This document shows, piece after piece, positions 1 through 61,028 of a DNA stretch of 61,028 nucleotides. The stretch is from a virus (lineage: Duplodnaviria > Caudoviricetes): IMG/VR virus record IMGVR_UViG_3300036774_000039, positions 1 through 61,028 of that record; one strand, written 5' to 3'. The notes beneath the pieces were generated by a model. The model did no database searches. It was not told where the DNA came from and was given only the letters and a program-made list of their open reading frames with translations. Numbering within the stretch: the stretch's first letter is position 1; each line of letters starts with the position of its first letter. The position numbers were made by a program, and so were the translations under genes.

Positions 1-123
1 CCGCCCCGCACCGTTCAAACCCATGAGGTAGTGCCATGGCTTCGGCTCCAGCACTACGAGTACCAGTACAGGTTTTAATCCCCCCGGCGACTCCAGCCCC
101 GACCCAGACTATCTGGACGGAGA
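1..123. repeat. Terminal direct repeat, copy 1 (circular overlap)
   Basis: Bases 1-123 are identical to 60906-61028, and the repeat cuts through coding sequence. Confidence 0.95.
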
Positions 124-2021
124 TTTCTCAGCCTTACGCTTCACGACGCGCTCCCGCCCTTCTTACGGCAATTATGGCGGGGTCACTCTTTATGCCCTTC
201 CCTGTTCAGGCTCCCGTCCCACGGATGGATTCGTGGAATGGACAGAAGCCTGATGTCATTTTTAGGGCCAAAGAAGAACGATACGCCTATCCGTCATTCT
301 TCGCTCCTGAACGTCAGCCTCTTCCCAGAGACAATAGCTGGCAGGGTCAATGGCCGGACTATCTCTTTAAGCCGAAAGAGGAACGGTACGCTTACCCATC
401 ATATTTCGGGATAGAGAATCAGTCTTTCCCCAGAGGGCAGGAATGGTACGGTCAATACCCGGATGCAATCTCCCGGGTACGCGATCTCCGGTATACCTAT
501 GAGAGCTTCTTCTCTCCATTCGTAACGGCCGCTCCGGTTGTTCTTCCTGATAGGTGGCTTCCATCTCTAGAGAAACAAGCCGATAGACTCAAAGATCAGC
601 AATATATCTCTGACTCTGAGTTTTCGCCTGATCCCATACCTATCGTTCTTGCAGATAGATGGCACCCTCTGATTGAAGTCAGGGCCAATGACTTCAAAGA
701 CCAGACGTATATCGTCGATCAAAACTGGTTCTGGGATTCTTCCTATGCCGCAGACTATTCGGGTTCACTATATCCATCCCTAGTAAAACAGGCTGATAGA
801 CTTAAGGATCAGCAATACATTACCGATTCCGAGTTCTCTCCTGATCCTATTCCTATAGTTTTAGCCGATAAGTGGCATCCTCTCATAGAGGTTAAGGCTA
901 ATGATTTTAAGGATCAGACGTATATCGTTGACCAGTCATGGTTCTGGGACTCGACGTACGATGCTGACTATTCGGGAACATGGCAGTATCAGGACGTAAA
1001 TCCCTTTGAGAGACCCGACAATCGCTGGACAGCCCCATGGGAAGCACGCACAGATATAGTCATTGGTGCAGTAATCTATGCGGATAAATGGATAGGATAT
1101 CAACCGGACATACTCTTTAGAGCTAAAGACTTAAGGATTCTCTATCCGTCTCTTTCGTGGCCCGAAATCCAACCAGTTCCAAGGATGGATGGATGGTCGT
1201 CTACTACTCTCCCAAGTTTCTTTAAGGGTAAAGAAGAAAGGTACCTTTACCCTTCGATATTCTGGCCCGAGATCTTACCACCTATATTTGTCGATAGGTG
1301 GATAGGCTTTCAACCTGATATTATTTTTAGAAAGACGGATCCTAGGTTCACTTATCCTAGTCTAGCTTTCTATCCACTCCCACTTCCTTCACCTATTTTC
1401 TTAGATAAGTGGGTCCCGGACTATCCCGACCGGATCGACCGTCTGCAGTCGAGGACGTGGATCACGTACCCGGTTCTCGAGCTCACGCAGAGCCAGCGCC
1501 CGGAGACGATCTACCCTGATAAGTGGCTCTGGGTGTACCCAGATTACTTCAGGGCGAAGGAAGAGCGCTACCTCTATCCGAGCCTCTCCTGGCCCGAGAT
1601 TCAACCCCTGGTGCTGCCTGACCGCTACTACGAGCCAATCGTACAGCCCGTCCAGCGAGTCTTCCGGCAGTACGACCGGCCCGGCGACGTCTTTGTGGTC
1701 GCCCCGGCGTTCAACAAACTGGACTGGATTCCGAGCGTCCCCGATTTCATCAATCGGCTGAAGAACCAGAATTACATCACGATCGGGGATCTCATTCTCA
1801 CGCCGGCCCAGAGGCCGGAGATTATCACGCTCGACAAGTGGTATAACCAGACATCGCTACCATTCCATCTCTTTAACTTACGGCGCTTACAGTATCTCTA
1901 TCCAGACGTTAGCGAGTGGTTTGTAGGAGTTCCTATAAACGCAGGACATAACACACGCCTCATCATAGTCGAGGGACGTCTTGCTTACAAGGTTGGTAAA
2001 ATCGAATATATATGGCTATAA
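36..2021 (+). CDS. Pro/Trp/Tyr-rich repeat protein of unknown function, at the end of the virion module
   Basis: 661 aa ORF with GAGG upstream. Many degenerate repeats of W-x-G-x-x-P-D-x-x-F-R-x-K-[DE]-x-R-Y-x-Y-P-S. Confidence 0.75.
   Translation: MASAPALRVPVQVLIPPATPAPTQTIWTEISQPYASRRAPALLTAIMAGSLFMPFPVQAPVPRMDSWNGQKPDVIFRAKEERYAYPSFFAPERQPLPRDNSWQGQWPDYLFKPKEERYAYPSYFGIENQSFPRGQEWYGQYPDAISRVRDLRYTYESFFSPFVTAAPVVLPDRWLPSLEKQADRLKDQQYISDSEFSPDPIPIVLADRWHPLIEVRANDFKDQTYIVDQNWFWDSSYAADYSGSLYPSLVKQADRLKDQQYITDSEFSPDPIPIVLADKWHPLIEVKANDFKDQTYIVDQSWFWDSTYDADYSGTWQYQDVNPFERPDNRWTAPWEARTDIVIGAVIYADKWIGYQPDILFRAKDLRILYPSLSWPEIQPVPRMDGWSSTTLPSFFKGKEERYLYPSIFWPEILPPIFVDRWIGFQPDIIFRKTDPRFTYPSLAFYPLPLPSPIFLDKWVPDYPDRIDRLQSRTWITYPVLELTQSQRPETIYPDKWLWVYPDYFRAKEERYLYPSLSWPEIQPLVLPDRYYEPIVQPVQRVFRQYDRPGDVFVVAPAFNKLDWIPSVPDFINRLKNQNYITIGDLILTPAQRPEIITLDKWYNQTSLPFHLFNLRRLQYLYPDVSEWFVGVPINAGHNTRLIIVEGRLAYKVGKIEYIWL
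561..975 (+). repeat. 213-nt (71-codon) tandem duplication inside the repeat protein
   Basis: PSLEKQADRLKDQQYISDSEFSPDPIP... (from 561) versus PSLVKQADRLKDQQYITDSEFSPDPIP... (from 774). Confidence 0.9.
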
Positions 2022-2034
2022 CTGGGGGAGATTT

Positions 2035-2370
2035 ATGACACCGGAAATGATAAAACGCGGTGGGAGGGGGGTCCTAACTGTGTCCCTGTCCGTCATCGCT
2101 GCGTTCGGAGGGGGGATGGTGGGAGCAGTATACTCTTCCGGGAAGATGTATCAGCAGGTTCAGGACATCCGATTCGACGTCAACTCTTTGCAGAGCGACG
2201 TCAGACGTCTCGACCAGTCCGATCTGAGTCAGAAAGAGAAAATCGAGGCGCATGAGGTACGGATTGACAACCACGACAACCTCCTGAAGGAAATCCACGC
2301 GGAGCATCAGGCGATGATACGTTCTCTGGGGAGGATTGAGGGGAAGCTGAATTTCATGTCTGAGAAGTGA
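2035..2370 (+). CDS. Single-TM coiled-coil membrane protein (possible lysis accessory)
   Basis: GGGAG RBS before ATG 2035. Hydrophobic N-terminal segment followed by a heptad-like region ending LGRIEGKL. Confidence 0.7.
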   Translation: MTPEMIKRGGRGVLTVSLSVIAAFGGGMVGAVYSSGKMYQQVQDIRFDVNSLQSDVRRLDQSDLSQKEKIEAHEVRIDNHDNLLKEIHAEHQAMIRSLGRIEGKLNFMSEK

Positions 2371-2371
2371 G

Positions 2372-2466
2372 AAAGCGCCAGGTCTAGTGAGAAATGCCGG
2401 CGACGTGACCAGGACCGCGCATCCCGGTGTGTCCATCGTTCGGTCAATCTCCTAGACCTGTGCCCC
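2372..2466 (-). ncRNA. Putative structured small RNA
   Basis: CAGGTCTAG (2379-2387) and CTAGACCTG (2452-2460) plus GAGA/TCTC form a long closing stem. It lies just downstream of a candidate leftward promoter. Confidence 0.4.
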
Positions 2467-2479
2467 TTACCGCAAGCGC

Positions 2480-2509
2480 AAGATAAGAATCAATCACCGT
2501 TATTGTCAA
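2480..2509 (-). promoter_or_regulatory. Candidate leftward sigma70-type promoter
   Basis: Minus strand reads TTGACA-18 nt-TATCTT. Confidence 0.5.
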
Positions 2510-2577
2510 GTAGAATCACGTAGCAAAGACCGCGCCACAATCCCCGGAAATAGTCTCATCTTTTTATCCATTTCCTA

Positions 2578-2606
2578 TTGACAAGCGCCTTCGGATATGC
2601 TATATT
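2578..2606 (+). promoter_or_regulatory. Rightward sigma70-type promoter of the early arm
   Basis: TTGACA (2578-2583), 17 nt spacer, TATATT (2601-2606), with an extended -10 TG. Confidence 0.8.
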
Positions 2607-2645
2607 GTGTGCGTTCAAAGGCACACAAACAATCAGAAGGAAGCC

Positions 2646-2870
2646 ATGCCGAGGAAACCCATTCCCCAGAAAGACCCGAACAGGCTCAGAACGCATCGCG
2701 TACCGGTTCACTTCAATGACGCGGAGCTCTCCCTCCTGGACAAACTCGTCCACCGCTACCACAAGGCAACGATCAACCAACTCCTCACGACACCGCTCGT
2801 CGACCGCTCCAGCCTGATCCGCTACATGGTCGTGAAGGCGGCGCTGGCCCTGCCGAAGGAGGGGAAGTGA
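2646..2870 (+). CDS. Small regulator, ribbon-helix-helix-like
   Basis: First gene after the promoter. RTHRVPVHFNDAELSLLD...RSSLIRYMV resembles an RHH strand-helix-helix pattern. Confidence 0.55.
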   Translation: MPRKPIPQKDPNRLRTHRVPVHFNDAELSLLDKLVHRYHKATINQLLTTPLVDRSSLIRYMVVKAALALPKEGK

Positions 2871-2998
2871 AACTCTGGAAACTCGCCGTGATACTCGGCC
2901 TCTTTGCTGCAGGATTCTATGCCGGCATGAGAGCAAAGGAAAAGTACGATAACGCCGATAACAGGCCCGAGGGGGGAGACCTATGGCCCTCCGAATAG
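2867..2998 (+). CDS. Small membrane peptide (not in ORF track)
   Basis: GTGA overlap with the upstream stop; translates MKLWKLAVILGLFAAGFYAGMRAKEK... Confidence 0.55.
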   Translation: MKLWKLAVILGLFAAGFYAGMRAKEKYDNADNRPEGGDLWPSE

Positions 2999-3180
2999 AA
3001 GGAAGCCGTGACCTCTGGGACTACTCCTGGAGGCAACGCAAGAGAATGTACCGCATCGTCCTGCAGAGGCCGTATCGGTTCTACCTGTTATTCCTCACCC
3101 TCTGGAGTGTGTTCGTATGCTGGAGGGCGTACGTGATCCCGATGATGAAATCAGCCAACCGAATGAAGGGCGTCGAATGA
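2983..3180 (+). CDS. Small membrane protein
   Basis: GGAG RBS, one hydrophobic segment, ATGA coupling to the next gene. Confidence 0.6.
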   Translation: MALRIEGSRDLWDYSWRQRKRMYRIVLQRPYRFYLLFLTLWSVFVCWRAYVIPMMKSANRMKGVE

Positions 3181-4046
3181 AGATCGAACTGAAAGAAATC
3201 GTCGAAATCAACGGGAAAAAGGTGCTTCGCGTCACAACTGTCGACGAGCGGTGGTACATCGACCTCGAGGTGAAGGACAGGCCGTTCCCCTCTATGACGT
3301 GGATCTCCGGCTACTATCCCAAGGGCAAGGGCTTCTACATCTGGCTCTCGCAACACGGATGGGACGAGGCTCAGGCGATCACACAGGACGCGGCCGACAA
3401 GGGGAGCAGAGTCCATCATGCGATCGACGCTCTCTTCAAGGGCGCGACGCTTCACATGGAAGACCGATTCCCTGACAGCGAGGGAGTCGAGGGGGAATTC
3501 TCTCTCGAGGAGTGGGAGTGCGTCATGGCGGTCAACGACTGGTGGAACGAGATGAAGAAACTCGGCGCAGTCGACATGAACCAGAGCGAGAAGACGGTCT
3601 ACAACCGCACACTCTGGTACGCCGGGACGCAGGACCGGAAGATCAAGATCCCCGCTCAGAAGGTGCCCACCAAAGTGAAGAAGGGCGAGGAGCCGAAATT
3701 CGAGATCATCCCCGAGCAGATATGGATATTCGACTTCAAGACGGGGCAGAATGTGTGGCCCTCTCACGAAATCCAACTCACCGGCTACAAACACTGCGAC
3801 GGGAACGAAGACGTCACCCATCTGGGCATCGTCCAGATCGGCTACCGGGCGAACAAGCGCGGGTGGAAAGTGACCGAAGTGCAGGATCAGCCGGCCCTCC
3901 TGAATGCAGCGTACACGATCTGGAAGAAGGAGAACGACGGGAAGAAGCCGGCCCAGAAAGACTATCCCCTCTCCATCTCGTTCGTCGATGGAGAAACATA
4001 CATCCAACTCGATACGGAGGCGTCGCGTGAAAGTAACCCAGCGTAA
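3177..4046 (+). CDS. PD-(D/E)XK exonuclease (Cas4/RecB-like phage exonuclease)
   Basis: Motifs PSMTWI, AADKGSRVH, E...YAGTQD, IFDFKTG and QLTGY. Confidence 0.8.
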   Translation: MKIELKEIVEINGKKVLRVTTVDERWYIDLEVKDRPFPSMTWISGYYPKGKGFYIWLSQHGWDEAQAITQDAADKGSRVHHAIDALFKGATLHMEDRFPDSEGVEGEFSLEEWECVMAVNDWWNEMKKLGAVDMNQSEKTVYNRTLWYAGTQDRKIKIPAQKVPTKVKKGEEPKFEIIPEQIWIFDFKTGQNVWPSHEIQLTGYKHCDGNEDVTHLGIVQIGYRANKRGWKVTEVQDQPALLNAAYTIWKKENDGKKPAQKDYPLSISFVDGETYIQLDTEASRESNPA

Positions 4047-4374
4047 TTTGAAGTGCCTGTTCACCGAAGAGGAAATCTCGGAGAAGTCCAAACGACTCGC
4101 CCAGAACTGCAAAGAGCGGTCGGAGTACGAGGAGGCAAAGAAGGCGACGGTGTCCGATTTCAAGTCGAAGATTGACGGGCTTTCGGCGCACATCTCGCTT
4201 CTCTCGAACCATATCAACAACGGTTACGAGTACCGGGACGTCGAGTGCGAGGTGAGGATGAACGTGCCGGCAGTCGGGTCGAAGACGATCATCAGGAAGG
4301 ACACCGGGGAGATCGTCACGATCGAGGCGATGCGCCCGGAAGAGATGCAGGAAGACCTACCGCTGGAGGAGTGA
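4027..4374 (+). CDS. Hypothetical coiled-coil phage protein
   Basis: GTG start overlapping the upstream gene; GYEYRDVEC...RKDTGEIV..EAMRPEEMQ. Confidence 0.7.
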   Translation: MKVTQRNLKCLFTEEEISEKSKRLAQNCKERSEYEEAKKATVSDFKSKIDGLSAHISLLSNHINNGYEYRDVECEVRMNVPAVGSKTIIRKDTGEIVTIEAMRPEEMQEDLPLEE

Positions 4375-4499
4375 TGACCGACGAGGAGGCTTCCCCGCCC
4401 GAGATGTTTCTCTTCATCGTGGTCGCTATTTTCGCCATCGCCGTGTTCTGGTATGGCATCTACGAATTCGTAAACTGGATCATTCAAAAGCTGGGGTGA
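4374..4499 (+). CDS. Small membrane peptide
   Basis: GGAGGAG RBS and TGATG coupling; one hydrophobic helix. Confidence 0.55.
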   Translation: MTDEEASPPEMFLFIVVAIFAIAVFWYGIYEFVNWIIQKLG

Positions 4500-4508
4500 C
4501 GGGTCGCT

Positions 4509-5042
4509 ATGAAACTGATGCCGGACGTGGGGTTTAAGAATTACTATGCTGGAGACGATGGCTTTATATACAGCATGAAAGTGAAGGGCAATACAACCCG
4601 AACCCTTGACCATCCAAAACGTATTTACTCCTACCTAGCAAAGAATGGCTATCTTATGGTCAGGCTTTACCGTGGCGGGAGGGGGACCGGGAAGACGGTG
4701 TCTGTGCATTCTCTCGTCTGTGAAGCATTCTATGGGCCACGACCGGAGGGGAAAGAGGTGTGCCACGGTGGAGTAAACAGACAAGACAATAGACCCGAGA
4801 ACCTGTCTTGGGGGACACACACGAAGAACCTCGGGGATGATTGCCTCCGGGATGGGACTCATAGGCGGGGCGAGAGGCAGGGCTCCCATAAATTAACCGA
4901 GCGAGACGTGGTGAATATCTTTAGAAAGACTAGAAGCCAGAGCCAAAAATCTGTTGCCGATGAATACAAGGTAAGCCAATCAACCGTGAGCAATATCGTG
5001 CGACGAAAAAGATGGTCGTGGTTAAACATGGAGACCGTATGA
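4509..5042 (+). CDS. Free-standing HNH homing endonuclease with C-terminal HTH
   Basis: GYLMVRL, VHSLVCEAFYGPRP, VCH...DNRPENLSWGT, and SQKSVADEYKVSQSTVSNIV. Confidence 0.85.
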   Translation: MKLMPDVGFKNYYAGDDGFIYSMKVKGNTTRTLDHPKRIYSYLAKNGYLMVRLYRGGRGTGKTVSVHSLVCEAFYGPRPEGKEVCHGGVNRQDNRPENLSWGTHTKNLGDDCLRDGTHRRGERQGSHKLTERDVVNIFRKTRSQSQKSVADEYKVSQSTVSNIVRRKRWSWLNMETV

Positions 5043-5890
5043 TTAAGAATTTGGGCAGAAGAATATCGACAGACCCCAGAAAAATAAAAACTGGGATGAA
5101 GAGACCTGGGACAGATTTACCGATGGCTACAGATTTTTTCGTGATCGACAAGATCCCCGAACTGGTCAAGATGTACGGAGAGAAGCCACAGAGCCTCCTG
5201 GTCATCATGCCCAGCGACAACATCAGCGAAGTCTTCACCGCCCGGTATGTCCTCTACGGTGGGAAAACGGCGAATAAGGCCGGCTCCGTCATCCGGCATT
5301 GCGATGGAGAGACATGCTTCCACCGGATCGCCGAGAACGTCGGAGGGGAGCAATTCGGTCAGGGGGAGATCACCGGCTGTATCTGCAAGAGCCTACAACT
5401 CGCGGAGAACGAGAACAAGGACATTCGCTCGAAAGCCTGTAAGGTGGAGTGCCAACTCCGGGCGTGGGTCGCCGATCCGAAGACCGGGAAGGCCGACCTG
5501 ATGTCGCCGTTCCTCTTCGAGAGCCATTCGATCAACACAGCGCGGGAGATCAGCACCGCCCTGGAGAGCGTCGCCGGCATCACCTCCATGCTCACCGGGG
5601 GGGCGGTAAAACTGCACATGCAGCCTTTCGTTTTGACGGTGAAAATGGTAGATTCTCCCAGTGACCCGAGGGCGAAATTCCCTGTCTGGAAGATGCGCTC
5701 GGCGCTCAACTCGGTCACGCAGATGCGCGACAAACTGATGAAACTCTCCCATGCGCTCGGATGGGATGAGGAGATCAAAAAGAATCTTCTCGCTGGCGCG
5801 CAAAAGGAGATCGGTGGAGCGGCGGTCGCAATGATCGAGGAACAGAAACCGACGAGCACGATCGACGAACTTTTCCCGGAGAATCCATGA
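5039..5890 (+). CDS. Recombination directionality factor (Gp3)-like phage recombination protein
   Basis: KIKTG...PMATDFF...YGEKP..L.VIMP...CDGE...C.C...C pattern, located near the exonuclease. Confidence 0.6.
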   Translation: MIKNLGRRISTDPRKIKTGMKRPGTDLPMATDFFVIDKIPELVKMYGEKPQSLLVIMPSDNISEVFTARYVLYGGKTANKAGSVIRHCDGETCFHRIAENVGGEQFGQGEITGCICKSLQLAENENKDIRSKACKVECQLRAWVADPKTGKADLMSPFLFESHSINTAREISTALESVAGITSMLTGGAVKLHMQPFVLTVKMVDSPSDPRAKFPVWKMRSALNSVTQMRDKLMKLSHALGWDEEIKKNLLAGAQKEIGGAAVAMIEEQKPTSTIDELFPENP

Positions 5891-7245
5891 CACTCTACAC
5901 GCTTGCAGGACCCGTTCTGTCTCTCACGCAGAACGGGTTCACTTCAGTCGTTCTCGGTTGGACAAACATATCCGTAGGAGAATACGCTCAAGCGGCTCCG
6001 ATTGTCGCGTACAGGCTCTATCGCGGTCTCGGGGTGAACCCCCAGTCCTTTACGCTTATTGCTTCTCTGGGCAACGTTCTCACCTACACAGACAATACCG
6101 TTTCCTCTGGGACGGTGTATACCTACTACGTCCAGGGGATCTACGAGACGGGGACGACAACCGCATGGTCGAATCTCCTCACGTTCCAGACGCTCGCTCT
6201 ACAGTACGTCTATACCCTTCGGACATCAGGCGGTCAGCTTGATATCTACGATGTGAGCAACGTCAACTCGCCCACGTTTGTCCAGACGAGAAACCCCGGG
6301 GTGAGCAATTCAATCCCGTGGATTTCTTTTTCTCAAGCGGACTATATGTGGATCGACGGGAATGGGCAGATTTTCCTTTTCCAGTGGGGCGGCTCTCCCC
6401 TGAATCCGACATTCGTTGGCGGTGGCGCGTGGCTCAATGTGGGGACGGGACAGGCGATCATGCGTAGAGGGACGGCAACACGGAACAACCTCTTCTTCGC
6501 TGCCAACGGTGGTGCGAATATCAAGAGCTACGACATTTCAACCGTCACAACTCCCGTCCTAAAATCAACGGTAAGCTGGACTGTCGCGGCATCAGCTACG
6601 CGAGCGATGGCCTTCGATGCAGTAAACAATCACCTTATTCTCTGGGAAAGAAACGGATCGACAGAGGGTGGGATGGAATTGTGGGATGTCGCTGCAGACG
6701 GGACTCTTTCCCAGAACGGCACAACGACAAAGTATTTCCATCTGGACAATGGCGGGCGAGATTTTGCAAACTGTTTCATGTATAATGGGTTCTACTATAT
6801 CGTCTCTTCGTATCCCGATGGTCTCAGTTCCAATCTGCAGAGGTTCAGGGTGGATGGCTCGGGGCAGGACAACAGCTACGGGTCGGCCCATATGAGCGGG
6901 GGAAGCGCGACGGTCAACGCTTGTTCCGCGCGCGTTCAGGGTCACTATGCGTATTTCGGGAAGAACAACAACGGTCTCGAATCTCACAAATCTGTGTTCA
7001 TCGTCGACCTGAACAATTCGGCATCCGTAACAGAGCTCGGGACGGTGAATGCAACGTGCAATGGTCTCATGCTCAGCGGGAACTATCTCCTGTTTACCGA
7101 AGGGAGCACGCTGTTCATCTACGATGTCACTACGCCCACCAATCCCCAGTTTCTCGGCTCCTGCAACAACGGCCCGGCGGTCTTTAACGGCATCACGGGA
7201 TATCTGGGGGATGGGTGGGGCAATAACGGTCTGTGCTCGCTATGA
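5887..7245 (+). CDS. FN3 domain plus LVIVD-repeat beta-propeller protein
   Basis: FN3-like YRLYRG...YTDNTVSSGTVYTYYVQ...WSN. Repeats LDIYDVSNVNSP, IKSYDISTVTTP and LFIYDVTTPTNPQFLG. Confidence 0.75.
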   Translation: MTLYTLAGPVLSLTQNGFTSVVLGWTNISVGEYAQAAPIVAYRLYRGLGVNPQSFTLIASLGNVLTYTDNTVSSGTVYTYYVQGIYETGTTTAWSNLLTFQTLALQYVYTLRTSGGQLDIYDVSNVNSPTFVQTRNPGVSNSIPWISFSQADYMWIDGNGQIFLFQWGGSPLNPTFVGGGAWLNVGTGQAIMRRGTATRNNLFFAANGGANIKSYDISTVTTPVLKSTVSWTVAASATRAMAFDAVNNHLILWERNGSTEGGMELWDVAADGTLSQNGTTTKYFHLDNGGRDFANCFMYNGFYYIVSSYPDGLSSNLQRFRVDGSGQDNSYGSAHMSGGSATVNACSARVQGHYAYFGKNNNGLESHKSVFIVDLNNSASVTELGTVNATCNGLMLSGNYLLFTEGSTLFIYDVTTPTNPQFLGSCNNGPAVFNGITGYLGDGWGNNGLCSL

Positions 7246-7619
7246 TCGAAGACGCGGTGTTGATAGCCGAACGGATCGGGCAACTGATGAAGGTTTTGAA
7301 GGAGCCTCTCGACCGGTCGGATGTACGTCGCCTGATGGATGAGCTCGATTTCAGGCAACAGTGGCTCATAGAGAGCGCGGAGATGGTCGCCCAGACACAA
7401 TTCATCCTGGACGAAGCGAGTGAGAAGGCAAAGAACGAGCTCCTCAAGGATACGGTCGATGTGCCGGCAACGCAGTTCAAGGTGGCTCTCGCTGCCGCTA
7501 CGAAGCATGAACGCCGGCTGTCCAAGCTCGCAGAACAACTCCACGCAGACCTGGGGAAGCAGATCGGGGGGATCATCACTCTCCTCTCGACGGAGAAACA
7601 GCTTATGATGATCCGCTGA
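7242..7619 (+). CDS. Hypothetical helical protein
   Basis: ATGA and TGATG coupling to both neighbours. Confidence 0.65.
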   Translation: MIEDAVLIAERIGQLMKVLKEPLDRSDVRRLMDELDFRQQWLIESAEMVAQTQFILDEASEKAKNELLKDTVDVPATQFKVALAAATKHERRLSKLAEQLHADLGKQIGGIITLLSTEKQLMMIR

Positions 7620-7909
7620 TGCCGGCCGTCCCAAAGTATAAACCGTATCGCAATAAGAAGATCCTCGAATTCGCCAAAGGCAAACCGTGTCAGAACTGCG
7701 GGAAACAAGACGGTACTGTTGTAGCGGCGCACTCAAACCTTATGTCGGACGGCAAGGGGACCGGGAAGAAGTCGGACGATTGCTTCACGGCGTATCTCTG
7801 CGCCGAATGTCACGGCCTCTACGACAGGGGTATGATGACGCAAATCTCATTCGACCAGGCGATGAAGAAAACATGGAAACTCCTCCTCGAGAACGGAGTC
7901 CTCAAATGA
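7619..7909 (+). CDS. DUF1364/YbcO-like HNH-fold zinc nuclease
   Basis: CQNCG...VVAAHSN...GKGTGKKSDD...AYLCAECH..YD. Confidence 0.75.
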   Translation: MPAVPKYKPYRNKKILEFAKGKPCQNCGKQDGTVVAAHSNLMSDGKGTGKKSDDCFTAYLCAECHGLYDRGMMTQISFDQAMKKTWKLLLENGVLK

Positions 7910-8073
7910 GAGTCTACCGCATATTCGCCGGCATACCGTGGCCCTACAAGGCCAAGAAGAAAGGGCTCCAGGTATTCATCGGGAGTATATTCCGACAGCC
8001 GGATCGCCCTGCGTCGTTTGACGGTGAGAAGTGGTGGGTGCAGGGTGATGATGGAAGGTGGTACATCTATTGA
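7906..8073 (+). CDS. Small hypothetical protein
   Basis: ATGA-coupled C-terminal part of ORF 7687..8073. Confidence 0.5.
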   Translation: MRVYRIFAGIPWPYKAKKKGLQVFIGSIFRQPDRPASFDGEKWWVQGDDGRWYIY

Positions 8074-8378
8074 ACCAGACCGACGCAACAACCCGTCAGA
8101 TCCTCGAGTGGCTCGAGTGGAATCATCACTACGCCCGGAGACACAACCAGATACCGGTCAGAGGCAGGAAACTCCCCGAGGAGAATCTCGGCATCGGCGA
8201 CATTGTGGGATGCACTCAGGATGGTCGCTACTTTGAAATCGAGGTAAAGACCGACCGCGACAGGCTCTCGGAGGCCCAGAAGAAGCACTCGATGGTTGTG
8301 CTGAAGCATCGCGGGGCGTATATCGTGGCAAAGACGTTCGACGATTTCCTGAAGCAGTCAAACCAACTGGAGGAATAA
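8058..8378 (+). CDS. VRR-NUC nuclease (Holliday junction resolvase-like)
   Basis: GIGDIVG...GRYFEIEVKT...LSEAQ...GAYIVAKTFDD. Confidence 0.85.
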   Translation: MVHLLNQTDATTRQILEWLEWNHHYARRHNQIPVRGRKLPEENLGIGDIVGCTQDGRYFEIEVKTDRDRLSEAQKKHSMVVLKHRGAYIVAKTFDDFLKQSNQLEE

Positions 8379-8650
8379 TGCCCCACCGAATAACCGAGCG
8401 GGACGATACTCAGAACGGACGCATTCTTTTGAACCTGAAGGGCTATCTCCATTCGACCCGCGAGGGATGGGTCCCGATGCCTACCCTTGCGAAATCGGGA
8501 TCAGACAGCGATGACGGATTCTGTATGGTCCACTCCCGCATCGCCGATCTCCGGGCAGACGGATATGTCATCGAACAAAAGTCGGAGAGAGAGGGTCGGA
8601 AGACGAAGTCGTTTTACCGTCTCGTCGAGCGGGAAGAGGTGCCGGCGTGA
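8378..8650 (+). CDS. Winged-helix DNA-binding protein
   Basis: TQNGRIL...HSRIADLRADGYVIE...YRL. Confidence 0.65.
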   Translation: MPHRITERDDTQNGRILLNLKGYLHSTREGWVPMPTLAKSGSDSDDGFCMVHSRIADLRADGYVIEQKSEREGRKTKSFYRLVEREEVPA

Positions 8651-8979
8651 AGAAGAAAGACGCCCCACGGTCGATCTGTAAGCATCCCAGGGCAAACGAG
8701 ATAGGGTTCCGGGCTTCAGACCGGTCGATCATCTGGTTCTGCCCCGACTGCCCAGAGGGTGTCCTTGCGAGAGAAGCGGTAGTCCGTGTTAAAACTGGGG
8801 AGACGTCTCCAGGTCGCCGCGTCGACGCGGTCGAAACACGGCTACCCATATTTAACGAGAGGCTGAATGCGACCACTGAGATCAGTGGATCAGGGGAAAG
8901 CGCCACCGGGACAAGCTCCCCGGCGAAGGTCTCGCTCCCCCAGTCTCTCGAGTTCAACGCCGACGAATTGCCGTTTTAG
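8647..8979 (+). CDS. Hypothetical zinc-binding protein with acidic DELPF tail
   Basis: CKH...CPDC; SSB-like C-terminus. Confidence 0.55.
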   Translation: MKKKDAPRSICKHPRANEIGFRASDRSIIWFCPDCPEGVLAREAVVRVKTGETSPGRRVDAVETRLPIFNERLNATTEISGSGESATGTSSPAKVSLPQSLEFNADELPF

Positions 8980-8983
8980 GCTA

Positions 8984-9012
8984 TTGACTTTTTGTTGTAC
9001 GGGAGGTATATT
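8984..9012 (+). promoter_or_regulatory. Sigma70-type promoter upstream of the replication initiator
   Basis: TTGACT-17 nt-TATATT. Confidence 0.75.
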
Positions 9013-9065
9013 CGCAATGTCGAAGTCGTGTGTGTGGCGTTTCCATCTAATCGTTAAAGATGGCC

Positions 9066-9145
9066 CGAATTCGGGAATCTAGGCGCGGTGGGAAACCACC
9101 AAAGTCTCCACACAGACTTTCGACACGCTTAGGTTTCCGAATTCG
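9066..9145 (+). ncRNA. c4/CI-like structured antisense RNA
   Basis: A 20-bp outer stem whose three non-Watson-Crick positions are all G.U encloses two hairpins. The loops and junction are complementary to 9018-9044. Confidence 0.65.
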
Positions 9146-9162
9146 TGCTTTAAGGACCCTCA

Positions 9163-9900
9163 ATGAAATGGTTTAAGCATATGGCAGACGCAAATCGAGA
9201 CGATAAAATCGTATCCATCCGGTCGAAATTCGGGATGTGGGGGATCGGGGTCTACTGGACCCTAGTGGAGAAGGCCGCCGAGCAGATGAAGGGAAAGATG
9301 CCGACGCCGGTCGCCGTTCTTTCGGTGAACGAAACGGTTTCGTTATGCAAATGTAAGCGGAACAAACTCGTTTCATTCCTGTTTGCTTTGCAGAAGCAAC
9401 GCGGAATCAAATACGAACTGAATGGGGACATACTGAAGATCGAAATCAAAAAACTATTGGAAATAAAGGATAACTATCTATCTGACTTGGAAGAAACTTC
9501 CAAGCGACTTCCAATCAAAGAAGTAGAAGAAGAAGTAGAAGTAGATAAAGAAAGAGATAGGGAGGTTTCAGAGGCCATAATCATCCCCCTGCAGATGCCA
9601 CCCACCCTTACCGCAGTCGATGGATTCCAGGAGGTCTGGATGGAGTGGGAAGCCGAGAGGAGGCTGAAGAAGAAACCCCTCACCGACCGGGCCCGGAAGA
9701 TGCAATGGAAATTCCTGATGACAACCCCGAACCCGAAAGCAGTAGTCGAGGCATCAATCCAAAACGGCTGGCAAGGATTATTTCCCCTGAAGGAGCAAAA
9801 TGGAAAAGGTAACGGAGCGGTTAATCGTCAAAACGCTCGAGAAGTCTTCGATGCCGATACACTCAAACGACTCATTGAGCGTACTCCCCCCTCCTCCTAA
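9163..9900 (+). CDS. Phage replication initiator protein
   Basis: MKWFKH...DDKIV...FGMWGIGVYWTLVE N-domain, purine-rich EVEEEVEVDKERD linker, and C-domain W.EW...R...KKPLT...SIQNGWQGLF. Confidence 0.8.
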   Translation: MKWFKHMADANRDDKIVSIRSKFGMWGIGVYWTLVEKAAEQMKGKMPTPVAVLSVNETVSLCKCKRNKLVSFLFALQKQRGIKYELNGDILKIEIKKLLEIKDNYLSDLEETSKRLPIKEVEEEVEVDKERDREVSEAIIIPLQMPPTLTAVDGFQEVWMEWEAERRLKKKPLTDRARKMQWKFLMTTPNPKAVVEASIQNGWQGLFPLKEQNGKGNGAVNRQNAREVFDADTLKRLIERTPPSS

Positions 9901-10249
9901 CCAAGAGAAAGCGCTTGCGATCTATCGGGTCATCCTCGAGGTGGAGGCGACGAAACAGATAACGCCACCGCTAACCGATCAGCAACGGGAGGTTCTGATG
10001 CGCCTCCTGAATGACACCGGATTGCCAGTCGCAGAGATCGCCAAGATTGGACGCAAGGTTATCGAGAAAACGACCTACGGGAACATCGCATGGGAACACT
10101 GGAGAGTGGAGATCGAGGCGAGGCCGAAGGACAGGATGCCGGCGAGGGAGCCCGACCGCTTCTGCCTGGACTGCGACAAGAACCACAAGTGGGACGAGCT
10201 CTGCCCGATCGTCGAGGCCGAGGTGAAAGCGCTGCCGAAGGGCAGATGA
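9800..10249 (+). CDS. Hypothetical protein (possible helicase-loader position)
   Basis: AAGGAG RBS before ATG 9800; directly follows the initiator; C-terminal CxxC-H-C. Confidence 0.55.
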   Translation: MEKVTERLIVKTLEKSSMPIHSNDSLSVLPPPPNQEKALAIYRVILEVEATKQITPPLTDQQREVLMRLLNDTGLPVAEIAKIGRKVIEKTTYGNIAWEHWRVEIEARPKDRMPAREPDRFCLDCDKNHKWDELCPIVEAEVKALPKGR

Positions 10250-10291
10250 ACCTATTCGACCAGAAGATGCCAGCGAAACCAGGAGATCCGT

Positions 10292-10480
10292 ATGGACCAG
10301 AATTCCCAGAATACTACAACCAACTCCCCTTTTGAAACACTCTCAGTTTTCGACCTAGCGATTCTACGCAAGATGTGTGTTGATTCAGGAACGCCGAGCG
10401 ATATAGAGTTTATCAAGAGGATCGACCTTGAACTCCGGTATCGAGAGAGCCCAGAACGAAGGCCCAAGGTGAAACCATGA
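10292..10480 (+). CDS. Hypothetical protein
   Basis: AGGAG RBS; ATGA coupling. Confidence 0.5.
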   Translation: MDQNSQNTTTNSPFETLSVFDLAILRKMCVDSGTPSDIEFIKRIDLELRYRESPERRPKVKP

Positions 10481-10845
10481 TAACAGCGATCGCCATTTTC
10501 CTTGTCATTGTTCTCGTCCACGGATTTTATCGCGTCGGGTGGAAATCCGGCTTCAGGGCAACATACAGAGTCAGGGTTCCAGTGATCGTGAGGATGGAGA
10601 GAGCCGAGAGGCATGTTAAGGTGTGCGCGGAGGTACGGATGGCGTCAGAGAATTTTGCCCGGTTCGCCAAACCAGAGGAGCGATATGAGTGGATTGAACG
10701 CGAGCTTCTCCGTCATATAATGATTCAGGCAAAAGATTTTGTGCTTGTGGAGGAGAAGCCCAACACCCGAGAGCAGGAATACCGCAGTGGGCTTGAAAGG
10801 GTATACAGGGGGACGTTACGAGTGATCCCGCCTATTAAAACATGA
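10477..10845 (+). CDS. Membrane-anchored hypothetical protein
   Basis: N-terminal hydrophobic helix. Confidence 0.6.
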   Translation: MITAIAIFLVIVLVHGFYRVGWKSGFRATYRVRVPVIVRMERAERHVKVCAEVRMASENFARFAKPEERYEWIERELLRHIMIQAKDFVLVEEKPNTREQEYRSGLERVYRGTLRVIPPIKT

Positions 10846-10869
10846 CTCGAAATATATTTCTCTCCCCTA

Positions 10870-10898
10870 TTGACAAAGGCGTCTGAGTGTGTTATCTT
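10870..10898 (+). promoter_or_regulatory. Sigma70-type promoter
   Basis: TTGACA-17 nt-TATCTT with extended -10 TG; same CCTATTGACAA context as the promoter at 2578. Confidence 0.75.
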
Positions 10899-10927
10899 GT
10901 GTGTGCCGATAAAAGAAAGGGAAAACC

Positions 10928-11215
10928 GTGAGCAAACTCACCGATTACCTGAAGTTGAAATTCTCCCCCGATGGGAACAATCCCACCAAGGCAAAGCAAC
11001 GCCGGAAGCAGTCCCGGTTCGACCGTCTCCTCCACAAAGACTCCGTCGCCGGGAAGATGTACCCCGCGCATCTCCATCACATCGTTGCCGAGGTGAAGCC
11101 CTGTCCGGAGCGCACCGAGTTTATCACCCGGAAAAAGAAGGAAGATCCTTATCGTCCAGGATGGGCAAAGAAGCGCGATCGCCGGCGTCTCGAGAGACTG
11201 GGAGGTGTGCGATGA
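10928..11215 (+). CDS. Basic hypothetical protein
   Basis: AAGGG RBS and GTG start immediately after the promoter. Confidence 0.55.
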   Translation: MSKLTDYLKLKFSPDGNNPTKAKQRRKQSRFDRLLHKDSVAGKMYPAHLHHIVAEVKPCPERTEFITRKKKEDPYRPGWAKKRDRRRLERLGGVR

Positions 11216-11571
11216 GTGATATTACATATCGAGAGGATTTCCCAAGTGGCCCCGATTTGGCATTTCGGGTTGCGGTGGAAGAATTCAAAGACGCGATCAA
11301 CAACTGCGCCCAGCCGACCCTTTGCACCGGCAGCGACCAACTGCAGGGCCTCTCGCCCGAAGACATCATCGAAGTCGTTCACCGTCACGTCCAGGGCCTC
11401 CTCAAAGGCCAACTGCAGTTATTCGCCGAGGCGAACCAACAAATGATGCGCGAAGCGTGGGACGCGGCCGTAATCTGGATGCACCAGAACGGCGGGATGA
11501 TCCTCACCCCCGAGCATACCCAGAGAGCCTTTCTGGAATTCCTGAAGTCGAAGATAGGAGCGAGAGCATGA
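11212..11571 (+). CDS. Hypothetical protein (REAWDAA...AFLEFLKSK family)
   Basis: GGAGGT RBS; C-terminal part of ORF 10870..11571. Confidence 0.65.
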   Translation: MSDITYREDFPSGPDLAFRVAVEEFKDAINNCAQPTLCTGSDQLQGLSPEDIIEVVHRHVQGLLKGQLQLFAEANQQMMREAWDAAVIWMHQNGGMILTPEHTQRAFLEFLKSKIGARA

Positions 11572-11789
11572 GAGTATCCGACTGCTGTAACGCGCCACCC
11601 CGCATGATTGGGAACTGGGACAACGACACCGAGACGTTCGGCATCTGCGGCGAATGTGGCGATCACTGTGAGTATATCGAGCAAGACGAGCCCGAGGAGG
11701 AGCCGAAGGGAAGAGACGAGGATCTGAAGCGCATATCCATCGGAGAGGAAATCTCCGCAATCAACAATTCCCCATTCATCAGGAGGTAG
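11568..11789 (+). CDS. Small zinc-finger protein
   Basis: SDCCNAP...GICGECGDHCE. Confidence 0.7.
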   Translation: MRVSDCCNAPPRMIGNWDNDTETFGICGECGDHCEYIEQDEPEEEPKGRDEDLKRISIGEEISAINNSPFIRR

Positions 11790-11791
11790 AT

Positions 11792-12349
11792 ATGAAGTCC
11801 ATCGTGGAAGAACTGGAACTGGTTCCCGTTGTGAGCGAAACGAAGACTCTCCGGGAAACCGCTGGCCCCTCATACCTGGAGAGGGCGAGGGCGCTCGGCT
11901 TTACCGCCGTTGCGACGATCCTCGGCGACAAGGAAGACAAGCGCCACCCCCTGCCGTACCCCGAGATAACGAAGGACGCGATCGGCAAACTCCTCTCGAA
12001 GAGGCTGAACGAGATGCTTCAGGAGGAGGTCGGGAAATTCCACAGCAACTATTTCTACGAGCCGAAGGATGGGAGTGCGCCGGCGAAATTCCATTGCTCG
12101 GGGCCCTATCCGAACGTCGACTGGATCGAGACGCCGACTGAGAAATATCAGGGCATACCCCCGAGCCACGTCCTCTCGGCGTTTGAACGCGCCAAGGAGA
12201 CCGGGATCTTCGAGAAGTTTGCGATCGTGACGGTCGAGAAGGTTCAGGACCCGCTTCTTATCGGCATCACCAAGGATGACCGGCGCGGTCTCATCGACCA
12301 CTGGGATTCAGACATCGACCTGGACGAAGTCATCGGCCTCACGGAGTAG
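11792..12349 (+). CDS. Hypothetical protein
   Basis: AGGAGGT RBS; YQGIPPSHVL...DPLLIG...IDHWD. Confidence 0.7.
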   Translation: MKSIVEELELVPVVSETKTLRETAGPSYLERARALGFTAVATILGDKEDKRHPLPYPEITKDAIGKLLSKRLNEMLQEEVGKFHSNYFYEPKDGSAPAKFHCSGPYPNVDWIETPTEKYQGIPPSHVLSAFERAKETGIFEKFAIVTVEKVQDPLLIGITKDDRRGLIDHWDSDIDLDEVIGLTE

Positions 12350-12351
12350 CC

Positions 12352-12639
12352 ATGCGATCACACCTCCCAGCACCTTATTACCATCCGAACCCTCTCGAGA
12401 AGCCGGCGAACTACTTTACGACATGGGATCTCCAGACCCCGGACGGGAAAATTACCACCGTCTACACGGAAAAGTACATTCTCGTCGGCGAACCGATCAG
12501 GACTCGCGGGACGCGCTACACGGTTATCTACGTGGGGAAGCATCCCGGCAGGAAGTCGAACATCGTCATCCTGAAGCACACTCTCCGGGATAAGGTGATG
12601 ACGTGGTGGTGGTCGGTCAAACAACGACTCAATAACTGA
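12352..12639 (+). CDS. Hypothetical protein
   Basis: GGAG RBS; in operon. Confidence 0.55.
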   Translation: MRSHLPAPYYHPNPLEKPANYFTTWDLQTPDGKITTVYTEKYILVGEPIRTRGTRYTVIYVGKHPGRKSNIVILKHTLRDKVMTWWWSVKQRLNN

Positions 12640-12686
12640 AAGCGAGGTGGTGCTATCTAAGCGACGCACTCTGCATTGGAGAGAGC

Positions 12687-12730
12687 AAGCCCCGCCCGAG
12701 ACCCCTTCCAAGCGGTCGGGCGGGGTTTTT
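12687..12730 (+). terminator. Intrinsic terminator-like hairpin
   Basis: CCCCGCCCGA...TCGGGCGGGG followed by TTTTT. Confidence 0.6.
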
Positions 12731-12747
12731 ACCCACAAAGGAAACCG

Positions 12748-13200
12748 ATGAACATCCGAAACTATACGTCGACCGTCTCCGTTGACCGGAGCATCTCTCT
12801 GATCGAGCGATGCCTTGTGTCTGCAGGGGCCTCTCATATCGCCAAGGCATACGACCAGGCGGGACACACCAAGGCGATCCTCTTCCAGATGGAGGTCAAC
12901 GGTCAGCAACTCACCTTCAAACTCCCGGCCCGATGGGAAAAAGTCTTCGAGAAGATGTGGAAACAGGTGAAGCGACCGCGCCGGGAGACAAAAGACAAGC
13001 TCACCGAACAGGCGCAGAAGACCGCCTGGAAACTCCTCTACGATCAGATTTCCGTCCAGACGTCGAATATCCTGATCGAGCAGCAGGACGCGGTCGAGGC
13101 GTTCTTCCCGTATCTCTACGATGGGAGGCGCGACAAGACCGTCTACGAGATCGCCAAGGGCAATGGATTCAAGCAACTGACCGCAGGGGCAAAGGAATGA
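12748..13200 (+). CDS. Phage hypothetical protein
   Basis: IRNYTSTV...SISLIERCLV..GA...FKLPARW...QAQKTAWK...EAFFPYL. Confidence 0.7.
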   Translation: MNIRNYTSTVSVDRSISLIERCLVSAGASHIAKAYDQAGHTKAILFQMEVNGQQLTFKLPARWEKVFEKMWKQVKRPRRETKDKLTEQAQKTAWKLLYDQISVQTSNILIEQQDAVEAFFPYLYDGRRDKTVYEIAKGNGFKQLTAGAKE

Positions 13201-13466
13201 TCTGGCAAGCGTCGGTCTATTTCTCGTTCGACGATACCGAGCGGGACTGCGAGGTGGAATTCACCCCCGTCAAGGCTACCCGCGATACGTGGGGTTATGC
13301 CGGTGGGGAACCTGGTGAGCCGGCGCACGTAGAAGACATCCACGTTCTCGTCAGCGGGAAAGACGTGACCAATCTCCTCACCCAGCCAGAACTCAACGCC
13401 CTCGAGGATCGGTGCATCAATTACGCAGAGGGATACGGTGAGCCCGATCCAGACGTTGAAGGATGA
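13197..13466 (+). CDS. Hypothetical protein
   Basis: ATGA-coupled on both sides; acidic. Confidence 0.6.
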   Translation: MIWQASVYFSFDDTERDCEVEFTPVKATRDTWGYAGGEPGEPAHVEDIHVLVSGKDVTNLLTQPELNALEDRCINYAEGYGEPDPDVEG

Positions 13467-14806
13467 ACCATCTCGATCTCTTCAGCGGTATCGGAGGCTT
13501 CTCTCTCGCTGCCGATTGGGTGTGGGGTGAAGAACACAAGATTGTCGCGTTCGTCGAATGGGACGAGTTTTGTCAGAAGGTTCTACGCAAGCACTGGCCT
13601 GGAGTCCCGATCTATGGCGACATAGGAGGAATAGAGTGGAACGGATTTGCCCTTGTTGCAAGAGAAGACCAAAGGTCGCAGGAATCGCCTACTGCCGAGA
13701 ATGCGCGACCCTCCAATCTACGCGATGGCGTCAAGAAAATAGAGAGCGACATCGGAAGTCCCAGCGCGAATGGTGCAGACGAAAGAAAGACGAAATCATC
13801 TCCCACTATGGGGGAAAGTGTGCCTGTTGTGGAGAGACAACAAGAGAATTTCTCACCATTGACCACAAGCACAATAACGGAAACGCCGAACGGAGAGCGT
13901 ATAAATCGCAAACATGGAAACTCGCCCTCCGACGAGGGTTGCCGAACGACTACCAAATCCTCTGCTATAACTGCAACAACGCAAGATCGCACCGGGGAAT
14001 ATGCCCACACGAAAACAAAAATTGACCTCCTTACAGGGGGATTTCCTTGCCAGCCTTTCAGTGTCGCAGGGAAAAAACTTGGGAGAGACGATCACCGCTG
14101 GCTCTGGCCGGAGATGCTACGAGTTATTCACGAATCTCGGCCCCGCTGGGTCCTGGCAGAGAACGTTCCTGGAATCCTTAACATCGAACAAGGCGTGGTA
14201 TTCGAGACTGTGTACTCCGATCTGGCGAGTGAAGGCTACGAAGTTTTCCCGCCGCTTGTACTTCCAGCTTGTGCCGTTGGTGCGCCGCACAGAAGGGACA
14301 GGGTGTGGATCGTTGCTCACCACACCCAACACGCAGGACTTTCGGGACACACCGGACGAACTGCGCCCCTCGAGAATAGCGACGGGCAGGAAAACCGACT
14401 ATCTCAGCCGGCAGATCGGGATGCTCAGAACACCCGACGCGCATATGGAGAGAGGCCCGAGATCCCCGGAGAACCTCCACGACCGGTACGTGGTGAGGAA
14501 GATGCCCCTCTGCCTGAACGACCAGTTAGCGATGCTCCCGACTCCCAAGGGGAGGGACTGGAAGGGGGAGACTCGGCGGGGCCCAGAGAATCCAGGCGAC
14601 GGTCTGCAGAACACCCTCTCAGCGGTGAGCGGGATCTCGAAGCAGGACCGTGGCGAGAAGAATGGATTGAGGTTGCAACCGAATTTTGTCGAGTGGATGC
14701 AAGGATTCCCGATAGGGTGGACCGACTTAAAAGCCTAGGGAACGCGATCGTTCCCCAGGTCGCCGAGGCGATTCTCCGGGCGATAAAAACCGCCGATGAA
14801 GTCTGA
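13463..14806 (+). CDS. C5 cytosine DNA methyltransferase, alpha subunit, with two long inserts
   Basis: Motif I DLFSGIGG, IV GGFPCQPFS, VI ENVPG, VIII HRRDRVWIV, X LGNAIVPQVA. No motif IX recognised in this frame. Confidence 0.9.
   Translation: MNHLDLFSGIGGFSLAADWVWGEEHKIVAFVEWDEFCQKVLRKHWPGVPIYGDIGGIEWNGFALVAREDQRSQESPTAENARPSNLRDGVKKIESDIGSPSANGADERKTKSSPTMGESVPVVERQQENFSPLTTSTITETPNGERINRKHGNSPSDEGCRTTTKSSAITATTQDRTGEYAHTKTKIDLLTGGFPCQPFSVAGKKLGRDDHRWLWPEMLRVIHESRPRWVLAENVPGILNIEQGVVFETVYSDLASEGYEVFPPLVLPACAVGAPHRRDRVWIVAHHTQHAGLSGHTGRTAPLENSDGQENRLSQPADRDAQNTRRAYGERPEIPGEPPRPVRGEEDAPLPERPVSDAPDSQGEGLEGGDSAGPRESRRRSAEHPLSGERDLEAGPWREEWIEVATEFCRVDARIPDRVDRLKSLGNAIVPQVAEAILRAIKTADEV
13636..14025 (+). 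CDS. HNH endonuclease nested out of frame inside the methyltransferase gene
   Basis: AGGAGGA (13624-13630) before GTG 13636. CPCC..CREC, YGGKCACCGE..FLTIDH..NNG..QILCYNCN..GICPH. Confidence 0.8.
   Translation: MERICPCCKRRPKVAGIAYCRECATLQSTRWRQENRERHRKSQREWCRRKKDEIISHYGGKCACCGETTREFLTIDHKHNNGNAERRAYKSQTWKLALRRGLPNDYQILCYNCNNARSHRGICPHENKN
14001..14738 (+). CDS. Alternative-frame methyltransferase beta subunit (motif IX plus TP repeats)
   Basis: C-terminal LQPNFVEWMQGFPIGWTD; three L-x-T-P repeats; M.EcoHK31I-type arrangement. Confidence 0.75.
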   Translation: MPTRKQKLTSLQGDFLASLSVSQGKNLGETITAGSGRRCYELFTNLGPAGSWQRTFLESLTSNKAWYSRLCTPIWRVKATKFSRRLYFQLVPLVRRTEGTGCGSLLTTPNTQDFRDTPDELRPSRIATGRKTDYLSRQIGMLRTPDAHMERGPRSPENLHDRYVVRKMPLCLNDQLAMLPTPKGRDWKGETRRGPENPGDGLQNTLSAVSGISKQDRGEKNGLRLQPNFVEWMQGFPIGWTDLKA

Positions 14807-14863
14807 TCCGTCTCACTTTCCTGGCGGGGAGTATGAAGTCAAGGTAATCACAAGGAGGCAACA

Positions 14864-15808
14864 GTGAAAATCGAAATCAGACACAGATACGAGAATAGAG
14901 TCTTGTTTGAGGGGGAATTCGGCTCTCTGAAAATCGCAGTTGAGGCGGGGGTTAAATCATGCGCAAACCTCAGGGGCGCATTCCTCAGGGGCGCATACCT
15001 CGGGGGCGCAAACCTCGGGGGCGCAAACCTCGGGGGCGCAGACCTCGGGGGCGCAAACCTCGGGGGCGCAAACCTCGGGGGCGCAGACCTCACGGTCGCA
15101 GACCTCGGGGGCGCAAACCTCGGGGGCGCAAACCTCAGGGGCGCAGACCTCACGAGCGCAGACCTCACGAGCGCATACCTCAGGGGCGCAGACCTCACGC
15201 GCGCAGACCTCAGGGGCGCAGACCTCAGTGGCGCAGACCTCAGTGGCGCAGACCTCACGAGCGCAGACCTCACGGGCGCAGACCTCAGTGGCGCAGACCT
15301 CACGAGCGCAGACCTCACGAGCGCATACCTCGGGGGCGCAGACCTCGGGGGCGCAGACCTCAGGGGCGCAGACCTCACGCGCGCATACCTCACGGGCGCA
15401 GACCTCAGGGGCGCAGACCTCACGCGCGCAGACCTCACGCGCGCACACCTCATGGGCGCATACCTCACGGGCGCAAAAGGCATCGAGAAGCAACCGCCCC
15501 AAACGATCATTACCCCGCAGGGGTCAATCATCGGTTGGAAAAAGTGCAACGACGGAGTGTTGGTGAAGCTGATAATCCCCGAGGGAGCCAAGCGGTCAAA
15601 CGCATCAGGAAGGAAGTGCAGAGCAGAGTACGCGACGGTTCTTGAAGTCATTGGGGCGGAAGTTGGCATCACCACCGAACGCGGCCCAAGGACGGAGTAC
15701 CGCGTTCTCCAGACGGTGAAGCCCGACAAGTGGGACGATGACTGGCGAAACGAATGTTCCAACGGGATTCACTTCTTTTTGACCAGAGAGGAAGCTGAAC
15801 AGTTTTAG
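14864..15808 (+). CDS. Pentapeptide-repeat protein with DUF5758-like C-terminal domain
   Basis: About 35 A[DNY]L[RGTS][GSR] units. C-terminus GWKKC...KCRAEYA...DKWDDDWRNECSNGIHFFLTREEA. Confidence 0.9.
   Translation: MKIEIRHRYENRVLFEGEFGSLKIAVEAGVKSCANLRGAFLRGAYLGGANLGGANLGGADLGGANLGGANLGGADLTVADLGGANLGGANLRGADLTSADLTSAYLRGADLTRADLRGADLSGADLSGADLTSADLTGADLSGADLTSADLTSAYLGGADLGGADLRGADLTRAYLTGADLRGADLTRADLTRAHLMGAYLTGAKGIEKQPPQTIITPQGSIIGWKKCNDGVLVKLIIPEGAKRSNASGRKCRAEYATVLEVIGAEVGITTERGPRTEYRVLQTVKPDKWDDDWRNECSNGIHFFLTREEAEQF
14960..15476 (+). repeat. 15-bp tandem array encoding the pentapeptide units
   Basis: Near-identical GCGCA[GAT]ACCTC-nnn units. Confidence 0.9.
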
Positions 15809-15840
15809 CCGTCTCACTTTCACGGATAAGGGAGGACAAG

Positions 15841-16116
15841 ATGAGGATATATGGAGAGAGAACAGTTCCCGCAAGGGTTGAACGATTCGTTAAGTGCGCG
15901 ACCTGCGATATTTGCCATGAGGAAATCCCCCGCGTAAAGGACACCTACGAGACGAGTGAGGTTGAGGTAAGGCTCAAGGAGGGTCGGGATTATCCCGAGG
16001 GGGGAAGTGGCGAGGAAACAGAAATTGACGTTTGTCCCGATTGTTTCAAGACGAAGCTCATACCTTTTATCGAGTCCTTCGGCTCGACAATCAAACCTAC
16101 TGAATACGATTGGTGA
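15841..16116 (+). CDS. Small zinc-binding protein
   Basis: GGAGG RBS; CDIC...CPDCF. Confidence 0.7.
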   Translation: MRIYGERTVPARVERFVKCATCDICHEEIPRVKDTYETSEVEVRLKEGRDYPEGGSGEETEIDVCPDCFKTKLIPFIESFGSTIKPTEYDW

Positions 16117-16171
16117 GTAGTCTCTCTCCCCTCACATGAAGGGGAGTCTCACGAAAATAAAGGAGGAAAGA

Positions 16172-16348
16172 ATGAAGATCGAAGACTACAAGAAAATGAC
16201 GCAACTGGCGATTGCGAACGTCGCGCCAGTATTTAAGCCCAAGGAATTGCTTGTGTTATACGATTTCGCAAGGACGGTGACACAGGAGGACATTGACGGG
16301 CCGAATCCTCCCGCGAAAGTAAATCCTAGCCCCTCTCCCCCCAGATGA
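16172..16348 (+). CDS. Small hypothetical protein
   Basis: AAGGAGG RBS before ATG 16172. Confidence 0.55.
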   Translation: MKIEDYKKMTQLAIANVAPVFKPKELLVLYDFARTVTQEDIDGPNPPAKVNPSPSPPR

Positions 16349-16380
16349 TAGCGGGACAGAAATGAGACAGGAGGAAGAAA

Positions 16381-16701
16381 ATGAAAAGTCCACGGCAGGA
16401 ATTGGGTCTGTCGGATTATCGCAAAGAATTTTCGGACGCAACTGGAATAGATTGGGCCGATTATCATACCCTATTTGTTTCGTGGCTTGAGCGGGAACTA
16501 GACAGAACAAGGGAAGAGGTCGAAAGACGGAGAGAGCAACTTCGTGAAGCTCACGATGCGGGCTTTGTCAGCGGTCGACGCCAGGGACAGGTCGATGAGG
16601 AGGGTGCATGGGAGATTGACGAGGATGAATCGTTTAAAGACTTCATCAGGACTATGCAATCTCTCGCGCCCAAGGGGAAAGAATCTCTCCCCCCTCCGTA
16701 A
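16381..16701 (+). CDS. Hypothetical protein (WLE...LREA paralog family)
   Basis: AGGAGG RBS; motifs shared with the genes at 18023 and 18598. Confidence 0.65.
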   Translation: MKSPRQELGLSDYRKEFSDATGIDWADYHTLFVSWLERELDRTREEVERRREQLREAHDAGFVSGRRQGQVDEEGAWEIDEDESFKDFIRTMQSLAPKGKESLPPP

Positions 16702-16725
16702 GAGGACAATGCAGACAAGGAGGAA

Positions 16726-17238
16726 GTGATGAACTCAAGAGATATTCTTTGCGGTGGGGGATATAAGTGTTCTGTCTGTGGTAGATACATTAGAACAACT
16801 ATCCCGTGTCCTTATTGCGAAGAGGAACGCTTAAAAAAGGAGGGAGGGATAATGGAAGCACCAGAGATTCCCGCAGACCGAGAAGTGACCGGAGAGGTAT
16901 TTCTTGGTAAGGCGTGGCTACACATCAAATCCAACATGATAATGGTGACTACGGCCCATCCAGATGAGGAACATAACTGCGACCAAATGGGATGTTCGAG
17001 TCTGGGAGAGCACGTTATCGCCTGGGCGTATCCTCCTGCGAGATTTCCCCGATGGGTCAGCGTGAAGGAGAGATTGCCGGAGAAGGAGGGGATGTACCTT
17101 GTTATCCTCGAAAGCGACATGAAAGACCGCGATTACTCTCTCGCGTACTTCGATCAGGGATGGGTCAAAGAGAGGAACTGGAAACTCACTCACTGGCTCT
17201 CCAACGTCCTCGAACTCCCAAAGGAGGATAGGCCATGA
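16726..17238 (+). CDS. Zinc-ribbon plus DUF551-like protein
   Basis: CSVC/CPYC at the N-terminus; RWVSVKERLPEKEGMYLV...LTHW at the C-terminus. Confidence 0.7.
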   Translation: MMNSRDILCGGGYKCSVCGRYIRTTIPCPYCEEERLKKEGGIMEAPEIPADREVTGEVFLGKAWLHIKSNMIMVTTAHPDEEHNCDQMGCSSLGEHVIAWAYPPARFPRWVSVKERLPEKEGMYLVILESDMKDRDYSLAYFDQGWVKERNWKLTHWLSNVLELPKEDRP

Positions 17239-17411
17239 ACGAGCTACCAAATTGGATTTGCGAGAAGTCCCCGGTGGGATTACATACTCTCGAACGTCGG
17301 GGGATAAAGATTCAACAGATTGACCCGAACTCATCTGCGCTGAAATACATAACCGTATCGGAGCGTTTCGTCTATCGCTGTGTACTTTGCGGAAAGGAAT
17401 TCGAGCCATGA
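17235..17411 (+). CDS. Small zinc-binding protein (not in ORF track)
   Basis: GGAGG RBS and ATGA coupling; MNELPNWICEKSPVGLH...CVLCGKEFEP. Confidence 0.6.
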   Translation: MNELPNWICEKSPVGLHTLERRGIKIQQIDPNSSALKYITVSERFVYRCVLCGKEFEP

Positions 17412-17548
17412 ACACCCCCGACAAAATCTACTGCTCATTCGGAGAGAAAGACGGTGTTCAGGTCATCCACGCCTACGACAGACCCGCCAATGAATATCCG
17501 GGAGCATTGGTTGAATACGTCCTCCCATTCCCGGAGAGTGACCAATGA
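17408..17548 (+). CDS. Small hypothetical protein (not in ORF track)
   Basis: ATGA-coupled on both sides; MNTPDKIY...VEYV. Confidence 0.55.
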   Translation: MNTPDKIYCSFGEKDGVQVIHAYDRPANEYPGALVEYVLPFPESDQ

Positions 17549-17793
17549 ACAAACCAGAACGCGCGTTGACGCTAACTCTCGCAATCCAGGGCGATACTCT
17601 CGAAGAGATTGAGAGTGCGCTCGACCATATACTCTTCGAGGCGCGAACGGGAGAGTACACCAAGCAGACAATTAGCGGTGGCGTAGGATGGGGCGGATGG
17701 TGGGAGTGGAAAACGAAGGAAATCACGCACGAACAATATGTAGCCGAACTCAATGATTATTTGATGAAAGAAAAATCCACGGAGCTACCATGA
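17545..17793 (+). CDS. Hypothetical protein
   Basis: Coupled ORF in operon. Confidence 0.65.
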   Translation: MNKPERALTLTLAIQGDTLEEIESALDHILFEARTGEYTKQTISGGVGWGGWWEWKTKEITHEQYVAELNDYLMKEKSTELP

Positions 17794-18026
17794 CCCCCAA
17801 GACAAAAGGGAAGGTGAGGACGTTCAAAGGATTTTCGGCTACTCTGGATGTGCTATGCTGGGACGATAACGATATTAACTGCCTGACAACAGGGCATCCC
17901 GCCGAGTTTGGCTCATCCTGTACCTGTCCAACGGACTTCATCACCGACAAACCTTACGACGCGACGAAGTACCGCATCACCGTCACCGTCGTCTCTGAAC
18001 GCATCGAAAAAAGGAGGACAAAGTGA
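17790..18026 (+). CDS. Hypothetical protein
   Basis: Coupled ORF in operon. Confidence 0.6.
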   Translation: MTPKTKGKVRTFKGFSATLDVLCWDDNDINCLTTGHPAEFGSSCTCPTDFITDKPYDATKYRITVTVVSERIEKRRTK

Positions 18027-18601
18027 ACGCAGACGAACTTAGGAAACAGTTTGAGGCGGAAACGGGGAAAGACTGGCGAACTTGTGGAGTTGATTATTGG
18101 CATTGGCTCGAATCCCGCCTCATTGAAGCAGAGGGAAAGTACAACGAGCAATTTTCGCGGCGAGTTGGTGAGATAACAAAAATGTATGATGATGCAGAAG
18201 CACAGAGGAAAATTGGAGTTAAAGAGGGGAAGGAACTCCGCTCCGAACTGTCTTCACTCCGAGAGGGGAGAGAGAAGGAGTATGAGGTATTTGTGTTCTG
18301 GCTTGGAGTGAACGGCTACCTTACAGCACGACCATTGCCCAAGAAGATTGTGTCTGATTTTCTCCACCGCCAATCAGAAGAAGAGACCAAGTATGATGCC
18401 CTGAAAAGGGATTCTGACAAATGGATAGCCAAAGACGGGGAAACGATCAGGATGCTCGCCGTGGACAGATTCGAGGAATTGAGGGAGGCATTTGAGGCAG
18501 GAAGTCGCGGATGGTTCACAATATCGCCGAACGAAACAGTTTACACGGATTCGTCAGGTGATTATCTCGCCGCCTTTCTCAAGAGCAAGAAGGAGAAATG
18601 A
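18023..18601 (+). CDS. Hypothetical protein (WLESRL paralog family)
   Basis: AGGAGG RBS; shares N- and C-terminal motifs with 18598..19029. Confidence 0.7.
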   Translation: MNADELRKQFEAETGKDWRTCGVDYWHWLESRLIEAEGKYNEQFSRRVGEITKMYDDAEAQRKIGVKEGKELRSELSSLREGREKEYEVFVFWLGVNGYLTARPLPKKIVSDFLHRQSEEETKYDALKRDSDKWIAKDGETIRMLAVDRFEELREAFEAGSRGWFTISPNETVYTDSSGDYLAAFLKSKKEK

Positions 18602-19029
18602 CCATGGATGCGAACGAACTGAGGAAACAATACGAGCAAGACACACTGTTGAATGTCACGGGTGGGCCGCCAACCTCCCAAGAATGGCTCGAATCCCGCC
18701 TCCTCTCTCTCGAATCAAAGCACGCCGAGGAGATGAGGAACGAAATCGACCAAGCCAAGGATGAGCTTAACTGGACGCTCTGCAAATGCGTGGACGCTTT
18801 CTATGGTGTCCCGAAAAGTAGCATCACAGGAAAGGATTTCCGCGACCTTCCCGAACAAATTGCCAGTCTCCGTTCCCGCCTCACCGCCCTTGAATCAGAG
18901 AGGGAGAAGGAGTTGAGGGAAGCGATTGCGTTCGGACGAGATTGGGAGATATACGCACCGCACGATAGAATAGCGGATACCGACGAAGAAGTGTTCGCCG
19001 CCTTCCTCAAGACCAAGGAGGGAAAGTGA
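18598..19029 (+). CDS. Hypothetical protein (WLESRL paralog family)
   Basis: Tandem paralog of 18023..18601. Confidence 0.7.
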   Translation: MTMDANELRKQYEQDTLLNVTGGPPTSQEWLESRLLSLESKHAEEMRNEIDQAKDELNWTLCKCVDAFYGVPKSSITGKDFRDLPEQIASLRSRLTALESEREKELREAIAFGRDWEIYAPHDRIADTDEEVFAAFLKTKEGK

Positions 19030-19358
19030 CGTATCGGGCGATCGACACCACCCCCAAGTCGAGGGAAAAATACGACCACGAACGCTATCGTCGGCAACAT
19101 CCAGAGCCGGCTAAGAACCAGATTGGAATTCCGACCGGCACCGTGAAAGACTACGTCTTCAGCCGGCTACATATCGGAGGCACCGCCCTGGAGATTGCCG
19201 GTGAGATCGTCCAGAAATTCCCCAAGAAGAACCTCGATACCGAGTCGATGCGTTCCAGGGTAATGCAGTACGTCAGCGAATTTCGCGTCAAATACTCCCT
19301 GCCGATCCTCTCTATCGGCTCAGGGAAAAACACCATCTACAAACTGAGGAAGCCATGA
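19026..19358 (+). CDS. Putative winged-helix DNA-binding protein
   Basis: GGTALEIAGEI...SMRSRVMQYVSEFR...YKL. Confidence 0.55.
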   Translation: MTYRAIDTTPKSREKYDHERYRRQHPEPAKNQIGIPTGTVKDYVFSRLHIGGTALEIAGEIVQKFPKKNLDTESMRSRVMQYVSEFRVKYSLPILSIGSGKNTIYKLRKP

Positions 19359-19609
19359 AATGTAAGTATTGCCCCCAGGAGATCGACTGGAAGCCCACGG
19401 TACGAGGGAAGAATATGTGTGTCGAGGCCCATCCCTACATCCGAGACGGATCAGAACCGCCCCGCAAAGGGACGTACATCGACGAGACTGGCGTGACGTA
19501 TCGGGAGACGCAAGTCCCCTGCAAGGTAAACGTCTGGCGCTGCCACTGGTCCGACTGTCCCGGTTCTGAGGAGGCGAGGAAGCAAAAAGCCCCGCCGAAG
19601 CGGGGCTAG
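19355..19609 (+). CDS. Small zinc-binding protein
   Basis: CKYC..IDW...CHWSDCP. Confidence 0.7.
   Translation: MKCKYCPQEIDWKPTVRGKNMCVEAHPYIRDGSEPPRKGTYIDETGVTYRETQVPCKVNVWRCHWSDCPGSEEARKQKAPPKRG
19584..19607 (-). terminator. Intrinsic terminator of the leftward operon
   Basis: Minus strand AGCCCCGC-TTCG-GCGGGGCT-TTTT. Confidence 0.8.
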
Positions 19610-19700
19610 TTAAACAGCCTATGTAGGAGTCGGAGGAGAATCAGGAGCCCTGCGAGTAGTGCAACCCAGACTACTGCAGGGCTCCGGCGCTTTCGTCGCC

Positions 19701-19955
19701 TCAATCGGCCTCCAGGGTAAAAGATTCCAGAGGATCGGTCATTTCATCGCCATTGATGAAAGCCTCGACTGAGACATTCCCTCGATCATCCTTCAGGATA
19801 TAGATAACGAAGTCCCCCGCTTCGATCCAACATGAGGTCCCGTTGAGGATGAAGTCGCTCCCCGAGTCGTTGTCGGCCTCTTCGAGAACCGGCAGGTCTG
19901 CAGTATGCCGTAGCATCGTCATTCTCCTTTCGCTTTGGTGTGTGTGTGGATTCAT
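19701..19955 (-). CDS. Acidic hypothetical protein (start may be 19923)
   Basis: Last gene of the leftward operon; AAGGAG precedes the internal ATG. Confidence 0.65.
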   Translation of the reverse strand: MNPHTHQSERRMTMLRHTADLPVLEEADNDSGSDFILNGTSCWIEAGDFVIYILKDDRGNVSVEAFINGDEMTDPLESFTLEAD

Positions 19956-19964
19956 AGCCTCCTC

Positions 19965-20408
19965 CTACCTTGATTTGTAAAGAGCCCGAACGGATTTGTA
20001 CTGCCTCTCAGCGCCACCGCCCCCTGAAGAGTCCCGGCGAGCTATCTCCAGGTGGATGGGCATCCACCCCGTCGACTTGCCGACGATAAACCGCCGCGTC
20101 TCCCCGTATGTTGTCACAACCTCAACCCTCCACCCTTCCAGGCTGACTAGATAGGGGGAGAGGCCGACCGCACTCCTCCACCCCGTCTCGACGTTCTTTT
20201 GCCTCCCGAAAACGTGCAAGTCCTCATTGAAGTTATACGCCTTCATCGTCCCCTTGCGGATTCCCCGAGGGATTGGTTTCCCGAGCTCGGCAGCGAGCCC
20301 CCGCATTTCTCTGTCCAGATTATCGAAGCCATAGCAGGACCACCCCGAGCCGGTCGGAATCACGAAGAGTCGATCCTTTCGGTTTATCTTCACGCCGTTG
20401 TTTTTCAT
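19965..20408 (-). CDS. Phage hypothetical protein
   Basis: ATGA-coupled; LEGWRVEV...RRFIVGKSTGWMPIHLEI...SSGG. Confidence 0.75.
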   Translation of the reverse strand: MKNNGVKINRKDRLFVIPTGSGWSCYGFDNLDREMRGLAAELGKPIPRGIRKGTMKAYNFNEDLHVFGRQKNVETGWRSAVGLSPYLVSLEGWRVEVVTTYGETRRFIVGKSTGWMPIHLEIARRDSSGGGGAERQYKSVRALYKSR

Positions 20409-20650
20409 ATCATCCCCGCAAGACAAAGAACGCTGGCGACCGAATGCGTCCCGCAAGCCTCACAGAGACCCCGAGACTGATCGGGCTCGACTTCCTGGGT
20501 ATAGTCACAGTCAGGGTTGATGCAGATACCGAGTACCACCGAGTCGAATACCGCCGCCTCGATTAACTCGTCTCGGGTTTGCCCCTCTATCTCCGCGAGT
20601 CGTTCGAGTTTCGACTGTTCCAGAGTGAAGACACCGCAGACGTTGAACAT
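20405..20650 (-). CDS. Small zinc-finger protein
   Basis: GGAGGT RBS; GICINPDC..EVEPDQ..CEACG..SVLCLAGMI. Confidence 0.75.
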   Translation of the reverse strand: MFNVCGVFTLEQSKLERLAEIEGQTRDELIEAAVFDSVVLGICINPDCDYTQEVEPDQSRGLCEACGTHSVASVLCLAGMI

Positions 20651-20669
20651 ATTACCTCCCGTAATTATG

Positions 20670-20728
20670 AGCCTCATCAGTACCGGCATCTACCGGCAGA
20701 CCGGAGCCCCGAGGCCCCGGTTTCGGCT
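20670..20728 (-). ncRNA. Hammerhead ribozyme, type II (HHR-B)
   Basis: Minus strand AGCC-GAA-ACCGGGGCC(TCGG)GGCTCCGGT-C^TGCCGG(TAGATG)CCGGTA-CTGATGA-GGCT. Full core and all three stems; predicted cut at 20699/20698. Confidence 0.92.
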
Positions 20729-20904
20729 TAGGGCCGTATGTAGGCGTTGACACCGACCGTAACGGGTTTACCGTTGATTTGCGCGGTTGTCTCCTGGTTC
20801 CCATGACTGGAAGCCACGACGAGGGTTTTCCTCGAGGCGCTCGGCGCTGGGCTCTGCAGGTCCAGAACGATTGTCAGGCGCTTTCCATCGCTTGTAACAG
20901 TCAT
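20728..20904 (-). CDS. 58-aa protein bracketed by two hammerheads
   Basis: GGAGGT RBS; MTVTSDGKRLTIVLDL...SASRKTLVVASSHGN...VGVNAY. Confidence 0.8.
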   Translation of the reverse strand: MTVTSDGKRLTIVLDLQSPAPSASRKTLVVASSHGNQETTAQINGKPVTVGVNAYIRP

Positions 20905-20926
20905 AACTACCTCCCTTGTGTGTGTG

Positions 20927-20982
20927 AGTCTCATCAGTCCAAGCGTTCACTTGGAGACGGGGCAGAGCGCCCCGTTTCGACT
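20927..20982 (-). ncRNA. Hammerhead ribozyme, type II (HHR-A)
   Basis: Minus strand AGTC-GAA-ACGGGGC(GCTCT)GCCCCGT-C^TCCAAG(TGAACG)CTTGGA-CTGATGA-GACT. Predicted cut at 20956/20955. Confidence 0.92.
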
Positions 20983-21414
20983 TTATGCCTCTAGCAATTC
21001 GAGACGATGATCCACCCGAGGAAGACGAGCCCCAGGAAGAGTGCGAAAGACAGAAAGCCTAGTATTTCCTTTCGAGTGAGCGGTTCCACGGTGCCTCCTT
21101 TCAATCGGGATGTCTTTTGTCCACCCAGCATCGACGCAGAAAAGTAAAATCCAGTCAGCCACAAGGGAGCGCCTCCCGTCCCGTAACGAGCGAACAACCG
21201 CCAAATGACCCCCAGCCATACGGCCTAGAAACCCCTCGCGGTTCGTCCACGCCTCGACGATCCACGGTTCCCTGAATATCGCTGGCCCCCGGAAGCCTCC
21301 GAGCGGGCGTATTCCGTCCTGAATATAGACCACCTCACCGACCGGCACAGTCCCGCGCCGGTGAGGGGAGCCCGCAGCAAACCTCTGGGCGTAATATTGG
21401 TGTATCATATCCAC
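20983..21414 (-). CDS. Hypothetical protein
   Basis: Coupled to the upstream gene; PWIVEAW...GGHLAVVRSLRDGR. The 3' third overlaps the 32-aa peptide ORF. Confidence 0.6.
   Translation of the reverse strand: MDMIHQYYAQRFAAGSPHRRGTVPVGEVVYIQDGIRPLGGFRGPAIFREPWIVEAWTNREGFLGRMAGGHLAVVRSLRDGRRSLVADWILLFCVDAGWTKDIPIERRHRGTAHSKGNTRLSVFRTLPGARLPRVDHRLELLEA
20991..21089 (-). CDS. 32-aa membrane peptide
   Basis: AAAGGAGG before GTG 21089; MEPLTRKEILGFLSFALFLGLVFLGWIIVSNC. Confidence 0.55.
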   Translation of the reverse strand: MEPLTRKEILGFLSFALFLGLVFLGWIIVSNC

Positions 21415-21827
21415 GCCTGACGGAGTGCATACCCACCGTCCGAGTGCCGGCGACGCCGGTAGTCTGTCCCGTTGCTGTGGTCATTCGAGGGGCAGGAAGA
21501 GTGACGCGATCCATCACCGCGACCGGTGCAAATATGACCCTTAGGGAACATCCTGTAGGCAAGGTGATAAACGAGCTCGAAACCCATATCCGAGCCACAA
21601 CCGTGGATTACGATCCCATCCCCCTTGCAAATGTACCCGAGAACCCGCGAGGCATACCCCGAGAGATAGAGCGGGCCATCTGCGGTGAGTTTGTAAAGGT
21701 CGATCCTCCGAGACATCCCCGAGGCCGAGACGTGACGCAGTACCGTGTATACCGTATCGCCCGGTTTTAGGAACTTGTGGAGCATTTCCAGGGCGTGTGC
21801 GGTTTCCTCTTTCGTGGATCGTGGCAT
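21405..21827 (-). CDS. Phage hypothetical protein
   Basis: AGGAGGT RBS; LKPGDTVYTVLRHVSASGMSRRI...GCGSDMGFELVY. Confidence 0.75.
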   Translation of the reverse strand: MPRSTKEETAHALEMLHKFLKPGDTVYTVLRHVSASGMSRRIDLYKLTADGPLYLSGYASRVLGYICKGDGIVIHGCGSDMGFELVYHLAYRMFPKGHICTGRGDGSRHSSCPSNDHSNGTDYRRRRHSDGGYALRQAWI

Positions 21828-21835
21828 ATTACCTC

Positions 21836-22246
21836 CTATTGGTTAGAATATTTCGGATCGGTGGTAAGATGAAAAGTCTGTTTACGGTAACTCTCCAGCA
21901 TCCAAAGGCAACGCTTAACCGCCTCGCTCGCCTTATCGGTTTGAAAAAGTAGTGTGACGCTGTGGGAGGTGTCGGGGTCGATTTCAAAATTGATGCAGAA
22001 GCGCGGGAACGTCTCCCCCATTTCACGTTGATAGGCGTTCGGATGCTCGACCCACAGAGTCAGGACTGCAGAGTGCGCGGGGTCTGAAAACGTGGGAACG
22101 CTCGCCGAGAAACTCGGACAGGCGTTATTGTGCCAAGATTCGTCCTGCAGGACTCCATCAGAGACGAGACGGAGAATTGAGGAGGGAACGCGGTACGCTT
22201 TCCCGAATTCGCGTACCCAGAGAGGTTCAACAGTTCCGGTTGTCAT
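21836..22246 (-). CDS. Hypothetical protein (SWHNNACPSF motif)
   Basis: ATGA-coupled; DESWHNNACPSF...LWVEH...RE...RF. Confidence 0.7.
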   Translation of the reverse strand: MTTGTVEPLWVREFGKAYRVPSSILRLVSDGVLQDESWHNNACPSFSASVPTFSDPAHSAVLTLWVEHPNAYQREMGETFPRFCINFEIDPDTSHSVTLLFQTDKASEAVKRCLWMLESYRKQTFHLTTDPKYSNQ

Positions 22247-22533
22247 ACGCGCCCCCCGTCTTCGTCGGAATCGCTGAGGATCAGCACCGCGCCATTTTCG
22301 CACGTTGTAGGAAGGCCGAACGCGGGGGAGGAGGAGAAGAAAGAGAACGCGCCCCCGTCCGTCTCGACATAGACTGTTCCGTCTAACCGCTCCGCGATTT
22401 CATCGAAGGTACGGAGCCACCGCGAGACCGTGAGAACGTCTACAGGTTCCAGTCCCGAGGGATCGCCGTTGATAAGGTACGGAAGCGCCCATTCAGGGAT
22501 GTTGAGATCGTCGAAGCGCTGAGAGATTTTCAC
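22243..22533 (-). CDS. Phage hypothetical protein
   Basis: GTG start after AAAGGG; IPEWALPYLINGDPSGLE...FSSSPAFGLPTTC. Confidence 0.7.
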   Translation of the reverse strand: MKISQRFDDLNIPEWALPYLINGDPSGLEPVDVLTVSRWLRTFDEIAERLDGTVYVETDGGAFSFFSSSPAFGLPTTCENGAVLILSDSDEDGGRV

Positions 22534-22567
22534 CGTGAAGCCCTTTCTTGTTGTGGTTGAGGTTGAG

Positions 22568-22610
22568 GAGGGAGGAGGGGAGTCGAACCCCTCAGAGACC
22601 ACGCTCCCCC
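22568..22610 (-). ncRNA. tRNA-like minihelix (acceptor stem plus T-arm only)
   Basis: Intergenic; minus strand GGGGGAG-CGTGGTCTCT-GAGGGG-TTCGACT-CCCCTC-CTCCCTC. Confidence 0.55.
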
Positions 22611-22615
22611 GAGAA

Positions 22616-22954
22616 TCAATTAGCGCTGCAAGGAGTCCCGCGTTCCTGCGCTTCAATCGCCCGAACACGCTGAAGAACTTCGGCCTTAAATTCCTGTTTC
22701 TTGTACGCCAATTCGTGCGCGACGTTGACCGGAGCATGATAATTGACCCTGACATATACGGCAACGCGCCGAGCATCAGCGAGACGGAGAGAACCGCCCC
22801 AGCCGTAGGACTTCCCCGCCTTGGGTTTCCGTCCCTTGAAATCCAGATGGACAGTACGCTTAGAATTGTGGTTGACGATCCACCGAAGAAGACGAGCGAC
22901 CGGAAGGGGATAGACCCCGAGGCAATAGGCCGACCAATCACGAGAATGTGTCAT
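22616..22954 (-). CDS. Basic hypothetical protein
   Basis: GGAGGA RBS; contains VAHELAY, a near-HExxH motif. Confidence 0.65.
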   Translation of the reverse strand: MTHSRDWSAYCLGVYPLPVARLLRWIVNHNSKRTVHLDFKGRKPKAGKSYGWGGSLRLADARRVAVYVRVNYHAPVNVAHELAYKKQEFKAEVLQRVRAIEAQERGTPCSAN

Positions 22955-22956
22955 TG

Positions 22957-23134
22957 TTATTCCTCCACGGTTAGAGTATAAGAGCCCACCTTGTTTCCGT
23001 TGCTATCAACAATCTTTCCCCGAGGTTTGGCCCTCGGAGACTTTCACCGCGACAATGTGGAGAAGATGCGCGACCTCGGAGAACGGCTCAGGCTGGAACG
23101 CATCATTGTCAATCTTGAACGCGAGTGTGAACAT
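22957..23134 (-). CDS. First gene of the leftward operon, interrupted by a 1-nt frame change
   Basis: Frame 0 gives MFTLAFKIDNDAF...TSGK then stops at 23006. The +1 frame continues IVDSNGNKVGSYTLTVEE to a stop abutting the next gene. Confidence 0.6.
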
Positions 23135-23174
23135 ATAACCCTCCCTGTGGTTGTGTGCTTCCTTGTGTGCCTGT

Positions 23175-23203
23175 AATATATAGGGAGGTATGCCCGTTGT
23201 CAA
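23175..23203 (-). promoter_or_regulatory. Sigma70-type promoter of the leftward operon
   Basis: Minus strand TTGACA-17 nt-TATATT in the CCTATTGACAA context. Confidence 0.8.
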
Positions 23204-23398
23204 TAGGGAAGAGAAGAAAAAAGCGCCGAAGATAGAGCGGAAAGGCAAGATTGCTGCCGAACGCGCAACGCTGGAAAAGCAAGGAAAGACGCGGGAGAAA
23301 TGGAGAGATTCAACCCTCGAAATTGAGCGGGAAACACAAACCAGGTTACCCGAGAAAAACCCCTTGACATTGAACGGAATTCCCCGCAAATTCGACGC

Positions 23399-24067
23399 AT
23401 GGACGCCAAGAATCCACCCCTTGAAAACCCCGAGAAACCCCCCCGAGCTCTCCCCTACGCTCTGCCCTTAGAAGCCCCCGACAAATCAGGAAAGGGAAAA
23501 AAAGGAGGGAGACCTCGGAACCTCCTCCCCGAAGCGCCAGATGTCCGAACACTTGAACGCTACGCCTCTGCAGGATTAAGCGAAGAGCAACTGTGTTATA
23601 TGCTGGACATCGACAAGAAAACCCTGCAACGGTGGAAGAGGTTAGCGAGTGTCAAGAAGGCCCTTCGAGAAGGGAAGGCTAACGCGGTGACACACGTCGA
23701 GTCAAGCCTGTATTTATGCTGTGTTGGCTACTGGCACGAGGGGCAACGCATAGACCGCGCCGGGAATGTTGTCAGCATTAAGCAATACGAGCCCCCAGAC
23801 GTTCCCGCCATTCAGTTTTACCTTGCAAACCGCGACCCTGAAAACTGGAAACTGAAGACGAGCCTTGAAGCCTCGGGCACGTCCCGCGTTGAATTCGTGG
23901 GCATCCCCGAGGGACACAAGGAACGAAAGGCCCTTGCAGACGAGATCCGCAAGCGCCTTCTGCAGAACGCTGGGACGGACGGGGCTTCCTTGGCTCTGGA
24001 CGGTGGACGAATAGCACCGGCAGAAGGGGCGAAAATGGGCCCGAACGGGGAAGAGGTGAAAGAGTGA
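23399..24067 (+). CDS. Putative terminase small subunit (HTH)
   Basis: GGRP...GLSEEQLCYMLDIDKKTLQRW...ALREGK...VESSLY...PPDVPAIQFYLANRDPENW. Confidence 0.75.
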   Translation: MDAKNPPLENPEKPPRALPYALPLEAPDKSGKGKKGGRPRNLLPEAPDVRTLERYASAGLSEEQLCYMLDIDKKTLQRWKRLASVKKALREGKANAVTHVESSLYLCCVGYWHEGQRIDRAGNVVSIKQYEPPDVPAIQFYLANRDPENWKLKTSLEASGTSRVEFVGIPEGHKERKALADEIRKRLLQNAGTDGASLALDGGRIAPAEGAKMGPNGEEVKE

Positions 24068-24386
24068 AACCGCGAATCCAGAGCGCCAATAGCGAAAAAG
24101 ACGGGAAAACAGTTTCGACGCGCAGACCCCTATCACCTCACCACCCTGCAGATCCTTCAGGCTCCCGAGGCCCAGCCGGTCGACGGACGGACGCGCGGAA
24201 CCGGCGCGGGGCGCTCCCGGCCCCGAGGGGGGGCCCCAAAGGGAAACGCGAAAGCCGTTTCGCGCCGAGGTCTCCCCTTCAGAATCAGGAGTCCCTTCCG
24301 GTGTCAGTCTCCCGGGATGGGTATTCCCGAGGGGTAGTGATTTCTGACCGCAAAAAAAATCTGGGACAAAATCTGCGGGGTGAGAG

Positions 24387-24620
24387 ATGCTGATAACGGG
24401 GGGTGATTTGGAGGAGTTGAAGAAGATTGCTGAGGAGGTAGATTGGGGGAAGAGGAGGGAGAGATTGGAGCGTTGGATGGAGGCAAAAAAATCGGAGCAA
24501 AAGCCGGAGGTGGGATACGCAGGGGACCCGGCGCGGAACAGGATCAAGGTGTTCCCGGAGGGGGTTCAGGTGATGAAGACGAAGGCCCCAGTCTGGGATG
24601 AAAGGGATGGGATGGACTGA
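24387..24620 (+). CDS. Hypothetical protein
   Basis: ORF abutting the next gene. Confidence 0.45.
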   Translation: MLITGGDLEELKKIAEEVDWGKRRERLERWMEAKKSEQKPEVGYAGDPARNRIKVFPEGVQVMKTKAPVWDERDGMD

Positions 24621-24947
24621 ATGCGTGGACAGAACCAGAAATTGAAGGACCCGACGAAGCCGGCAGACACGATGGGTCACGTTCGCAAGACGCTCCTGAA
24701 CACATGGCGCCTGAAGAGGCCGGGGTGGACGCCGAAGAAATTCCGGGATATGAGAAAGGCCCTGGGGATGACACAGGCCGAGTTTGCCGAGGCCGCTGGC
24801 ATTTCGCCGAGGAAGGTGTTATCTTGGGAGAGCCCGAGTAGCAGTCAGGGGAGGCTCCCGAAGGAGGCGATGGTCGTGATCGAGTTTGTCCAGGATCAGG
24901 TCGTAAAAAAGGCGGGCGAGACTCTGACCAACGCGAAGGCCGAATAA
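24621..24947 (+). CDS. XRE-family HTH regulator
   Basis: FRDMRKALGMTQAEFAEAAGISPRKVLSWE. Confidence 0.8.
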   Translation: MRGQNQKLKDPTKPADTMGHVRKTLLNTWRLKRPGWTPKKFRDMRKALGMTQAEFAEAAGISPRKVLSWESPSSSQGRLPKEAMVVIEFVQDQVVKKAGETLTNAKAE

Positions 24948-24972
24948 ATCATAAACCAACAGGAGGTGTGCG

Positions 24973-25173
24973 ATGGCAGACAAGACGAAGGGCTCCAAGA
25001 CCACGATCAAACAGGGAACGGCGACGAAGCCGGCAGACTACACGCCGAAGTCGTACGGCGTGGCCCATCAGCATCCCCATCCCCCGCAGTTCGAGGTTAA
25101 CGGTCCGGGCGGGCTGACTGGCAAGGACGCCAAGGGTCTCTCCACCCTGACGGGCGGCAACAAGAAAAAGTGA
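24973..25173 (+). CDS. Small basic protein
   Basis: AGGAGGT RBS. Confidence 0.65.
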   Translation: MADKTKGSKTTIKQGTATKPADYTPKSYGVAHQHPHPPQFEVNGPGGLTGKDAKGLSTLTGGNKKK

Positions 25174-25258
25174 CGCTCACGGTCATCCATCTGGGGCAGC
25201 GATATTGGGAGACATCCCTCAGTCTGCCCCACGTCACCCACCAATGGAGGCCCGAGCA

Positions 25259-25549
25259 ATGGCAAAGTATAATTGGGATGTGACGCAGTTCCTCAAAGAG
25301 GACAACGGCTCGTTTTCCGGTATGAGGTTGATGGCGATCGTCATCATTGTCTCAGCCTGTTACGTCGCCCTCATCAATGGCGTCGCTATCGCCACAGCGA
25401 TCTCGTCGGGCAAGGCGATCGAGCCAGCAGTGATCGGGAATGTCGCGGGCTTGGTCGGTTCGATGATTACCGCTGCGCTCGGCATGAAGGCGTGGCAGAA
25501 GAAGTCCGAGGAGAAAGGGGGGCCCGGTGAACAAACGCCCCTTAAGTGA
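25259..25549 (+). CDS. Holin-like two-TM protein
   Basis: FLKEDNGSFSGMRLM, two TM helices, KAWQKKSE. Confidence 0.65.
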   Translation: MAKYNWDVTQFLKEDNGSFSGMRLMAIVIIVSACYVALINGVAIATAISSGKAIEPAVIGNVAGLVGSMITAALGMKAWQKKSEEKGGPGEQTPLK

Positions 25550-25985
25550 CTATGTCATCATGGTTATTGTTATTCTCATCGCGACCTACATCGCGCATGA
25601 GCTCTTTCCGAAGATTGAAATCCACAATAACACCGTCACCGTCTATAAGCGCGACACTATCACCGTCACGCTGAAGGAAGTGAAGTACGTCCACATCCCC
25701 GGTCGCATCGACACGCTCCGGGTCAAGGACGAGCCTCCAGCCGCCTACATGATAGCCGATACCACATTCCCCGACTCGGCACATCTGACAGCGGTGGCGT
25801 TCCTGCCCCCGCTTTCGTTTTTTAATGTTCAGTATCAGCCGGCACCACAGAAAGTCGTAACGCTTGAGAAGATTGTGACCAATACCGTTGTCAAGACTGA
25901 GACTGTGATTGATCTGCCGTGGTTGGTGGGGGCTGCGGCCATTGGCGTTGCTGCAGGGATCTACGTTGAGCGGCAAGCCAAGTAA
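25527..25985 (+). CDS. Spanin-like membrane protein
   Basis: N- and C-terminal hydrophobic segments around a Thr/Val-rich beta region; follows the holin candidate. Confidence 0.5.
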   Translation: MNKRPLSDYVIMVIVILIATYIAHELFPKIEIHNNTVTVYKRDTITVTLKEVKYVHIPGRIDTLRVKDEPPAAYMIADTTFPDSAHLTAVAFLPPLSFFNVQYQPAPQKVVTLEKIVTNTVVKTETVIDLPWLVGAAAIGVAAGIYVERQAK

Positions 25986-26180
25986 GCGGGGGCTCAGGGC
26001 TTGGGGGAGGCTCGAGCCCTCGTTATTTCGCGACCAGGCGCACCTCTTTGTGCCGGCACAGAAACGCGACCTCCTGAACCGTCTCCGATGGTTCATCAGA
26101 AAACACACCCGCTTCAGCACGTACCTGAAACTCTCCCGCTGGATCGGATGGCCCCAGTCCACAATGGAAAAGGTGACGGA

Positions 26181-26885
26181 ATGAAGATGACTATGCGAGA
26201 AGGTGTTGTCACGATCGACACGCATATCGACTGGCAGACGGTGAAGATGATTTTTGCTATCGCCGTTATTGCATTCGGCCTCACGCTTGCCCTCGAAGCC
26301 TATAAATATCTGCCTGTATTTCATCCTGTCCATGCGGTACCGGGAGAACTTCCGCCTCCATCGCTTCCAACCGTCAGTCCACTCGACTCGACATGGCAGT
26401 CTATACAGGAATTGAAGGCCCAGATCGAAAAGGCTCAGGTCGTGTACGATAACGCCCGACTGAAATTCTATCGAGAACTCGCAATACAGAAAGCTCCCGA
26501 AGGAATGCCCTGGAGGGTCCTCTTTGGGCTCTGGCGTCAGGAATCAGGACTCGATCACACTAGTCATGGAGATGGTCGGAAGAACAAACATGGTGACATG
26601 GTCTGGAGTGCCTTCGGCCTGGGGAACGTGCATGTACGGACAGCGCAACTTCAGTATGGCTCAGAGATTAAAGAGGCCGATCTCCTGAATCCGATCGTCG
26701 GCGGTGCAGTCTCGGGAAAAGTCCTTGATGACTATACCAAGATGTTTCATGGAGACTTAATCTACGGGATCGCCGCTTATCAACAGGGACCGGGAGTTAC
26801 AAGAGCCGCCTTCCGGGATCACCAGATGCCGACGAATCTCTCGTATGTTGTCCGTGTCCTGAAATATGCCGCCCTTGCAGAATGA
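26181..26885 (+). CDS. Membrane-anchored lytic transglycosylase (SLT-like)
   Basis: TM segment, then WRQESG...AFGLGNV...LLNP...IAAYQQGPG...YVVRV. Confidence 0.75.
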   Translation: MKMTMREGVVTIDTHIDWQTVKMIFAIAVIAFGLTLALEAYKYLPVFHPVHAVPGELPPPSLPTVSPLDSTWQSIQELKAQIEKAQVVYDNARLKFYRELAIQKAPEGMPWRVLFGLWRQESGLDHTSHGDGRKNKHGDMVWSAFGLGNVHVRTAQLQYGSEIKEADLLNPIVGGAVSGKVLDDYTKMFHGDLIYGIAAYQQGPGVTRAAFRDHQMPTNLSYVVRVLKYAALAE

Positions 26886-27277
26886 GACTCCTCATCCTCA
26901 TACTCTGGGCCGGAGTTTCTTTCGCCGGCGAGAAGTCGGTCGTCTTGGAGCCATCACCCATTGCCACCGACTCTTCCGGCATCGTTCTTTCCCTCTCAGC
27001 CCTTCTTGTGTCCTATGATGTCATGTCGACCATTGATATGTTCCAGACCGATAAGGCTATCCGAGGGAAGTATTTCGTCGAGGCCAACCCGCTTCTCTCC
27101 GGTATTGTACGAGATCGTACAGCGTTCTTTCTTGTCAAGATTGGCGGGATGATGCTCGTTAATCTGACGGTGAAACTCCTCTGGAATCAGTCGAGAACCC
27201 TTGCCTGGTGCGTTGCCGCTTTTGCGCTTATCGTCCAAAGTTACGTCACAATCCACAATGACCGGGTCCTGCGATGA
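26882..27277 (+). CDS. Membrane protein (EANPL motif, DUF5658-like)
   Basis: D..ST...VEANPLL...FFLVKIG...IHN. Confidence 0.65.
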   Translation: MRLLILILWAGVSFAGEKSVVLEPSPIATDSSGIVLSLSALLVSYDVMSTIDMFQTDKAIRGKYFVEANPLLSGIVRDRTAFFLVKIGGMMLVNLTVKLLWNQSRTLAWCVAAFALIVQSYVTIHNDRVLR

Positions 27278-27504
27278 GTGATGTGCCGTGGGTCTACTGC
27301 GTGAAATGCAGGACGATGCTCTTCGGAGAGCACGCTTCAAACTATCGGACTTGCCCGATATGCAGGGCCGAATTTTCGCTCTATGGATTTCCGACGCAGG
27401 AGAAGATGCGGGAGTCTGTTCGTCATTATGAATCACTACTTAACGAGGGCCAACATGCTACTTTTCATGGTACTATGGGCGTCACTCATCTTCGCCCTGG
27501 TTGA
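27274..27504 (+). CDS. Small zinc-ribbon protein
   Basis: CVKC...CPIC. Confidence 0.5.
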   Translation: MSDVPWVYCVKCRTMLFGEHASNYRTCPICRAEFSLYGFPTQEKMRESVRHYESLLNEGQHATFHGTMGVTHLRPG

Positions 27505-27940
27505 CTATTTCGGCTACAATACGATCGGCGTCGCCAAGCATCTCGATCTCACCATCTTCAAGAAAGTCATCACATTCGACCTCCAGAAAAAGATTCTTAG
27601 CCTCACGCCGTACCGGTGGTGTCAGATTGTACTGGGGGCAATTCTCGCCTATCTCCTCTACGCAGGACCGGGGCTTCTCTCTGTCGCGCTGTGTCTCGTC
27701 CTGTATTTTACGTTCTTTGATGATCTCCTGTTCTATGGCCTCTCGGAAGCCCTGCAGAAATTTCCCAACGATAAAGGCGTCTTCCAGAGAGAAGTTATGG
27801 GCAATCAGGTTGTCTGGGCGTGGTGGACCGTCTATGGCCTCATCAGAGGCAAGAGAACCGAACCTATCGCCGGCATTATTCTTGTACTCCAGTCGGTAAT
27901 CGGGCTGGCCCTTGTCGTCGCTATCTGCGTGGTGCTATGA
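27428..27940 (+). CDS. Multi-pass membrane protein
   Basis: Several hydrophobic helices; DLLFY and WAWWT motifs. Confidence 0.65.
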   Translation: MNHYLTRANMLLFMVLWASLIFALVDYFGYNTIGVAKHLDLTIFKKVITFDLQKKILSLTPYRWCQIVLGAILAYLLYAGPGLLSVALCLVLYFTFFDDLLFYGLSEALQKFPNDKGVFQREVMGNQVVWAWWTVYGLIRGKRTEPIAGIILVLQSVIGLALVVAICVVL

Positions 27941-28152
27941 TGGAAAAAGTCGATCCCGAGACTGTCGAGACTCCGAACACGGAAATGGGGATGAGGGCGT
28001 TCTTCAAGCTCTCGAAGAAGGACACCGAACTCGCCATCATGTCGTATATCTACAAACTCTACCCCGACCTTGCCGTAGACTGTATGGTCGAGGTGCTGTG
28101 CGCCGCAGAAACGGTCGCGGTCGCATGGAAGAAGAAACCGGAGGCCGAGTGA
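27937..28152 (+). CDS. Hypothetical protein
   Basis: ATGA and GTGA coupling. Confidence 0.55.
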   Translation: MMEKVDPETVETPNTEMGMRAFFKLSKKDTELAIMSYIYKLYPDLAVDCMVEVLCAAETVAVAWKKKPEAE

Positions 28153-28757
28153 TCCCCTACGATGACCAGTACGTGCCAATCCGTGTTGGGGTGATCCTTA
28201 ATGATATGCTCGAGGCCGGCATCACTCGGGTAAGGCTGAATTTCGCGGTTCATCAGACATACGCTGAAATCTCTTCCGGCGTCCGTGACCCGGAGGCCCA
28301 GGTCTACGACGCGATCCTGCCCAATGCGCGGAAAGCCGGGATTGAAAATCTATTCCCCGAGTTTGTCAATGGGCGCACATCACACGCTGCGTCCGATGGC
28401 CTCATAGTAGCCCCGGACGAGATTTTTACCGCATTCGGGCTTCATCAAATCTTCTGGTGGCAGAGGACGTGGTCGAAACTTCTAGGCGAGAACTACATCG
28501 TCAATCCGGCCTACGACGCGGTCTGTCTGGAGAATTCCATCAGGCCGGACGGGACGAATCGCAAAGGGACGGTGATCCATCAGTCGCCTCATACCAGAGG
28601 GACTGCGGTCGACTACACAACCTCTTCCATCGGAAATAATTCCATCAACGATGTCCATGCGGTTTTGATCGACGCCGCCAAAGACCCGCTCTGCAAGATC
28701 AAGGCGCTGACATTTGAACTGCAGAATCACTGTGTCCACTCAGACATACTCCCATGA
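28149..28757 (+). CDS. Peptidase M15-like zinc peptidase (endolysin candidate)
   Basis: SIR...SPHTRGTAVDY...HCVH zinc-binding motifs. Confidence 0.65.
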   Translation: MIPYDDQYVPIRVGVILNDMLEAGITRVRLNFAVHQTYAEISSGVRDPEAQVYDAILPNARKAGIENLFPEFVNGRTSHAASDGLIVAPDEIFTAFGLHQIFWWQRTWSKLLGENYIVNPAYDAVCLENSIRPDGTNRKGTVIHQSPHTRGTAVDYTTSSIGNNSINDVHAVLIDAAKDPLCKIKALTFELQNHCVHSDILP

Positions 28758-28969
28758 CACCAGAACAGGCATATCTGAAGCGCAAGGTTCGAGAGAGGGT
28801 GAAGTGGGATAGTTTCTTGAAAGACTGTAAGATCATTGCCCAGACGCATCCCAAGATCGTCCTTGTGATGATTGTCGCCGAAGTCTGGGGGAGCGTTGTC
28901 ATCGCCCGACACATGCTCGAGACGATGAGCATTATCGACATCGTTAAAAAACTGATCTTCCTGGATTGA
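28754..28969 (+). CDS. Hypothetical protein
   Basis: Coupled ORF immediately before TerL. Confidence 0.5.
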   Translation: MTPEQAYLKRKVRERVKWDSFLKDCKIIAQTHPKIVLVMIVAEVWGSVVIARHMLETMSIIDIVKKLIFLD

Positions 28970-30603
28970 AAGAGACCGCTCACATAGACCTCGACAAGAT
29001 GACGCCGGAGGAGATGGCATCGTATCTGCCGTTCCTCGACGCCGCAGTTTCTCAGGACGAGAGATTGAATCCGCTTCTTACGTTCGTTCCCAACGGCAAA
29101 ATCGAAGAGGTGGTCAATGCAGTCGGAGAAGACCAGGACAAGTGGATTTTCATACTGGCCTCAGCCAATTCCGTGGGGAAAACAGCCGGGACTATCAACA
29201 TTCTCGGCAACATCATCTGGGGTCCTCAGAACGAGTGGTTCCACGGTCCTCGCTATACTGCGTGGAATTCTCCGAAGAAAATCTGGTACATCTCCGAGCA
29301 GTCATCCCTCAAAGACTTCATCGTCGGGACAGACCTTAACGGCCCCTCAGAATTCCACAAGTGGTTCCCAGCCGGCCGCTTCACATGCGTCAAATCCGGC
29401 TACGATTACATATCACGCATATCAACTGATAATGGATGGACGATCACCTTTAAGACATTTGACATGGACGCCTCGAAATTTGAGTCGGACAAGGTCGGAG
29501 TGATCGTCTTCGATGAACCGCCACCGGAGTCGATCTTCAATGCCGCCCTCTCCCGGCTTACGCTGGGCGGGATCGTCATCATGCCGATGACGCCTCTCTT
29601 CCAGTCTGCCTGGGTGAAGAATCGGCTCGTCGATTCCAGTCTCCCGCACGTCTTCCTCCTTACGGCTCACATGCACGCGAACTGCAAACAGTGTAGTGAG
29701 CAGGGGAAGCCGGGGAGCAAGCGGGGGAGACTTGACCACGACTGGCTCCTGGAGTGGGCATCCCAGTTTGACCCTGAAGAAAGGGAGGCAAGGGAAAATG
29801 GCACGTTCGCGCATCTCGTCGGGCTTGTTTATCAAAACATTCATCCCACGTACCATCGACACAATTACCCTGCCGATCACTTCAATCAGGAAGAATATCG
29901 GATCTATTGCGCTATCGACCCCCATGACCGGAAACCTCCCGCGATTGGATGGTTCGCTGTTGACCGTTATGAGAACGGTTTCGCGATCGACGAATTCCCA
30001 TTCTGTCCCGACTTCAAGCCCTTCAACGACATCAAAGCCTGGCCGCTGAAGACTGAGGAGAACTGCGAGTGGATCAGAAAGAAGGAGCTCGCGAATGGAT
30101 GGGAACCACAGAAGATCGTCCGGGTAATGGACCCGAACTGGGGGAGGAAGCCCGATCAGACCATCGGCCTGACAACGCAGGAAATCTATGCGAAAATTGG
30201 CAGGAAGATGAACTACCCCCTCAATTTCAGCCTGAATGTCAATGATGACCTGAAGGCAGGACACCGGCTCGTTCGGGATTCGTTTGCATTAAATCCTGAT
30301 AATCAGACCCGGTTCAAGATAGGAATGATGCTTCACAATACCTGGCATGCCCTTACAAACTATGCCTATGTTGAACGGCAGGGGAAGGCGCTGGACGCCA
30401 AAGGGATCTCCGAAAACGTGGGAGAGAAGTTTAAGGACTTCACTGACCCGTCCCGGTATTTCTGGATGTTCTTCAAGAAGCCCTCCGTCCCGAAGAAGGA
30501 GCAGGAGGAGATCCATACGCTCGACGATCTGGTCTACAAAAAGATACTCCCTCGAGTGAGAGCTAAGGCTAACAAGACACGAAGAAACTGGTCACAAATC
30601 TGA
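28966..30603 (+). CDS. terL: Terminase large subunit
   Basis: Walker A SANSVGKT, Walker B VIVFDEPP, coupling motif MTP, EREARENGTF, and nuclease AIDPH. Confidence 0.9.
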   Translation: MKETAHIDLDKMTPEEMASYLPFLDAAVSQDERLNPLLTFVPNGKIEEVVNAVGEDQDKWIFILASANSVGKTAGTINILGNIIWGPQNEWFHGPRYTAWNSPKKIWYISEQSSLKDFIVGTDLNGPSEFHKWFPAGRFTCVKSGYDYISRISTDNGWTITFKTFDMDASKFESDKVGVIVFDEPPPESIFNAALSRLTLGGIVIMPMTPLFQSAWVKNRLVDSSLPHVFLLTAHMHANCKQCSEQGKPGSKRGRLDHDWLLEWASQFDPEEREARENGTFAHLVGLVYQNIHPTYHRHNYPADHFNQEEYRIYCAIDPHDRKPPAIGWFAVDRYENGFAIDEFPFCPDFKPFNDIKAWPLKTEENCEWIRKKELANGWEPQKIVRVMDPNWGRKPDQTIGLTTQEIYAKIGRKMNYPLNFSLNVNDDLKAGHRLVRDSFALNPDNQTRFKIGMMLHNTWHALTNYAYVERQGKALDAKGISENVGEKFKDFTDPSRYFWMFFKKPSVPKKEQEEIHTLDDLVYKKILPRVRAKANKTRRNWSQI

Positions 30604-30611
30604 CAAAGCAC

Positions 30612-30640
30612 TTGCGTTAAGTCTTCCAAGGCTCTATATT
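30612..30640 (+). promoter_or_regulatory. Candidate promoter upstream of the portal
   Basis: TTGCGT-17 nt-TATATT in the short intergenic gap. Confidence 0.45.
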
Positions 30641-30656
30641 TGCATCGGGGGTTAGA

Positions 30657-32819
30657 ATGTCGCGGGAACGCGCAAAACAGATTCGCATAACAGCAGACGC
30701 ATGGTTCGCATCCATTTATGGATACGCCCCCGGACCTATCCCCGCCGAAGGTGACTCCACCGTACCAAACTACGTCGATGCACTCTGGAAAGACTCGAAG
30801 GACTGGCGCATACGGTCGTTCGATAACCGGATGGAGTACAACGATCCTTTTGAATTCTGGAGAGATGCCAGACGTCTCGAGACGGGACTCCACTGGGAAG
30901 TCTGGGGCAAGCGCAACGCCGGCGACGAAGACAAGTGGAAACAGGAAATCGTCGACGATGAAATCTCGAACCAGATTCGTGTTCGGAAATCCTACCTCAC
31001 CGCAAACTGGCACGACATCTCTGTTCTCCCGAACCTGAAGAACTTCACTACGATCCTCGACCAGGAGCGCGGGAAGACGAAGTGGGGAGACAAGATGATC
31101 CAGACCGTTCACCGGGGACTCAATGAGGGTATGGCCTGTCTGAAGACCATCCTCGACAGGACGGTTGACCCCGATGGACTCGCCAACGAAATCCTCATCG
31201 ACAACGCCGGCATATTCCCGACCCCGTATTCGTACGGGATCAACAAACTTGACGGGACGTGGTATCTGATCCATGCCGAGCTCCAGAGCGTTCAACAGAT
31301 CAAAAACGAATTCCCCCATGCCGACGATATTCAATTCGATCAGGTGCAGGAGGAAATCGCGAAGTATCTGAGGATCGACCTCGACACGACCACGCCTCAG
31401 ACGTACGTTCATACGAAACTCGTCCCCGTCATGCGCCTGTATATGGATGATCCGAAATCCGTCCGGGCTCCGCATGACCAGGAACAGATCGACCTCGAGC
31501 ATCAGGCTCTCCAGAACGGTCACGACCCACAGGTCGACGATGTTGATAACCACGTCGAGCATGTCAAGCAGCACCTCGACTGGCTGGATGCGATGCACCA
31601 GACCGAGCCACAGGATTCCAAGGAAGCCGAACTCCGCGATGCTCAGACGGAGTTAATGGCGATGCACGTCGAGGATCATCACAAGGCGGTTCAGAAAAAG
31701 AGAATGCTCGGCCTCTCCCCCGGCGTCTACCAGAAATACCCGCTCGGTAGAATCATCACGGTTGCCGGTGGCGTCCTGATGGATGACCGACCGAATCCTT
31801 TCCCGATGGACTGGAGAAAACTCTTCCATTTCTGGTACTGCGAGAAACTCCCGAATTCGTGGTGGGGTCGCGGGGTGCCGGAGATCCTCTGGAATACGAA
31901 TCGGGTCGAAGATACGATGCTCTCGAGGACCGCCGACATCGCCCTTACGGTTGGGATGCCAAAGCAGTATTTCGACATCCAGGATAAGGACAACGTCGAA
32001 ACTCAGGGTATCAACAATGATCCTCTGCAGCCCGGTTTCGTTTCAAAGCCTCCTGTATTTCGTACGGGACAGGCTCCGCGAGAGAACATGGAGATTTACC
32101 AGGCCATGAAGACCAACGCCCAGAAGACTCAGGCGGTCTCAGGCGTGAACTACGGTCAGGCGCAGAACGCACAGCAAAGCGGAAAACTCGTCGAGACTCT
32201 CCTCCAGCAAAGTCAGGTCATCATTTCGGGAGAAGCCAATCAGCGGTTGAACGAGACGATCGAGGAGATCATTGAAGCGAGGATCGAGCTCTATAAGGTC
32301 GCCTACAAGGAGCCGAGATTCTATTTCATCAACGGTCAGCCACAGGCGATCGTGCTATCCGATCTTCTCTCGAAATGGAATGTTGTGACTCCCGGAGGGG
32401 AGATGAAGGAACAGGAGATACCGGCATTTTCAATCACGGTGCGCCCGAACTCCAATTTCCCACAACGGTTCGAGTATCAGCTTGCCTTCTTACTGCAACT
32501 TGCTCAGACACCCAGCCCCGATGGAACGCCGCTTGTTCCGCGAGAAGCGATTCTCGACATCGTCGCCAACCTCTACCCGCAACTCGGCAGAGACGGAGAG
32601 TATTACAAGATGTCCGAGGCTCTCAAAATCGGTATGCAAGTCATCGCCCAGCAGGAGCAGAAGCAGAAAGAAGACCAGAAGACGATGAAGAACATCGCCG
32701 GGAAAATAAGGAATAAGGGCATCAACGAATTACTGAACAAGGGAAACCTTCAGGGAGGCGATAATGGAGGAGCAGAATCAGGAAGTCCCGGTGGCGCAGG
32801 AAGCCCCGGTAACGGGTGA
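30657..32819 (+). CDS. Portal protein (podovirus-type)
   Basis: 720 aa directly after TerL; WWGRGVPE, VSGVNYG...SG, and a Gln-rich helical C-terminus. Confidence 0.8.
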   Translation: MSRERAKQIRITADAWFASIYGYAPGPIPAEGDSTVPNYVDALWKDSKDWRIRSFDNRMEYNDPFEFWRDARRLETGLHWEVWGKRNAGDEDKWKQEIVDDEISNQIRVRKSYLTANWHDISVLPNLKNFTTILDQERGKTKWGDKMIQTVHRGLNEGMACLKTILDRTVDPDGLANEILIDNAGIFPTPYSYGINKLDGTWYLIHAELQSVQQIKNEFPHADDIQFDQVQEEIAKYLRIDLDTTTPQTYVHTKLVPVMRLYMDDPKSVRAPHDQEQIDLEHQALQNGHDPQVDDVDNHVEHVKQHLDWLDAMHQTEPQDSKEAELRDAQTELMAMHVEDHHKAVQKKRMLGLSPGVYQKYPLGRIITVAGGVLMDDRPNPFPMDWRKLFHFWYCEKLPNSWWGRGVPEILWNTNRVEDTMLSRTADIALTVGMPKQYFDIQDKDNVETQGINNDPLQPGFVSKPPVFRTGQAPRENMEIYQAMKTNAQKTQAVSGVNYGQAQNAQQSGKLVETLLQQSQVIISGEANQRLNETIEEIIEARIELYKVAYKEPRFYFINGQPQAIVLSDLLSKWNVVTPGGEMKEQEIPAFSITVRPNSNFPQRFEYQLAFLLQLAQTPSPDGTPLVPREAILDIVANLYPQLGRDGEYYKMSEALKIGMQVIAQQEQKQKEDQKTMKNIAGKIRNKGINELLNKGNLQGGDNGGAESGSPGGAGSPGNG

Positions 32820-33003
32820 CATCAGCGTTGACCGCAAGGCGCTCTACCGGATGCTCAATGCGATGGTCAAAGGGCAGTCTCAGGTCTACGCCGGCTACGG
32901 CGGGATCGTCCATTTCAAGCAACTCTTCGGTTGTATGGACTATCCCGAGTGCGAAGCGAAGTGGCAGGAGATCAAGAACTTTCTCGAGAAGGAGCCCTGG
33001 TGA
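32764..33003 (+). CDS. Hypothetical protein
   Basis: GGAGG RBS; TGATG coupling. Confidence 0.6.
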   Translation: MEEQNQEVPVAQEAPVTGDISVDRKALYRMLNAMVKGQSQVYAGYGGIVHFKQLFGCMDYPECEAKWQEIKNFLEKEPW

Positions 33004-33365
33004 TGAAGGTAAAACTGAAGTCACTCGCCCGGAAACGGGAGAAAATCTCAGCGAAACCAACGCCGATCGACGCTCCCTCCTATCCCCGCATTGACTTGGA
33101 TAGCCGGGAGATGCCGGAGATCGCCGGCCTGAAATTCGGCGACGAGGTTCATCTACATCTCCACGGCAAGGTCGACTCGCGCTCGATGAGCGACTGGGAC
33201 GGGAAGCCGACGCACCGCGCCAGCATCAAGCTCCTCAAAGGGGCGATCCAGCATCCGAAGGTTCTTCACAATACGACCGAGGCGATCGACAGCGCTTCCA
33301 AGGAAGCGGGTGGCCTCGGCAGGATCGTCAGCGACTTCGAGAGCATGTCCGGGATGAAGGCATGA
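33003..33365 (+). CDS. Hypothetical head-region protein
   Basis: YPRIDLDS..PEIAGLKFGDEV...GKV. Confidence 0.65.
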   Translation: MKVKLKSLARKREKISAKPTPIDAPSYPRIDLDSREMPEIAGLKFGDEVHLHLHGKVDSRSMSDWDGKPTHRASIKLLKGAIQHPKVLHNTTEAIDSASKEAGGLGRIVSDFESMSGMKA

Positions 33366-33619
33366 GCAGCCTCGGAAAAGCACTCGAGGGGATAAACGGT
33401 CAGCGTATGCGCGAAGGGAAAATTGCCACGTTTTCTATTCGCCTCATCAATGGTCAGTCATATATGATCCAGATTAAGGATATTGGCGAGGATCATATCT
33501 CTGTCAAGGTCCACAATTCCTGGTCGCGCTATATCGCCATTGATGCGATCGCTGAATTCTGGGATGTCAGCGAATCGGACGCCCATACATTTAAGGACAT
33601 TGAACCGAAGGGAGAATAA
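33362..33619 (+). CDS. Small protein, possible Sm/LSm fold
   Basis: FSIRLINGQSY..QIKDIGEDHISV...YIAIDAIAEF. Confidence 0.55.
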   Translation: MSSLGKALEGINGQRMREGKIATFSIRLINGQSYMIQIKDIGEDHISVKVHNSWSRYIAIDAIAEFWDVSESDAHTFKDIEPKGE

Positions 33620-33621
33620 CA

Positions 33622-33810
33622 ATGGTTATGGACAAAGACCTCTCGGCAGTCGCGAAGAAATGGTCGAAGCGCCGGAAGAAGGGGAAGGCCGTGGGTGGAA
33701 AACTCCACCGCACGAAGCGCTTCACGACCAACGAAGACAGTCCGATCTACGACGAGAAGAAAGGCCGGATGCAGAGGACGGAGAAGGCGATCGACAAGCC
33801 GTATAACTAG
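33622..33810 (+). CDS. Small basic protein
   Basis: GGAG RBS; K/R-rich. Confidence 0.55.
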   Translation: MVMDKDLSAVAKKWSKRRKKGKAVGGKLHRTKRFTTNEDSPIYDEKKGRMQRTEKAIDKPYN

Positions 33811-33818
33811 GGGGCCCT

Positions 33819-34010
33819 ATGCCCGTCGCGAAAGAGAACGAACTGAAGCGCGTCGCTGCCAAGTACGCAAAGTCGGGGCGCCTGAAGAAGAAAAAGGGCG
33901 AGTCGACCAAGGAAGCGAAGAATGCGTACGTCTACGGAACGCTCAGAAAGATCGAGAAGCGCCACCGCGCCAAGGGTGGGAAACCCGGAAAATATCTCCA
34001 CAAGGTCTGA
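33819..34010 (+). CDS. Small basic protein
   Basis: MPV..ENELKR...AYVYGTLRK. Confidence 0.65.
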   Translation: MPVAKENELKRVAAKYAKSGRLKKKKGESTKEAKNAYVYGTLRKIEKRHRAKGGKPGKYLHKV

Positions 34011-34423
34011 TGGAAATCATCGTCAAGAAATCTCAGCACCGTGTCGACCCGAGACATCCCCAGTCGACCGATCCAAACTGGGGGCGGTCCTTCGAGAAGG
34101 GCCAGGAAATGATCCAGTCCGGGAAACTGAAATTCAACGACCGGGGCGAAGAGGAGCATTACTGGAAGATGGTCAACGGGAACCCGGCAAACGTACCAGG
34201 GCTCCCGCCGTTTGCGCCGCCCCTGGAGATTAAGTCGTACGTGAAGGTTCACTTCAATGACATCCCGTTTTCCGAGAGGATGAAATGGCTTCAGAAGGAA
34301 GCGTCGATCGAGGGAGCGATATACTGTTCGATCTGCGACTCGCTTACCGTCCACGTATTCGGCGACGGATGTTTCTGCAAAAAATGTGGTACATTAAAAC
34401 CAATGTCAGGGAGGCCACTTTGA
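34010..34423 (+). CDS. Zinc-ribbon-containing hypothetical protein
   Basis: TGATG coupling; CSIC...CKKCG. Confidence 0.6.
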   Translation: MEIIVKKSQHRVDPRHPQSTDPNWGRSFEKGQEMIQSGKLKFNDRGEEEHYWKMVNGNPANVPGLPPFAPPLEIKSYVKVHFNDIPFSERMKWLQKEASIEGAIYCSICDSLTVHVFGDGCFCKKCGTLKPMSGRPL

Positions 34424-34698
34424 ATTTCGTCATCTGCCACGGTTACGCTCATCGCTTGATGGATACAGGAGAGATTCAGTCTGCGCCGGTCGATATGACC
34501 GATGACGGAGACTTTATCGTCTACGGGAAAGAATGGTCGCACAGAACCGCTGAGAGCATGGATCTCTCCGGGGGCGACGAGTTTACGATCCGAGAGACGC
34601 TTCAGCAGTACGCACACATTTTCGTCGACGGGCTCGAGAGAATGCCTCACGCGGTTCCTCTCCAGAACGTCGTGGCAAAGGACAGCAAGGCTGTATAA
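34420..34698 (+). CDS. Hypothetical protein
   Basis: GGAGG before TTG 34420. Confidence 0.5.
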   Translation: MNFVICHGYAHRLMDTGEIQSAPVDMTDDGDFIVYGKEWSHRTAESMDLSGGDEFTIRETLQQYAHIFVDGLERMPHAVPLQNVVAKDSKAV

Positions 34699-34757
34699 TT
34701 CAAAACCACCGGGGGGGACACCTCCGGTGAATCGTTCAATTCAGAGAGGCTTTTTTT

Positions 34758-35789
34758 ATGCCGATCGACCTAGACCAGAGCGTTGCCGGATCTACAACGG
34801 CAACCCCCGAACAACCGGGCAACGACAGCGCAGGGGAGACAACCCGAACTGCCGGTAGCGAAACCACGGACAATTCCTCTGATAACGGTGGAGAGCAGAC
34901 GCGGGAGACAACCGGGTCAACCACTACAGGAGAGGAAGCGACCGTCGACCTGGGCATGGATAACATCACTCAGAACGAAGAGGGTGAGTTTGTCTGGGTA
35001 GTCAAGCCGGGCGATCAGTATTCGCCGATCTACACAGGGAAGACCATGAAGGAACTCCTCTCGAACGTGGCGAAATCCACGCTTGACAAGGATGCCTTCA
35101 TTCGGAAATTGAGGGCTTCCCAGGTGCGCGAAGTCGATCTGCCCGACAGAGTCTCCGGCCCCGAAGCGGAAGAGGAGCAGTTGTCTCTTCCTGACGAGAC
35201 GGAGGTTCTGCGTGATCTCGCAACCAAGTCCGGTGTCGATCTTGCTGCATTCGGCTGGACGGAGGAACAGTGGCGCGAATATGAAACCATCAACGGTACT
35301 CGCGCCGCCCTGAAACTGGAGAACAGGATTCAGGAACTCCGTCGCCAGGCGCAGGATTCGACGCGGGAACAGTCGGTCGCCATCCTCAATGAGAGGACGC
35401 TGAATAAGTCCACCGACGATGTCATGGAATTGATTGCCGACATCGACGTCAAGGACCCGAATTTCAGTTGGAAGGACTGGTACGATGGGATTCTCGCCGG
35501 CGTGATGAAGGACGCGGGGAATTTCGAGAAGACCGGACTCCTGAAGGCATCTGTCATCGTCAAAGTCGCGGCGAAGGAATTGAGGAAACTCAATGCCACG
35601 AAGGTAGCAGAGAGAGCTACTCGAGAGACGGAAGACAAGATTGCGGGTGCGAGGACACGAAGAGAGGCTATCCCCGGTGAAACCGGAGGTCGCGGAGGCG
35701 TCCGTAGGTCAACACCGGTTACACCAAAAACCACGGACGAGGCGCTCGCGCAGATTAGGCGCGAACACCCCGAGATGTTTCCACGATAA
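34758..35789 (+). CDS. Capsid scaffolding protein
   Basis: Acidic low-complexity N-terminus and helical body, immediately before the capsid gene. Confidence 0.75.
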   Translation: MPIDLDQSVAGSTTATPEQPGNDSAGETTRTAGSETTDNSSDNGGEQTRETTGSTTTGEEATVDLGMDNITQNEEGEFVWVVKPGDQYSPIYTGKTMKELLSNVAKSTLDKDAFIRKLRASQVREVDLPDRVSGPEAEEEQLSLPDETEVLRDLATKSGVDLAAFGWTEEQWREYETINGTRAALKLENRIQELRRQAQDSTREQSVAILNERTLNKSTDDVMELIADIDVKDPNFSWKDWYDGILAGVMKDAGNFEKTGLLKASVIVKVAAKELRKLNATKVAERATRETEDKIAGARTRREAIPGETGGRGGVRRSTPVTPKTTDEALAQIRREHPEMFPR

Positions 35790-35808
35790 ATCATAGGGGG
35801 AATGCACC

Positions 35809-36795
35809 ATGCCATCAGGACTCGATGTAACATTCCTGAATAACATCACACGGCAAAAGTTTATTCCCGCCCTGAAGAACGTGCTCTATAACCAGAGCCC
35901 GCTTTTCAACCGGCTCTTTGTCAAGGGTCGTGTGCAGAATCTCACAGGGACGGGATTGCAGTGGGATGTCGTTATCAAGAAACACGCCGCAGTCGGACGC
36001 TTCACAGGGTATGATGTCTTCGCGAATCAGCCCATCAACCCGACCGTCCAGGCGACGCTGTCCGAGGGAGCCTATTACGCGGCTCTCGCCATCTCCGGGA
36101 CAGAGAAACGCAAGAACACCGGCAATATGGAGAAGTTGCTGGACGCGGTGAAGACGCAGCACGACAACGCCATCGCCACGCTGAAGGACATGATGTATAC
36201 CGATGCCTACGGCTCCGGCGCACTCGTCGGCGGTCGGCAGGGCCTCATCGGGATGTCGGCGGCGGTTTCGGCGTCGAACGTCTACGCCAACATCGACCGC
36301 TCCGTCACGGCGAACGCCTCCTGGCAGGCGAACGTCAACTCGACATCGCTCACGATCGCGAACCTGAAGGACCCCACGTCGACCCAGTGGATGCCCTCGG
36401 TGATGAGGAATCTCTACACCTCATGCACCCACGATCACGCGCCGGATCTCATCATCCTGAACAAGACGCAGTACAACCTGTATCAGGACATCGCCGGCCT
36501 GATGAACCTCCGGTTCGACAACGATGTTGCGAACCTGGGCTTTGGCGGGGTGCAGTTTGGCCCCGGCGTCACGATCATCTTCGACGATTTCATCTCGAAC
36601 GCGGTGTCGTATTTCATCAACATCTCCGACTGGAGCGTCTTTGTGTATCCGGGCGCGAACTTCGACATGCCGGAAGAGGGATGGATGCGGCCCCAGAATC
36701 AGGATGCGGTCATCACGCAGATCATCTGGCAGGGTCAGATGCGGCTCGACAGCCCGTGGCATCAGGGCGCGTTCACGTCACTCGGGGCGTCCTGA
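35809..36795 (+). CDS. Major capsid protein
   Basis: 328 aa after the scaffold; TRQKFIP...SPLF...ISGTE...GLIG...YANIDR...PDLI...LGFGGVQF...RPQNQDA. Confidence 0.85.
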   Translation: MPSGLDVTFLNNITRQKFIPALKNVLYNQSPLFNRLFVKGRVQNLTGTGLQWDVVIKKHAAVGRFTGYDVFANQPINPTVQATLSEGAYYAALAISGTEKRKNTGNMEKLLDAVKTQHDNAIATLKDMMYTDAYGSGALVGGRQGLIGMSAAVSASNVYANIDRSVTANASWQANVNSTSLTIANLKDPTSTQWMPSVMRNLYTSCTHDHAPDLIILNKTQYNLYQDIAGLMNLRFDNDVANLGFGGVQFGPGVTIIFDDFISNAVSYFINISDWSVFVYPGANFDMPEEGWMRPQNQDAVITQIIWQGQMRLDSPWHQGAFTSLGAS

Positions 36796-36845
36796 GCGAT
36801 CAGGCGTCGGTCAATTCAACTGTTTCATAAGACAAGGAATATCGT

Positions 36846-37340
36846 ATGCCCAGCAGCGATGTTGAAAATTACCAAGGCTCAGGAACCCCGACAGTCATCC
36901 AGGAGGGGTATGATACGTTCATCGGGATCTTCAACGATGCGGCGTCTTCCCTGGCCAACGGATCGGTCGTTGAGGTGTCGTTCTTCAACAGCACGACAGC
37001 CGGCGTCTATCCGTGGTGCAAACAGCCGGCAACACAGGCGACAGTCGTTCACTTGATCGGCGTTGTGGACAACTCCAAGATGGGTCAGGGTGCCGCTGGC
37101 ATCCCGGCCGCAACGTGGGGTCTGGCCCGAATTCGCGGATATTGTCCCGCGATTCTCGGGGCGGCGGCGATCACCACCGAACACACGCTGACCTCGACGA
37201 ACACGGCCTGGACTGCCACGGACACGGCGGGATCGACTCTCGCGACGAACACCTTCGGGATCGCGAAGTCGACGGGCCTCACAGTATCACCGTACACGGC
37301 GACCGCGTATATCTTCGGATACTACGTGGCAATGCCGTAA
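36846..37340 (+). CDS. Capsid decoration/cement protein
   Basis: Small Ala/Thr/Gly-rich beta protein after the MCP; IGVV...WGLARIRG. Confidence 0.6.
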   Translation: MPSSDVENYQGSGTPTVIQEGYDTFIGIFNDAASSLANGSVVEVSFFNSTTAGVYPWCKQPATQATVVHLIGVVDNSKMGQGAAGIPAATWGLARIRGYCPAILGAAAITTEHTLTSTNTAWTATDTAGSTLATNTFGIAKSTGLTVSPYTATAYIFGYYVAMP

Positions 37341-37347
37341 ACTGATT

Positions 37348-37391
37348 GGGCGGGGATAGGGCTTGTAACCTTCGCCCCGCCCTTCACTTTT
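37348..37391 (+). terminator. Terminator-like hairpin after the capsid genes
   Basis: GGGCGGGG...CCCCGCCC followed by TTCACTTTT. Confidence 0.6.
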
Positions 37392-37401
37392 CCCGCGGAG
37401 C

Positions 37402-37680
37402 TTGAACATGGATGCGTATTACTTCACTCTGAAGGTCACGACCAACCTCCGGGTTGGTGGGACGGTTGCAGGATCGACCTCATTCACCACAAACGCGACA
37501 TCGATCACGATAACGAATGCAAACGTCACGGCCTCGAGTTTCTGCTATGCTTCACCGGCAGTAGCGCCGGGAGCCGGAGAACAACTCGGTTGCACACCGG
37601 GAGCGGGGTATTTCGTCGTTTTCCGTCAGACGGGAACCACGTCCGGTCTCGCGTTCCAGTGGCTTGCTCTGAATCCATAA
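37402..37680 (+). CDS. Small virion beta protein
   Basis: Thr-rich; head-fibre-like composition. Confidence 0.65.
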   Translation: MNMDAYYFTLKVTTNLRVGGTVAGSTSFTTNATSITITNANVTASSFCYASPAVAPGAGEQLGCTPGAGYFVVFRQTGTTSGLAFQWLALNP

Positions 37681-37695
37681 CCAAGGGAGGGTAAC

Positions 37696-38100
37696 ATGAA
37701 GCGCCTCATTCTTCTTGTCGCCCTCCTGATACTTGCCGCGCCTGTCTACTCTCAGGCGCTCCGGGTATTCACGGAGAGCGATTACAATCAGTACAAGCAC
37801 TACTCGGCGGCAACTGCCGCCAACGGCGACACGGTGGTCAATGTCGTAGGAGCCCAGACTGGCTTCCCGACCGGGAATACCGTACTCCCGTATCTCGTCG
37901 CAGTCGTTCTCAATACGATGGCGAATAGCGCATCCTACACGATCCTCGATGGAGGAACGACAGTCGCATCGGTCACTCTGCCGGCGACAGCGCTCACGTC
38001 TCCCGTTGTCATACCGTACAATATCAGGCTCGGGACGTGCCTTGTCATCAAGATCGTCGGGACAAATGATGTAACGCTCGTCTACCGAACATGGCGCTGA
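37696..38100 (+). CDS. Virion-module protein with a Sec-type signal peptide
   Basis: GGAGG RBS; MKRLILLVALLILAAPVYS-Q. Confidence 0.7.
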   Translation: MKRLILLVALLILAAPVYSQALRVFTESDYNQYKHYSAATAANGDTVVNVVGAQTGFPTGNTVLPYLVAVVLNTMANSASYTILDGGTTVASVTLPATALTSPVVIPYNIRLGTCLVIKIVGTNDVTLVYRTWR

Positions 38101-38112
38101 CCGGGAGGAAAT

Positions 38113-39249
38113 ATGCCGGATGCCTACGGTCACTCGCTCTATTCGGAGCTGATTGATGAGATAGTCGCCGATTCATCGCTGGATGCCGAACTCGCAAACC
38201 TGGGGGATGACCAGTTTAAGGTCTGGATTCTCCGGGCAGAGGAGCGGATCTGCTCGTCCGTCAATGTTATGGACGAGTGGAGTATGCAACTTCTCTCGGG
38301 GTACGATACATACCAGATCACCGAGAACCCGGCGATTACCGGTGCGACTGCCGCCTCACCGATCGTCTTAACCACGAAATCTGCCCACGGCCTCACAGCC
38401 GGGACAATGATTCGCATTGCCCGAGTCAATGGGATAAATGCGAACGGGCAGTTTGTTGTGGCCGCTCCGGTCACGACCAACTCGTTTGCGATCAACTACC
38501 TCTCGATCGTCGGTGGGGCTCTCAATCAGGCCCCCATCGTTATCAACACAACCCAGCCCCACGGATTCTCGACCGGAGACACGGTCACAATCGCCAACGT
38601 CCTTGGCAATACTGCCGCCAACGGGACGTGGACGATTACTCTCGTCGATCAGGCGAACTTCAGCCTGAATGGATCGACGGGGAACGGCACCTATACCGGA
38701 GGCGGGACTGCGACAAAAGTCTCGAGTGGGGTGGGGCAGACATATGTCGGCGGGGGGAGATTCTGGACGCTTCAGCAACTTCCGTCTCATTTCCGCGACG
38801 TCAAGACGATCCGGGCTCTCATCAATAACTTCATCCAGGAGATCGAGATTTCTGATTTTCGGTTCCTGACGCACCTCGAGAGTGAAGACAACATCTTCCT
38901 TCTCGGGGAGGCAGCCACCTATATCTACCCTGTCCAGGTGATGATTAACTCAAAGGACACGCAGGACTACATGAGATTCTATCCTGCGCCGGTGGTACAG
39001 ATGGAAGCCCGATGCTTCGGGAGCATCAGGATCAACCCGAATCTCTACATCGACGATCCGGTGCAGAACGGCATCCATCTTCCGAAGCAGTATGATGACG
39101 CGATCAGGATTTTCGTGCGCTCGAGGATCTATAGTTATCTGAAAGACCGAGAAGAAGAACTCCGGCATCTCCAACTCTTCAAACAGTCGATCGCCGAAGA
39201 GAAGGCCAACAAGAGCCCTCACACGAAGATGAGGATCAGATACACATGA
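38113..39249 (+). CDS. Head-tail adaptor-like protein with inserted tandem FCCH-like beta domains
   Basis: Adaptor-like ends (YSELIDEI...AEERIC; RFYPAP...LPKQYDDAI) around two ITGAT.ASPIV.TT..AHG..G-type repeats. Confidence 0.65.
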   Translation: MPDAYGHSLYSELIDEIVADSSLDAELANLGDDQFKVWILRAEERICSSVNVMDEWSMQLLSGYDTYQITENPAITGATAASPIVLTTKSAHGLTAGTMIRIARVNGINANGQFVVAAPVTTNSFAINYLSIVGGALNQAPIVINTTQPHGFSTGDTVTIANVLGNTAANGTWTITLVDQANFSLNGSTGNGTYTGGGTATKVSSGVGQTYVGGGRFWTLQQLPSHFRDVKTIRALINNFIQEIEISDFRFLTHLESEDNIFLLGEAATYIYPVQVMINSKDTQDYMRFYPAPVVQMEARCFGSIRINPNLYIDDPVQNGIHLPKQYDDAIRIFVRSRIYSYLKDREEELRHLQLFKQSIAEEKANKSPHTKMRIRYT

Positions 39250-39884
39250 GTACCGTCCAACTTCAAGTCACGAAACTCTACCAGAGGATCGACCCCAGGG
39301 CAAGCGACGGAAGCGAGATTACGATCGCCACCGTAGGGACGGTTGACGGTGAGAAATTCACGGCCGCCAAAGGTCTTGCGATCTACAACGACGCACGTAC
39401 GGCACTCGCGAACGCAATCTCGGTGCGCATGGACCCGTTCTCCAAACGTCAGGCCATCGCTGATAATACTGTCTGGAATACGACCTTCACCTTTACTGCC
39501 GGCGTCGGGGCCAAGGAGACGGGTTATATCGAACACAAAGAACTCCAGACGTCTGCCGGCGTGAGGATTGCCGTTCTCCCGGCGCATGTGGTCGGGATGA
39601 CCGCATATCTCGACTCAGCGCTCAATCCTCTGGTATACGAACGGGGGACGTCATTCTACTCGGTACATGGGAATCTCTATATCCCGGACGCCGCGACGTA
39701 TCTTCATGTCTACTACGGCATCACGCCATTCGTTATCGGAGACGTGACCGGGGGAGCCACAGTCGAGACGTTCTCGCCGGTCTGGGAGCCGTTGCTACTC
39801 GAACTGGGTGAATCAATAGCGATGGAGATGGCACTCGGCGAGGTGAATAAACTCGCGATGTCACTCGTCGGAGGGGTTCAATAA
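39246..39884 (+). CDS. Putative tail adaptor protein
   Basis: Position in the module; helical ends. Confidence 0.55.
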   Translation: MSTVQLQVTKLYQRIDPRASDGSEITIATVGTVDGEKFTAAKGLAIYNDARTALANAISVRMDPFSKRQAIADNTVWNTTFTFTAGVGAKETGYIEHKELQTSAGVRIAVLPAHVVGMTAYLDSALNPLVYERGTSFYSVHGNLYIPDAATYLHVYYGITPFVIGDVTGGATVETFSPVWEPLLLELGESIAMEMALGEVNKLAMSLVGGVQ

Positions 39885-40792
39885 TGGCACTCTCGAGAGT
39901 CTGGCAAGCCGGGAATTTCATGCGTCATGCGATGGCGGCGTTCCCCGCGATCGACGAAGTCGCCTGGACCCAAAGGTTCGAGATCATCAATATGATCCAG
40001 TACAAGGTGGCCTCTGAATTCTATGGCCTGATGTACGGAGCCTATCATACGATGGTCATCCTTCAACAGGATACGGCAGGAAGGGTGGGAACCGGGGGGA
40101 CGTATACCGTTGCTACAACGACTCTCAACGTAACCGGCCTGAGCTCGAATTTCCTTTCCTCTGATGTCGGGAAACTTATCACCTTCACAGATGGGACATT
40201 GACATATTGTGGGTTCATATCGGCATTTCTCTCGTCGACATCCGTCCAGGTTCAGGGCAACGATCTCCCGGTAAGTAATATCGCCGCGCTGACATCGGTC
40301 ATCGTCGTATCTACGGTTGTGAGCTCGGACGCGGTTTCGATTTCCGGTATAGATATGATGCGAACGGGTGAGCAAGTCAACATTGATATGCAGTCTACTC
40401 TGACCTCTTCGATCGAAGCGGTAGGTCTCGAGGCTCTGAGATTCTTCAGGAATATGTCAGCACAGAATAGGAACCGGATCGTGTACTCTCTGATGGGCGA
40501 CCGTATTCTGCTTTCAAATGGTATTAATCTAACGGGATATGGGACGCTCACAATCGCATATCCAAGGTCGCCTATCCCCGTCCAACAGGACGCCGATTAT
40601 ATCGACCTTCTCGATGGGGGGATTATCAACCTTGCGATGCTCCTCCTGAAGAAGCACCTCTCCGAACGATTCTACCATGAGAAGCGAGACTACATGGCAG
40701 AGGCTCAGGTCATTCTCGCTGACATCTATAAGAACCATGATGCGGTTTTGAAGGCGCAGATCGTTCAGGAAAAAGCACTGGTTTTGATGTGA
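39884..40792 (+). CDS. Putative tail adaptor protein
   Basis: Position in the module; adaptor-like C-terminus (AYPRSP...DYIDL). Confidence 0.55.
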   Translation: MALSRVWQAGNFMRHAMAAFPAIDEVAWTQRFEIINMIQYKVASEFYGLMYGAYHTMVILQQDTAGRVGTGGTYTVATTTLNVTGLSSNFLSSDVGKLITFTDGTLTYCGFISAFLSSTSVQVQGNDLPVSNIAALTSVIVVSTVVSSDAVSISGIDMMRTGEQVNIDMQSTLTSSIEAVGLEALRFFRNMSAQNRNRIVYSLMGDRILLSNGINLTGYGTLTIAYPRSPIPVQQDADYIDLLDGGIINLAMLLLKKHLSERFYHEKRDYMAEAQVILADIYKNHDAVLKAQIVQEKALVLM

Positions 40793-43518
40793 AGCCCGAA
40801 GGATACGACACAAAGGATATTAACGATCTCCAAGGATTTGTCACCGCCTATAACCGGGTGGGGATACAGGATAATTACGCGATCGACATGCGGAACGTCC
40901 AGATTTCCACCGAGGGCTTCATGCTTCAGCGCCGGTATGGGACGAAACACCGCTACTCGTCGTACCCGACAACGAACATCGTTGCAAACACCGCGATCAA
41001 TGTAGTGAACGGTTTTACTCTCTTTGACCCGGTAACGTCGACCGACTACGATTTCATCGTCGCGCTCGACTATCTCGGGATCACGCACGTTTACGTCTAT
41101 GACGGGTCGTGGATTGAACTCACGGCATTCTACGCTTGCCAGATCAACGGGGCAACCAGTTATACATTCACCGCCAATCCCCCGGTGAGCGGATTCTCCA
41201 CCGTCACGACGAATAATGAGACGCAGAACGGGCAGTCCCTCGGCTCGGGTTGGCCCACCGGAGGTTTCCCCGGCGATATGTCGTTCTACGTCGCTATCAA
41301 CACGGATGTCTCCAACACAGCGGGGATCGTGGGGACGGGGAACGGAGCGCACAGTCTGACGATTCTCGGAGCAAATACGACAGCCGGTGGTATGAACTGG
41401 GCTTCGGGGAACCACCTGACGCTCTACCGGACGGTCGGCCTCTTCAACGCCTCCTGGACTGGGAGCCTGAGTGCGACGCCGCATATCCGGTTCATGGACA
41501 ATGAGACGCAGCGGAAACTCACGATGTATAATGGGTCAGTCTCCGGGACACAGGTCACTCCAGGGATTCCTCTCCTTTTGATGAAGCGCCCACAGAGGGC
41601 ATATTCCTGGCCCGACACGACCGCTGCAGATGCGTATCTGACAGTCCCGAGTTCTGCAGTCGATTCGTGGTTTACCGAGGCCGGTGGAGGACTGTCAACG
41701 CTCTGGGCGAAATACGGGACGAAGGCGGCGCCTGTTAATATCGCGATCACGTCGAGTTTTGACACAAAGGATGCTGCGCCTACCGGAAGCGTCAATCTCT
41801 TCCCGGCGAATTCGTGGCTCCGCGTCCAGTGTACAGCATCGGGGACTGGAGCGGGACCGGCGAACCTCTATGTCGGTAGTTATCTCTACATGACCCTCCT
41901 CTATGACAATTACGAGGAGAGCGACCCAGTTGTGGAAGCGTTCCTGAATATGTACGGTGCGGGGACGGGAATCCAGACCATCACGAATATGTATATCAAC
42001 CCCGCATCCATGCCGAAGAACGTGACCGGATGCAAGTGGTACAGCGGTCAGTGGGCGATGTACGGAACGGCGAATGACCCGGCAGTCATCAACTTCAGGA
42101 CGATCTTCCCAGACTCGGCCTTCACAACTGTCAAGACGATCTATTTTCAGAAATACAATATCACCGGTCAGCCCGGAGGAGACGTCACAGTAGGATATTC
42201 CGGCTCCGAATCGAAGGGCCGGTGGATGCAGTACGTCTGGACGTATGTGACGGGGAATCCGCAGGAAGGCTCGGACAACATTCTTTCCGATTTGAACCAT
42301 CCGCTCGTCGAGAAGAGGACGCTTATCACGCCTCGGTTCGCTACAAAGGCAAGCCGGAGGCAGTCATCTATCGTCGCGGTCGATACCGATGACAAGACTC
42401 TCCGTGTCTCGCTCTTTGACGGGTACGGCGTCCATCAGGACGATAACACACCCTTCACGTCGAATTGCAGCGATAGTACACCGCTGATCATGAATCTCAC
42501 CGCGCATGGGAAACTACTCGGACTGGGGACATCTCGAGGCTATCTGATTGCCTTGAAGACTGCAGAACTCGAACTTGTGGATCTTCAGGCGTTCAATCAG
42601 GAACTCGTCCCCGCCGATGTAGTCGCAAGCCGGTCGATCCTTTCGACGCCGTACGGCCTCTTCTGGGCGGGCTCCAACAATATCTATATGTTCCCGATCT
42701 CCGGTGGTGGGATCAAGCCGATCTCCGAACTCTGGAAGAATAAGTATGACGGGACACTCTTCACGACTCTGCGAAATCCATCAGCGCAAGTCGCCTTCAT
42801 CAATGCGACCGCCCGGCAGAATATCATCGCCGGCTGGGACCCCACGTACGAAGAAGTGTGGTTCCAGATCAAAGTCGAGATCGACCAGGCAAGTGTCGCA
42901 CAGGAGTATCTTAATTACTGTTATTCTCCGAAGACGGGGAAGTGGCGGGTCGTGAAACTGAATTTCACCGGTGGGCAGTCGACACAACTCCCGGTGGCGT
43001 TCTACTCCCAGCATTCCGACAAGTCGATGAATATCGGCTACGGGAGTCTCTTGAATGCCAGTACCGGGAACGGCGTTCTTCTCTACCCGGCGAGGGATGG
43101 GAACAGGCCCTATCAGGATGATGTGATGATAGTCTCTACTGGTTCTCCGGTAGAGGTCGGCGATGCGAATGGCTTCGAGACGGACATCACCCTGAATATC
43201 GGTTCGATCTACAGCATCACGAATCTCGCGAATGTGTGGGATCATTTTTTTGACTATGTTGGGTCTGCAGTCAACAACACCGACGCTATTAACCTGACGG
43301 TCTATGCGAACCGGGAAACCACGCCGATCGACAGCCTGACAAGGACGCTGACGGTGAATTCCCGCTCGACCCGGAGGATGATGAGGCCGAGAGGCCCGAT
43401 CGAATCTCTGAGGGTAAAACTCCAGTGGCCCACCGGGAGCCTTTTGAACTTCAAGAATTTCGACCTTTCACGGATCAGTTTCGGCTATACGGTAAAGCGC
43501 AGAACCGGTACAAAATAA
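40789..43518 (+). CDS. Tail nozzle/stabilisation protein (podovirus tubular protein B-like)
   Basis: 909 aa beta-rich; NVQI..EG.LQRRYGT at the N-terminus; precedes the ejection proteins. Confidence 0.65.
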   Translation: MKPEGYDTKDINDLQGFVTAYNRVGIQDNYAIDMRNVQISTEGFMLQRRYGTKHRYSSYPTTNIVANTAINVVNGFTLFDPVTSTDYDFIVALDYLGITHVYVYDGSWIELTAFYACQINGATSYTFTANPPVSGFSTVTTNNETQNGQSLGSGWPTGGFPGDMSFYVAINTDVSNTAGIVGTGNGAHSLTILGANTTAGGMNWASGNHLTLYRTVGLFNASWTGSLSATPHIRFMDNETQRKLTMYNGSVSGTQVTPGIPLLLMKRPQRAYSWPDTTAADAYLTVPSSAVDSWFTEAGGGLSTLWAKYGTKAAPVNIAITSSFDTKDAAPTGSVNLFPANSWLRVQCTASGTGAGPANLYVGSYLYMTLLYDNYEESDPVVEAFLNMYGAGTGIQTITNMYINPASMPKNVTGCKWYSGQWAMYGTANDPAVINFRTIFPDSAFTTVKTIYFQKYNITGQPGGDVTVGYSGSESKGRWMQYVWTYVTGNPQEGSDNILSDLNHPLVEKRTLITPRFATKASRRQSSIVAVDTDDKTLRVSLFDGYGVHQDDNTPFTSNCSDSTPLIMNLTAHGKLLGLGTSRGYLIALKTAELELVDLQAFNQELVPADVVASRSILSTPYGLFWAGSNNIYMFPISGGGIKPISELWKNKYDGTLFTTLRNPSAQVAFINATARQNIIAGWDPTYEEVWFQIKVEIDQASVAQEYLNYCYSPKTGKWRVVKLNFTGGQSTQLPVAFYSQHSDKSMNIGYGSLLNASTGNGVLLYPARDGNRPYQDDVMIVSTGSPVEVGDANGFETDITLNIGSIYSITNLANVWDHFFDYVGSAVNNTDAINLTVYANRETTPIDSLTRTLTVNSRSTRRMMRPRGPIESLRVKLQWPTGSLLNFKNFDLSRISFGYTVKRRTGTK

Positions 43519-43527
43519 GGGGGTAGT

Positions 43528-44301
43528 ATGGGAGACTTTGGGACGTTTGCGGGTGGTGCGCTTGGCGGGGCAGAACTGGGGTCGATGTTTGGCCCGATTG
43601 GTGCCGGAGTCGGAGCAGTCGCGGGTGGCGTTATGGGTCTCCTCGGAGATTCCCCCGAACAGCAAAGACAGAAGCGGAAGAACGATCTCATCGCCGCCAT
43701 CCGTCGCATCCAGCAAGAGAACATCGCATCCGGGTCGAACCTCATCGGTCAGCAGACCCAGAAGAACATCGCATCGGAACGGGCGGCAGCGGCTCGTCGT
43801 GCTGCGGCCGGAGGGTTCTCAGCCGAGCAGAATGTGGGAGGCGCTGAAAGCCGGGCTCTCGAGGCGGGAGGAACCGAACTCCAGCGTTATATCCAGGCGA
43901 CGAATGCTCAGGCATCACAGGCAGAGATCGGCGCAGAACAGGAATTCGCCGAAAGGCCGATGGCCCCCGGTCCCTCCGACTGGCTCCTCTCGCTAGGGGG
44001 GGCGGCGGGTCAGATCAAACATGGGATCGACCTCGCATCCTTAAATGCGTCATCGACAACGCCAACAAGTACGACGCCGGAAGCAACACCAGGGGTGACG
44101 CCGGCATCCGTTCAGACGCCGATGACAATAGGGGGGATGCGACCCTCTTCTTCTCCGAACGAGATGAATTACACAAAGTACCTCCAGAACGCATCGGCCT
44201 CAATGGAGGGTATCCCCGAGCAGACATTCATGCCGGGGTTTGGGAAAAAGAAACTTCCCGGATCGAGCATTGTGGATTTCTATACGAAAGCATATAAATA
44301 A
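43528..44301 (+). CDS. Internal virion/DNA ejection protein
   Basis: Glycine-zipper N-terminus (GGALGGAELGSMFGPIGAGVGAVAGG) followed by Ala/Gln-rich helices. Confidence 0.65.
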   Translation: MGDFGTFAGGALGGAELGSMFGPIGAGVGAVAGGVMGLLGDSPEQQRQKRKNDLIAAIRRIQQENIASGSNLIGQQTQKNIASERAAAARRAAAGGFSAEQNVGGAESRALEAGGTELQRYIQATNAQASQAEIGAEQEFAERPMAPGPSDWLLSLGGAAGQIKHGIDLASLNASSTTPTSTTPEATPGVTPASVQTPMTIGGMRPSSSPNEMNYTKYLQNASASMEGIPEQTFMPGFGKKKLPGSSIVDFYTKAYK

Positions 44302-44312
44302 CAGGGGTCATC

Positions 44313-45407
44313 ATGGCAGCGTTCGGGGATCTCGATACATCAACCCTCAACCGGGTACACGACGAGCTCGTTCAGGCCGGTGGAAGATACGTCGATATGC
44401 TGAACGCGAAGACGAATCTCGCGAAACAGCAACAGGCTCAGGCGACTTCCCAGGAGGCACTCAGCGCCCTGATGAACGTCTACAAGAACCCGAAGGCATC
44501 GCCGGAGGAGGTCATGCGCGGGACGCTCGAGGCGCACTCGAAACTCGCGTCTATCGACCATCCGATCGCGACGAAGACAGCCTCGACCGTGGACAAACTC
44601 GCTGAGACGTTCTCGAAATTCCATCCGACCCGCGTGAATGCGCCGAGGGTCTCGCTCCGCGATCCCGAAGGGAAACTCACGATCGTCGATCATGCAGGAT
44701 CACAGTACCAGAAGAAGGAAATCTTCGACCCCGAACACCCGGAGACATCGCTCGGCTATTCATTCGTGCCCCACAACCCACCGGGGAGCAGGACTGGCGG
44801 GGGACGGTCGGCGGCCGAACTGAATGCCCGGAAGCAGACGGTTGAGATTCCGTTCCTCGAGCCCGACCCGAATAAGAGAACACAGGGAGTCATCAAAACG
44901 GAAAAGTATACCGGTCAGCCGGAGGAAATCTCGAAGCGCCTCGTCTATGAGGCGGTGAAACTCGAGAACGAACTGAAGCCCTACACCCAGTTACCGGCAC
45001 AGGCAGGATCAACGGCTCCGGCCCTCGACCTGAATCAGTACGTCGACGGGACAAAGAAGATCGACATCGACAGCCCGGACATCCAGCGGATCACCGATCT
45101 GGACGAGCAGAGGAAGGTCGTGGCGATGGTTCAGGCGTGGCAGAACCTCATCAACCAGGCCCGGCAGTATGCGACCCGAGGAGTAGGAGCCCAGAAAGCC
45201 GATCTCTCGACCTTCCAAGGGGCACAGGCGGCCACCGCCCCGGTCCCGACCGGACAGACAGCACAGGACGAGGGAGGGGGAGAGGAACAGGCACCAGCAA
45301 CGATGAAGACCGATTACTCGGGGATGGATGTTGACGCACTTATCGACGCCGCCGAGAACGACCCGGATGCGTACGCGGAACTGAAAAAACGCGGAGTGAT
45401 TCAATAA
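44313..45407 (+). CDS. Internal virion/DNA ejection protein
   Basis: Helical and A/Q-rich; second of three ejection-position genes. Confidence 0.55.
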   Translation: MAAFGDLDTSTLNRVHDELVQAGGRYVDMLNAKTNLAKQQQAQATSQEALSALMNVYKNPKASPEEVMRGTLEAHSKLASIDHPIATKTASTVDKLAETFSKFHPTRVNAPRVSLRDPEGKLTIVDHAGSQYQKKEIFDPEHPETSLGYSFVPHNPPGSRTGGGRSAAELNARKQTVEIPFLEPDPNKRTQGVIKTEKYTGQPEEISKRLVYEAVKLENELKPYTQLPAQAGSTAPALDLNQYVDGTKKIDIDSPDIQRITDLDEQRKVVAMVQAWQNLINQARQYATRGVGAQKADLSTFQGAQAATAPVPTGQTAQDEGGGEEQAPATMKTDYSGMDVDALIDAAENDPDAYAELKKRGVIQ

Positions 45408-48400
45408 TGCCTGACGCTGGATGGAGTGGCGGTGGGATGACGAGGGCATCAACCGGAGTCGTAAGTGATGCTCCGGAGTCCCGCGAACAGAAACTCGCTC
45501 GGCTGAAGCAGAAGTACGAACCTGACGTCCGTAACCAGAAACTCATGGCCCTCCAACAGAAGTACGAGGGCTCTGGGGCGTCTGCAAAGACAAGGGCGAC
45601 TACCGTCTTTGGCCCGATGAAAGAAGAGACGGGGGAGGACAAGGGCGCACGATTCATCGAGACCGCGAAGCATCCTTTCCAGAGTCTCATGGATACGGTC
45701 GTACCGAAGACGAAGATGAATCCGAGAGGTGCCGCAGCGTATCAGAGCCTCCACTATCTCGCCAGTCTTCTCGACATCCCTGCAGGAGCCCCGGCAAGAA
45801 TCGTGACCGGAGCTACCGATGCTGCGCCTGACATCGCTCGAGACATCGAAGCGACATACGGAGCGGCAGAATCCGGGAATCTCGCACAGGCAGGATCTTC
45901 TCTCGCACTGGCGGGTGGAAAGTTTCTGAAGGCAACGGGTGAAGCCGCGGTCGGTACTCTGATGGCCGGGACAGGTGGGGGTCTCGCCATCACAGCCGGG
46001 GTTCAGGGGGCAAGCGATCTCGCTCATCAATTCGACCCTGAACAAAAACCCGGACAGCCACCGCCCAAGCCAGGAGTAGCTTCACGCGCTGTTGCAGGAG
46101 CGATGAAATTAATGTCCCCTGCGACTACTCTCATCAAACCGACGAGCCCTCTGGGTCAGGTGGCAACCGGCGTCCTGGATGCCGGATACCAGATGTTCTC
46201 GATGCTCCTCCTCCACGGTATCAAGGGAGAGATCGCCGGCAGAATCGCCGACAAGGTGAGGGCCAAACAACCCCTCACGCCCGACGAAGTGAAGGTCGTG
46301 AAGGACGAGGCCCCGCCACTTGCCGAGAAGATCCAGCCGGACAACACTCTTCAGCCGAGCCCGGATGACTTCACGCCCGAGAAATCCGCCAAGGCAAAGA
46401 GACTCGCCGAAGAACGACGTCTGCAAAAACTCAAAAGTCAGTACGGCGTGGCGACGAGTACGGCAGAACCCGCCCCCGCGGGCCCCGAGAGGCAACTCCG
46501 CCAGGGCCCGGATTTCATCGCCCCAGAATCAGGCCCAGCGTCACGTCCGGCCAATTTCCCGCCGGAGCGCGTGATACCTGAAGGGCCACCTCCTCCCGGA
46601 GACGGAGAACCACCGCCACCGCCGGGAGCACCGGGAGCGCAAGAACCGCCTCCACCCCCCGCGCCAGCGGCAGGGGGAGCCCCACAGATGCCCCCAGAAG
46701 GGCAAACTCCCCCTCCCCCGCCTAGTGGACCGGCCCCGCCCCCACAAGCCCCACCTGCGGCGGAAGGGATGGCAAAGCCCCCGTCTCCTGAAGACATTGT
46801 GAAGAAAAACATTCAGGAACACGGTAATTTGAGGCTCGAGGGGATACGGGATACACCGCAGGGGAAGATGGTCGATTTCACGGATGTCGACCCGAATAGC
46901 CCGAGCGTCAACGGCACTCTGACGAGGCCGATCGAGGAAGTCTCCGACCCGGAGAAACTGAAGAAGGCGGTCGAGGACAAGAGGGAAGTCTTCCGCAAGG
47001 CGGCCGAGACGAATAAGCCGAAGCCCGTCGAGGCCCCGCCTGAAGTGAGGAAAGCCGAAGAGATCAAGGGTGAGGCCGATGCTCAGGCCGGCGGTGGCGT
47101 CGACGCGGCCTTCAAGCGCGGTCATATCACGCAGGAGACGATCGACAAACTCTCCGCGAAAGAGAAGAAGCGCCTCAATGACGTCTACGCCATCATCAAA
47201 CACTCCCCCGAGAAAGGGAATAAGGCGTTCGATGAGCTGGCCCAGGCGCTCCAGAAAAAGTACGGGGCGAAGGGTGATCTACCCGAGGACTACGGGAAGG
47301 CCGAGGCAAAGGGTATCATTGACCGGCATCGGGATCAGTCTGAGAACGATGCAGACTTTCGGGAGAGACTCAATAACGCGATTGCGCTACACGAAGACCG
47401 ATTGAAGCAAGCACAGGAAGCCGTACGACGAGCAACGAAACCGGCTGAAGCGAAATCGGCACAGGCGTCACTCGACAGGACAAAGGCGATTGTCGATGAA
47501 CTGAAAAAGGCTCTGCCGAAAGAACCTCCAAAGCCGAAGGTAGACGTAGAAGGGCTTCAGGGCCAGATTAACAAGAAACTGGAAGCAATCGAACGCTTCA
47601 GAGATGGCATGGATGGGATCGATAAGGATAAGACGATTCCCAAAGAACGAAAGGGGCCTCTGAAGGACCAACTTCAGGAACAAATTAACAGAGTGAAGGA
47701 TGAGATCGAGGAACTGAAGGGGAAAATAACGCATACGAAGACGAAGCCCATGAGGGAGATCCCCATGAGCGAAATCGACGTCGACCCCGCCAGGTTCCAG
47801 CCGAGAGTCCAAAATATCGACGAGCCTCTCCAGCAGAGCAGGGTCAAGGATTTCAATCGCGGTCTGGTCGAAGCCAACCCCGTCAAGGTCTGGAGGGACC
47901 CGAAGGACGGGCGTCTGAAGATTCTCGCCGGACATCACCGGTACGATCTTTTCAACCGCGTCGGAGAGAAGTCAATCCCCGCGATCGAAATAGAGGGGAC
48001 GGAGGCCGAAGCGGTCGATTATGCGATGAACGAACAGCAACAGGCAAAGTCACAGACCTCTCTCGACCGGGCGAACTACTACCGGAAGATGCGCGAGGCC
48101 GGCAAGTCCCAGAAGGAGATCGACGCCGAAGCCGATCGGTACGAGGGAAGGAATAAAAATGCCGTTTTGAGCATGTCCTACCTGAATCCGAAAGGCCGAT
48201 TGGTAGAAGACATCGCATCGCTCGGGGACGAATTCACGGAGTCGGGGAAGATCGCAACCACGATGGCTCAGTGGATCGGTTCAACGCGACGGGCATTCCC
48301 CGAACTTACTGATCTCCACGAAGAAGAACTCTATGACTTCCTCAAGAAGAATTACCGGGGAGAGGGTAAGGACTTCCGTCGCTCCGGTCAATTCCAGGAT

Positions 48401-51400
48401 TTCGTCGAGGCGGTCATCAACAAGAGGACGTCGCTCGACAAGCCGTTCGACCCGAAGGAACCGCTCAATCTCGAGAGCCTCATCCCGAGATCCCCGCAGG
48501 AATTGGAGATCATCGAGGGGGTGAGAAAGGCGAAAAAGGACTTCGATGGGGCCAAGAAAATCTTTGATGAGAAGAAAAAGGAATTCCAGGCGCGTTCTAA
48601 CGACCTCGAGAAAGTGGATGCCGCCCTGAAGCCGTACAGGGACAATCTCGCTATCGCCGAGAGAGACTATCTGAAACTCTCCGGCGGTATGGAGGCGGCC
48701 CTCAATGCTCTGAAGGATCAGCAAGTTTCCCTGTTTGACGAAATCGAACAAGCCGAAAAGGAGGCGCGAGATGCCGGACACCCAGAAGAAAATATCGCCG
48801 CTGGAGGAGGATCAGGCGAACATCGTAGTGACGAGCAGCTTGGACAAATTGCAGACAAGGTTGAACAACCTCCATCGCCTAAACTACCTGACCAGGCTCC
48901 GCAAGGAGGGGGCCCAGTCGCCCCAGCAGGAAACACCCCAGTAGCAGACAACCCTCTCGCAAAAGCGGCCGAGAGCGCGAAGCCGGCGGAGAAATCCGTC
49001 AAGCCGAAGATCGAGGCGATCGCATACATCCGGGCGATAAAGAATCCGACAAAGAGGGCGTACGCCGAAGCCTACCATGACTGGGTCGTGAATGGGAGGA
49101 AGGGCGATCCTCCGGCCCCTGGAAAAGGTACGGGATTTAATGAACAGGCGGCGATTTCGGTACGAACCGCGATGGACGAGAAATTCTATCCCACTGGTTC
49201 GAGTGGTATTGTCACGATGGGCATCAATCCGAAGACGATCGCCGATGCTCTCGGTATCGTCAATCCCGGCTGGGCGGCGATCACGAACTACCTTGCCCGG
49301 TTCGGTCTGGGCCTGAAGGATGTCGAATCGCTCATCAATTCAGTTGGCCCACAGGGTCAGCCGTTCCTCTGGCAGTCTCCGAAATACGGGGAACTCCCGA
49401 CGCGGGATGGATTCCATATCCCCTGGATTGACCCGGACGCCCCGATCGACCCGATGGTCAAAGAGATGAACCCGATGATGCAGAAGATCGCATCCGGCGT
49501 CTCTCCTGGCGTTGTCATCCGGGATGGATTCCGGGGGAACGTCAATAACCCGGTCAACGATGCACTTGCGGCGATCACGTCTAAACTGAAGAACGTCAAG
49601 TGGATGAGGGCGTATGTTAAAAGTACCCTGAGAGGGATAAAAGACGCTACGCCGCTCATCGACAAAGCCTACGAGCCCATAAAGAAGCAGTATTTCCCGC
49701 TCTACAAGGAACTGATGAGCAAAGTCCACTGGGAAGACGGAGACGTCATCCCGCCCGAGCAGGGAGAACTCGAGAGCGTCGCGTTCAAGGGCCCCAAGGG
49801 TCGTGGGCCCGGATACTACATCGACAAGGGAAAAGAGGCCGAGGTAGGGAAAATCTGGGAACAGATGGAACCCCTCCTGCGGCAGCGGGACCAGATGACG
49901 TTTGAACTTGCTCGGAAACACGCCGATGTCAGGATATTCCTCGACGCCGATGGGAAACTCCCGAAGGGCATCAACATCTCGGCAGACGAACACGCCCGAG
50001 CGATGAAACTCCGGGATCTCAATCGGACGTACGTCAAGCCGGCGATGGAGAAAGTCGGCGTCCGTACGCGGGATGATTTCAACATGCCGTACGAATTCGA
50101 CCGCAGTGACGCCGGCAGACTCTCGCTCTTCGACTCCGAGGTGATACCGAAGGAACTGCAATTCAAGCATCGAGACTTTGGGACGAGCTCCTGGATGCCT
50201 TCAGCGCAGGGGTCGATGGCCCGGTATATCCCGAACGTCACCGAGAAGATCGCATTCAACAATTTCTACCGGAAGTGGGAACCGTTCTTCAACAGCAAGG
50301 AATTCCCGCCTGAATTGAGGAACTACATCGGCGGGTGGATCAAGGACGGTATCCACAGCAAGTCGAGGGATTTCCCGAACGAGGTGGTCAATGCCGTTGT
50401 CTCGATGGAATTCCTGCGACTGATGGGGATGGGACTCTCGGCACCGTACAAGCATCTCTTCAAGTACGTGGGGAACGCCAGCGCCGGGCAACTGCCGGCG
50501 ACGTTCCAGGCTTCAGCCCGTACGCTCGGAGGTATCCTGAATATCATCCCGAGGAGACTCGGCCTGACAGACAGAGTGACCCTCCTTGAGAGAGCGGGTC
50601 CCGAATTCACCCCCGGCAGGGCGCTCCTGAATCTGGAAGATGAGATCCCACAGGACATGGCGAACAACCTTGTCTCAAAGATGAGGCTCTACGCCAACAC
50701 GGTTGCGCCGGTTGAGTGGATGGAGAACGCTCAGGAGGTTCTCAGCACACTCTTTGCCGCGGCGGGACATCCGGGAGTCGACCCGATCACCGTACGACAG
50801 GCGATTTTTGACAGGATAAGCCGGTTCAATTTCCGCGCCGGCCCCGATCAGCCCCTTGCGATGCGCCGGAGTGCGGCGGTCAGGGCGCTCTCGATGTTCC
50901 AGATGACACCCTGGAAACTGATGGAGCAGAAACTCGAACTGGCGCACGATGCGATGATGGGGAAGAAGGATGTCTTCGGAGATCCCGCGACGATGAAACT
51001 CCTCAGAATGCTCTTCATCGTCGGGACAACGGAGGCGGTCGCCCGTAGGTATGGCTATTCGGTTCTCGACAAATTCATCCATATACCGTTCATTCAGCAG
51101 GGGACAGGGCCTGTCGAGCCCAGCGACGAGAACAAATTCGGCGTGAAGATCGACATCAAGGGAATGCGCCCCTCTCTCCCGCCGCTGATCCAACTCTATA
51201 ACGAGATGGCGAAAGAGGGCATCGCCAAAGGGATTATGCAACACTACACCGGCGCTGACAAGTCCCTCGGCGACATCTCCCCCTACGGCGGTGGCGTCTA
51301 CGAGAAGATCACGCGGATCAAAAAGGACGAAATCCCGGACATCTACGAGGGGAGTAAACCGGGCTACATGCTCTCTCAGCCGAAGATGGACGCGATCGAG

Positions 51401-51736
51401 GAACAGAAAGACTACGGCGAGATCGTCAACGAGCAACAGCATCTCAGCGGTCAGTTAAAACAATACGCGAAGGCTCAGGCGACGGGAGACCGGGCGGCGG
51501 TCAGGCGCATGGACGAGGACAAGGACTTCCGAATGTCTCGGGATAAACTCGCCATCATCAACGATACGCTCTCACGCATCCATCAGGACAGGAACGACAT
51601 CGCCAAAATAAACCGGAATCCGTACTGGACGGACGAGCAGAAATCGACGAAGACGAAGCAAATCCGTCAGCATATCCGTAAGATCATCCAGAACAAGGAT
51701 GCCCAGATCGAGCGTCTCCAGCAGAGGGGCAAATGA
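45407..51736 (+). CDS. Giant (2109 aa) internal virion protein with a ParB/Srx-like domain
   Basis: Pro-rich linker and coiled coils; IPMSEIDVDPARFQPR...PVKVW...ILAGHHRY...IPAIEI. Confidence 0.75.
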   Translation: MPDAGWSGGGMTRASTGVVSDAPESREQKLARLKQKYEPDVRNQKLMALQQKYEGSGASAKTRATTVFGPMKEETGEDKGARFIETAKHPFQSLMDTVVPKTKMNPRGAAAYQSLHYLASLLDIPAGAPARIVTGATDAAPDIARDIEATYGAAESGNLAQAGSSLALAGGKFLKATGEAAVGTLMAGTGGGLAITAGVQGASDLAHQFDPEQKPGQPPPKPGVASRAVAGAMKLMSPATTLIKPTSPLGQVATGVLDAGYQMFSMLLLHGIKGEIAGRIADKVRAKQPLTPDEVKVVKDEAPPLAEKIQPDNTLQPSPDDFTPEKSAKAKRLAEERRLQKLKSQYGVATSTAEPAPAGPERQLRQGPDFIAPESGPASRPANFPPERVIPEGPPPPGDGEPPPPPGAPGAQEPPPPPAPAAGGAPQMPPEGQTPPPPPSGPAPPPQAPPAAEGMAKPPSPEDIVKKNIQEHGNLRLEGIRDTPQGKMVDFTDVDPNSPSVNGTLTRPIEEVSDPEKLKKAVEDKREVFRKAAETNKPKPVEAPPEVRKAEEIKGEADAQAGGGVDAAFKRGHITQETIDKLSAKEKKRLNDVYAIIKHSPEKGNKAFDELAQALQKKYGAKGDLPEDYGKAEAKGIIDRHRDQSENDADFRERLNNAIALHEDRLKQAQEAVRRATKPAEAKSAQASLDRTKAIVDELKKALPKEPPKPKVDVEGLQGQINKKLEAIERFRDGMDGIDKDKTIPKERKGPLKDQLQEQINRVKDEIEELKGKITHTKTKPMREIPMSEIDVDPARFQPRVQNIDEPLQQSRVKDFNRGLVEANPVKVWRDPKDGRLKILAGHHRYDLFNRVGEKSIPAIEIEGTEAEAVDYAMNEQQQAKSQTSLDRANYYRKMREAGKSQKEIDAEADRYEGRNKNAVLSMSYLNPKGRLVEDIASLGDEFTESGKIATTMAQWIGSTRRAFPELTDLHEEELYDFLKKNYRGEGKDFRRSGQFQDFVEAVINKRTSLDKPFDPKEPLNLESLIPRSPQELEIIEGVRKAKKDFDGAKKIFDEKKKEFQARSNDLEKVDAALKPYRDNLAIAERDYLKLSGGMEAALNALKDQQVSLFDEIEQAEKEARDAGHPEENIAAGGGSGEHRSDEQLGQIADKVEQPPSPKLPDQAPQGGGPVAPAGNTPVADNPLAKAAESAKPAEKSVKPKIEAIAYIRAIKNPTKRAYAEAYHDWVVNGRKGDPPAPGKGTGFNEQAAISVRTAMDEKFYPTGSSGIVTMGINPKTIADALGIVNPGWAAITNYLARFGLGLKDVESLINSVGPQGQPFLWQSPKYGELPTRDGFHIPWIDPDAPIDPMVKEMNPMMQKIASGVSPGVVIRDGFRGNVNNPVNDALAAITSKLKNVKWMRAYVKSTLRGIKDATPLIDKAYEPIKKQYFPLYKELMSKVHWEDGDVIPPEQGELESVAFKGPKGRGPGYYIDKGKEAEVGKIWEQMEPLLRQRDQMTFELARKHADVRIFLDADGKLPKGINISADEHARAMKLRDLNRTYVKPAMEKVGVRTRDDFNMPYEFDRSDAGRLSLFDSEVIPKELQFKHRDFGTSSWMPSAQGSMARYIPNVTEKIAFNNFYRKWEPFFNSKEFPPELRNYIGGWIKDGIHSKSRDFPNEVVNAVVSMEFLRLMGMGLSAPYKHLFKYVGNASAGQLPATFQASARTLGGILNIIPRRLGLTDRVTLLERAGPEFTPGRALLNLEDEIPQDMANNLVSKMRLYANTVAPVEWMENAQEVLSTLFAAAGHPGVDPITVRQAIFDRISRFNFRAGPDQPLAMRRSAAVRALSMFQMTPWKLMEQKLELAHDAMMGKKDVFGDPATMKLLRMLFIVGTTEAVARRYGYSVLDKFIHIPFIQQGTGPVEPSDENKFGVKIDIKGMRPSLPPLIQLYNEMAKEGIAKGIMQHYTGADKSLGDISPYGGGVYEKITRIKKDEIPDIYEGSKPGYMLSQPKMDAIEEQKDYGEIVNEQQHLSGQLKQYAKAQATGDRAAVRRMDEDKDFRMSRDKLAIINDTLSRIHQDRNDIAKINRNPYWTDEQKSTKTKQIRQHIRKIIQNKDAQIERLQQRGK

Positions 51737-53037
51737 AGTTTCTCGTCTTCGATGAGGAAGCGGCGTGGACAGGAGGGGCGTTTCGCCTTCAGGAGATGGA
51801 GGGGCATGACGTCCGTATTTTCTGCACGAAAGAGGAGGGGAAGGAACACCTCCAGGGGATCGTCAAGCAAGTCGGTTCCTGGGGGGAGGGCCTCCGGTGG
51901 GTAGGGAAGGACGGTTATATCATCTGCGGGGACGAGTCGGATATGACATGGGCCCGGAAGATGGGATTCAAGGTTTACGGGGCGAACGGGTTCCTGAAGA
52001 AGATGGAGAATGACCGGATTTTCGAGATGGACACGAATAAGAAAGCCGGCCTCGATGTCCCGAACTACCACCACGTCAAGTCGGTCGACGATGCGATCCG
52101 GTTCATCAAAAGCCACCCGGATCAGTGGGTTCTGAAGCAGATCGGTCACGCTCCGAAGACCTGGTCCTACGTGGGACGCGAGGACGATGGACGCGACATT
52201 ATCGACCAACTCGAGTGGATCAAGAGCCAGCCGGAATTCGGGAAATTCACCACCCTGCCGTTCATCCTGCAGGAATTCATCGAGGGGATCGAATTCGCAG
52301 TCGCCGGGTGGTGGATGGGTCACGACTGGAAGCGGGACGATGACGGGAAAGTCCTTTTGTGTCTCTCGAGGGAACACAAGAAGGAGGGTGACGGGGATCA
52401 GGGGAGAACGACAGGGGAGATGGGGACGGTTGGCCTCATCTCCCCCCTCCATACCAAACTCTTCGAGCAGACCGTCGAAAAACTGACGCCCGTTCTGCGG
52501 AAAGAATGCCCGAACGTCTGTCTTCGCATCGATGCGAATTGCGGTGTCACGGATGAGAAAAAGGCGTATCTGATGGAGATCACCCCGAGGGAAGGGTATC
52601 CCATCTGCGCCCTCGAGCAGTACATGATTACGTCAGGGATAGGCAGATTTTTCGCCGACCTGATTGACGGGAAACAGGGTGGAGTAAAGTACCGGGAGGA
52701 CTGGGGGGTCGTGACGGTTCTCGGGTGCGGGAGGTTCCCAGGGGAGGAAAAGCACCACGAGGGATCCTTCAAGGATCAGCCCGTCGAGATGGACATCGAC
52801 GAGCATGTGGCAGTCGGGTACGTCAAGTGGGACGAGAAAAGAAGCATCTTCAAAGTCGCAGATTGGTATGAAGATATTGCCCAATTTTCGTATCATGGAG
52901 ACATCGTCGAGGCCAACAAAAAATGCGTCGAAGCCATGAAGAAGGTCGTGGTACGAGCCCCGCACTACCGGACGGACATCGGGACAAAATTCGTCGAGAA
53001 GGAACTGCCGGTTCTGAAGAAACGAGGCTACCTATGA
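51733..53037 (+). CDS. PurD (GAR synthetase)-like ATP-grasp ligase
   Basis: MENDR..., WVLK, LQEFIEGIEFAV, EHKK..GDQGRTTGEMG, E.TPREGYP and YRTDIG. Confidence 0.8.
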   Translation: MKFLVFDEEAAWTGGAFRLQEMEGHDVRIFCTKEEGKEHLQGIVKQVGSWGEGLRWVGKDGYIICGDESDMTWARKMGFKVYGANGFLKKMENDRIFEMDTNKKAGLDVPNYHHVKSVDDAIRFIKSHPDQWVLKQIGHAPKTWSYVGREDDGRDIIDQLEWIKSQPEFGKFTTLPFILQEFIEGIEFAVAGWWMGHDWKRDDDGKVLLCLSREHKKEGDGDQGRTTGEMGTVGLISPLHTKLFEQTVEKLTPVLRKECPNVCLRIDANCGVTDEKKAYLMEITPREGYPICALEQYMITSGIGRFFADLIDGKQGGVKYREDWGVVTVLGCGRFPGEEKHHEGSFKDQPVEMDIDEHVAVGYVKWDEKRSIFKVADWYEDIAQFSYHGDIVEANKKCVEAMKKVVVRAPHYRTDIGTKFVEKELPVLKKRGYL

Positions 53038-53429
53038 TGTTCCCTCTCCAGGCAAAGACGATCCCCCACAAAGACCACCGCTATCCCACAGTCGGGGATT
53101 ACTGGACGGATGAGAAGGGCGTCGAGCAATTCCGCGTCTCGAAGATGTCGAACCCAGATTACGAATTCCTTGTCCTCATCCATGAACTCGTCGAGGACTA
53201 TCTCTGCCAGCGTCGCGGGATCAGTGAGCCGAAACAGATCAAGCCGTTCGACGAGTGGTTTGAGAAAGCGCGGGAACTGGGGATGGTCTATGATGATGAC
53301 GAGCCCGGTTGTCACCCGAACGCGCCGTACATGCGAGAGCATATGTTCGCGATGATGATCGAACGACTCGTAGGTCGGGAACTCGGCGTCGACTGGAACA
53401 AATACGCAGAGGAAGTGGAAAGTCTATGA
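53034..53429 (+). CDS. Phage protein with TVGDYW and IHELVE motifs
   Basis: RYPTVGDYW...LIHELVE...EPGCHPNAPY..EH.FA; coupled to the ATP-grasp gene. Confidence 0.7.
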   Translation: MMFPLQAKTIPHKDHRYPTVGDYWTDEKGVEQFRVSKMSNPDYEFLVLIHELVEDYLCQRRGISEPKQIKPFDEWFEKARELGMVYDDDEPGCHPNAPYMREHMFAMMIERLVGRELGVDWNKYAEEVESL

Positions 53430-53641
53430 CCTACGTCCCGAAATCACGATTTACGGGCAAAGAGACTCCCGAGGAATTTGCCCGGAAGATGAACGACGAG
53501 CTCATGCACGTCTCGAGGGCTCAGGGGACGGTAACGGTTATCCAGGCGACAAGCGGGGGAGGCTCGGGTGGTAGCGGGGGTGGCGGTAGCACAACCGTCA
53601 CCGCGTCGTGGTCGAGGTACTTTATGACGATGGGAGCCTGA
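53426..53641 (+). CDS. Small virion protein with Gly linker
   Basis: GGGSGGSGGGG...RYFMTMGA. Confidence 0.65.
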   Translation: MTYVPKSRFTGKETPEEFARKMNDELMHVSRAQGTVTVIQATSGGGSGGSGGGGSTTVTASWSRYFMTMGA

Positions 53642-53642
53642 A

Positions 53643-53966
53643 ATGGCTGACGCTCTCTCGGTACTGGGGCAGTCTGCACCGGCAGCATCGACGCTGACGC
53701 CGGCATATACCGCTCCACAGGCATCGACGATCAGCACGATCAACGTCTGCAATACCGGGGCAGTCACAGATACCTTCAGGATTTCCGTCGCGATTGCCGG
53801 CGCGGCCGACACGATCGCCCAGTACATCGCCTATAATGTCCAGGTCAAGCCGGGGTCGTTCTTCTCGGCAACGATCGGGATCACGATGGCGTCGACTGAT
53901 GTCATCCGTGTCTGGTCCCTGAACGGGACACTATCGTTCAACATCTTCGGCGTCCAGGTGACGTGA
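53643..53966 (+). CDS. Small virion beta protein
   Basis: VLGQSAPAA...INVCN...FRISV...LSFNIFG. Confidence 0.7.
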   Translation: MADALSVLGQSAPAASTLTPAYTAPQASTISTINVCNTGAVTDTFRISVAIAGAADTIAQYIAYNVQVKPGSFFSATIGITMASTDVIRVWSLNGTLSFNIFGVQVT

Positions 53967-54226
53967 TGGCAATAGGGGACTCTCTTGTAAAAGCGACTGA
54001 AGCCACCCTTGCCGGCGAGTACGACTCGAAGGGTGATTACGATGGGAGCGGGAACCTGATTTATTACGGACGCGCCGCGATCGGGAGTGCGACGTCATCT
54101 GCAGTCTGGGCGATCAGAAAACTCACCTACGATGTATCGGGGAATTTGCTCACGATCCAGTGGGCAAACGGCAACGCCAACTATGTAAATGTGTGGGACA
54201 ACCGGGCATCCTACTCTTATTCGTAA
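53963..54226 (+). CDS. Small virion-associated protein
   Basis: YYGRAAIGSATSSAVWAIRKL...WANGN...WDNRASYSYS. Confidence 0.7.
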   Translation: MMAIGDSLVKATEATLAGEYDSKGDYDGSGNLIYYGRAAIGSATSSAVWAIRKLTYDVSGNLLTIQWANGNANYVNVWDNRASYSYS

Positions 54227-54262
54227 GTAAGCCCGGAAAACAAAACAAGGGGAGATCCCATC

Positions 54263-54727
54263 ATGGCACGCTCATACGGAGTAGCTTTCAATAACACGAA
54301 CACCGCGTCGGCCTCACAGCCACTCGGCGCTCTCACCGGGGCCGCGACGATCCGGGCGAAGATATACGATCTCACGTCCGGGTCTGATGCGACTCCCGCC
54401 GATAACTCCGGGAAGTACGTCTTCCAGCGTCACTCGGCAAGGGGGACGCAGGCGACATCCGTGACGCCACAGGCGCTCGATGCGGCCGATCCCGGGACGC
54501 TCGCGTTCTTCGACACGGCATGGACGGGAACGACCTATCCGACTCTCACGGCGTCCGCGTTCCTGCTCCAGTGGGCGCAGAACCAGAGGGCGACATTCCG
54601 TTGGGTCGCGGCTCCGGCGAAGGAACTCGTCATCCCGGCAACCGCGTCGAACGGCCTGTCGCTGATGTGTACGGTGGTCGGCGGGTCGGCGGTGAATATG
54701 GTTTTTGCAATCGAGTATGAAGAATAG
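54263..54727 (+). CDS. Virion protein, [FY]EE-terminal paralog 1
   Basis: RWVAAPAKEL...IEYEE. Confidence 0.7.
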   Translation: MARSYGVAFNNTNTASASQPLGALTGAATIRAKIYDLTSGSDATPADNSGKYVFQRHSARGTQATSVTPQALDAADPGTLAFFDTAWTGTTYPTLTASAFLLQWAQNQRATFRWVAAPAKELVIPATASNGLSLMCTVVGGSAVNMVFAIEYEE

Positions 54728-54793
54728 CGGAATAATACTCTTGACTTTGGATTATAAGAATCGTAGGTTGTAGTAACAACCCACGGGGACTAT

Positions 54794-55402
54794 ATGAGGC
54801 CGAGTCAAGAGTGCCGCTTGTGCAAAGAGGGGGTCGGGCATACAAATGCGCAGCATTCGGCAGAACTCACGAAGGTTTGGAAATCGGGAAACCGCTCCAG
54901 ACTACGAGAGTATGCGAAAGAATACTACGCACAGAACGATCAGCAGATTCGTGCAAAGGCTTACGAATGGAGACGCAAAAATGTTCTTCTCTATTCGTTC
55001 TACCGAAAAGCATTTGTCGCGAATCACCGATTCCCCGGTCATATCACGGCACAGGAGCTCCTCGCAATACTCGATAAACAGGGGACGAAGTGTTACTGGT
55101 GCGGGAAAGACAATCTTGTTGGGCACGATCTCACACTAGAGCACTTAAAGCCGTTCAATAGTCCAGAGAACCTTGTTTTTGCGTGTCGTAGTTGTAATTC
55201 ATCCAATATACCACGCAGAGGCGGGAAGAAATTAACGGACGAAGAACGGAATGCCAAATTCTTAGAGGATAAGCGCCAATATCATAAGATACACAAAGAG
55301 AGACAGCGCGAGGCCCATAAGGTTTGGATGCAGAAAAACAAGGTGAAGCGTCGAGCTTACATGAAAGAATATATGAGGCGTCGACGTGGAGCGAAGAAAT
55401 AA
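54794..55402 (+). CDS. Free-standing HNH endonuclease
   Basis: CYWCG...TLEHLKP..SPENLVFACRSCNSS; K/R-rich flanks. Confidence 0.8.
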   Translation: MRPSQECRLCKEGVGHTNAQHSAELTKVWKSGNRSRLREYAKEYYAQNDQQIRAKAYEWRRKNVLLYSFYRKAFVANHRFPGHITAQELLAILDKQGTKCYWCGKDNLVGHDLTLEHLKPFNSPENLVFACRSCNSSNIPRRGGKKLTDEERNAKFLEDKRQYHKIHKERQREAHKVWMQKNKVKRRAYMKEYMRRRRGAKK

Positions 55403-55496
55403 TCAGAGGTCGGGGTTTCCGGTAAGGGACGGATACGAGCGGGGGGGACAAGGATTCCGTCTACCCACTGATTTTTCACCAACAACAAAGGAGACT

Positions 55497-56162
55497 ATGG
55501 ACTCATACATCGACCCAGAAGTCGATGCGGTAGACCTTGGACATATCACGGTCCCGCCATTCGGCATCTCAATGGACGGTAATCAGACCTGTATGCTACG
55601 TGCAGCGAAGATCGCCATTGATACCCTGAGCAAGGGCGACGATTTCATCTACGTGGAATTCGGCATCGCCCGAGGAGATACGCTCAATGCGATGGGGAAG
55701 TCAATCCTCCAACTAGGCGTCCTCAAAGAGCGCCTGTATGTTGTGGGGGTCGACATCGAGAACGGGTGGTCGCTGGACCGGGAATGGCTGGGGGGATACA
55801 GTAAGACGTGGACATTCAGGCACGAATTCTCGTTTCTGGGGTCGGTGCCCTGGATGAAACTCTACAAGGGGAAGATCGACTATCTCCTGATTGACGGATG
55901 TCACGAAAAGACGTGCGCGATGGAGGATTTTACGACAGCAGAGCCACTTGTCCGGGTTGGAGGGGTCATCGCATTCCACGATTCCGATGACATCTCGCAG
56001 TCGATTCAGCCCCAGCCTCACCGGGGAGAACCGATCGCGGTGAGAGATGCCATGCGGGAACTCGGCCTCCTCGATAACGCGAGGCCGGGGTGGAAGAAAC
56101 TGGCTGACATTGAAGCCCTGCCCGGAAATCACGGAGTCGCAATTTTCAAGAAGGTGGCCTGA
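55497..56162 (+). CDS. Class I SAM-dependent methyltransferase (Methyltransf_24-like)
   Basis: YVEFGIARG, VGVD, IDYLLIDGCH and GGVIAFHD. Confidence 0.8.
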   Translation: MDSYIDPEVDAVDLGHITVPPFGISMDGNQTCMLRAAKIAIDTLSKGDDFIYVEFGIARGDTLNAMGKSILQLGVLKERLYVVGVDIENGWSLDREWLGGYSKTWTFRHEFSFLGSVPWMKLYKGKIDYLLIDGCHEKTCAMEDFTTAEPLVRVGGVIAFHDSDDISQSIQPQPHRGEPIAVRDAMRELGLLDNARPGWKKLADIEALPGNHGVAIFKKVA

Positions 56163-57634
56163 TGACCATGTATCTTCCTCCTGCAGTAGTCGAGGCGCTG
56201 AAAGAGGCGCAGAAGAACGAGACAACGAATATGGGGTACGCCGCGAAGAAGTACGAGGAAGTGATCGCGGTCGTGCCAGACTATCTCCCGGCGCTCGTCA
56301 ACATCGGGTGCATCAATCACGGTATGGGAAACCTCGAGAAGGCGGCCGAGTGGTTCGAGAAGGCCCTTGCGGTCGACGAGAACGACATCCTCTCTCTCAT
56401 CAATATCGGCGTCATCAAACAGGCCCAGAAGAAATTTGAGGAGGCGATTTCTTATTGCGAACTCGTCCTTCGTCTGGAAAAAAACAATGTGATGATCCGG
56501 TCCTCCGCACTCTTCACGATCGGCACCGCTCTCGAGGAGTCAGGAAACAGGAAGGGCGCGATGAGGAAGTACAAGGAGGCCCTCGAGATCGTCCCCACGT
56601 ACAACCGGATTTACAATAACATCGGATCGCTCTATATGACTCAGGGACGGGTCGACGAGGGGATACCGATGTTCGACCTCTGTCTCCAGGCAGAACCGGA
56701 GAACCTCGAGGCCCGGATCAACCGGGGACTGGCCCTGATGACGCTCGGGCGCTACAAAGAAGGGATGGCTGACTACGAGTGGCGTCTGGTCTCTAAGGAC
56801 TCGACGGTCGGACAGTACATGCGCTCGATCGGCGTCCCGAAGTGGAGAGGGGAGAGCCTCAAAGACAAGACGATCCTTGTGCATTGTGAGCAGGGGATCG
56901 GCGACACGATATTCTCCATGCGCTATATCCGTCAACTGCAGGAGCGCGGAGCCCGAGTGACATTCGCGGCCCAGAAGGAAATCCAGCGCCTCGCCGAGCA
57001 GATGCCGGACGTCAAGGTCGTTTCCTGGCACCAGAAGACCGGATTTGTGGACTACCAGTTATCGCTCCTCAGTATCCCGCACGTCACACAACAGCCGATC
57101 ACCGACGATAAGCCCTACCTGACGATCTCCGACGACCTGGTGAAGGAATGGGCAGAACGTCTGGGCCCGAAGACGAAGCCGAGAATCGCACTCGTCTGGG
57201 CGGGAAATCCGAAATTCAAACACGAAAAGTCTCGAGGCGGGAAACTCGAGGACTTTATACCCATCTTCAGTCAACCGGGATTTGAGTTTTTCTCCGTTCA
57301 GAAAGGCATTGCAGCGTACCAGACCGAGCGCTTCCCCCAGGTCACGCCTCTGCATCCCGAGATACGGGACTACGCCGATACAGGAGCGATCCTGAAGAAC
57401 ATGGATCTCCTCATCAGTACCGATACCTCAGTCCCGCACCTTGCCGGCGCGATCGGCGTCCCGGTGAAACTCCTCGTTCAATTCTCTCCCGAGTGGCGTC
57501 TCTATGGGACGCACACGAACAGCACATGGTACGAGAAGACGAAATTCTACCGACAGGAGAAGCCGGGATCGTGGAGCGACGTGGTTGAGAAGATAGCCGA
57601 AGAATTGAAGATGGCTGAGACGGTGGAGGCTTAA
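56162..57634 (+). CDS. TPR-repeat GT-B glycosyltransferase (GT9-like C-terminus)
   Basis: N-terminal TPRs; YEWR, EQGIGDTI, VWAGNP and DLLISTDTSVPHLAGAIG. Confidence 0.85.
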   Translation: MTMYLPPAVVEALKEAQKNETTNMGYAAKKYEEVIAVVPDYLPALVNIGCINHGMGNLEKAAEWFEKALAVDENDILSLINIGVIKQAQKKFEEAISYCELVLRLEKNNVMIRSSALFTIGTALEESGNRKGAMRKYKEALEIVPTYNRIYNNIGSLYMTQGRVDEGIPMFDLCLQAEPENLEARINRGLALMTLGRYKEGMADYEWRLVSKDSTVGQYMRSIGVPKWRGESLKDKTILVHCEQGIGDTIFSMRYIRQLQERGARVTFAAQKEIQRLAEQMPDVKVVSWHQKTGFVDYQLSLLSIPHVTQQPITDDKPYLTISDDLVKEWAERLGPKTKPRIALVWAGNPKFKHEKSRGGKLEDFIPIFSQPGFEFFSVQKGIAAYQTERFPQVTPLHPEIRDYADTGAILKNMDLLISTDTSVPHLAGAIGVPVKLLVQFSPEWRLYGTHTNSTWYEKTKFYRQEKPGSWSDVVEKIAEELKMAETVEA

Positions 57635-58093
57635 ATGGCTGGAAGACAATATGCGGTAGCGGGAACTGGCGCGAATAACCAACCCGCTGATGTGGCTAAT
57701 CTCATGGCCCAGAGTGGGTATACTATCCGGTTAAGTGGTATTGAGATTGGATTTACCAATGTAAGTACCCCCTGGACAATTCCGGGGGCAAAATATATCC
57801 TACGGTTAACTTCAGGAGGTGGGACGTTCCCCAATCAGACATTTGGAGTGTGGACTGACGGAGAATTACCTACAACATCCGCTTCCTATCTATTGTGGGG
57901 GTCAAACAGCGTTGCTCCTAGCGTGCAAGGGATTCTACTTTACCTTCCTATATACTATAAGGGGACGGTATCGTGGTACGCAAAAAGAGGGAAAGAATTC
58001 CGACAGCAAAATAGCAACGGGTTCGATCTCCAGTATTACTATAACGGGGGGGCTCTGTTTAACTTTGACTTCTCTTTTCAGTTTGAGGAATAA
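57635..58093 (+). CDS. Virion protein, [FY]EE-terminal paralog 2
   Basis: SWYAKRGKEF...FQFEE. Confidence 0.65.
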   Translation: MAGRQYAVAGTGANNQPADVANLMAQSGYTIRLSGIEIGFTNVSTPWTIPGAKYILRLTSGGGTFPNQTFGVWTDGELPTTSASYLLWGSNSVAPSVQGILLYLPIYYKGTVSWYAKRGKEFRQQNSNGFDLQYYYNGGALFNFDFSFQFEE

Positions 58094-58561
58094 ATGGGAC
58101 AGGGTGGGTCTTTAGGCTCTAAATATGCCATTAGTGCAAATTCCGGCAATAGCGGGGTGAATGAGAAGTTTGGATTATTTAACAACGGGGTTGCTCATAA
58201 TCTTAAACTCTACCAGATGCACATGGATGGGTATGCCCCAAATCCGATTCCCGGTGGTAACTTTGGTTGGACATTAAAGTGGGGGACTGGCGGCACTCCC
58301 CTCGGTACGATTACTCCAGTCCCCCTTGATCCTATTTTTCCCCCCGCGTTAGCGATTGGAGTCCAAAATACATGGTCTCTCGATCCCTCGGGCACATATA
58401 CAATTCTTAGGATCGCGGGACAATCGCCTAGAAAGCCGTGGAACTGGAGTGCTAGGCCGGGGAAAGAGATACAGATATACGGTGCGAGTGATAGTTTAGT
58501 AGTATATCAGGATACCGCATATGGGTTTAATCCGATCTTCACTTGGTTTTTTGAGGAATAA
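58094..58561 (+). CDS. Virion protein, [FY]EE-terminal paralog 3
   Basis: NWSARPGKEI...WFFEE. Confidence 0.65.
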   Translation: MGQGGSLGSKYAISANSGNSGVNEKFGLFNNGVAHNLKLYQMHMDGYAPNPIPGGNFGWTLKWGTGGTPLGTITPVPLDPIFPPALAIGVQNTWSLDPSGTYTILRIAGQSPRKPWNWSARPGKEIQIYGASDSLVVYQDTAYGFNPIFTWFFEE

Positions 58562-58562
58562 C

Positions 58563-58892
58563 ATGGGACTTATCCTTAAACCTGAAGAGGACCTGAAGAA
58601 CGCCATGTTTGAGCGTCATGCTCACGGGGCGTTCATCGTCGATGGGATTGAGCTAGGGAATACCCTCCAGTGTCCTCACTGCAACGCGCACTTCCTCAGT
58701 ATCCGTGGGTCGAAGAAAAGGAGAGCATTCTGTCAGAGGTGTGGTGCTGTCACTTGCGGGAAAGAGACTTGTGATGTCTGCATACCCTTTGAACAGAGAA
58801 TAGACCTCTGCGAGAAGATTCCCGGATTAGAGATTGATACTGTGCCACGATACCTTTTCCTTCATCCTGAAATCAAAATCTTCGTCAAATAG
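58563..58892 (+). CDS. Cys-rich zinc-binding protein
   Basis: TLQCPHC...FCQRC...CG...C..CIPFE. Confidence 0.7.
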   Translation: MGLILKPEEDLKNAMFERHAHGAFIVDGIELGNTLQCPHCNAHFLSIRGSKKRRAFCQRCGAVTCGKETCDVCIPFEQRIDLCEKIPGLEIDTVPRYLFLHPEIKIFVK

Positions 58893-58900
58893 GAGGAGTT

Positions 58901-59602
58901 ATGAAATTCTCGCCTGATGATATTGCAAAGAAGGAACTGGAGTGCGGAGTCTTTGGCCCGTTCTGTCAGCAAAAATGGTTGAGTAGGGCTCCCGATCATG
59001 TGAAGAGAGAGCTTGAAAAGGGAAGAAGGTTTAAGAATATCAGGGCCATGTCCCGCCAGGGGTTTCTCGGGATGGACGTCAACGACCTCCCTCCGGCATC
59101 CTTCACGGCGGTCACGGCTTCGGCGACGGAGACGAACCTCTGGACACCGAACATCTGGACCCCCATTCCCGCCAATGATATGAGGGCGGGGAAAATATAC
59201 CTCCTGCGCTTCGGTGGCATCTTCACGTCGACGGGTACACAGGGTGTCCTTACGTGGACGCTCCGTTGTGGTCAGTCAGCAACTCCCGCATCGAACGTCT
59301 CCCTGGGAGCATCGAACGCTACAGCACCCCCGGCTTCTCTCACCAATGCCCCGTTCTTTGGAGAGGCATTCATGGGGATTCGCTCTCTGGGGATCGCCGC
59401 TTCGGGAGCGACAGCCGTTGGGCATATGACTGTTAATATCCAGGGTGCCGCTGCGGCAACATCGGTCGACTATATCGCCGGTGGTTCGGTTCCTACAACG
59501 ATTGATAATACTGCGGCAACCGGGCTGATTGCTTCTCTTACGATCAGCGTTGCGTCGCAGTCCTATCAGTGCCAGTGGTGTGCAATTATGAGCCTCAACT
59601 GA
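58901..59602 (+). CDS. Putative virion beta protein
   Basis: AGGAGGAG RBS; IPANDMRAGK; Ala/Thr-rich. Confidence 0.65.
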   Translation: MKFSPDDIAKKELECGVFGPFCQQKWLSRAPDHVKRELEKGRRFKNIRAMSRQGFLGMDVNDLPPASFTAVTASATETNLWTPNIWTPIPANDMRAGKIYLLRFGGIFTSTGTQGVLTWTLRCGQSATPASNVSLGASNATAPPASLTNAPFFGEAFMGIRSLGIAASGATAVGHMTVNIQGAAAATSVDYIAGGSVPTTIDNTAATGLIASLTISVASQSYQCQWCAIMSLN

Positions 59603-60936
59603 TGCTCCGTCACCAGTACGGTAAAAGCCTCGTCATCGCAAATAGCGCTTCAGGTATATCCACAAGCGTTATCTGTCCGAACAAGCTCAACATGGGAATG
59701 CTTGTTGCGGTGGGGAGTTCTCCGTCGAGTGTAACCTATAGCGCTATGTCGTATGGCGGGGCAAACCTTACCCTTGTGACAAGCTCTAGTGTGACCAATG
59801 CGAACGGGGCCACCGTAAAGGTTGGATGGTACGGTCTTCAGAATCCAGCACCGGGGTCGAATACCTTCATCCTCACGCCCTCGACTACGGTGGATCTCGT
59901 CTGTCAGATTATATTCGTTGACAATCTCATAGGCACAAGTCCGTTTACCAACGCCACGACGAGTACGGGGAATACGAATACCCCCACCATGAATCCGGCT
60001 GGGACAGACAACGTGGAAGACTACATCTATGACTGTCTCACGTTTCTTACCCCGACCGCCGTTTTGTCAAACGATGGTACAGCACAACAACCTCAGTCGT
60101 GGCTCTCGTCATATATGTCTCGGGCGGGTGGCCCGATATGCCTCAATACCTCGGTTGGGAAGAGTAATAGTAGCGGTACTCTTAACTGGACACTCGACGG
60201 TTCTGCCCATCAGTATGCCTGGAGTTCAGTCTGTGTCTCTGGACTCAAAGGCAACACCCAGATTTACGACATCACGTTCGATAATACAACGGATGCGAAT
60301 AGCGCCTGTGATGCTTCTGTCTTTAACTTCGATGCGTACAACGCCGGGGATGTATGCACGATCAATACGGGAACCACGTTCAACGGGCACCCTAGCGCTG
60401 AAGTAACAATGACTACATCGGGCAATCCTAACCCGCCCAACATAGCGAGAGAGTGGTTCAACGTACCGCAGATATATACATCGGTCTGGGTGATGTTCTC
60501 AGCCTTCCCTCCAACGAATGCTCAGAATTTCATCTGGCAAGCAACGTATTCTGACAACGGTGACATCGAGATCAACATAAACCCGAATGGCACAATGCTT
60601 TTCCGGGTGAATTATTCAACTCAACTTACCACAACATTCGCCGCTTCGCTGAATAAGTGGTTTAAGGTTTCTCTCTTCCATCGGGTAAGCGGCCTCAGTT
60701 CGATCTACGAATTTAAGATCAACGATGGACAGGAAGTACATACGAACACTTCGTATACTGCCGACACTACGAACATCAATCTGGTGCAGTGGGGGCTCGA
60801 TAATAACGACGCTAATTGTCATGTGTTTTTCGCTCAGGCAAAAGCAGATGTAAGTCGCTATCCGTACGATGGCCCCTATCAGGAGGACACCAAAGGGCCG
60901 TATACCCGCCCCGCACCGTTCAAACCCATGAGGTAG
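59602..60936 (+). CDS. Putative receptor-binding or fibre protein with lectin-like C-terminal domain
   Basis: Ser/Thr/Asn-rich beta strands; LamG-like LNKWFKVSL...EFKIND. Confidence 0.55.
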   Translation: MLRHQYGKSLVIANSASGISTSVICPNKLNMGMLVAVGSSPSSVTYSAMSYGGANLTLVTSSSVTNANGATVKVGWYGLQNPAPGSNTFILTPSTTVDLVCQIIFVDNLIGTSPFTNATTSTGNTNTPTMNPAGTDNVEDYIYDCLTFLTPTAVLSNDGTAQQPQSWLSSYMSRAGGPICLNTSVGKSNSSGTLNWTLDGSAHQYAWSSVCVSGLKGNTQIYDITFDNTTDANSACDASVFNFDAYNAGDVCTINTGTTFNGHPSAEVTMTTSGNPNPPNIAREWFNVPQIYTSVWVMFSAFPPTNAQNFIWQATYSDNGDIEININPNGTMLFRVNYSTQLTTTFAASLNKWFKVSLFHRVSGLSSIYEFKINDGQEVHTNTSYTADTTNINLVQWGLDNNDANCHVFFAQAKADVSRYPYDGPYQEDTKGPYTRPAPFKPMR

Positions 60937-61028
60937 TGCCATGGCTTCGGCTCCAGCACTACGAGTACCAGTACAGGTTTTAATCCCCCCGGCGACTCCA
61001 GCCCCGACCCAGACTATCTGGACGGAGA
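60906..61028. repeat. Terminal direct repeat, copy 2
   Basis: Identical to 1-123. Confidence 0.95.

Follow-up and report, generated by a model that had tools for sequence, protein, structure and literature searches.

A leftward accessory operon of a complete phage genome probably cuts its own transcript with two compact type II hammerhead ribozymes, the whole unit being read from one sigma-70 promoter and a tRNA-like minihelix in the same RNA most likely serving as a site for a host nuclease. Self-segmentation of the transcript, proposed in the initial annotation and predicted here from sequence, is well supported by computation, since both hammerheads are canonical, belong to a covarying family and occupy the same slot across many phage contigs.

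Layout and gene content of the leftward operon

The window (the whole stretch of DNA analyzed, 61,028 nt) represents a complete phage genome of 61 kb with 123-bp terminal repeats. The minus-strand unit extends from position 23203 to 19584 and contains one promoter, one terminator and 10 small genes (Table 1), ORFs of 42–147 aa that each have a Shine-Dalgarno sequence. Together with two tiny candidate ORFs, they fit the "about 11" small genes counted initially. The single strong promoter and single terminator of that description were both confirmed, the former as a near-consensus sigma-70 sequence and the latter as an intrinsic terminator. Only two promoter matches of 11/12 exist in the whole window, the second at +2578. 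The fold of the 3′ UTR, terminator included, had a z-score of −4.17, and 0 of 200 shuffles folded as well. The initial annotation regarded the operon as the only minus-strand unit; the one other candidate examined (2074-2436) resembles, by eye, the antisense of a plus-strand gene.

Table 1. Features of the leftward operon, listed in the direction of transcription.
Feature	Position	Strand	Remarks
Sigma-70-type promoter, TTGACA-17-TATATT	23175..23203	-	11/12 match
CA-rich 5′ leader, GGGAGGG ribosome-binding site	23135..23168	-	weak fold, −2.7 kcal/mol
Gene A, 42 aa	23006..23134	-	no family
Gene B, 112 aa	22616..22954	-	no family
tRNA-like minihelix, 43 nt	22568..22610	-	5 nt past gene B stop, 34 nt short of gene C start
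A/C-rich leader (CUCAACC repeats), AAAGGG ribosome-binding site	22534..22567	-	
Gene C, 96 aa	22243..22533	-	DUF6926 (E 9.6e-15), GTG start
Gene D, 136 aa	21836..22246	-	no family
Gene E, 140 aa	21405..21827	-	phrog_12365 (unknown function)
Gene F, 141 aa	20983..21408	-	no family
Tiny candidate ORF, 32 aa	21089-20991	-	hydrophobic
Hammerhead 1, type II, compact	20925..20984	-	predicted cut after C at 20956 (20956/20955)
Gene G, 58 aa	20728..20904	-	hammerhead on either side
Hammerhead 2, type II, compact	20668..20730	-	predicted cut after C at 20699
Gene H, 81 aa	20405..20650	-	Cys-rich, no family above cut-off
Gene I, 147 aa	19965..20408	-	phrog_10759
Gene J, 84 aa	19701..19955	-	72 aa if ATG at 19919
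Tiny candidate ORF, 32 aa	19704-19606	-	
Structured 3′ UTR	19608..19700	-	short hairpin and ~17-bp hairpin
Intrinsic terminator	19584..19607	-	8-bp GC-rich stem, T-run at 19607..19588

Of the CA-rich leaders noted initially, those near 23150, 20920 and 19940 were found (23169-23146, 20926-20917 and 19948-19939), while the tract around 22550 is of the CAAC type instead. The 5′ end of gene J carries a CACACACACAC tract. The CACACA motif is not enriched in the whole window (24 matches vs. 18.4 expected), and 8 of the 24 lie on the sense strand of the 3.6-kb minus-strand unit. An RNA structure had also been assigned to every sizeable gap, which does not hold for the 51-nt gap between genes A and B (no structure, z-score +0.78).

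Gene C (DUF6926) has 191 relatives and gene I belongs to a widespread hypothetical family with 528 homologues; the predicted model of the gene I protein contains a helical hairpin and a small beta-barrel. Relatives of gene G are present in two other loci, L078 and L049. Comparison with PADLOC, NCBIfam and solved structures gave no match for any operon protein. Among 144 genes scanned downstream of hammerheads elsewhere, no Pfam family matches more than 5, and ArdA and DUF6926 were each found once. One gene I homologue adjoins an ORF judged ArdA-like by eye only. Support for a function in host take-over or anti-defence is only indirect, and early expression is suggested solely by the host-type promoter.

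The two hammerheads and their compact relatives

The two hammerheads and the minihelix, placed in intergenic gaps by the initial annotation, were all located. Both hammerheads have the canonical core, namely, CUGAUGA, GAAA, the A15.1-U16.1 pair and the GUC cleavage triplet, and three helices; loops close stems I and III, whereas stem II is open (type II topology). A descriptor consisting of the core and three helices matched exactly these two hammerheads in the window, and 100 dinucleotide shuffles yielded a single match, of type III, and none of type I or II. The two hammerheads lie on either side of gene G at a spacing of 254 nt. Directly 3′ of the gene F stop codon comes the stem II strand of hammerhead 1, and the UAA stop codon of gene G constitutes the first three positions of hammerhead 2. 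The distances of the two cassettes are 3 and 2 nt to the stop codon and 25 and 22 nt to the start codon.

Against Rfam RF02276, the hammerheads score 31.4 and 28.7 bits and so miss the gathering score (37 bits), which is a curation threshold and not a biochemical criterion; the low scores are due to their compact form. The 3′-tail pseudoknot of the Rfam type II model was not matched in either copy. With such scores and no pseudoknot tail, activity at cellular magnesium is not assured. Stem II has only 4 bp, and in the RNAfold free-energy minimum of hammerhead 2 it is not formed. These features would suit hammerheads inactive in vivo, either relics or too minimal for cellular magnesium, which act as mere hairpins between cistrons and buffer translation or stability by their pairing. 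Such an explanation seems highly improbable: plain hairpins would have no need of CUGAUGA and GAAA, and selection on the predicted catalytic core is indicated by its perfect state in the two copies as well as in over 100 compact relatives whose stems covary.

These relatives come from a survey with a pattern that required no pairing and that yielded at least 120 viral stretches. Among the matches listed, 102 of 142 form all three stems, the contiguous stem II pairing being mostly 3–4 bp. In an alignment of 27 sequences pre-filtered for pairing, all 14 base pairs are formed in every sequence (100%), with double changes at 10 of them; the covariation score of this pre-filtered set is 0.81, compared with 0.17 for shuffled and at most 0.10 for slid alignments. 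Typical type II hammerheads have a tertiary contact, a pseudoknot, between the stem I loop and the stem II region; the compact family has a conserved U in loop I and, 5′ of stem II, an A with 91% conservation, and both nucleotides are present in the window copies. A covariance model built for this analysis gave 171 and 32 matches in the 121 loci searched, and compact copies in other phage loci score 27.7–36 bits against RF02276. As judged from these predictions, the compact type II hammerhead is abundant in viral contigs, and since the Rfam cut-off misses this common form, phage annotation under-counts such ribozymes.

The geometry is shared family-wide. In 79 of 104 hammerheads, the stop codon of an upstream ORF ends 0–8 nt ahead of the CGAAAC motif, compared with 129 of 2080 random positions, and a Shine-Dalgarno sequence with a start codon follows within 90 nt in 88 of 104 (499 of 2080). 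Both window copies conform to this geometry. The distance from hammerhead to start codon has its mode at 20–35 nt in these 104 hammerheads, and the leaders contain 40% A. The result is a stereotyped cassette (stop codon, ribozyme, A-rich leader, start codon) found up to 11 times per operon; the densest array has 11 hammerheads in 5 kb (L029). Where a locus has two or more hammerheads, all are on the same strand (30 of 30 loci). Their median spacing is 389 nt (254 nt in the window), and the downstream genes have a median length of 95 aa.

The initial annotation had tied its proposal to the presence of the elements in relatives, and this check goes partly against it. Loci with homologues of gene I or DUF6926, which are distant relatives, mostly lack the elements. 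Among 80 loci with a gene I homologue, 1 has a hammerhead, as does 1 of 23 DUF6926 loci. No other ribozymes were found at Rfam cut-offs in 17 gene I loci and 20 DUF6926 loci, and no T-arms in the 23 DUF6926 loci.

The tRNA-like minihelix between genes B and C

The minihelix consists of a 7-bp acceptor helix (one G-U pair) directly continuous with a 6-bp T stem, a T-loop UUCGACU and a 10-nt linker containing GG. The minihelix descriptor gave one match in the window, compared with a shuffle mean of 0.01 (2 of 200 shuffles with a match). Assignment as a tRNA gene was rejected, as only 10 nt lie between acceptor and T stem and the D and anticodon arms are missing; no Rfam tRNA match to the window was found at E ≤ 10. 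A 3′ RCCA is absent, the acceptor being followed by CUCAACC, and position −1 is C. RCCA aids bacterial RNase P yet is not obligatory.

Isolated T-arms number 34 in 1.58 Mb of phage-like DNA, compared with 3–6 per shuffle, and 9 of these 34 have a fully paired 7/7 acceptor as against 0 of 24 in shuffles, counts that are not independent because the loci are partly related and were picked for carrying hammerheads. The 7/7-acceptor minihelices group into four families by sequence. All of them are on the coding strand, downstream of one stop codon and ahead of the following start codon. In L010, L075, L004 and the L013 group, minihelices are located 200–1350 nt downstream of same-strand hammerheads. 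In L188, the minihelix lies immediately 5′ of a gene I homologue and is likewise trailed by a leader similar to that upstream of gene C. A predicted RNase P cut would hit the upstream stop codon in L004, L045 and L013b.

It is conceivable, though rather unlikely, that the hammerheads act as described and that the minihelix is not a processing signal but a decayed tRNA gene without its former D and anticodon arms, the remnant of a tRNA-type attachment site, or a mimic of the tRNA elbow through which a host tRNA-binding factor is bound or titrated. The missing RCCA and anticodon arm accord with this. Phages of the L013/L069 group have real tRNA arrays adjoining minihelix-like elements, which makes decay products plausible there; in the window, ARAGORN finds zero tRNA genes, which speaks against decay. 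An attachment site made from a 3′ tRNA fragment would lose the 5′ acceptor strand, yet this strand is fully paired in the 9 of 34 cases above. Between L010 and L075, the linker grows from 12 to 18 nt and the acceptor is still paired. The GG present in every minihelix linker examined by eye could mimic the D-loop contact and fits binding as well as cleavage. Against all these alternatives, the minihelices share the coding strand, the stop-to-start gaps and the geometry of the hammerheads. A site of host nuclease action is the preferred reading of the minihelix.

Proposed processing and known systems

In the accessory operon of this lytic-looking, terminally redundant phage, host RNA polymerase would transcribe leftward, and the polycistronic RNA would cut itself in the F/G and G/H gaps through the two compact hammerheads. 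Since loops close stems I and III but not the 4-bp stem II, the predicted products retain hairpins at their new ends. The 3′ end of the upstream product would be the GC-rich stem III hairpin, bearing a 2′,3′-cyclic phosphate; the downstream product would begin with a 5′-hydroxyl on the stem I hairpin, followed by an unstructured A/C-rich leader and a strong ribosome-binding site. Only 4 base pairs would join the cut pieces, so they should separate. The segment freed in this way would be a monocistronic gene G RNA of ~257 nt, with genes H to J on a message of their own. Because translation of the upstream gene stops right next to or within the 5′ strand of stem II, the ribosome would have to leave this site before the ribozyme can fold. 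In the B/C gap, the minihelix occupies the same kind of slot and is most likely a site for a host tRNA-processing nuclease, the candidates being RNase P (5′ side) and/or a 3′ tRNA-end nuclease; their action would break the RNA at a third, enzyme-dependent place or protect an end. Cleavage in vivo may in turn affect the stability and translation of the pieces.

The 5′-OH and 2′,3′-cyclic phosphate ends of hammerhead products suit RtcB-type ligases, and gene G is exactly bracketed by the two predicted cuts. Its excised segment might accordingly be circularized by a host ligase of this type, so that the arrangement would serve circularization or splicing and not simple segmentation; the end chemistry is compatible, and a role of tRNA ligase in viroids is described in the available text of PMC6765202. 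However, the chimeric stem II of a gene G circle would pair at 3 of 4 positions only, and 75 of 121 loci have a single hammerhead by the descriptor, though many of these are short or cut at contig ends. Perreault et al. sought circular or spliced products of clustered hammerheads and, as stated in the part of PMC3088659 available, found none. Circularization thus appears most unlikely, and segmentation is retained as the preferred explanation.

The hammerhead part of the operon is a further instance of a phage arrangement known since 2011. Reviews still term the role of bacterial and phage hammerheads an open question (PMC6765202, partial text). The window provides a clean complete-genome example with a single promoter and a single terminator. 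The cassette has the stop codon in or beside stem II, a hairpin on both predicted new ends, and then an A-rich leader with a ribosome-binding site; this stereotypy makes the hypothesis of differential stability and translation directly testable. The tRNA-like spacer, as a host-nuclease-dependent alternative to hammerheads, is a plausible extension, and no description of phage operon segmentation by such spacers was found in the literature searched. Cleavage of the minihelices by RNase P or 3′ tRNA-end nucleases, if it occurs, would provide phages with a second mode of operon segmentation, one that depends on the host. Tentatively, hammerheads and minihelices of 43–60 nt could be interchangeable punctuation of phage accessory operons in the same stop-to-start slot, the latter corresponding, among viruses of the bacterial world, to the tRNA punctuation of mitochondria.

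Perreault et al. described phage operons punctuated by ribozymes in 2011 (PMC3088659, cited from partial text, as below). Cleavage both in vitro and in vivo is established there for clustered prophage hammerheads that flank single genes, ardA among them, and that processing endows each piece with its own ends and stability is a published hypothesis (PMC3088659; PMC6765202, also partial). As in the window, same-strand hammerheads flank single small non-conserved phage genes, with anti-restriction-type neighbours (ardA there, DUF6926 here) and a proposed role in converting a long transcript into gene-length mRNAs. In contrast to those prophages, the window corresponds to a free phage whose genome is complete and has terminal repeats, and it combines a compact type II pair below the Rfam cut-off with a minihelix in the same operon. 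Cleavage in the 2011 clusters is experimental, whereas in the window it is predicted.

RNase P needs no more than an acceptor stem stacked on a T stem-loop, which it cleaves efficiently, and the enzyme cuts some polycistronic mRNAs and phage RNAs, according to the text available of PMC11143913. The minihelix has this form (7-bp acceptor continuous with the T stem, UUCRANY loop); it differs from the model substrates in its 10-nt 5′-side bulge, the lack of RCCA and the C at −1. In mitochondrial tRNA punctuation and the t-elements of plant mitochondria, tRNA-like structures likewise set mRNA ends via tRNA-processing nucleases (PMC1920247, partial text); those systems are organellar, whereas here a 43-nt acceptor/T-arm minihelix in a phage operon would be processed.

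Compared with Hammerhead_II (RF02276), the window copies have the same core, topology (stem II open) and GUC site, and differ from the consensus in lacking the 3′ tail and in having shorter stems I and III. In synthetic insulators of the RiboJ type, a self-cleaving ribozyme 5′ of the ribosome-binding site produces a defined 5′-OH, hairpin-capped leader. The window would share this leader logic, the insulators being engineered parts and the phage operon a natural arrangement.

The leftward operon and its proteins

The window (61,028 bp, GC content 54.9%) is an entire IMG/VR virus record; it carries direct terminal repeats of 123 bp and has a completeness rating of 100%. Nearly all long ORFs are located on the plus strand. 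A minus-strand ORF at 2074-2436, considered as a second leftward gene, was rejected, as by eye it resembles the antisense of a plus-strand gene. PHROGs matches in the window are few; among them are a DNA methyltransferase and the small terminase subunit, whose gene diverges from the minus-strand operon. No tRNA genes were found in the window by ARAGORN, and Rfam at gathering thresholds gave no match anywhere in it. BLASTN comparison with GenBank phages returned only a 93-nt match. Single-protein scans of viral contigs, for which the products of genes I and F and the small terminase subunit served as queries, revealed no close phage relatives and led to one distant locus, L002 (41% identity), which has no hammerhead. 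In addition, a 90%-identical gene I protein is present on an 8.7-kb contig.

Ten ORFs with Shine-Dalgarno sequences lie between the operon promoter and the intrinsic terminator; their features are given in the table.

Features of the minus-strand operon and its surroundings
Feature	Position	Strand	Length	Remarks
Small terminase subunit	23399-24067			PHROGs match
Promoter TTGACA-17-TATATT	23203..23175	-		11/12 consensus match
Gene A		-	42 aa	
Gene B		-	112 aa	
tRNA-like minihelix	22610..22568	-		between genes B and C
Gene C		-	96 aa	DUF6926, E 9.6e-15
Gene D		-	136 aa	
Gene E		-	140 aa	phrog_12365
Gene F		-	141 aa	
Candidate ORF, hydrophobic	21089-20991	-	32 aa	GTG start; strong AAGGAGG 5 nt upstream; other frame inside gene F 3' end
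Hammerhead 1, Hammerhead_II match	20982..20916	-		between genes F and G; 31.4 bits (gathering score 37)
Gene G		-	58 aa	
Hammerhead 2, Hammerhead_II match	20728..20666	-		between genes G and H; 28.7 bits (gathering score 37)
Gene H		-	81 aa	Cys-rich
Gene I		-	147 aa	phrog_10759
Gene J		-	84 aa	
Candidate ORF	19704-19606	-	32 aa	TTG start overlaps gene J stop (TTGA); GGAGG 4 nt upstream
Intrinsic terminator	19607..19588	-		

Only two promoters with an 11/12 match occur in the whole window, that of the operon and one at +2578. The latter (2578-2660, plus strand) has hexamers and spacing identical to those of the operon promoter and is followed by the leader CACACAAACAA, which is CA-rich by eye, and the ribosome-binding site GAAGGAAG. 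CA-rich leaders may be a general trait of promoter-proximal genes in this phage.

The last ~45 residues of gene F look low-complexity; the gene may be mis-delimited or overlapped by the 32-aa ORF at its 3' end. As for the 32-aa ORF next to gene J, it encodes a basic N-terminus and a hydrophobic helix and coincides with a ~17-bp hairpin in the 3' UTR, and the 127-nt tail of the operon has a folding z of -4.17. This region may code for a peptide, serve as a site for RNase III, or stabilise the 3' end. The hairpin was also considered as a CRISPR-repeat mimic, and this candidate was rejected: the paper on anti-CRISPR RNA names hammerheads only as an engineering tool.

The initial annotation proposed host-takeover or anti-defence roles for the operon proteins. 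According to the analysis with Pfam, PHROGs, NCBIfam, and PADLOC, the operon proteins match only DUF6926 and two PHROGs without known function. The family of gene I comprises 528 hypothetical proteins, and phmmer found no match to gene I in the PDB. Its confident AlphaFold model (pLDDT 94.6) combines a helical hairpin with a small beta-barrel at the C-terminus. Foldseek found no match to this model at E<=0.001, and the best VIA-align score (Z 5.3) is within the stated noise of the tool, as is the weak similarity of residues 85-147 to Sm/Hfq/WYL-like small beta-barrels (Z 4.3-4.8). An anti-defence role has indirect support from three sides: gene C is a DUF6926 gene; the gene I homologue of L002 adjoins an ORF judged ArdA-like by eye only; and a passage of PMC3088659 describes an ardA case among the neighbours of phage hammerheads. 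The literature search found no paper mentioning DUF6926.

Compact hammerheads in the operon and in other phages

A permissive Rfam scan of the window gave the two Hammerhead_II matches and otherwise nothing of note. Both elements contain CUGAUGA, GAAA, the A15.1-U16.1 pair, and the GUC triplet. Stem III (7 and 9 bp) and stem I (7 bp in both) are closed, and the 4-bp stem II is open. The core pattern alone is not uncommon (3 matches, 0.68 expected), whereas a descriptor requiring the helices matched exactly these two sites; in 100 dinucleotide shuffles it found type II and type I forms 0 times and type III once. The two hammerheads noted initially in the operon are thus upheld by both the permissive matches and the descriptor. 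Cleavage is predicted after positions 20956 and 20699, and the two cuts would free gene G on a fragment of ~257 nt.

A pattern derived from the two copies, in which pairing was not demanded, matched at least 120 viral stretches. Among the matches listed, all three stems form in 102 of 142, and stem II mostly has 3-4 contiguous pairs. For alignment, 25 pattern-derived sequences, pre-filtered for pairing, were combined with the two copies from the window. All 14 modelled pairs are paired in each of these 27 pre-filtered sequences, with double changes at 10 pairs, and the covariation score is 0.81 (0.17 when shuffled, at most 0.10 when slid). Independent evidence comes from the count of 102/142. 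In the 121 loci searched, the covariance model built from the alignment gave 171 and 32 sites; in the window it found only the two hammerheads, both of which belong to its seed. Compact copies in seven loci with multiple hammerheads score 27.7-36 bits in Rfam, under the cut-off.

Outside the core, two hammerhead alignments show 91% conservation of an A located two positions 5' of stem II; in many copies, this A is the central base of the upstream UAG or UAA stop codon. In one of these alignments, the first nucleotide of loop I is always U, with an A two positions later. These conserved positions may reflect a tertiary contact peculiar to compact type II hammerheads.

With a looser descriptor, 30 of the 121 loci contain at least two hammerheads, in all 30 cases on a single strand. 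The median spacing is 389 nt (quartiles 283-637), compared with 254 nt in the window. The densest locus by the covariance model is L029, with 11 hits within 5 kb (172-5158, minus strand).

The gene context was analyzed for 104 validated hammerheads (102 from the loci and the two from the window). The stop codon of an upstream ORF with at least 40 codons ends 0-8 nt before CGAAAC in 79/104 cases vs 129/2080 random positions in the same loci. A Shine-Dalgarno sequence and a start codon follow within 90 nt, mostly at 20-35 nt, in 88/104 vs 499/2080. Both hammerheads of the window fit this cassette, with stops 3 and 2 nt upstream and starts 25 and 22 nt downstream. The leaders after hammerheads contain 40% A and 22% C, and the genes that follow are small (median 95 aa, n=147). 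Pfam analysis of 144 such genes found no family with more than five members: DUF932 has five, DUF7168, DUF2786, phi29-type SSB, and AAA_5 two each, and ArdA, DUF6926, GemA, Bro-N, and HU one each.

From this geometry we infer how the hammerheads would segment the transcript. The type II cut would fall between stems III and I, so that the upstream RNA would terminate with the stem III hairpin and bear a cyclic phosphate. The stem I hairpin, with its 5'-OH, would open the downstream RNA, whose leader would stay free. Only the 3-4 bp of stem II would join the cleavage products, which would favour their release. The position of the stop codon in or beside the 5' strand of stem II suggests that folding is delayed by the terminating ribosome.

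The tRNA-like minihelix

The gap between genes B and C is 82 nt long. According to RNAfold, a 7-nt 5' strand in it pairs with the 7 nt directly after a 6-bp hairpin capped by UUCGACU. The fold combines a T arm with an acceptor stem stacked on it, and a 10-nt linker replaces the D arm, the anticodon arm, and the variable region. The corresponding descriptor matched once in the window and in 2 of 200 shuffles (mean 0.01), which, together with the predicted pairing, confirms the tRNA-like element reported initially.

In the 1.58 Mb examined, 20 T-arms were located within ARAGORN tRNAs and 34 were isolated (3-6 in each shuffle). A fully paired (7/7) acceptor within 30 nt accompanies 9/34 isolated T-arms vs 0/24 shuffled ones; for 6/7 pairing the numbers are 12/34 vs 7/24. 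Pairing was counted sequence by sequence; MAFFT gave no common register. The nine 7/7 elements represent four sequence families: that of the window, L188, L004/L010/L075, and L013/L021/L028/L069, the last being less clean owing to a terminator-like hairpin ahead of the element. All nine occupy, on the coding strand, the gap that separates a stop codon from the following start. The stop precedes the element by 0-7 nt or shares its first acceptor base, and the start comes 25-47 nt after it. Minihelices of the gut-phage groups follow hammerheads of the same strand at a distance of 200-1350 nt, and true tRNA genes of these loci are on the opposite strand. The order in L010 is gene, hammerhead, gene, hammerhead, gene, gene, minihelix, gene.

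Similar elements with a 6/7 acceptor (L013 9957-10004, plus strand, with homologues in L045 and L069; L004 7180-7224, plus strand) adjoin arrays of genuine tRNA genes in gut-phage contigs and share the strand of these genes. By eye, a YGGY-like GG is present in each linker between acceptor and T stem (window 22603-22594, L188, L156, L004/L010/L075, L013/L021/L045); it could mimic the contact of D-loop G18-G19 with the T-loop. A UYAAC(C)/UUACC-like trailer, also noted by eye, occurs 1-4 nt after several minihelices.

The likeliest role of the minihelix, by analogy, would be a site for a host tRNA nuclease cutting at its 5' or 3' side, because, according to a section of PMC11143913, acceptor/T-arm hairpins are classic substrates of RNase P, and some operon mRNAs and phage RNAs are cut by this enzyme. 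However, the minihelix has no RCCA and carries C at position -1, and in some loci the upstream stop codon would be lost by cutting at the 5' side. Acceptor/T-arm minihelices as intergenic punctuation of phage operons were not found in the literature searched; Dataset S1 and Figures S1-S2 of Perreault et al., outside its scope, may hold compact type II forms or tRNA-like neighbours.

Conservation and comparison with known phage arrangements

The reading of the operon as a self-segmenting transcript implied that homologous operons share the elements and exchange ribozyme and tRNA-like spacers. The idea of spacers interchangeable at homologous genes is based on two cases. DUF6926 has the minihelix upstream in the window vs a hammerhead directly upstream in L006. 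Gene I has a minihelix directly upstream in L188, followed by a leader like that of the window, and a hammerhead one gene upstream in the window and in L130. In the latter, a metagenome contig (70-1224, plus strand), the hammerhead (387-443) is preceded by a gene and followed by a small gene and then by the gene I homologue, which matches the order of hammerhead 2, gene H, and gene I. The small gene of L130 seems unrelated to gene H when the translations are compared by eye.

Most homologue loci nevertheless lack either element. Among distant homologues, a hammerhead accompanies gene I at 1 of 80 metagenome loci (L130) and DUF6926 at 1 of 23 viral loci, 1.7 kb downstream. Rfam was applied to 17 of the 80 gene I loci, where it detected no ribozyme at gathering cut-offs, and to 20 of the 23 DUF6926 loci, where it found only an abiF RNA; T-arms were found in 0/23 DUF6926 loci. 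The abiF RNA (49.3 bits; L211 733-769, minus strand) lies near the DUF6926 gene of a viral contig, and a gene I homologue has a group II intron domain nearby (L148 6702-6926, plus strand). The rarity at distant homologues indicates that the elements track certain phage lineages and operon styles rather than gene families. Likewise, in the relevant part of their paper, Perreault et al. describe hammerheads as not tied to gene families (PMC3088659).

The observation made in the initial annotation is essentially right, and its interpretation restates an existing hypothesis that is itself still unproven. The new part is the tRNA-like minihelix recurring in the same slot, a modest novelty that is worth an experiment. 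The hammerhead part belongs to an already known kind of phage arrangement. Passages in PMC3088659 and PMC6765202 propose that hammerheads cut long phage transcripts into gene-length mRNAs differing in stability or translation, and the mechanism outlined for the window would agree with this proposal. Phage DNA hammerheads are also described as flanking small non-conserved ORFs in a section of PMC6155905, which calls their role open. In L029, L061 (9 covariance-model hits in 3 kb, 2149-5078, plus strand), and L120 (10 hammerheads by the descriptor), nearly all small genes are bracketed by hammerheads; these arrays are far denser than the triple arrangements presented in the 2011 text of Perreault et al. 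(PMC3088659).

Follow-up and report, generated by a model that had tools for sequence, protein, structure and literature searches.

A pair of type II hammerheads brackets a conserved small gene in a putative phage operon

The DNA analysed here (the window, 61,028 nt) constitutes a complete virus record of IMG/VR and has direct terminal repeats. On its minus strand two motifs, HH1 and HH2, bracket a gene for a 58-aa protein, and judged by their sequences they are a real, textbook-quality pair of type II hammerhead ribozymes. Probably both are active and punctuate a leftward polycistronic phage transcript of ∼3.6 kb, which they would cleave in vivo with effects on the stability and expression of its parts. 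The biological role of self-cleaving ribozymes in bacteria and phages is called undetermined in a review, which also notes the suggestion that such ribozymes process polycistronic transcripts (PMC6765202). As a test case the locus is unusually clean: this complete phage has exactly two hammerheads, and both are located at stop-to-RBS junctions around one conserved gene. A construct of ∼500 nt could be used to measure the effect of ribozyme punctuation on mRNA stability and expression, and to settle the question of circular products that was raised in 2011.

Anatomy, scores and folding of the two hammerheads

HH1 (20927..20982, minus strand) starts with AGUC, the 3' strand of stem II (20982-20979), which is followed by GAAA (20978-20975), the stem III hairpin, a GUC with its last base at 20956, the stem I hairpin, CUGAUGA (20937-20931) and finally GACU, the 5' strand of stem II (20930-20927). 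Cleavage is predicted between 20956 and 20955. HH2 (20670..20728, minus strand) has the same order of elements, with AGCC (20728-20725), GAAA (20724-20721), a 9-bp stem III, a GUC with its last base at 20699, stem I, CUGAUGA (20680-20674) and GGCU (20673-20670). Its predicted cut lies between 20699 and 20698, which places the two cuts 257 nt apart. Stems I, II and III consist of 7, 4 and 8 pairs in HH1 and of 7, 4 and 9 pairs in HH2, without a single mismatch. In both motifs loops close stems I and III and stem II is open, as in the type II topology.

The consensus core (C3 U4 G5 A6 N7 G8 A9, G12 A13 A14, A15.1-U16.1 and H17, here C) is complete in HH1 and HH2, with all 13 of the 13 consensus positions intact in either copy. 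The pairs adjacent to the core (10.1-11.1, 1.1-2.1 and 15.1-16.1) are G-C, U-A and A-U in both. Under the three acceptance criteria given by Perreault et al. (2011; PMC3088659), both motifs count as hammerheads. The initial annotation of this DNA had placed two complete hammerheads, both of type II, on the coding strand, and this was confirmed by reading the minus strand and by the alignment of both motifs over the full length of the Rfam model RF02276 (Hammerhead_II). Its coordinates for the two cuts, the ORF (20904-20728) and the location of the RBS were all correct. It had also argued that the hammerheads are no recent duplication, and indeed HH1 and HH2 differ in all three stems with the pairing kept, and are not repeats of one unit.

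A check with a type II model had been proposed as well. The full-model matches to RF02276 scored 31.4 and 28.7 bits, with E-values of 2.9e-4 and 1.5e-3 when 901 nt were searched. When the whole window was searched with 4,227 Rfam families the E-values were 0.02 and 0.099, and the per-genome E-values of the two motifs were 4.6e-6 and 2.3e-5. Neither HH1 nor HH2 reached the gathering score of 37 bits, and therefore a default scan at the gathering threshold is empty. The low scores are ascribed to the model, since a stem II of 2 bp and a conserved 3' tail are expected by RF02276, whereas in HH1 and HH2 stem II is 4 bp long and the tail differs.

A strict descriptor (full core, A15.1-U16.1, H17 and perfect stems) was used to search the 61-kb window for hammerheads of types I, II and III. 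Exactly two matches were obtained, namely HH1 and HH2. Across 100 shuffled versions of the window with dinucleotides preserved, the same descriptor gave a single match, corresponding to an expectation of ∼0.01 per window. Neither the Rfam E-value scan nor the strict descriptor revealed a further hammerhead or another ribozyme elsewhere in the genome. Two weak matches, at 57401-57459 (13.7 bits) and 17930-17988 (11.3 bits), were rejected as noise.

Folded alone, each element adopted the hammerhead three-way junction as its minimum free energy structure (-23.1 and -30.1 kcal/mol, with z-scores of -2.9 and -2.1). In the equilibrium fold of a 501-nt context, hairpins I and III persisted and the probability of the 4-bp stem II was near 0. 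Activity would thus depend on local folding during transcription. The minimum free energy structure of the excised 257-nt RNA retained the terminal hairpin at both ends.

The published type II consensus combines a short stem II with a pseudoknot of at least 4 bp between loop I and the tail past stem II. This pseudoknot is described for the majority of type II hammerheads, not for all (PMC3088659), and is reported as required for fast cleavage by this type at low Mg2+. Here stem II has 4 bp and the pseudoknot is weak or absent: in HH1 4 bp between loop I and the tail could be formed only at the cost of the last stem II pair, and in HH2 3 bp are possible directly 3' of stem II.

Covariation was assessed in six type II-shaped sequences, three of which are seeds of the covariance model to which the alignment was fitted. 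In this small set (n = 6), 94 of 94 cells were paired and 11 of the 16 pairs were altered on both sides. This level of covariation was attained by 0 of 500 shuffles, and in slid controls 27-40% of the cells were paired.

These data also bear on a different reading, in which HH1 and HH2 are hammerhead-shaped motifs that cleave poorly or not at all in vivo, and are either decaying or, if anything, structural, for example as protective hairpins or spacers. The scores of both motifs below the Rfam gathering score, the lack of a convincing pseudoknot of at least 4 bp and the failure to predict stem II in the long context are all consistent with it, and so are two elements beside related genes (L012 and L009, described below) that keep shape and position with altered cores, as well as a third (L010) that is degraded further. 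However, neither copy has lost any of the 13 core positions, despite divergence of the stems with compensatory changes, which argues against decay because neutral decay would hit the core as often as the stems. The chance expectation of ∼0.01 per window also speaks against this reading, and the consensus type II hammerheads from phage-like regions that were tested in published work were active (PMC8782182, PMC3088659). Poor or absent cleavage is therefore considered rather unlikely, and active ribozymes are the preferred reading.

Operon setting and proposed processing of the transcript

The conserved ORFs between 19.7 and 22.9 kb are all on the minus strand, as are all features given in this section unless stated otherwise, and are tightly packed between a promoter-like and a terminator-like site. 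This looks like one leftward operon of ∼3.6 kb, running from ∼23.2 kb to ∼19.6 kb, whose genes would be co-transcribed. The promoter candidate (23175..23203) is sigma-70-like, with TTGACA, a spacing of 17 nt and TATATT (11/12), and is a consensus match only; four sites in the region match the promoter pattern versus 1.5 expected. The plus-strand block to the right of the operon opens with the small terminase subunit at 23399, and the plus-strand genes to its left include a DNA methyltransferase. No tRNA was found in the window.

The first ORF of the putative operon (22243..22941) encodes a DUF6926 domain protein (PF21977, E 8.8e-14). It is followed by a 140-aa ORF (21405..21827), which matches phrog_12365, a family with no assigned function, and by a 143-aa ORF (20983..21414), which belongs to a conserved family of 187 proteins at E<=1e-3. 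Most homologs of the latter are 99-107 aa long and cover only about the first two thirds of it. Its unconserved tail is overlapped by an alternative, hydrophobic ORF of 32 aa (20991..21089) with a GTG start behind AAGGAGG and no Pfam or PHROG match, and the two ORFs are candidate alternatives for expression.

The TAA stop codon of the 143-aa ORF (20985-20983) lies 1 nt upstream of HH1. Downstream of HH1 follows a CA-rich leader (20905..20926) with the Shine-Dalgarno (SD) sequence AAGGGAGG (20917-20910), 5 nt before the ATG at 20904 that starts the 58-aa ORF (20728..20904), a member of a family of small all-beta phage proteins with 578 homologs. The last A of its TAA (20730-20728) is the first base of HH2, and the SD of the next ORF (GGGAGG, 20660-20655) lies 9 nt downstream of HH2. 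The two ribozymes thus fill two stop-to-RBS junctions. Next come this 81-aa ORF (20405..20650), without a Pfam or PHROG match, an ORF matching phrog_10759 (19965..20456; E 3.6e-37; no assigned function) and the last ORF, an ORF call of 84 aa (19701..19955). A hairpin with a T run resembling an intrinsic terminator (19588..19607; 8 bp, seven of them G-C; consensus match only) is the likely end of the operon. The excised RNA of 257 nt with an RBS and the 58-aa ORF, as proposed in the initial annotation, could be retraced on this map as a prediction, with both cuts, the SD, the ATG and the TAA located as claimed.

In the proposed mechanism, each ribozyme, starting at the stop codon of the preceding ORF and ending a few bases before the next RBS, would fold locally during transcription and then cut 3' of its GUC. 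The upstream piece would be left with a 3' end in which the G+C-rich stem III hairpin is 2 nt from a 2',3'-cyclic phosphate, and the downstream piece would begin with a 5'-OH and the stem I hairpin. Since the two pieces are joined only by the 4-bp stem II, stems I and III being hairpins, the products should separate after the cut. Three mRNAs would result: one with the upstream genes, a 257-nt monocistronic message for the 58-aa protein and one with the downstream genes. In bacterial mRNA decay, a hairpin at the 3' end stops 3' exonucleases, and RNAs with a 5'-OH or a 5' hairpin escape the attack of RNase E/J that depends on the 5' end. From this general knowledge, hairpin-capped ends with a 5'-OH would be expected to slow decay, and decay and translation of the three segments would be uncoupled.

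When the punctuation of the transcript was weighed, the intact cores, their rarity by chance, covariation, the operon context, the recurrence of cutters beside the gene and published precedent were counted on its side. Counted on the other side were the sub-gathering Rfam scores, a pseudoknot of 3-4 bp at best and the stem II probability near 0 in 501 nt. Also entered there were the promoter and terminator being consensus matches only, the 0/80 result in bacterial loci and the altered cores of L012 and L009.

The 58-aa family and the elements beside its genes

The bracketed 58-aa gene is real. At E<=1e-3, 578 proteins are related to its product; nearly all of them are 58-63 aa long, and they share the invariant core PS..KTLVVA...GN. 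No Pfam or PHROG family matched the protein. A confident AlphaFold2 model (pLDDT 90.7) was obtained that is all-beta with six strands. Searches with this model gave nothing at E<=0.001 with Foldseek against the PDB and nothing at Z>=2 with VIA-align wide. An ESM Atlas search with the protein returned only clusters labelled 'hypothetical protein', with viral taxa for two of the three that were shown.

The public gene call for this ORF has 68 aa. Its start was judged to be wrong, since the AUG used for it is part of the CUGAUGA core of HH1. The closest relative (P0002), which is 89% identical and encoded on an 8,713-bp contig, carries the same 10 extra N-terminal residues as the 68-aa call, whose reading frame there passes through the 3' half of HH1. 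Indirectly, this points to conservation of that half and of the leader in a sister phage. Among GenBank phages, the 58-aa protein had no match by tblastn and the region 20600-21100 had none by blastn. The exact 38-nt pattern of the HH1 3' half and leader had no match in viral contigs when the window's own record was excluded. When the phrog_10759 protein was used as query for related loci, one distant locus (L004) was obtained, in which no hammerhead was found.

The initial annotation had asked whether homologs of the 58-aa gene are also flanked by ribozymes. Examined were 25 viral and 29 metagenome loci, together with 80 loci from bacterial genomes, out of at least 511 relatives there. After seven duplicates were dropped (L015, L023, L029, L039, L049, L052 and L053), 48 distinct viral or metagenome loci were left, the window included. 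Loci were scanned with an own covariance model (R1, built from three type II sequences), with descriptors, with Rfam and with ARAGORN. Rfam was applied to 40 loci at the gathering score and to 15 loci at an E-value threshold, and L051 and L054-L058 were scanned with R1, descriptors and ARAGORN only. For the 80 bacterial-genome loci descriptors and R1 were used for hammerheads, plus one short twister signature, the Rfam and ARAGORN scans being confined to the other loci.

Of the 48 distinct loci of viral or metagenome origin, 8 have a recognised cleavage or processing element directly adjoining the gene. One of them is the window, with a type II hammerhead on either side. In L024, 10 nt separate the end of a type III hammerhead from the ATG (RF00008; 41.5 bits, which falls short of the gathering score of 48.5), and in L050 a type I hammerhead lies immediately past the stop codon, detected by descriptor only, with nothing from Rfam at E<=0.5. 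L012 and L009 carry type II-shaped elements immediately past the stop codon, i.e. at the position of HH2, with altered cores (C at position 4; CCGAC-A); the element of L010 is more degraded than these two. L020 (identical to L049) has a twister-P5 ribozyme on both sides of the gene, both above the gathering score, and these belong to an array of 15 matches in a 9.4-kb stretch, 12 of them above the cut-off. In L006 and L037 a tRNA is located 15 nt past the stop codon. Somewhat further away, at 240-500 nt from the gene, consensus type II hammerheads were identified in L030 and L025 (35.7 bits each). Every such element is on the same strand as the gene. When the complete records containing L024 (51 kb) and L025 (32 kb) were searched, no hammerhead was found other than the one near the gene, within 500 nt.

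By descriptors and R1, 0 of the 80 bacterial-genome loci had a hammerhead beside the gene. Most of these loci have near-identical match statistics (the same length and 59-62% identity to the query), and therefore the 80 may not be independent. The result implies that the gene does not need a ribozyme, and the altered cores of L012 and L009 imply that hammerhead-shaped elements can persist without a consensus core. A hammerhead, hammerhead-shaped element, twister or tRNA adjoins the gene in some of the viral and metagenome loci, but in the bacterial loci no hammerhead does. In phages, genes of this family have repeatedly acquired cutters of various classes as neighbours. Relatives in other phages adjoin hammerheads of all three topologies, twisters or tRNAs, which provides a defined gene family to study. 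The recurrence of a defined, widespread 58-aa family beside interchangeable RNA cutters is a modest new element of the present analysis.

Occurrence beside several ribozyme classes could also reflect mobility, with the locus being a ribozyme-bounded mobile cassette, either retrozyme-like or a viroid-like RNA captured as DNA. This is regarded as highly improbable. The phage has no reverse transcriptase (no RVT_1), HH1 is not a repeat of HH2, and the gene occurs without hammerheads in the 80 bacterial-genome loci. The differing classes and topologies favour independent acquisition of ribozymes beside a resident gene over one moving unit.

Circular products and comparison with known systems

The initial annotation had considered that the excised RNA might be closed into a coding circle. 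In such a scheme a host RtcB-type ligase, or the ribozyme itself, would join the ends of the 257-nt RNA to give a circular, translatable mRNA for the 58-aa protein. Several features suit it: 5'-OH and 2',3'-cyclic phosphate ends are established substrates for RtcB, RtcB is widespread among prokaryotes (found in 10 of 14 control genomes), and the 257-nt piece holds an SD and a complete ORF. Its length is within the range of 150-300 nt given for metazoan retrozyme circles (PMC7761336). However, neither RtcB nor a PF09414 RNA ligase was found to be encoded when the phage genome was searched. Since HH1 and HH2 are not repeats, ligation would create a chimeric ribozyme, and its hybrid stem II (GACU with AGCC) has one A.C mismatch, present as had been stated earlier. 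This mismatch, which had been proposed to disfavour re-cleavage, would hinder ribozyme-catalysed ligation as much, and the pairing probability of the hybrid stem II in the excised RNA was ∼1e-5. A host RtcB may join the ends without the ribozyme fold.

Perreault et al. (2011) sought circular or spliced products of clustered prophage hammerheads and, as stated there, detected none (data not shown; PMC3088659). In titles and abstracts, no phage or bacterium was found to be reported with a ribozyme-derived circular mRNA, the matched literature being partly inspected and subscription journals lying outside the scope of the search. Altogether, formation of such a circle is quite improbable. Little credence is also given to a variant in which a circle made by host RtcB is kept closed by the stem II mismatch, and in which the recurrent, interchangeable cutters would reflect selection for an excised, exonuclease-proof message. 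The idea of a circle has been in print for clustered phage hammerheads since 2011 and is a low-probability one here, and linear processing of the transcript into three mRNAs is the preferred reading.

The arrangement itself is already known, and the present locus is a clean new example of it, which adds an example and not a principle. [quoted passage not shown] (2011), including a triple arrangement around ardA in A. tumefaciens, and cleavage by such clusters was observed in vivo as well as in vitro (PMC3088659). As in these clusters, several same-strand hammerheads of type II topology bracket one phage gene here, in a putative polycistronic unit; processing into single-gene mRNAs was proposed there, and circular products were raised as an alternative. 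In contrast to those clusters, which were found in prophages of cultured bacteria, the present pair is located in an uncultured complete phage, and the bracketed gene belongs to a different, unnamed family.

In a phage-like region of D. vulgaris, the type II hammerheads loc 2 and loc 3 are ∼245 nt apart, and both were shown to cleave themselves, in vitro and also, by cyPhyRNA-seq, in vivo (Olzog et al., 2021; PMC8782182). HH1 and HH2 resemble them as two same-strand type II hammerheads at a similar spacing (∼245 versus 257 nt).

Viroids, satellite RNAs and retrozymes likewise have a segment of a few hundred nucleotides between two hammerheads, with ends that can be joined by ligases of the tRNA-ligase or RtcB type (PMC7761336, PMC6765202). 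In them the same ribozyme unit is repeated at both boundaries, and a native ribozyme is therefore regenerated by ligation, whereas HH1 and HH2 differ. Their circles are non-coding and replicate or retrotranspose; here an SD-led ORF lies in a putative operon of a DNA phage, which encodes no reverse transcriptase or ligase (RtcB, PF09414 and RVT_1). Twister and hammerhead ribozymes share gene neighbourhoods, for a reason that is given as undetermined in the review cited above (PMC6765202). The relative in L020, bracketed by twister-P5 ribozymes, is a comparable case, with another ribozyme class at the same position.

Ribozymes bordering homologs of the 58-aa protein

A search for Rfam families in the complete 82.9-kb phage record G003, from which the 6-kb locus L020 is taken, resulted in 15 twister-P5 matches, 12 of them above the Rfam cut-off. 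The matches are confined to a single strand and form an array spanning 9.4 kb (21418-30802, plus strand), of which the part within L020 lies at 1021-5349 of that locus. All seven twisters within L020 begin at most ∼2 nt from the stop codon of the preceding ORF, an arrangement that makes this locus an operon punctuated by ribozymes. The homolog of the 58-aa protein (L020 2977-3165) is among the genes that are bracketed by twisters.

Hammerheads were identified beside the homologs of other viral and metagenomic loci. In L050 a consensus type I hammerhead (699-752; stems I, II, and III of 5, 5, and 8 bp) is located directly 3' of the homolog stop codon; it was matched by the strict descriptor and was absent from the Rfam scan at E ≤ 0.5. 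Type II hammerhead-shaped elements with an altered core begin at the homolog stop codon in L012 (877-930), L009 (637-699), and L010 (∼337-420), which is the same position, right at the stop codon, as that of HH2, the downstream type II hammerhead of the window (20728-20670). The stems of all three elements are fully compensated. In the core of L012 the U at position 4 is replaced by C, the cores of L009 and L010 read CCGAC-A, and the L010 element is also internally rearranged. These elements are either ribozymes in decay or they represent a core variant that is tolerated.

L024 has a type III hammerhead (2908-2976) whose 3' end lies 10 nt upstream of the homolog ATG. The likely Shine-Dalgarno sequence (GGGAG) falls, as judged by eye, within the 5' strand of stem III, and would therefore be paired until cleavage frees the upstream strand. 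As read from the sequence, this hammerhead could be a natural ribosome-binding site that is switched on by the predicted cleavage.

Other structured elements were seen by eye: a repeated G+C-rich motif on each side of the homolog in L047 (∼1520-1630 and ∼1805-1880), a minihelix resembling a tRNA acceptor/T-arm just 3' of the homolog stop codon in L017/L018 (∼3177-3245), and hairpins of similar kind flanking the homolog on both sides in L045. None of these flanking elements had a match in Rfam at the thresholds used.

The 58-aa protein and its start codon

For the 58-aa protein (20728-20904) a confident all-beta model with six strands was predicted (pLDDT 90.7). Neither Foldseek (E ≤ 0.001) nor VIA-align (Z ≥ 2) matched the model to a PDB structure, and the protein belongs to no Pfam or PHROG family. 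Relatives numbered 578 in metagenomes, and at least 511 loci in bacterial genomes encode the family, the 80 listed loci including some from MAGs of Geobacter, Chlorobiaceae, and Syntrophobacteraceae.

The database entry P0001 calls this protein as 68 aa, beginning at an AUG within the CUGAUGA core of the upstream hammerhead HH1, so that the extension covers 20905-20934, and the same start pattern is present in P0002, its closest relative. The 68-aa start is an annotation artefact; a start called inside CUGAUGA could mark genes that are immediately preceded by a hammerhead.

Reading frames upstream of HH1

In the 143-aa ORF that precedes HH1, conservation does not extend beyond the first ∼99 residues, and most of its listed homologs are 99-107 aa long, covering 66-69% of the query. 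The tail beyond these residues (20983-21117, minus strand) is overlapped in a different frame by an alternative 32-aa hydrophobic ORF (20991-21089, minus strand) with a strong ribosome-binding site. The reading expressed here would be either the 143-aa tail or the 32-aa ORF.
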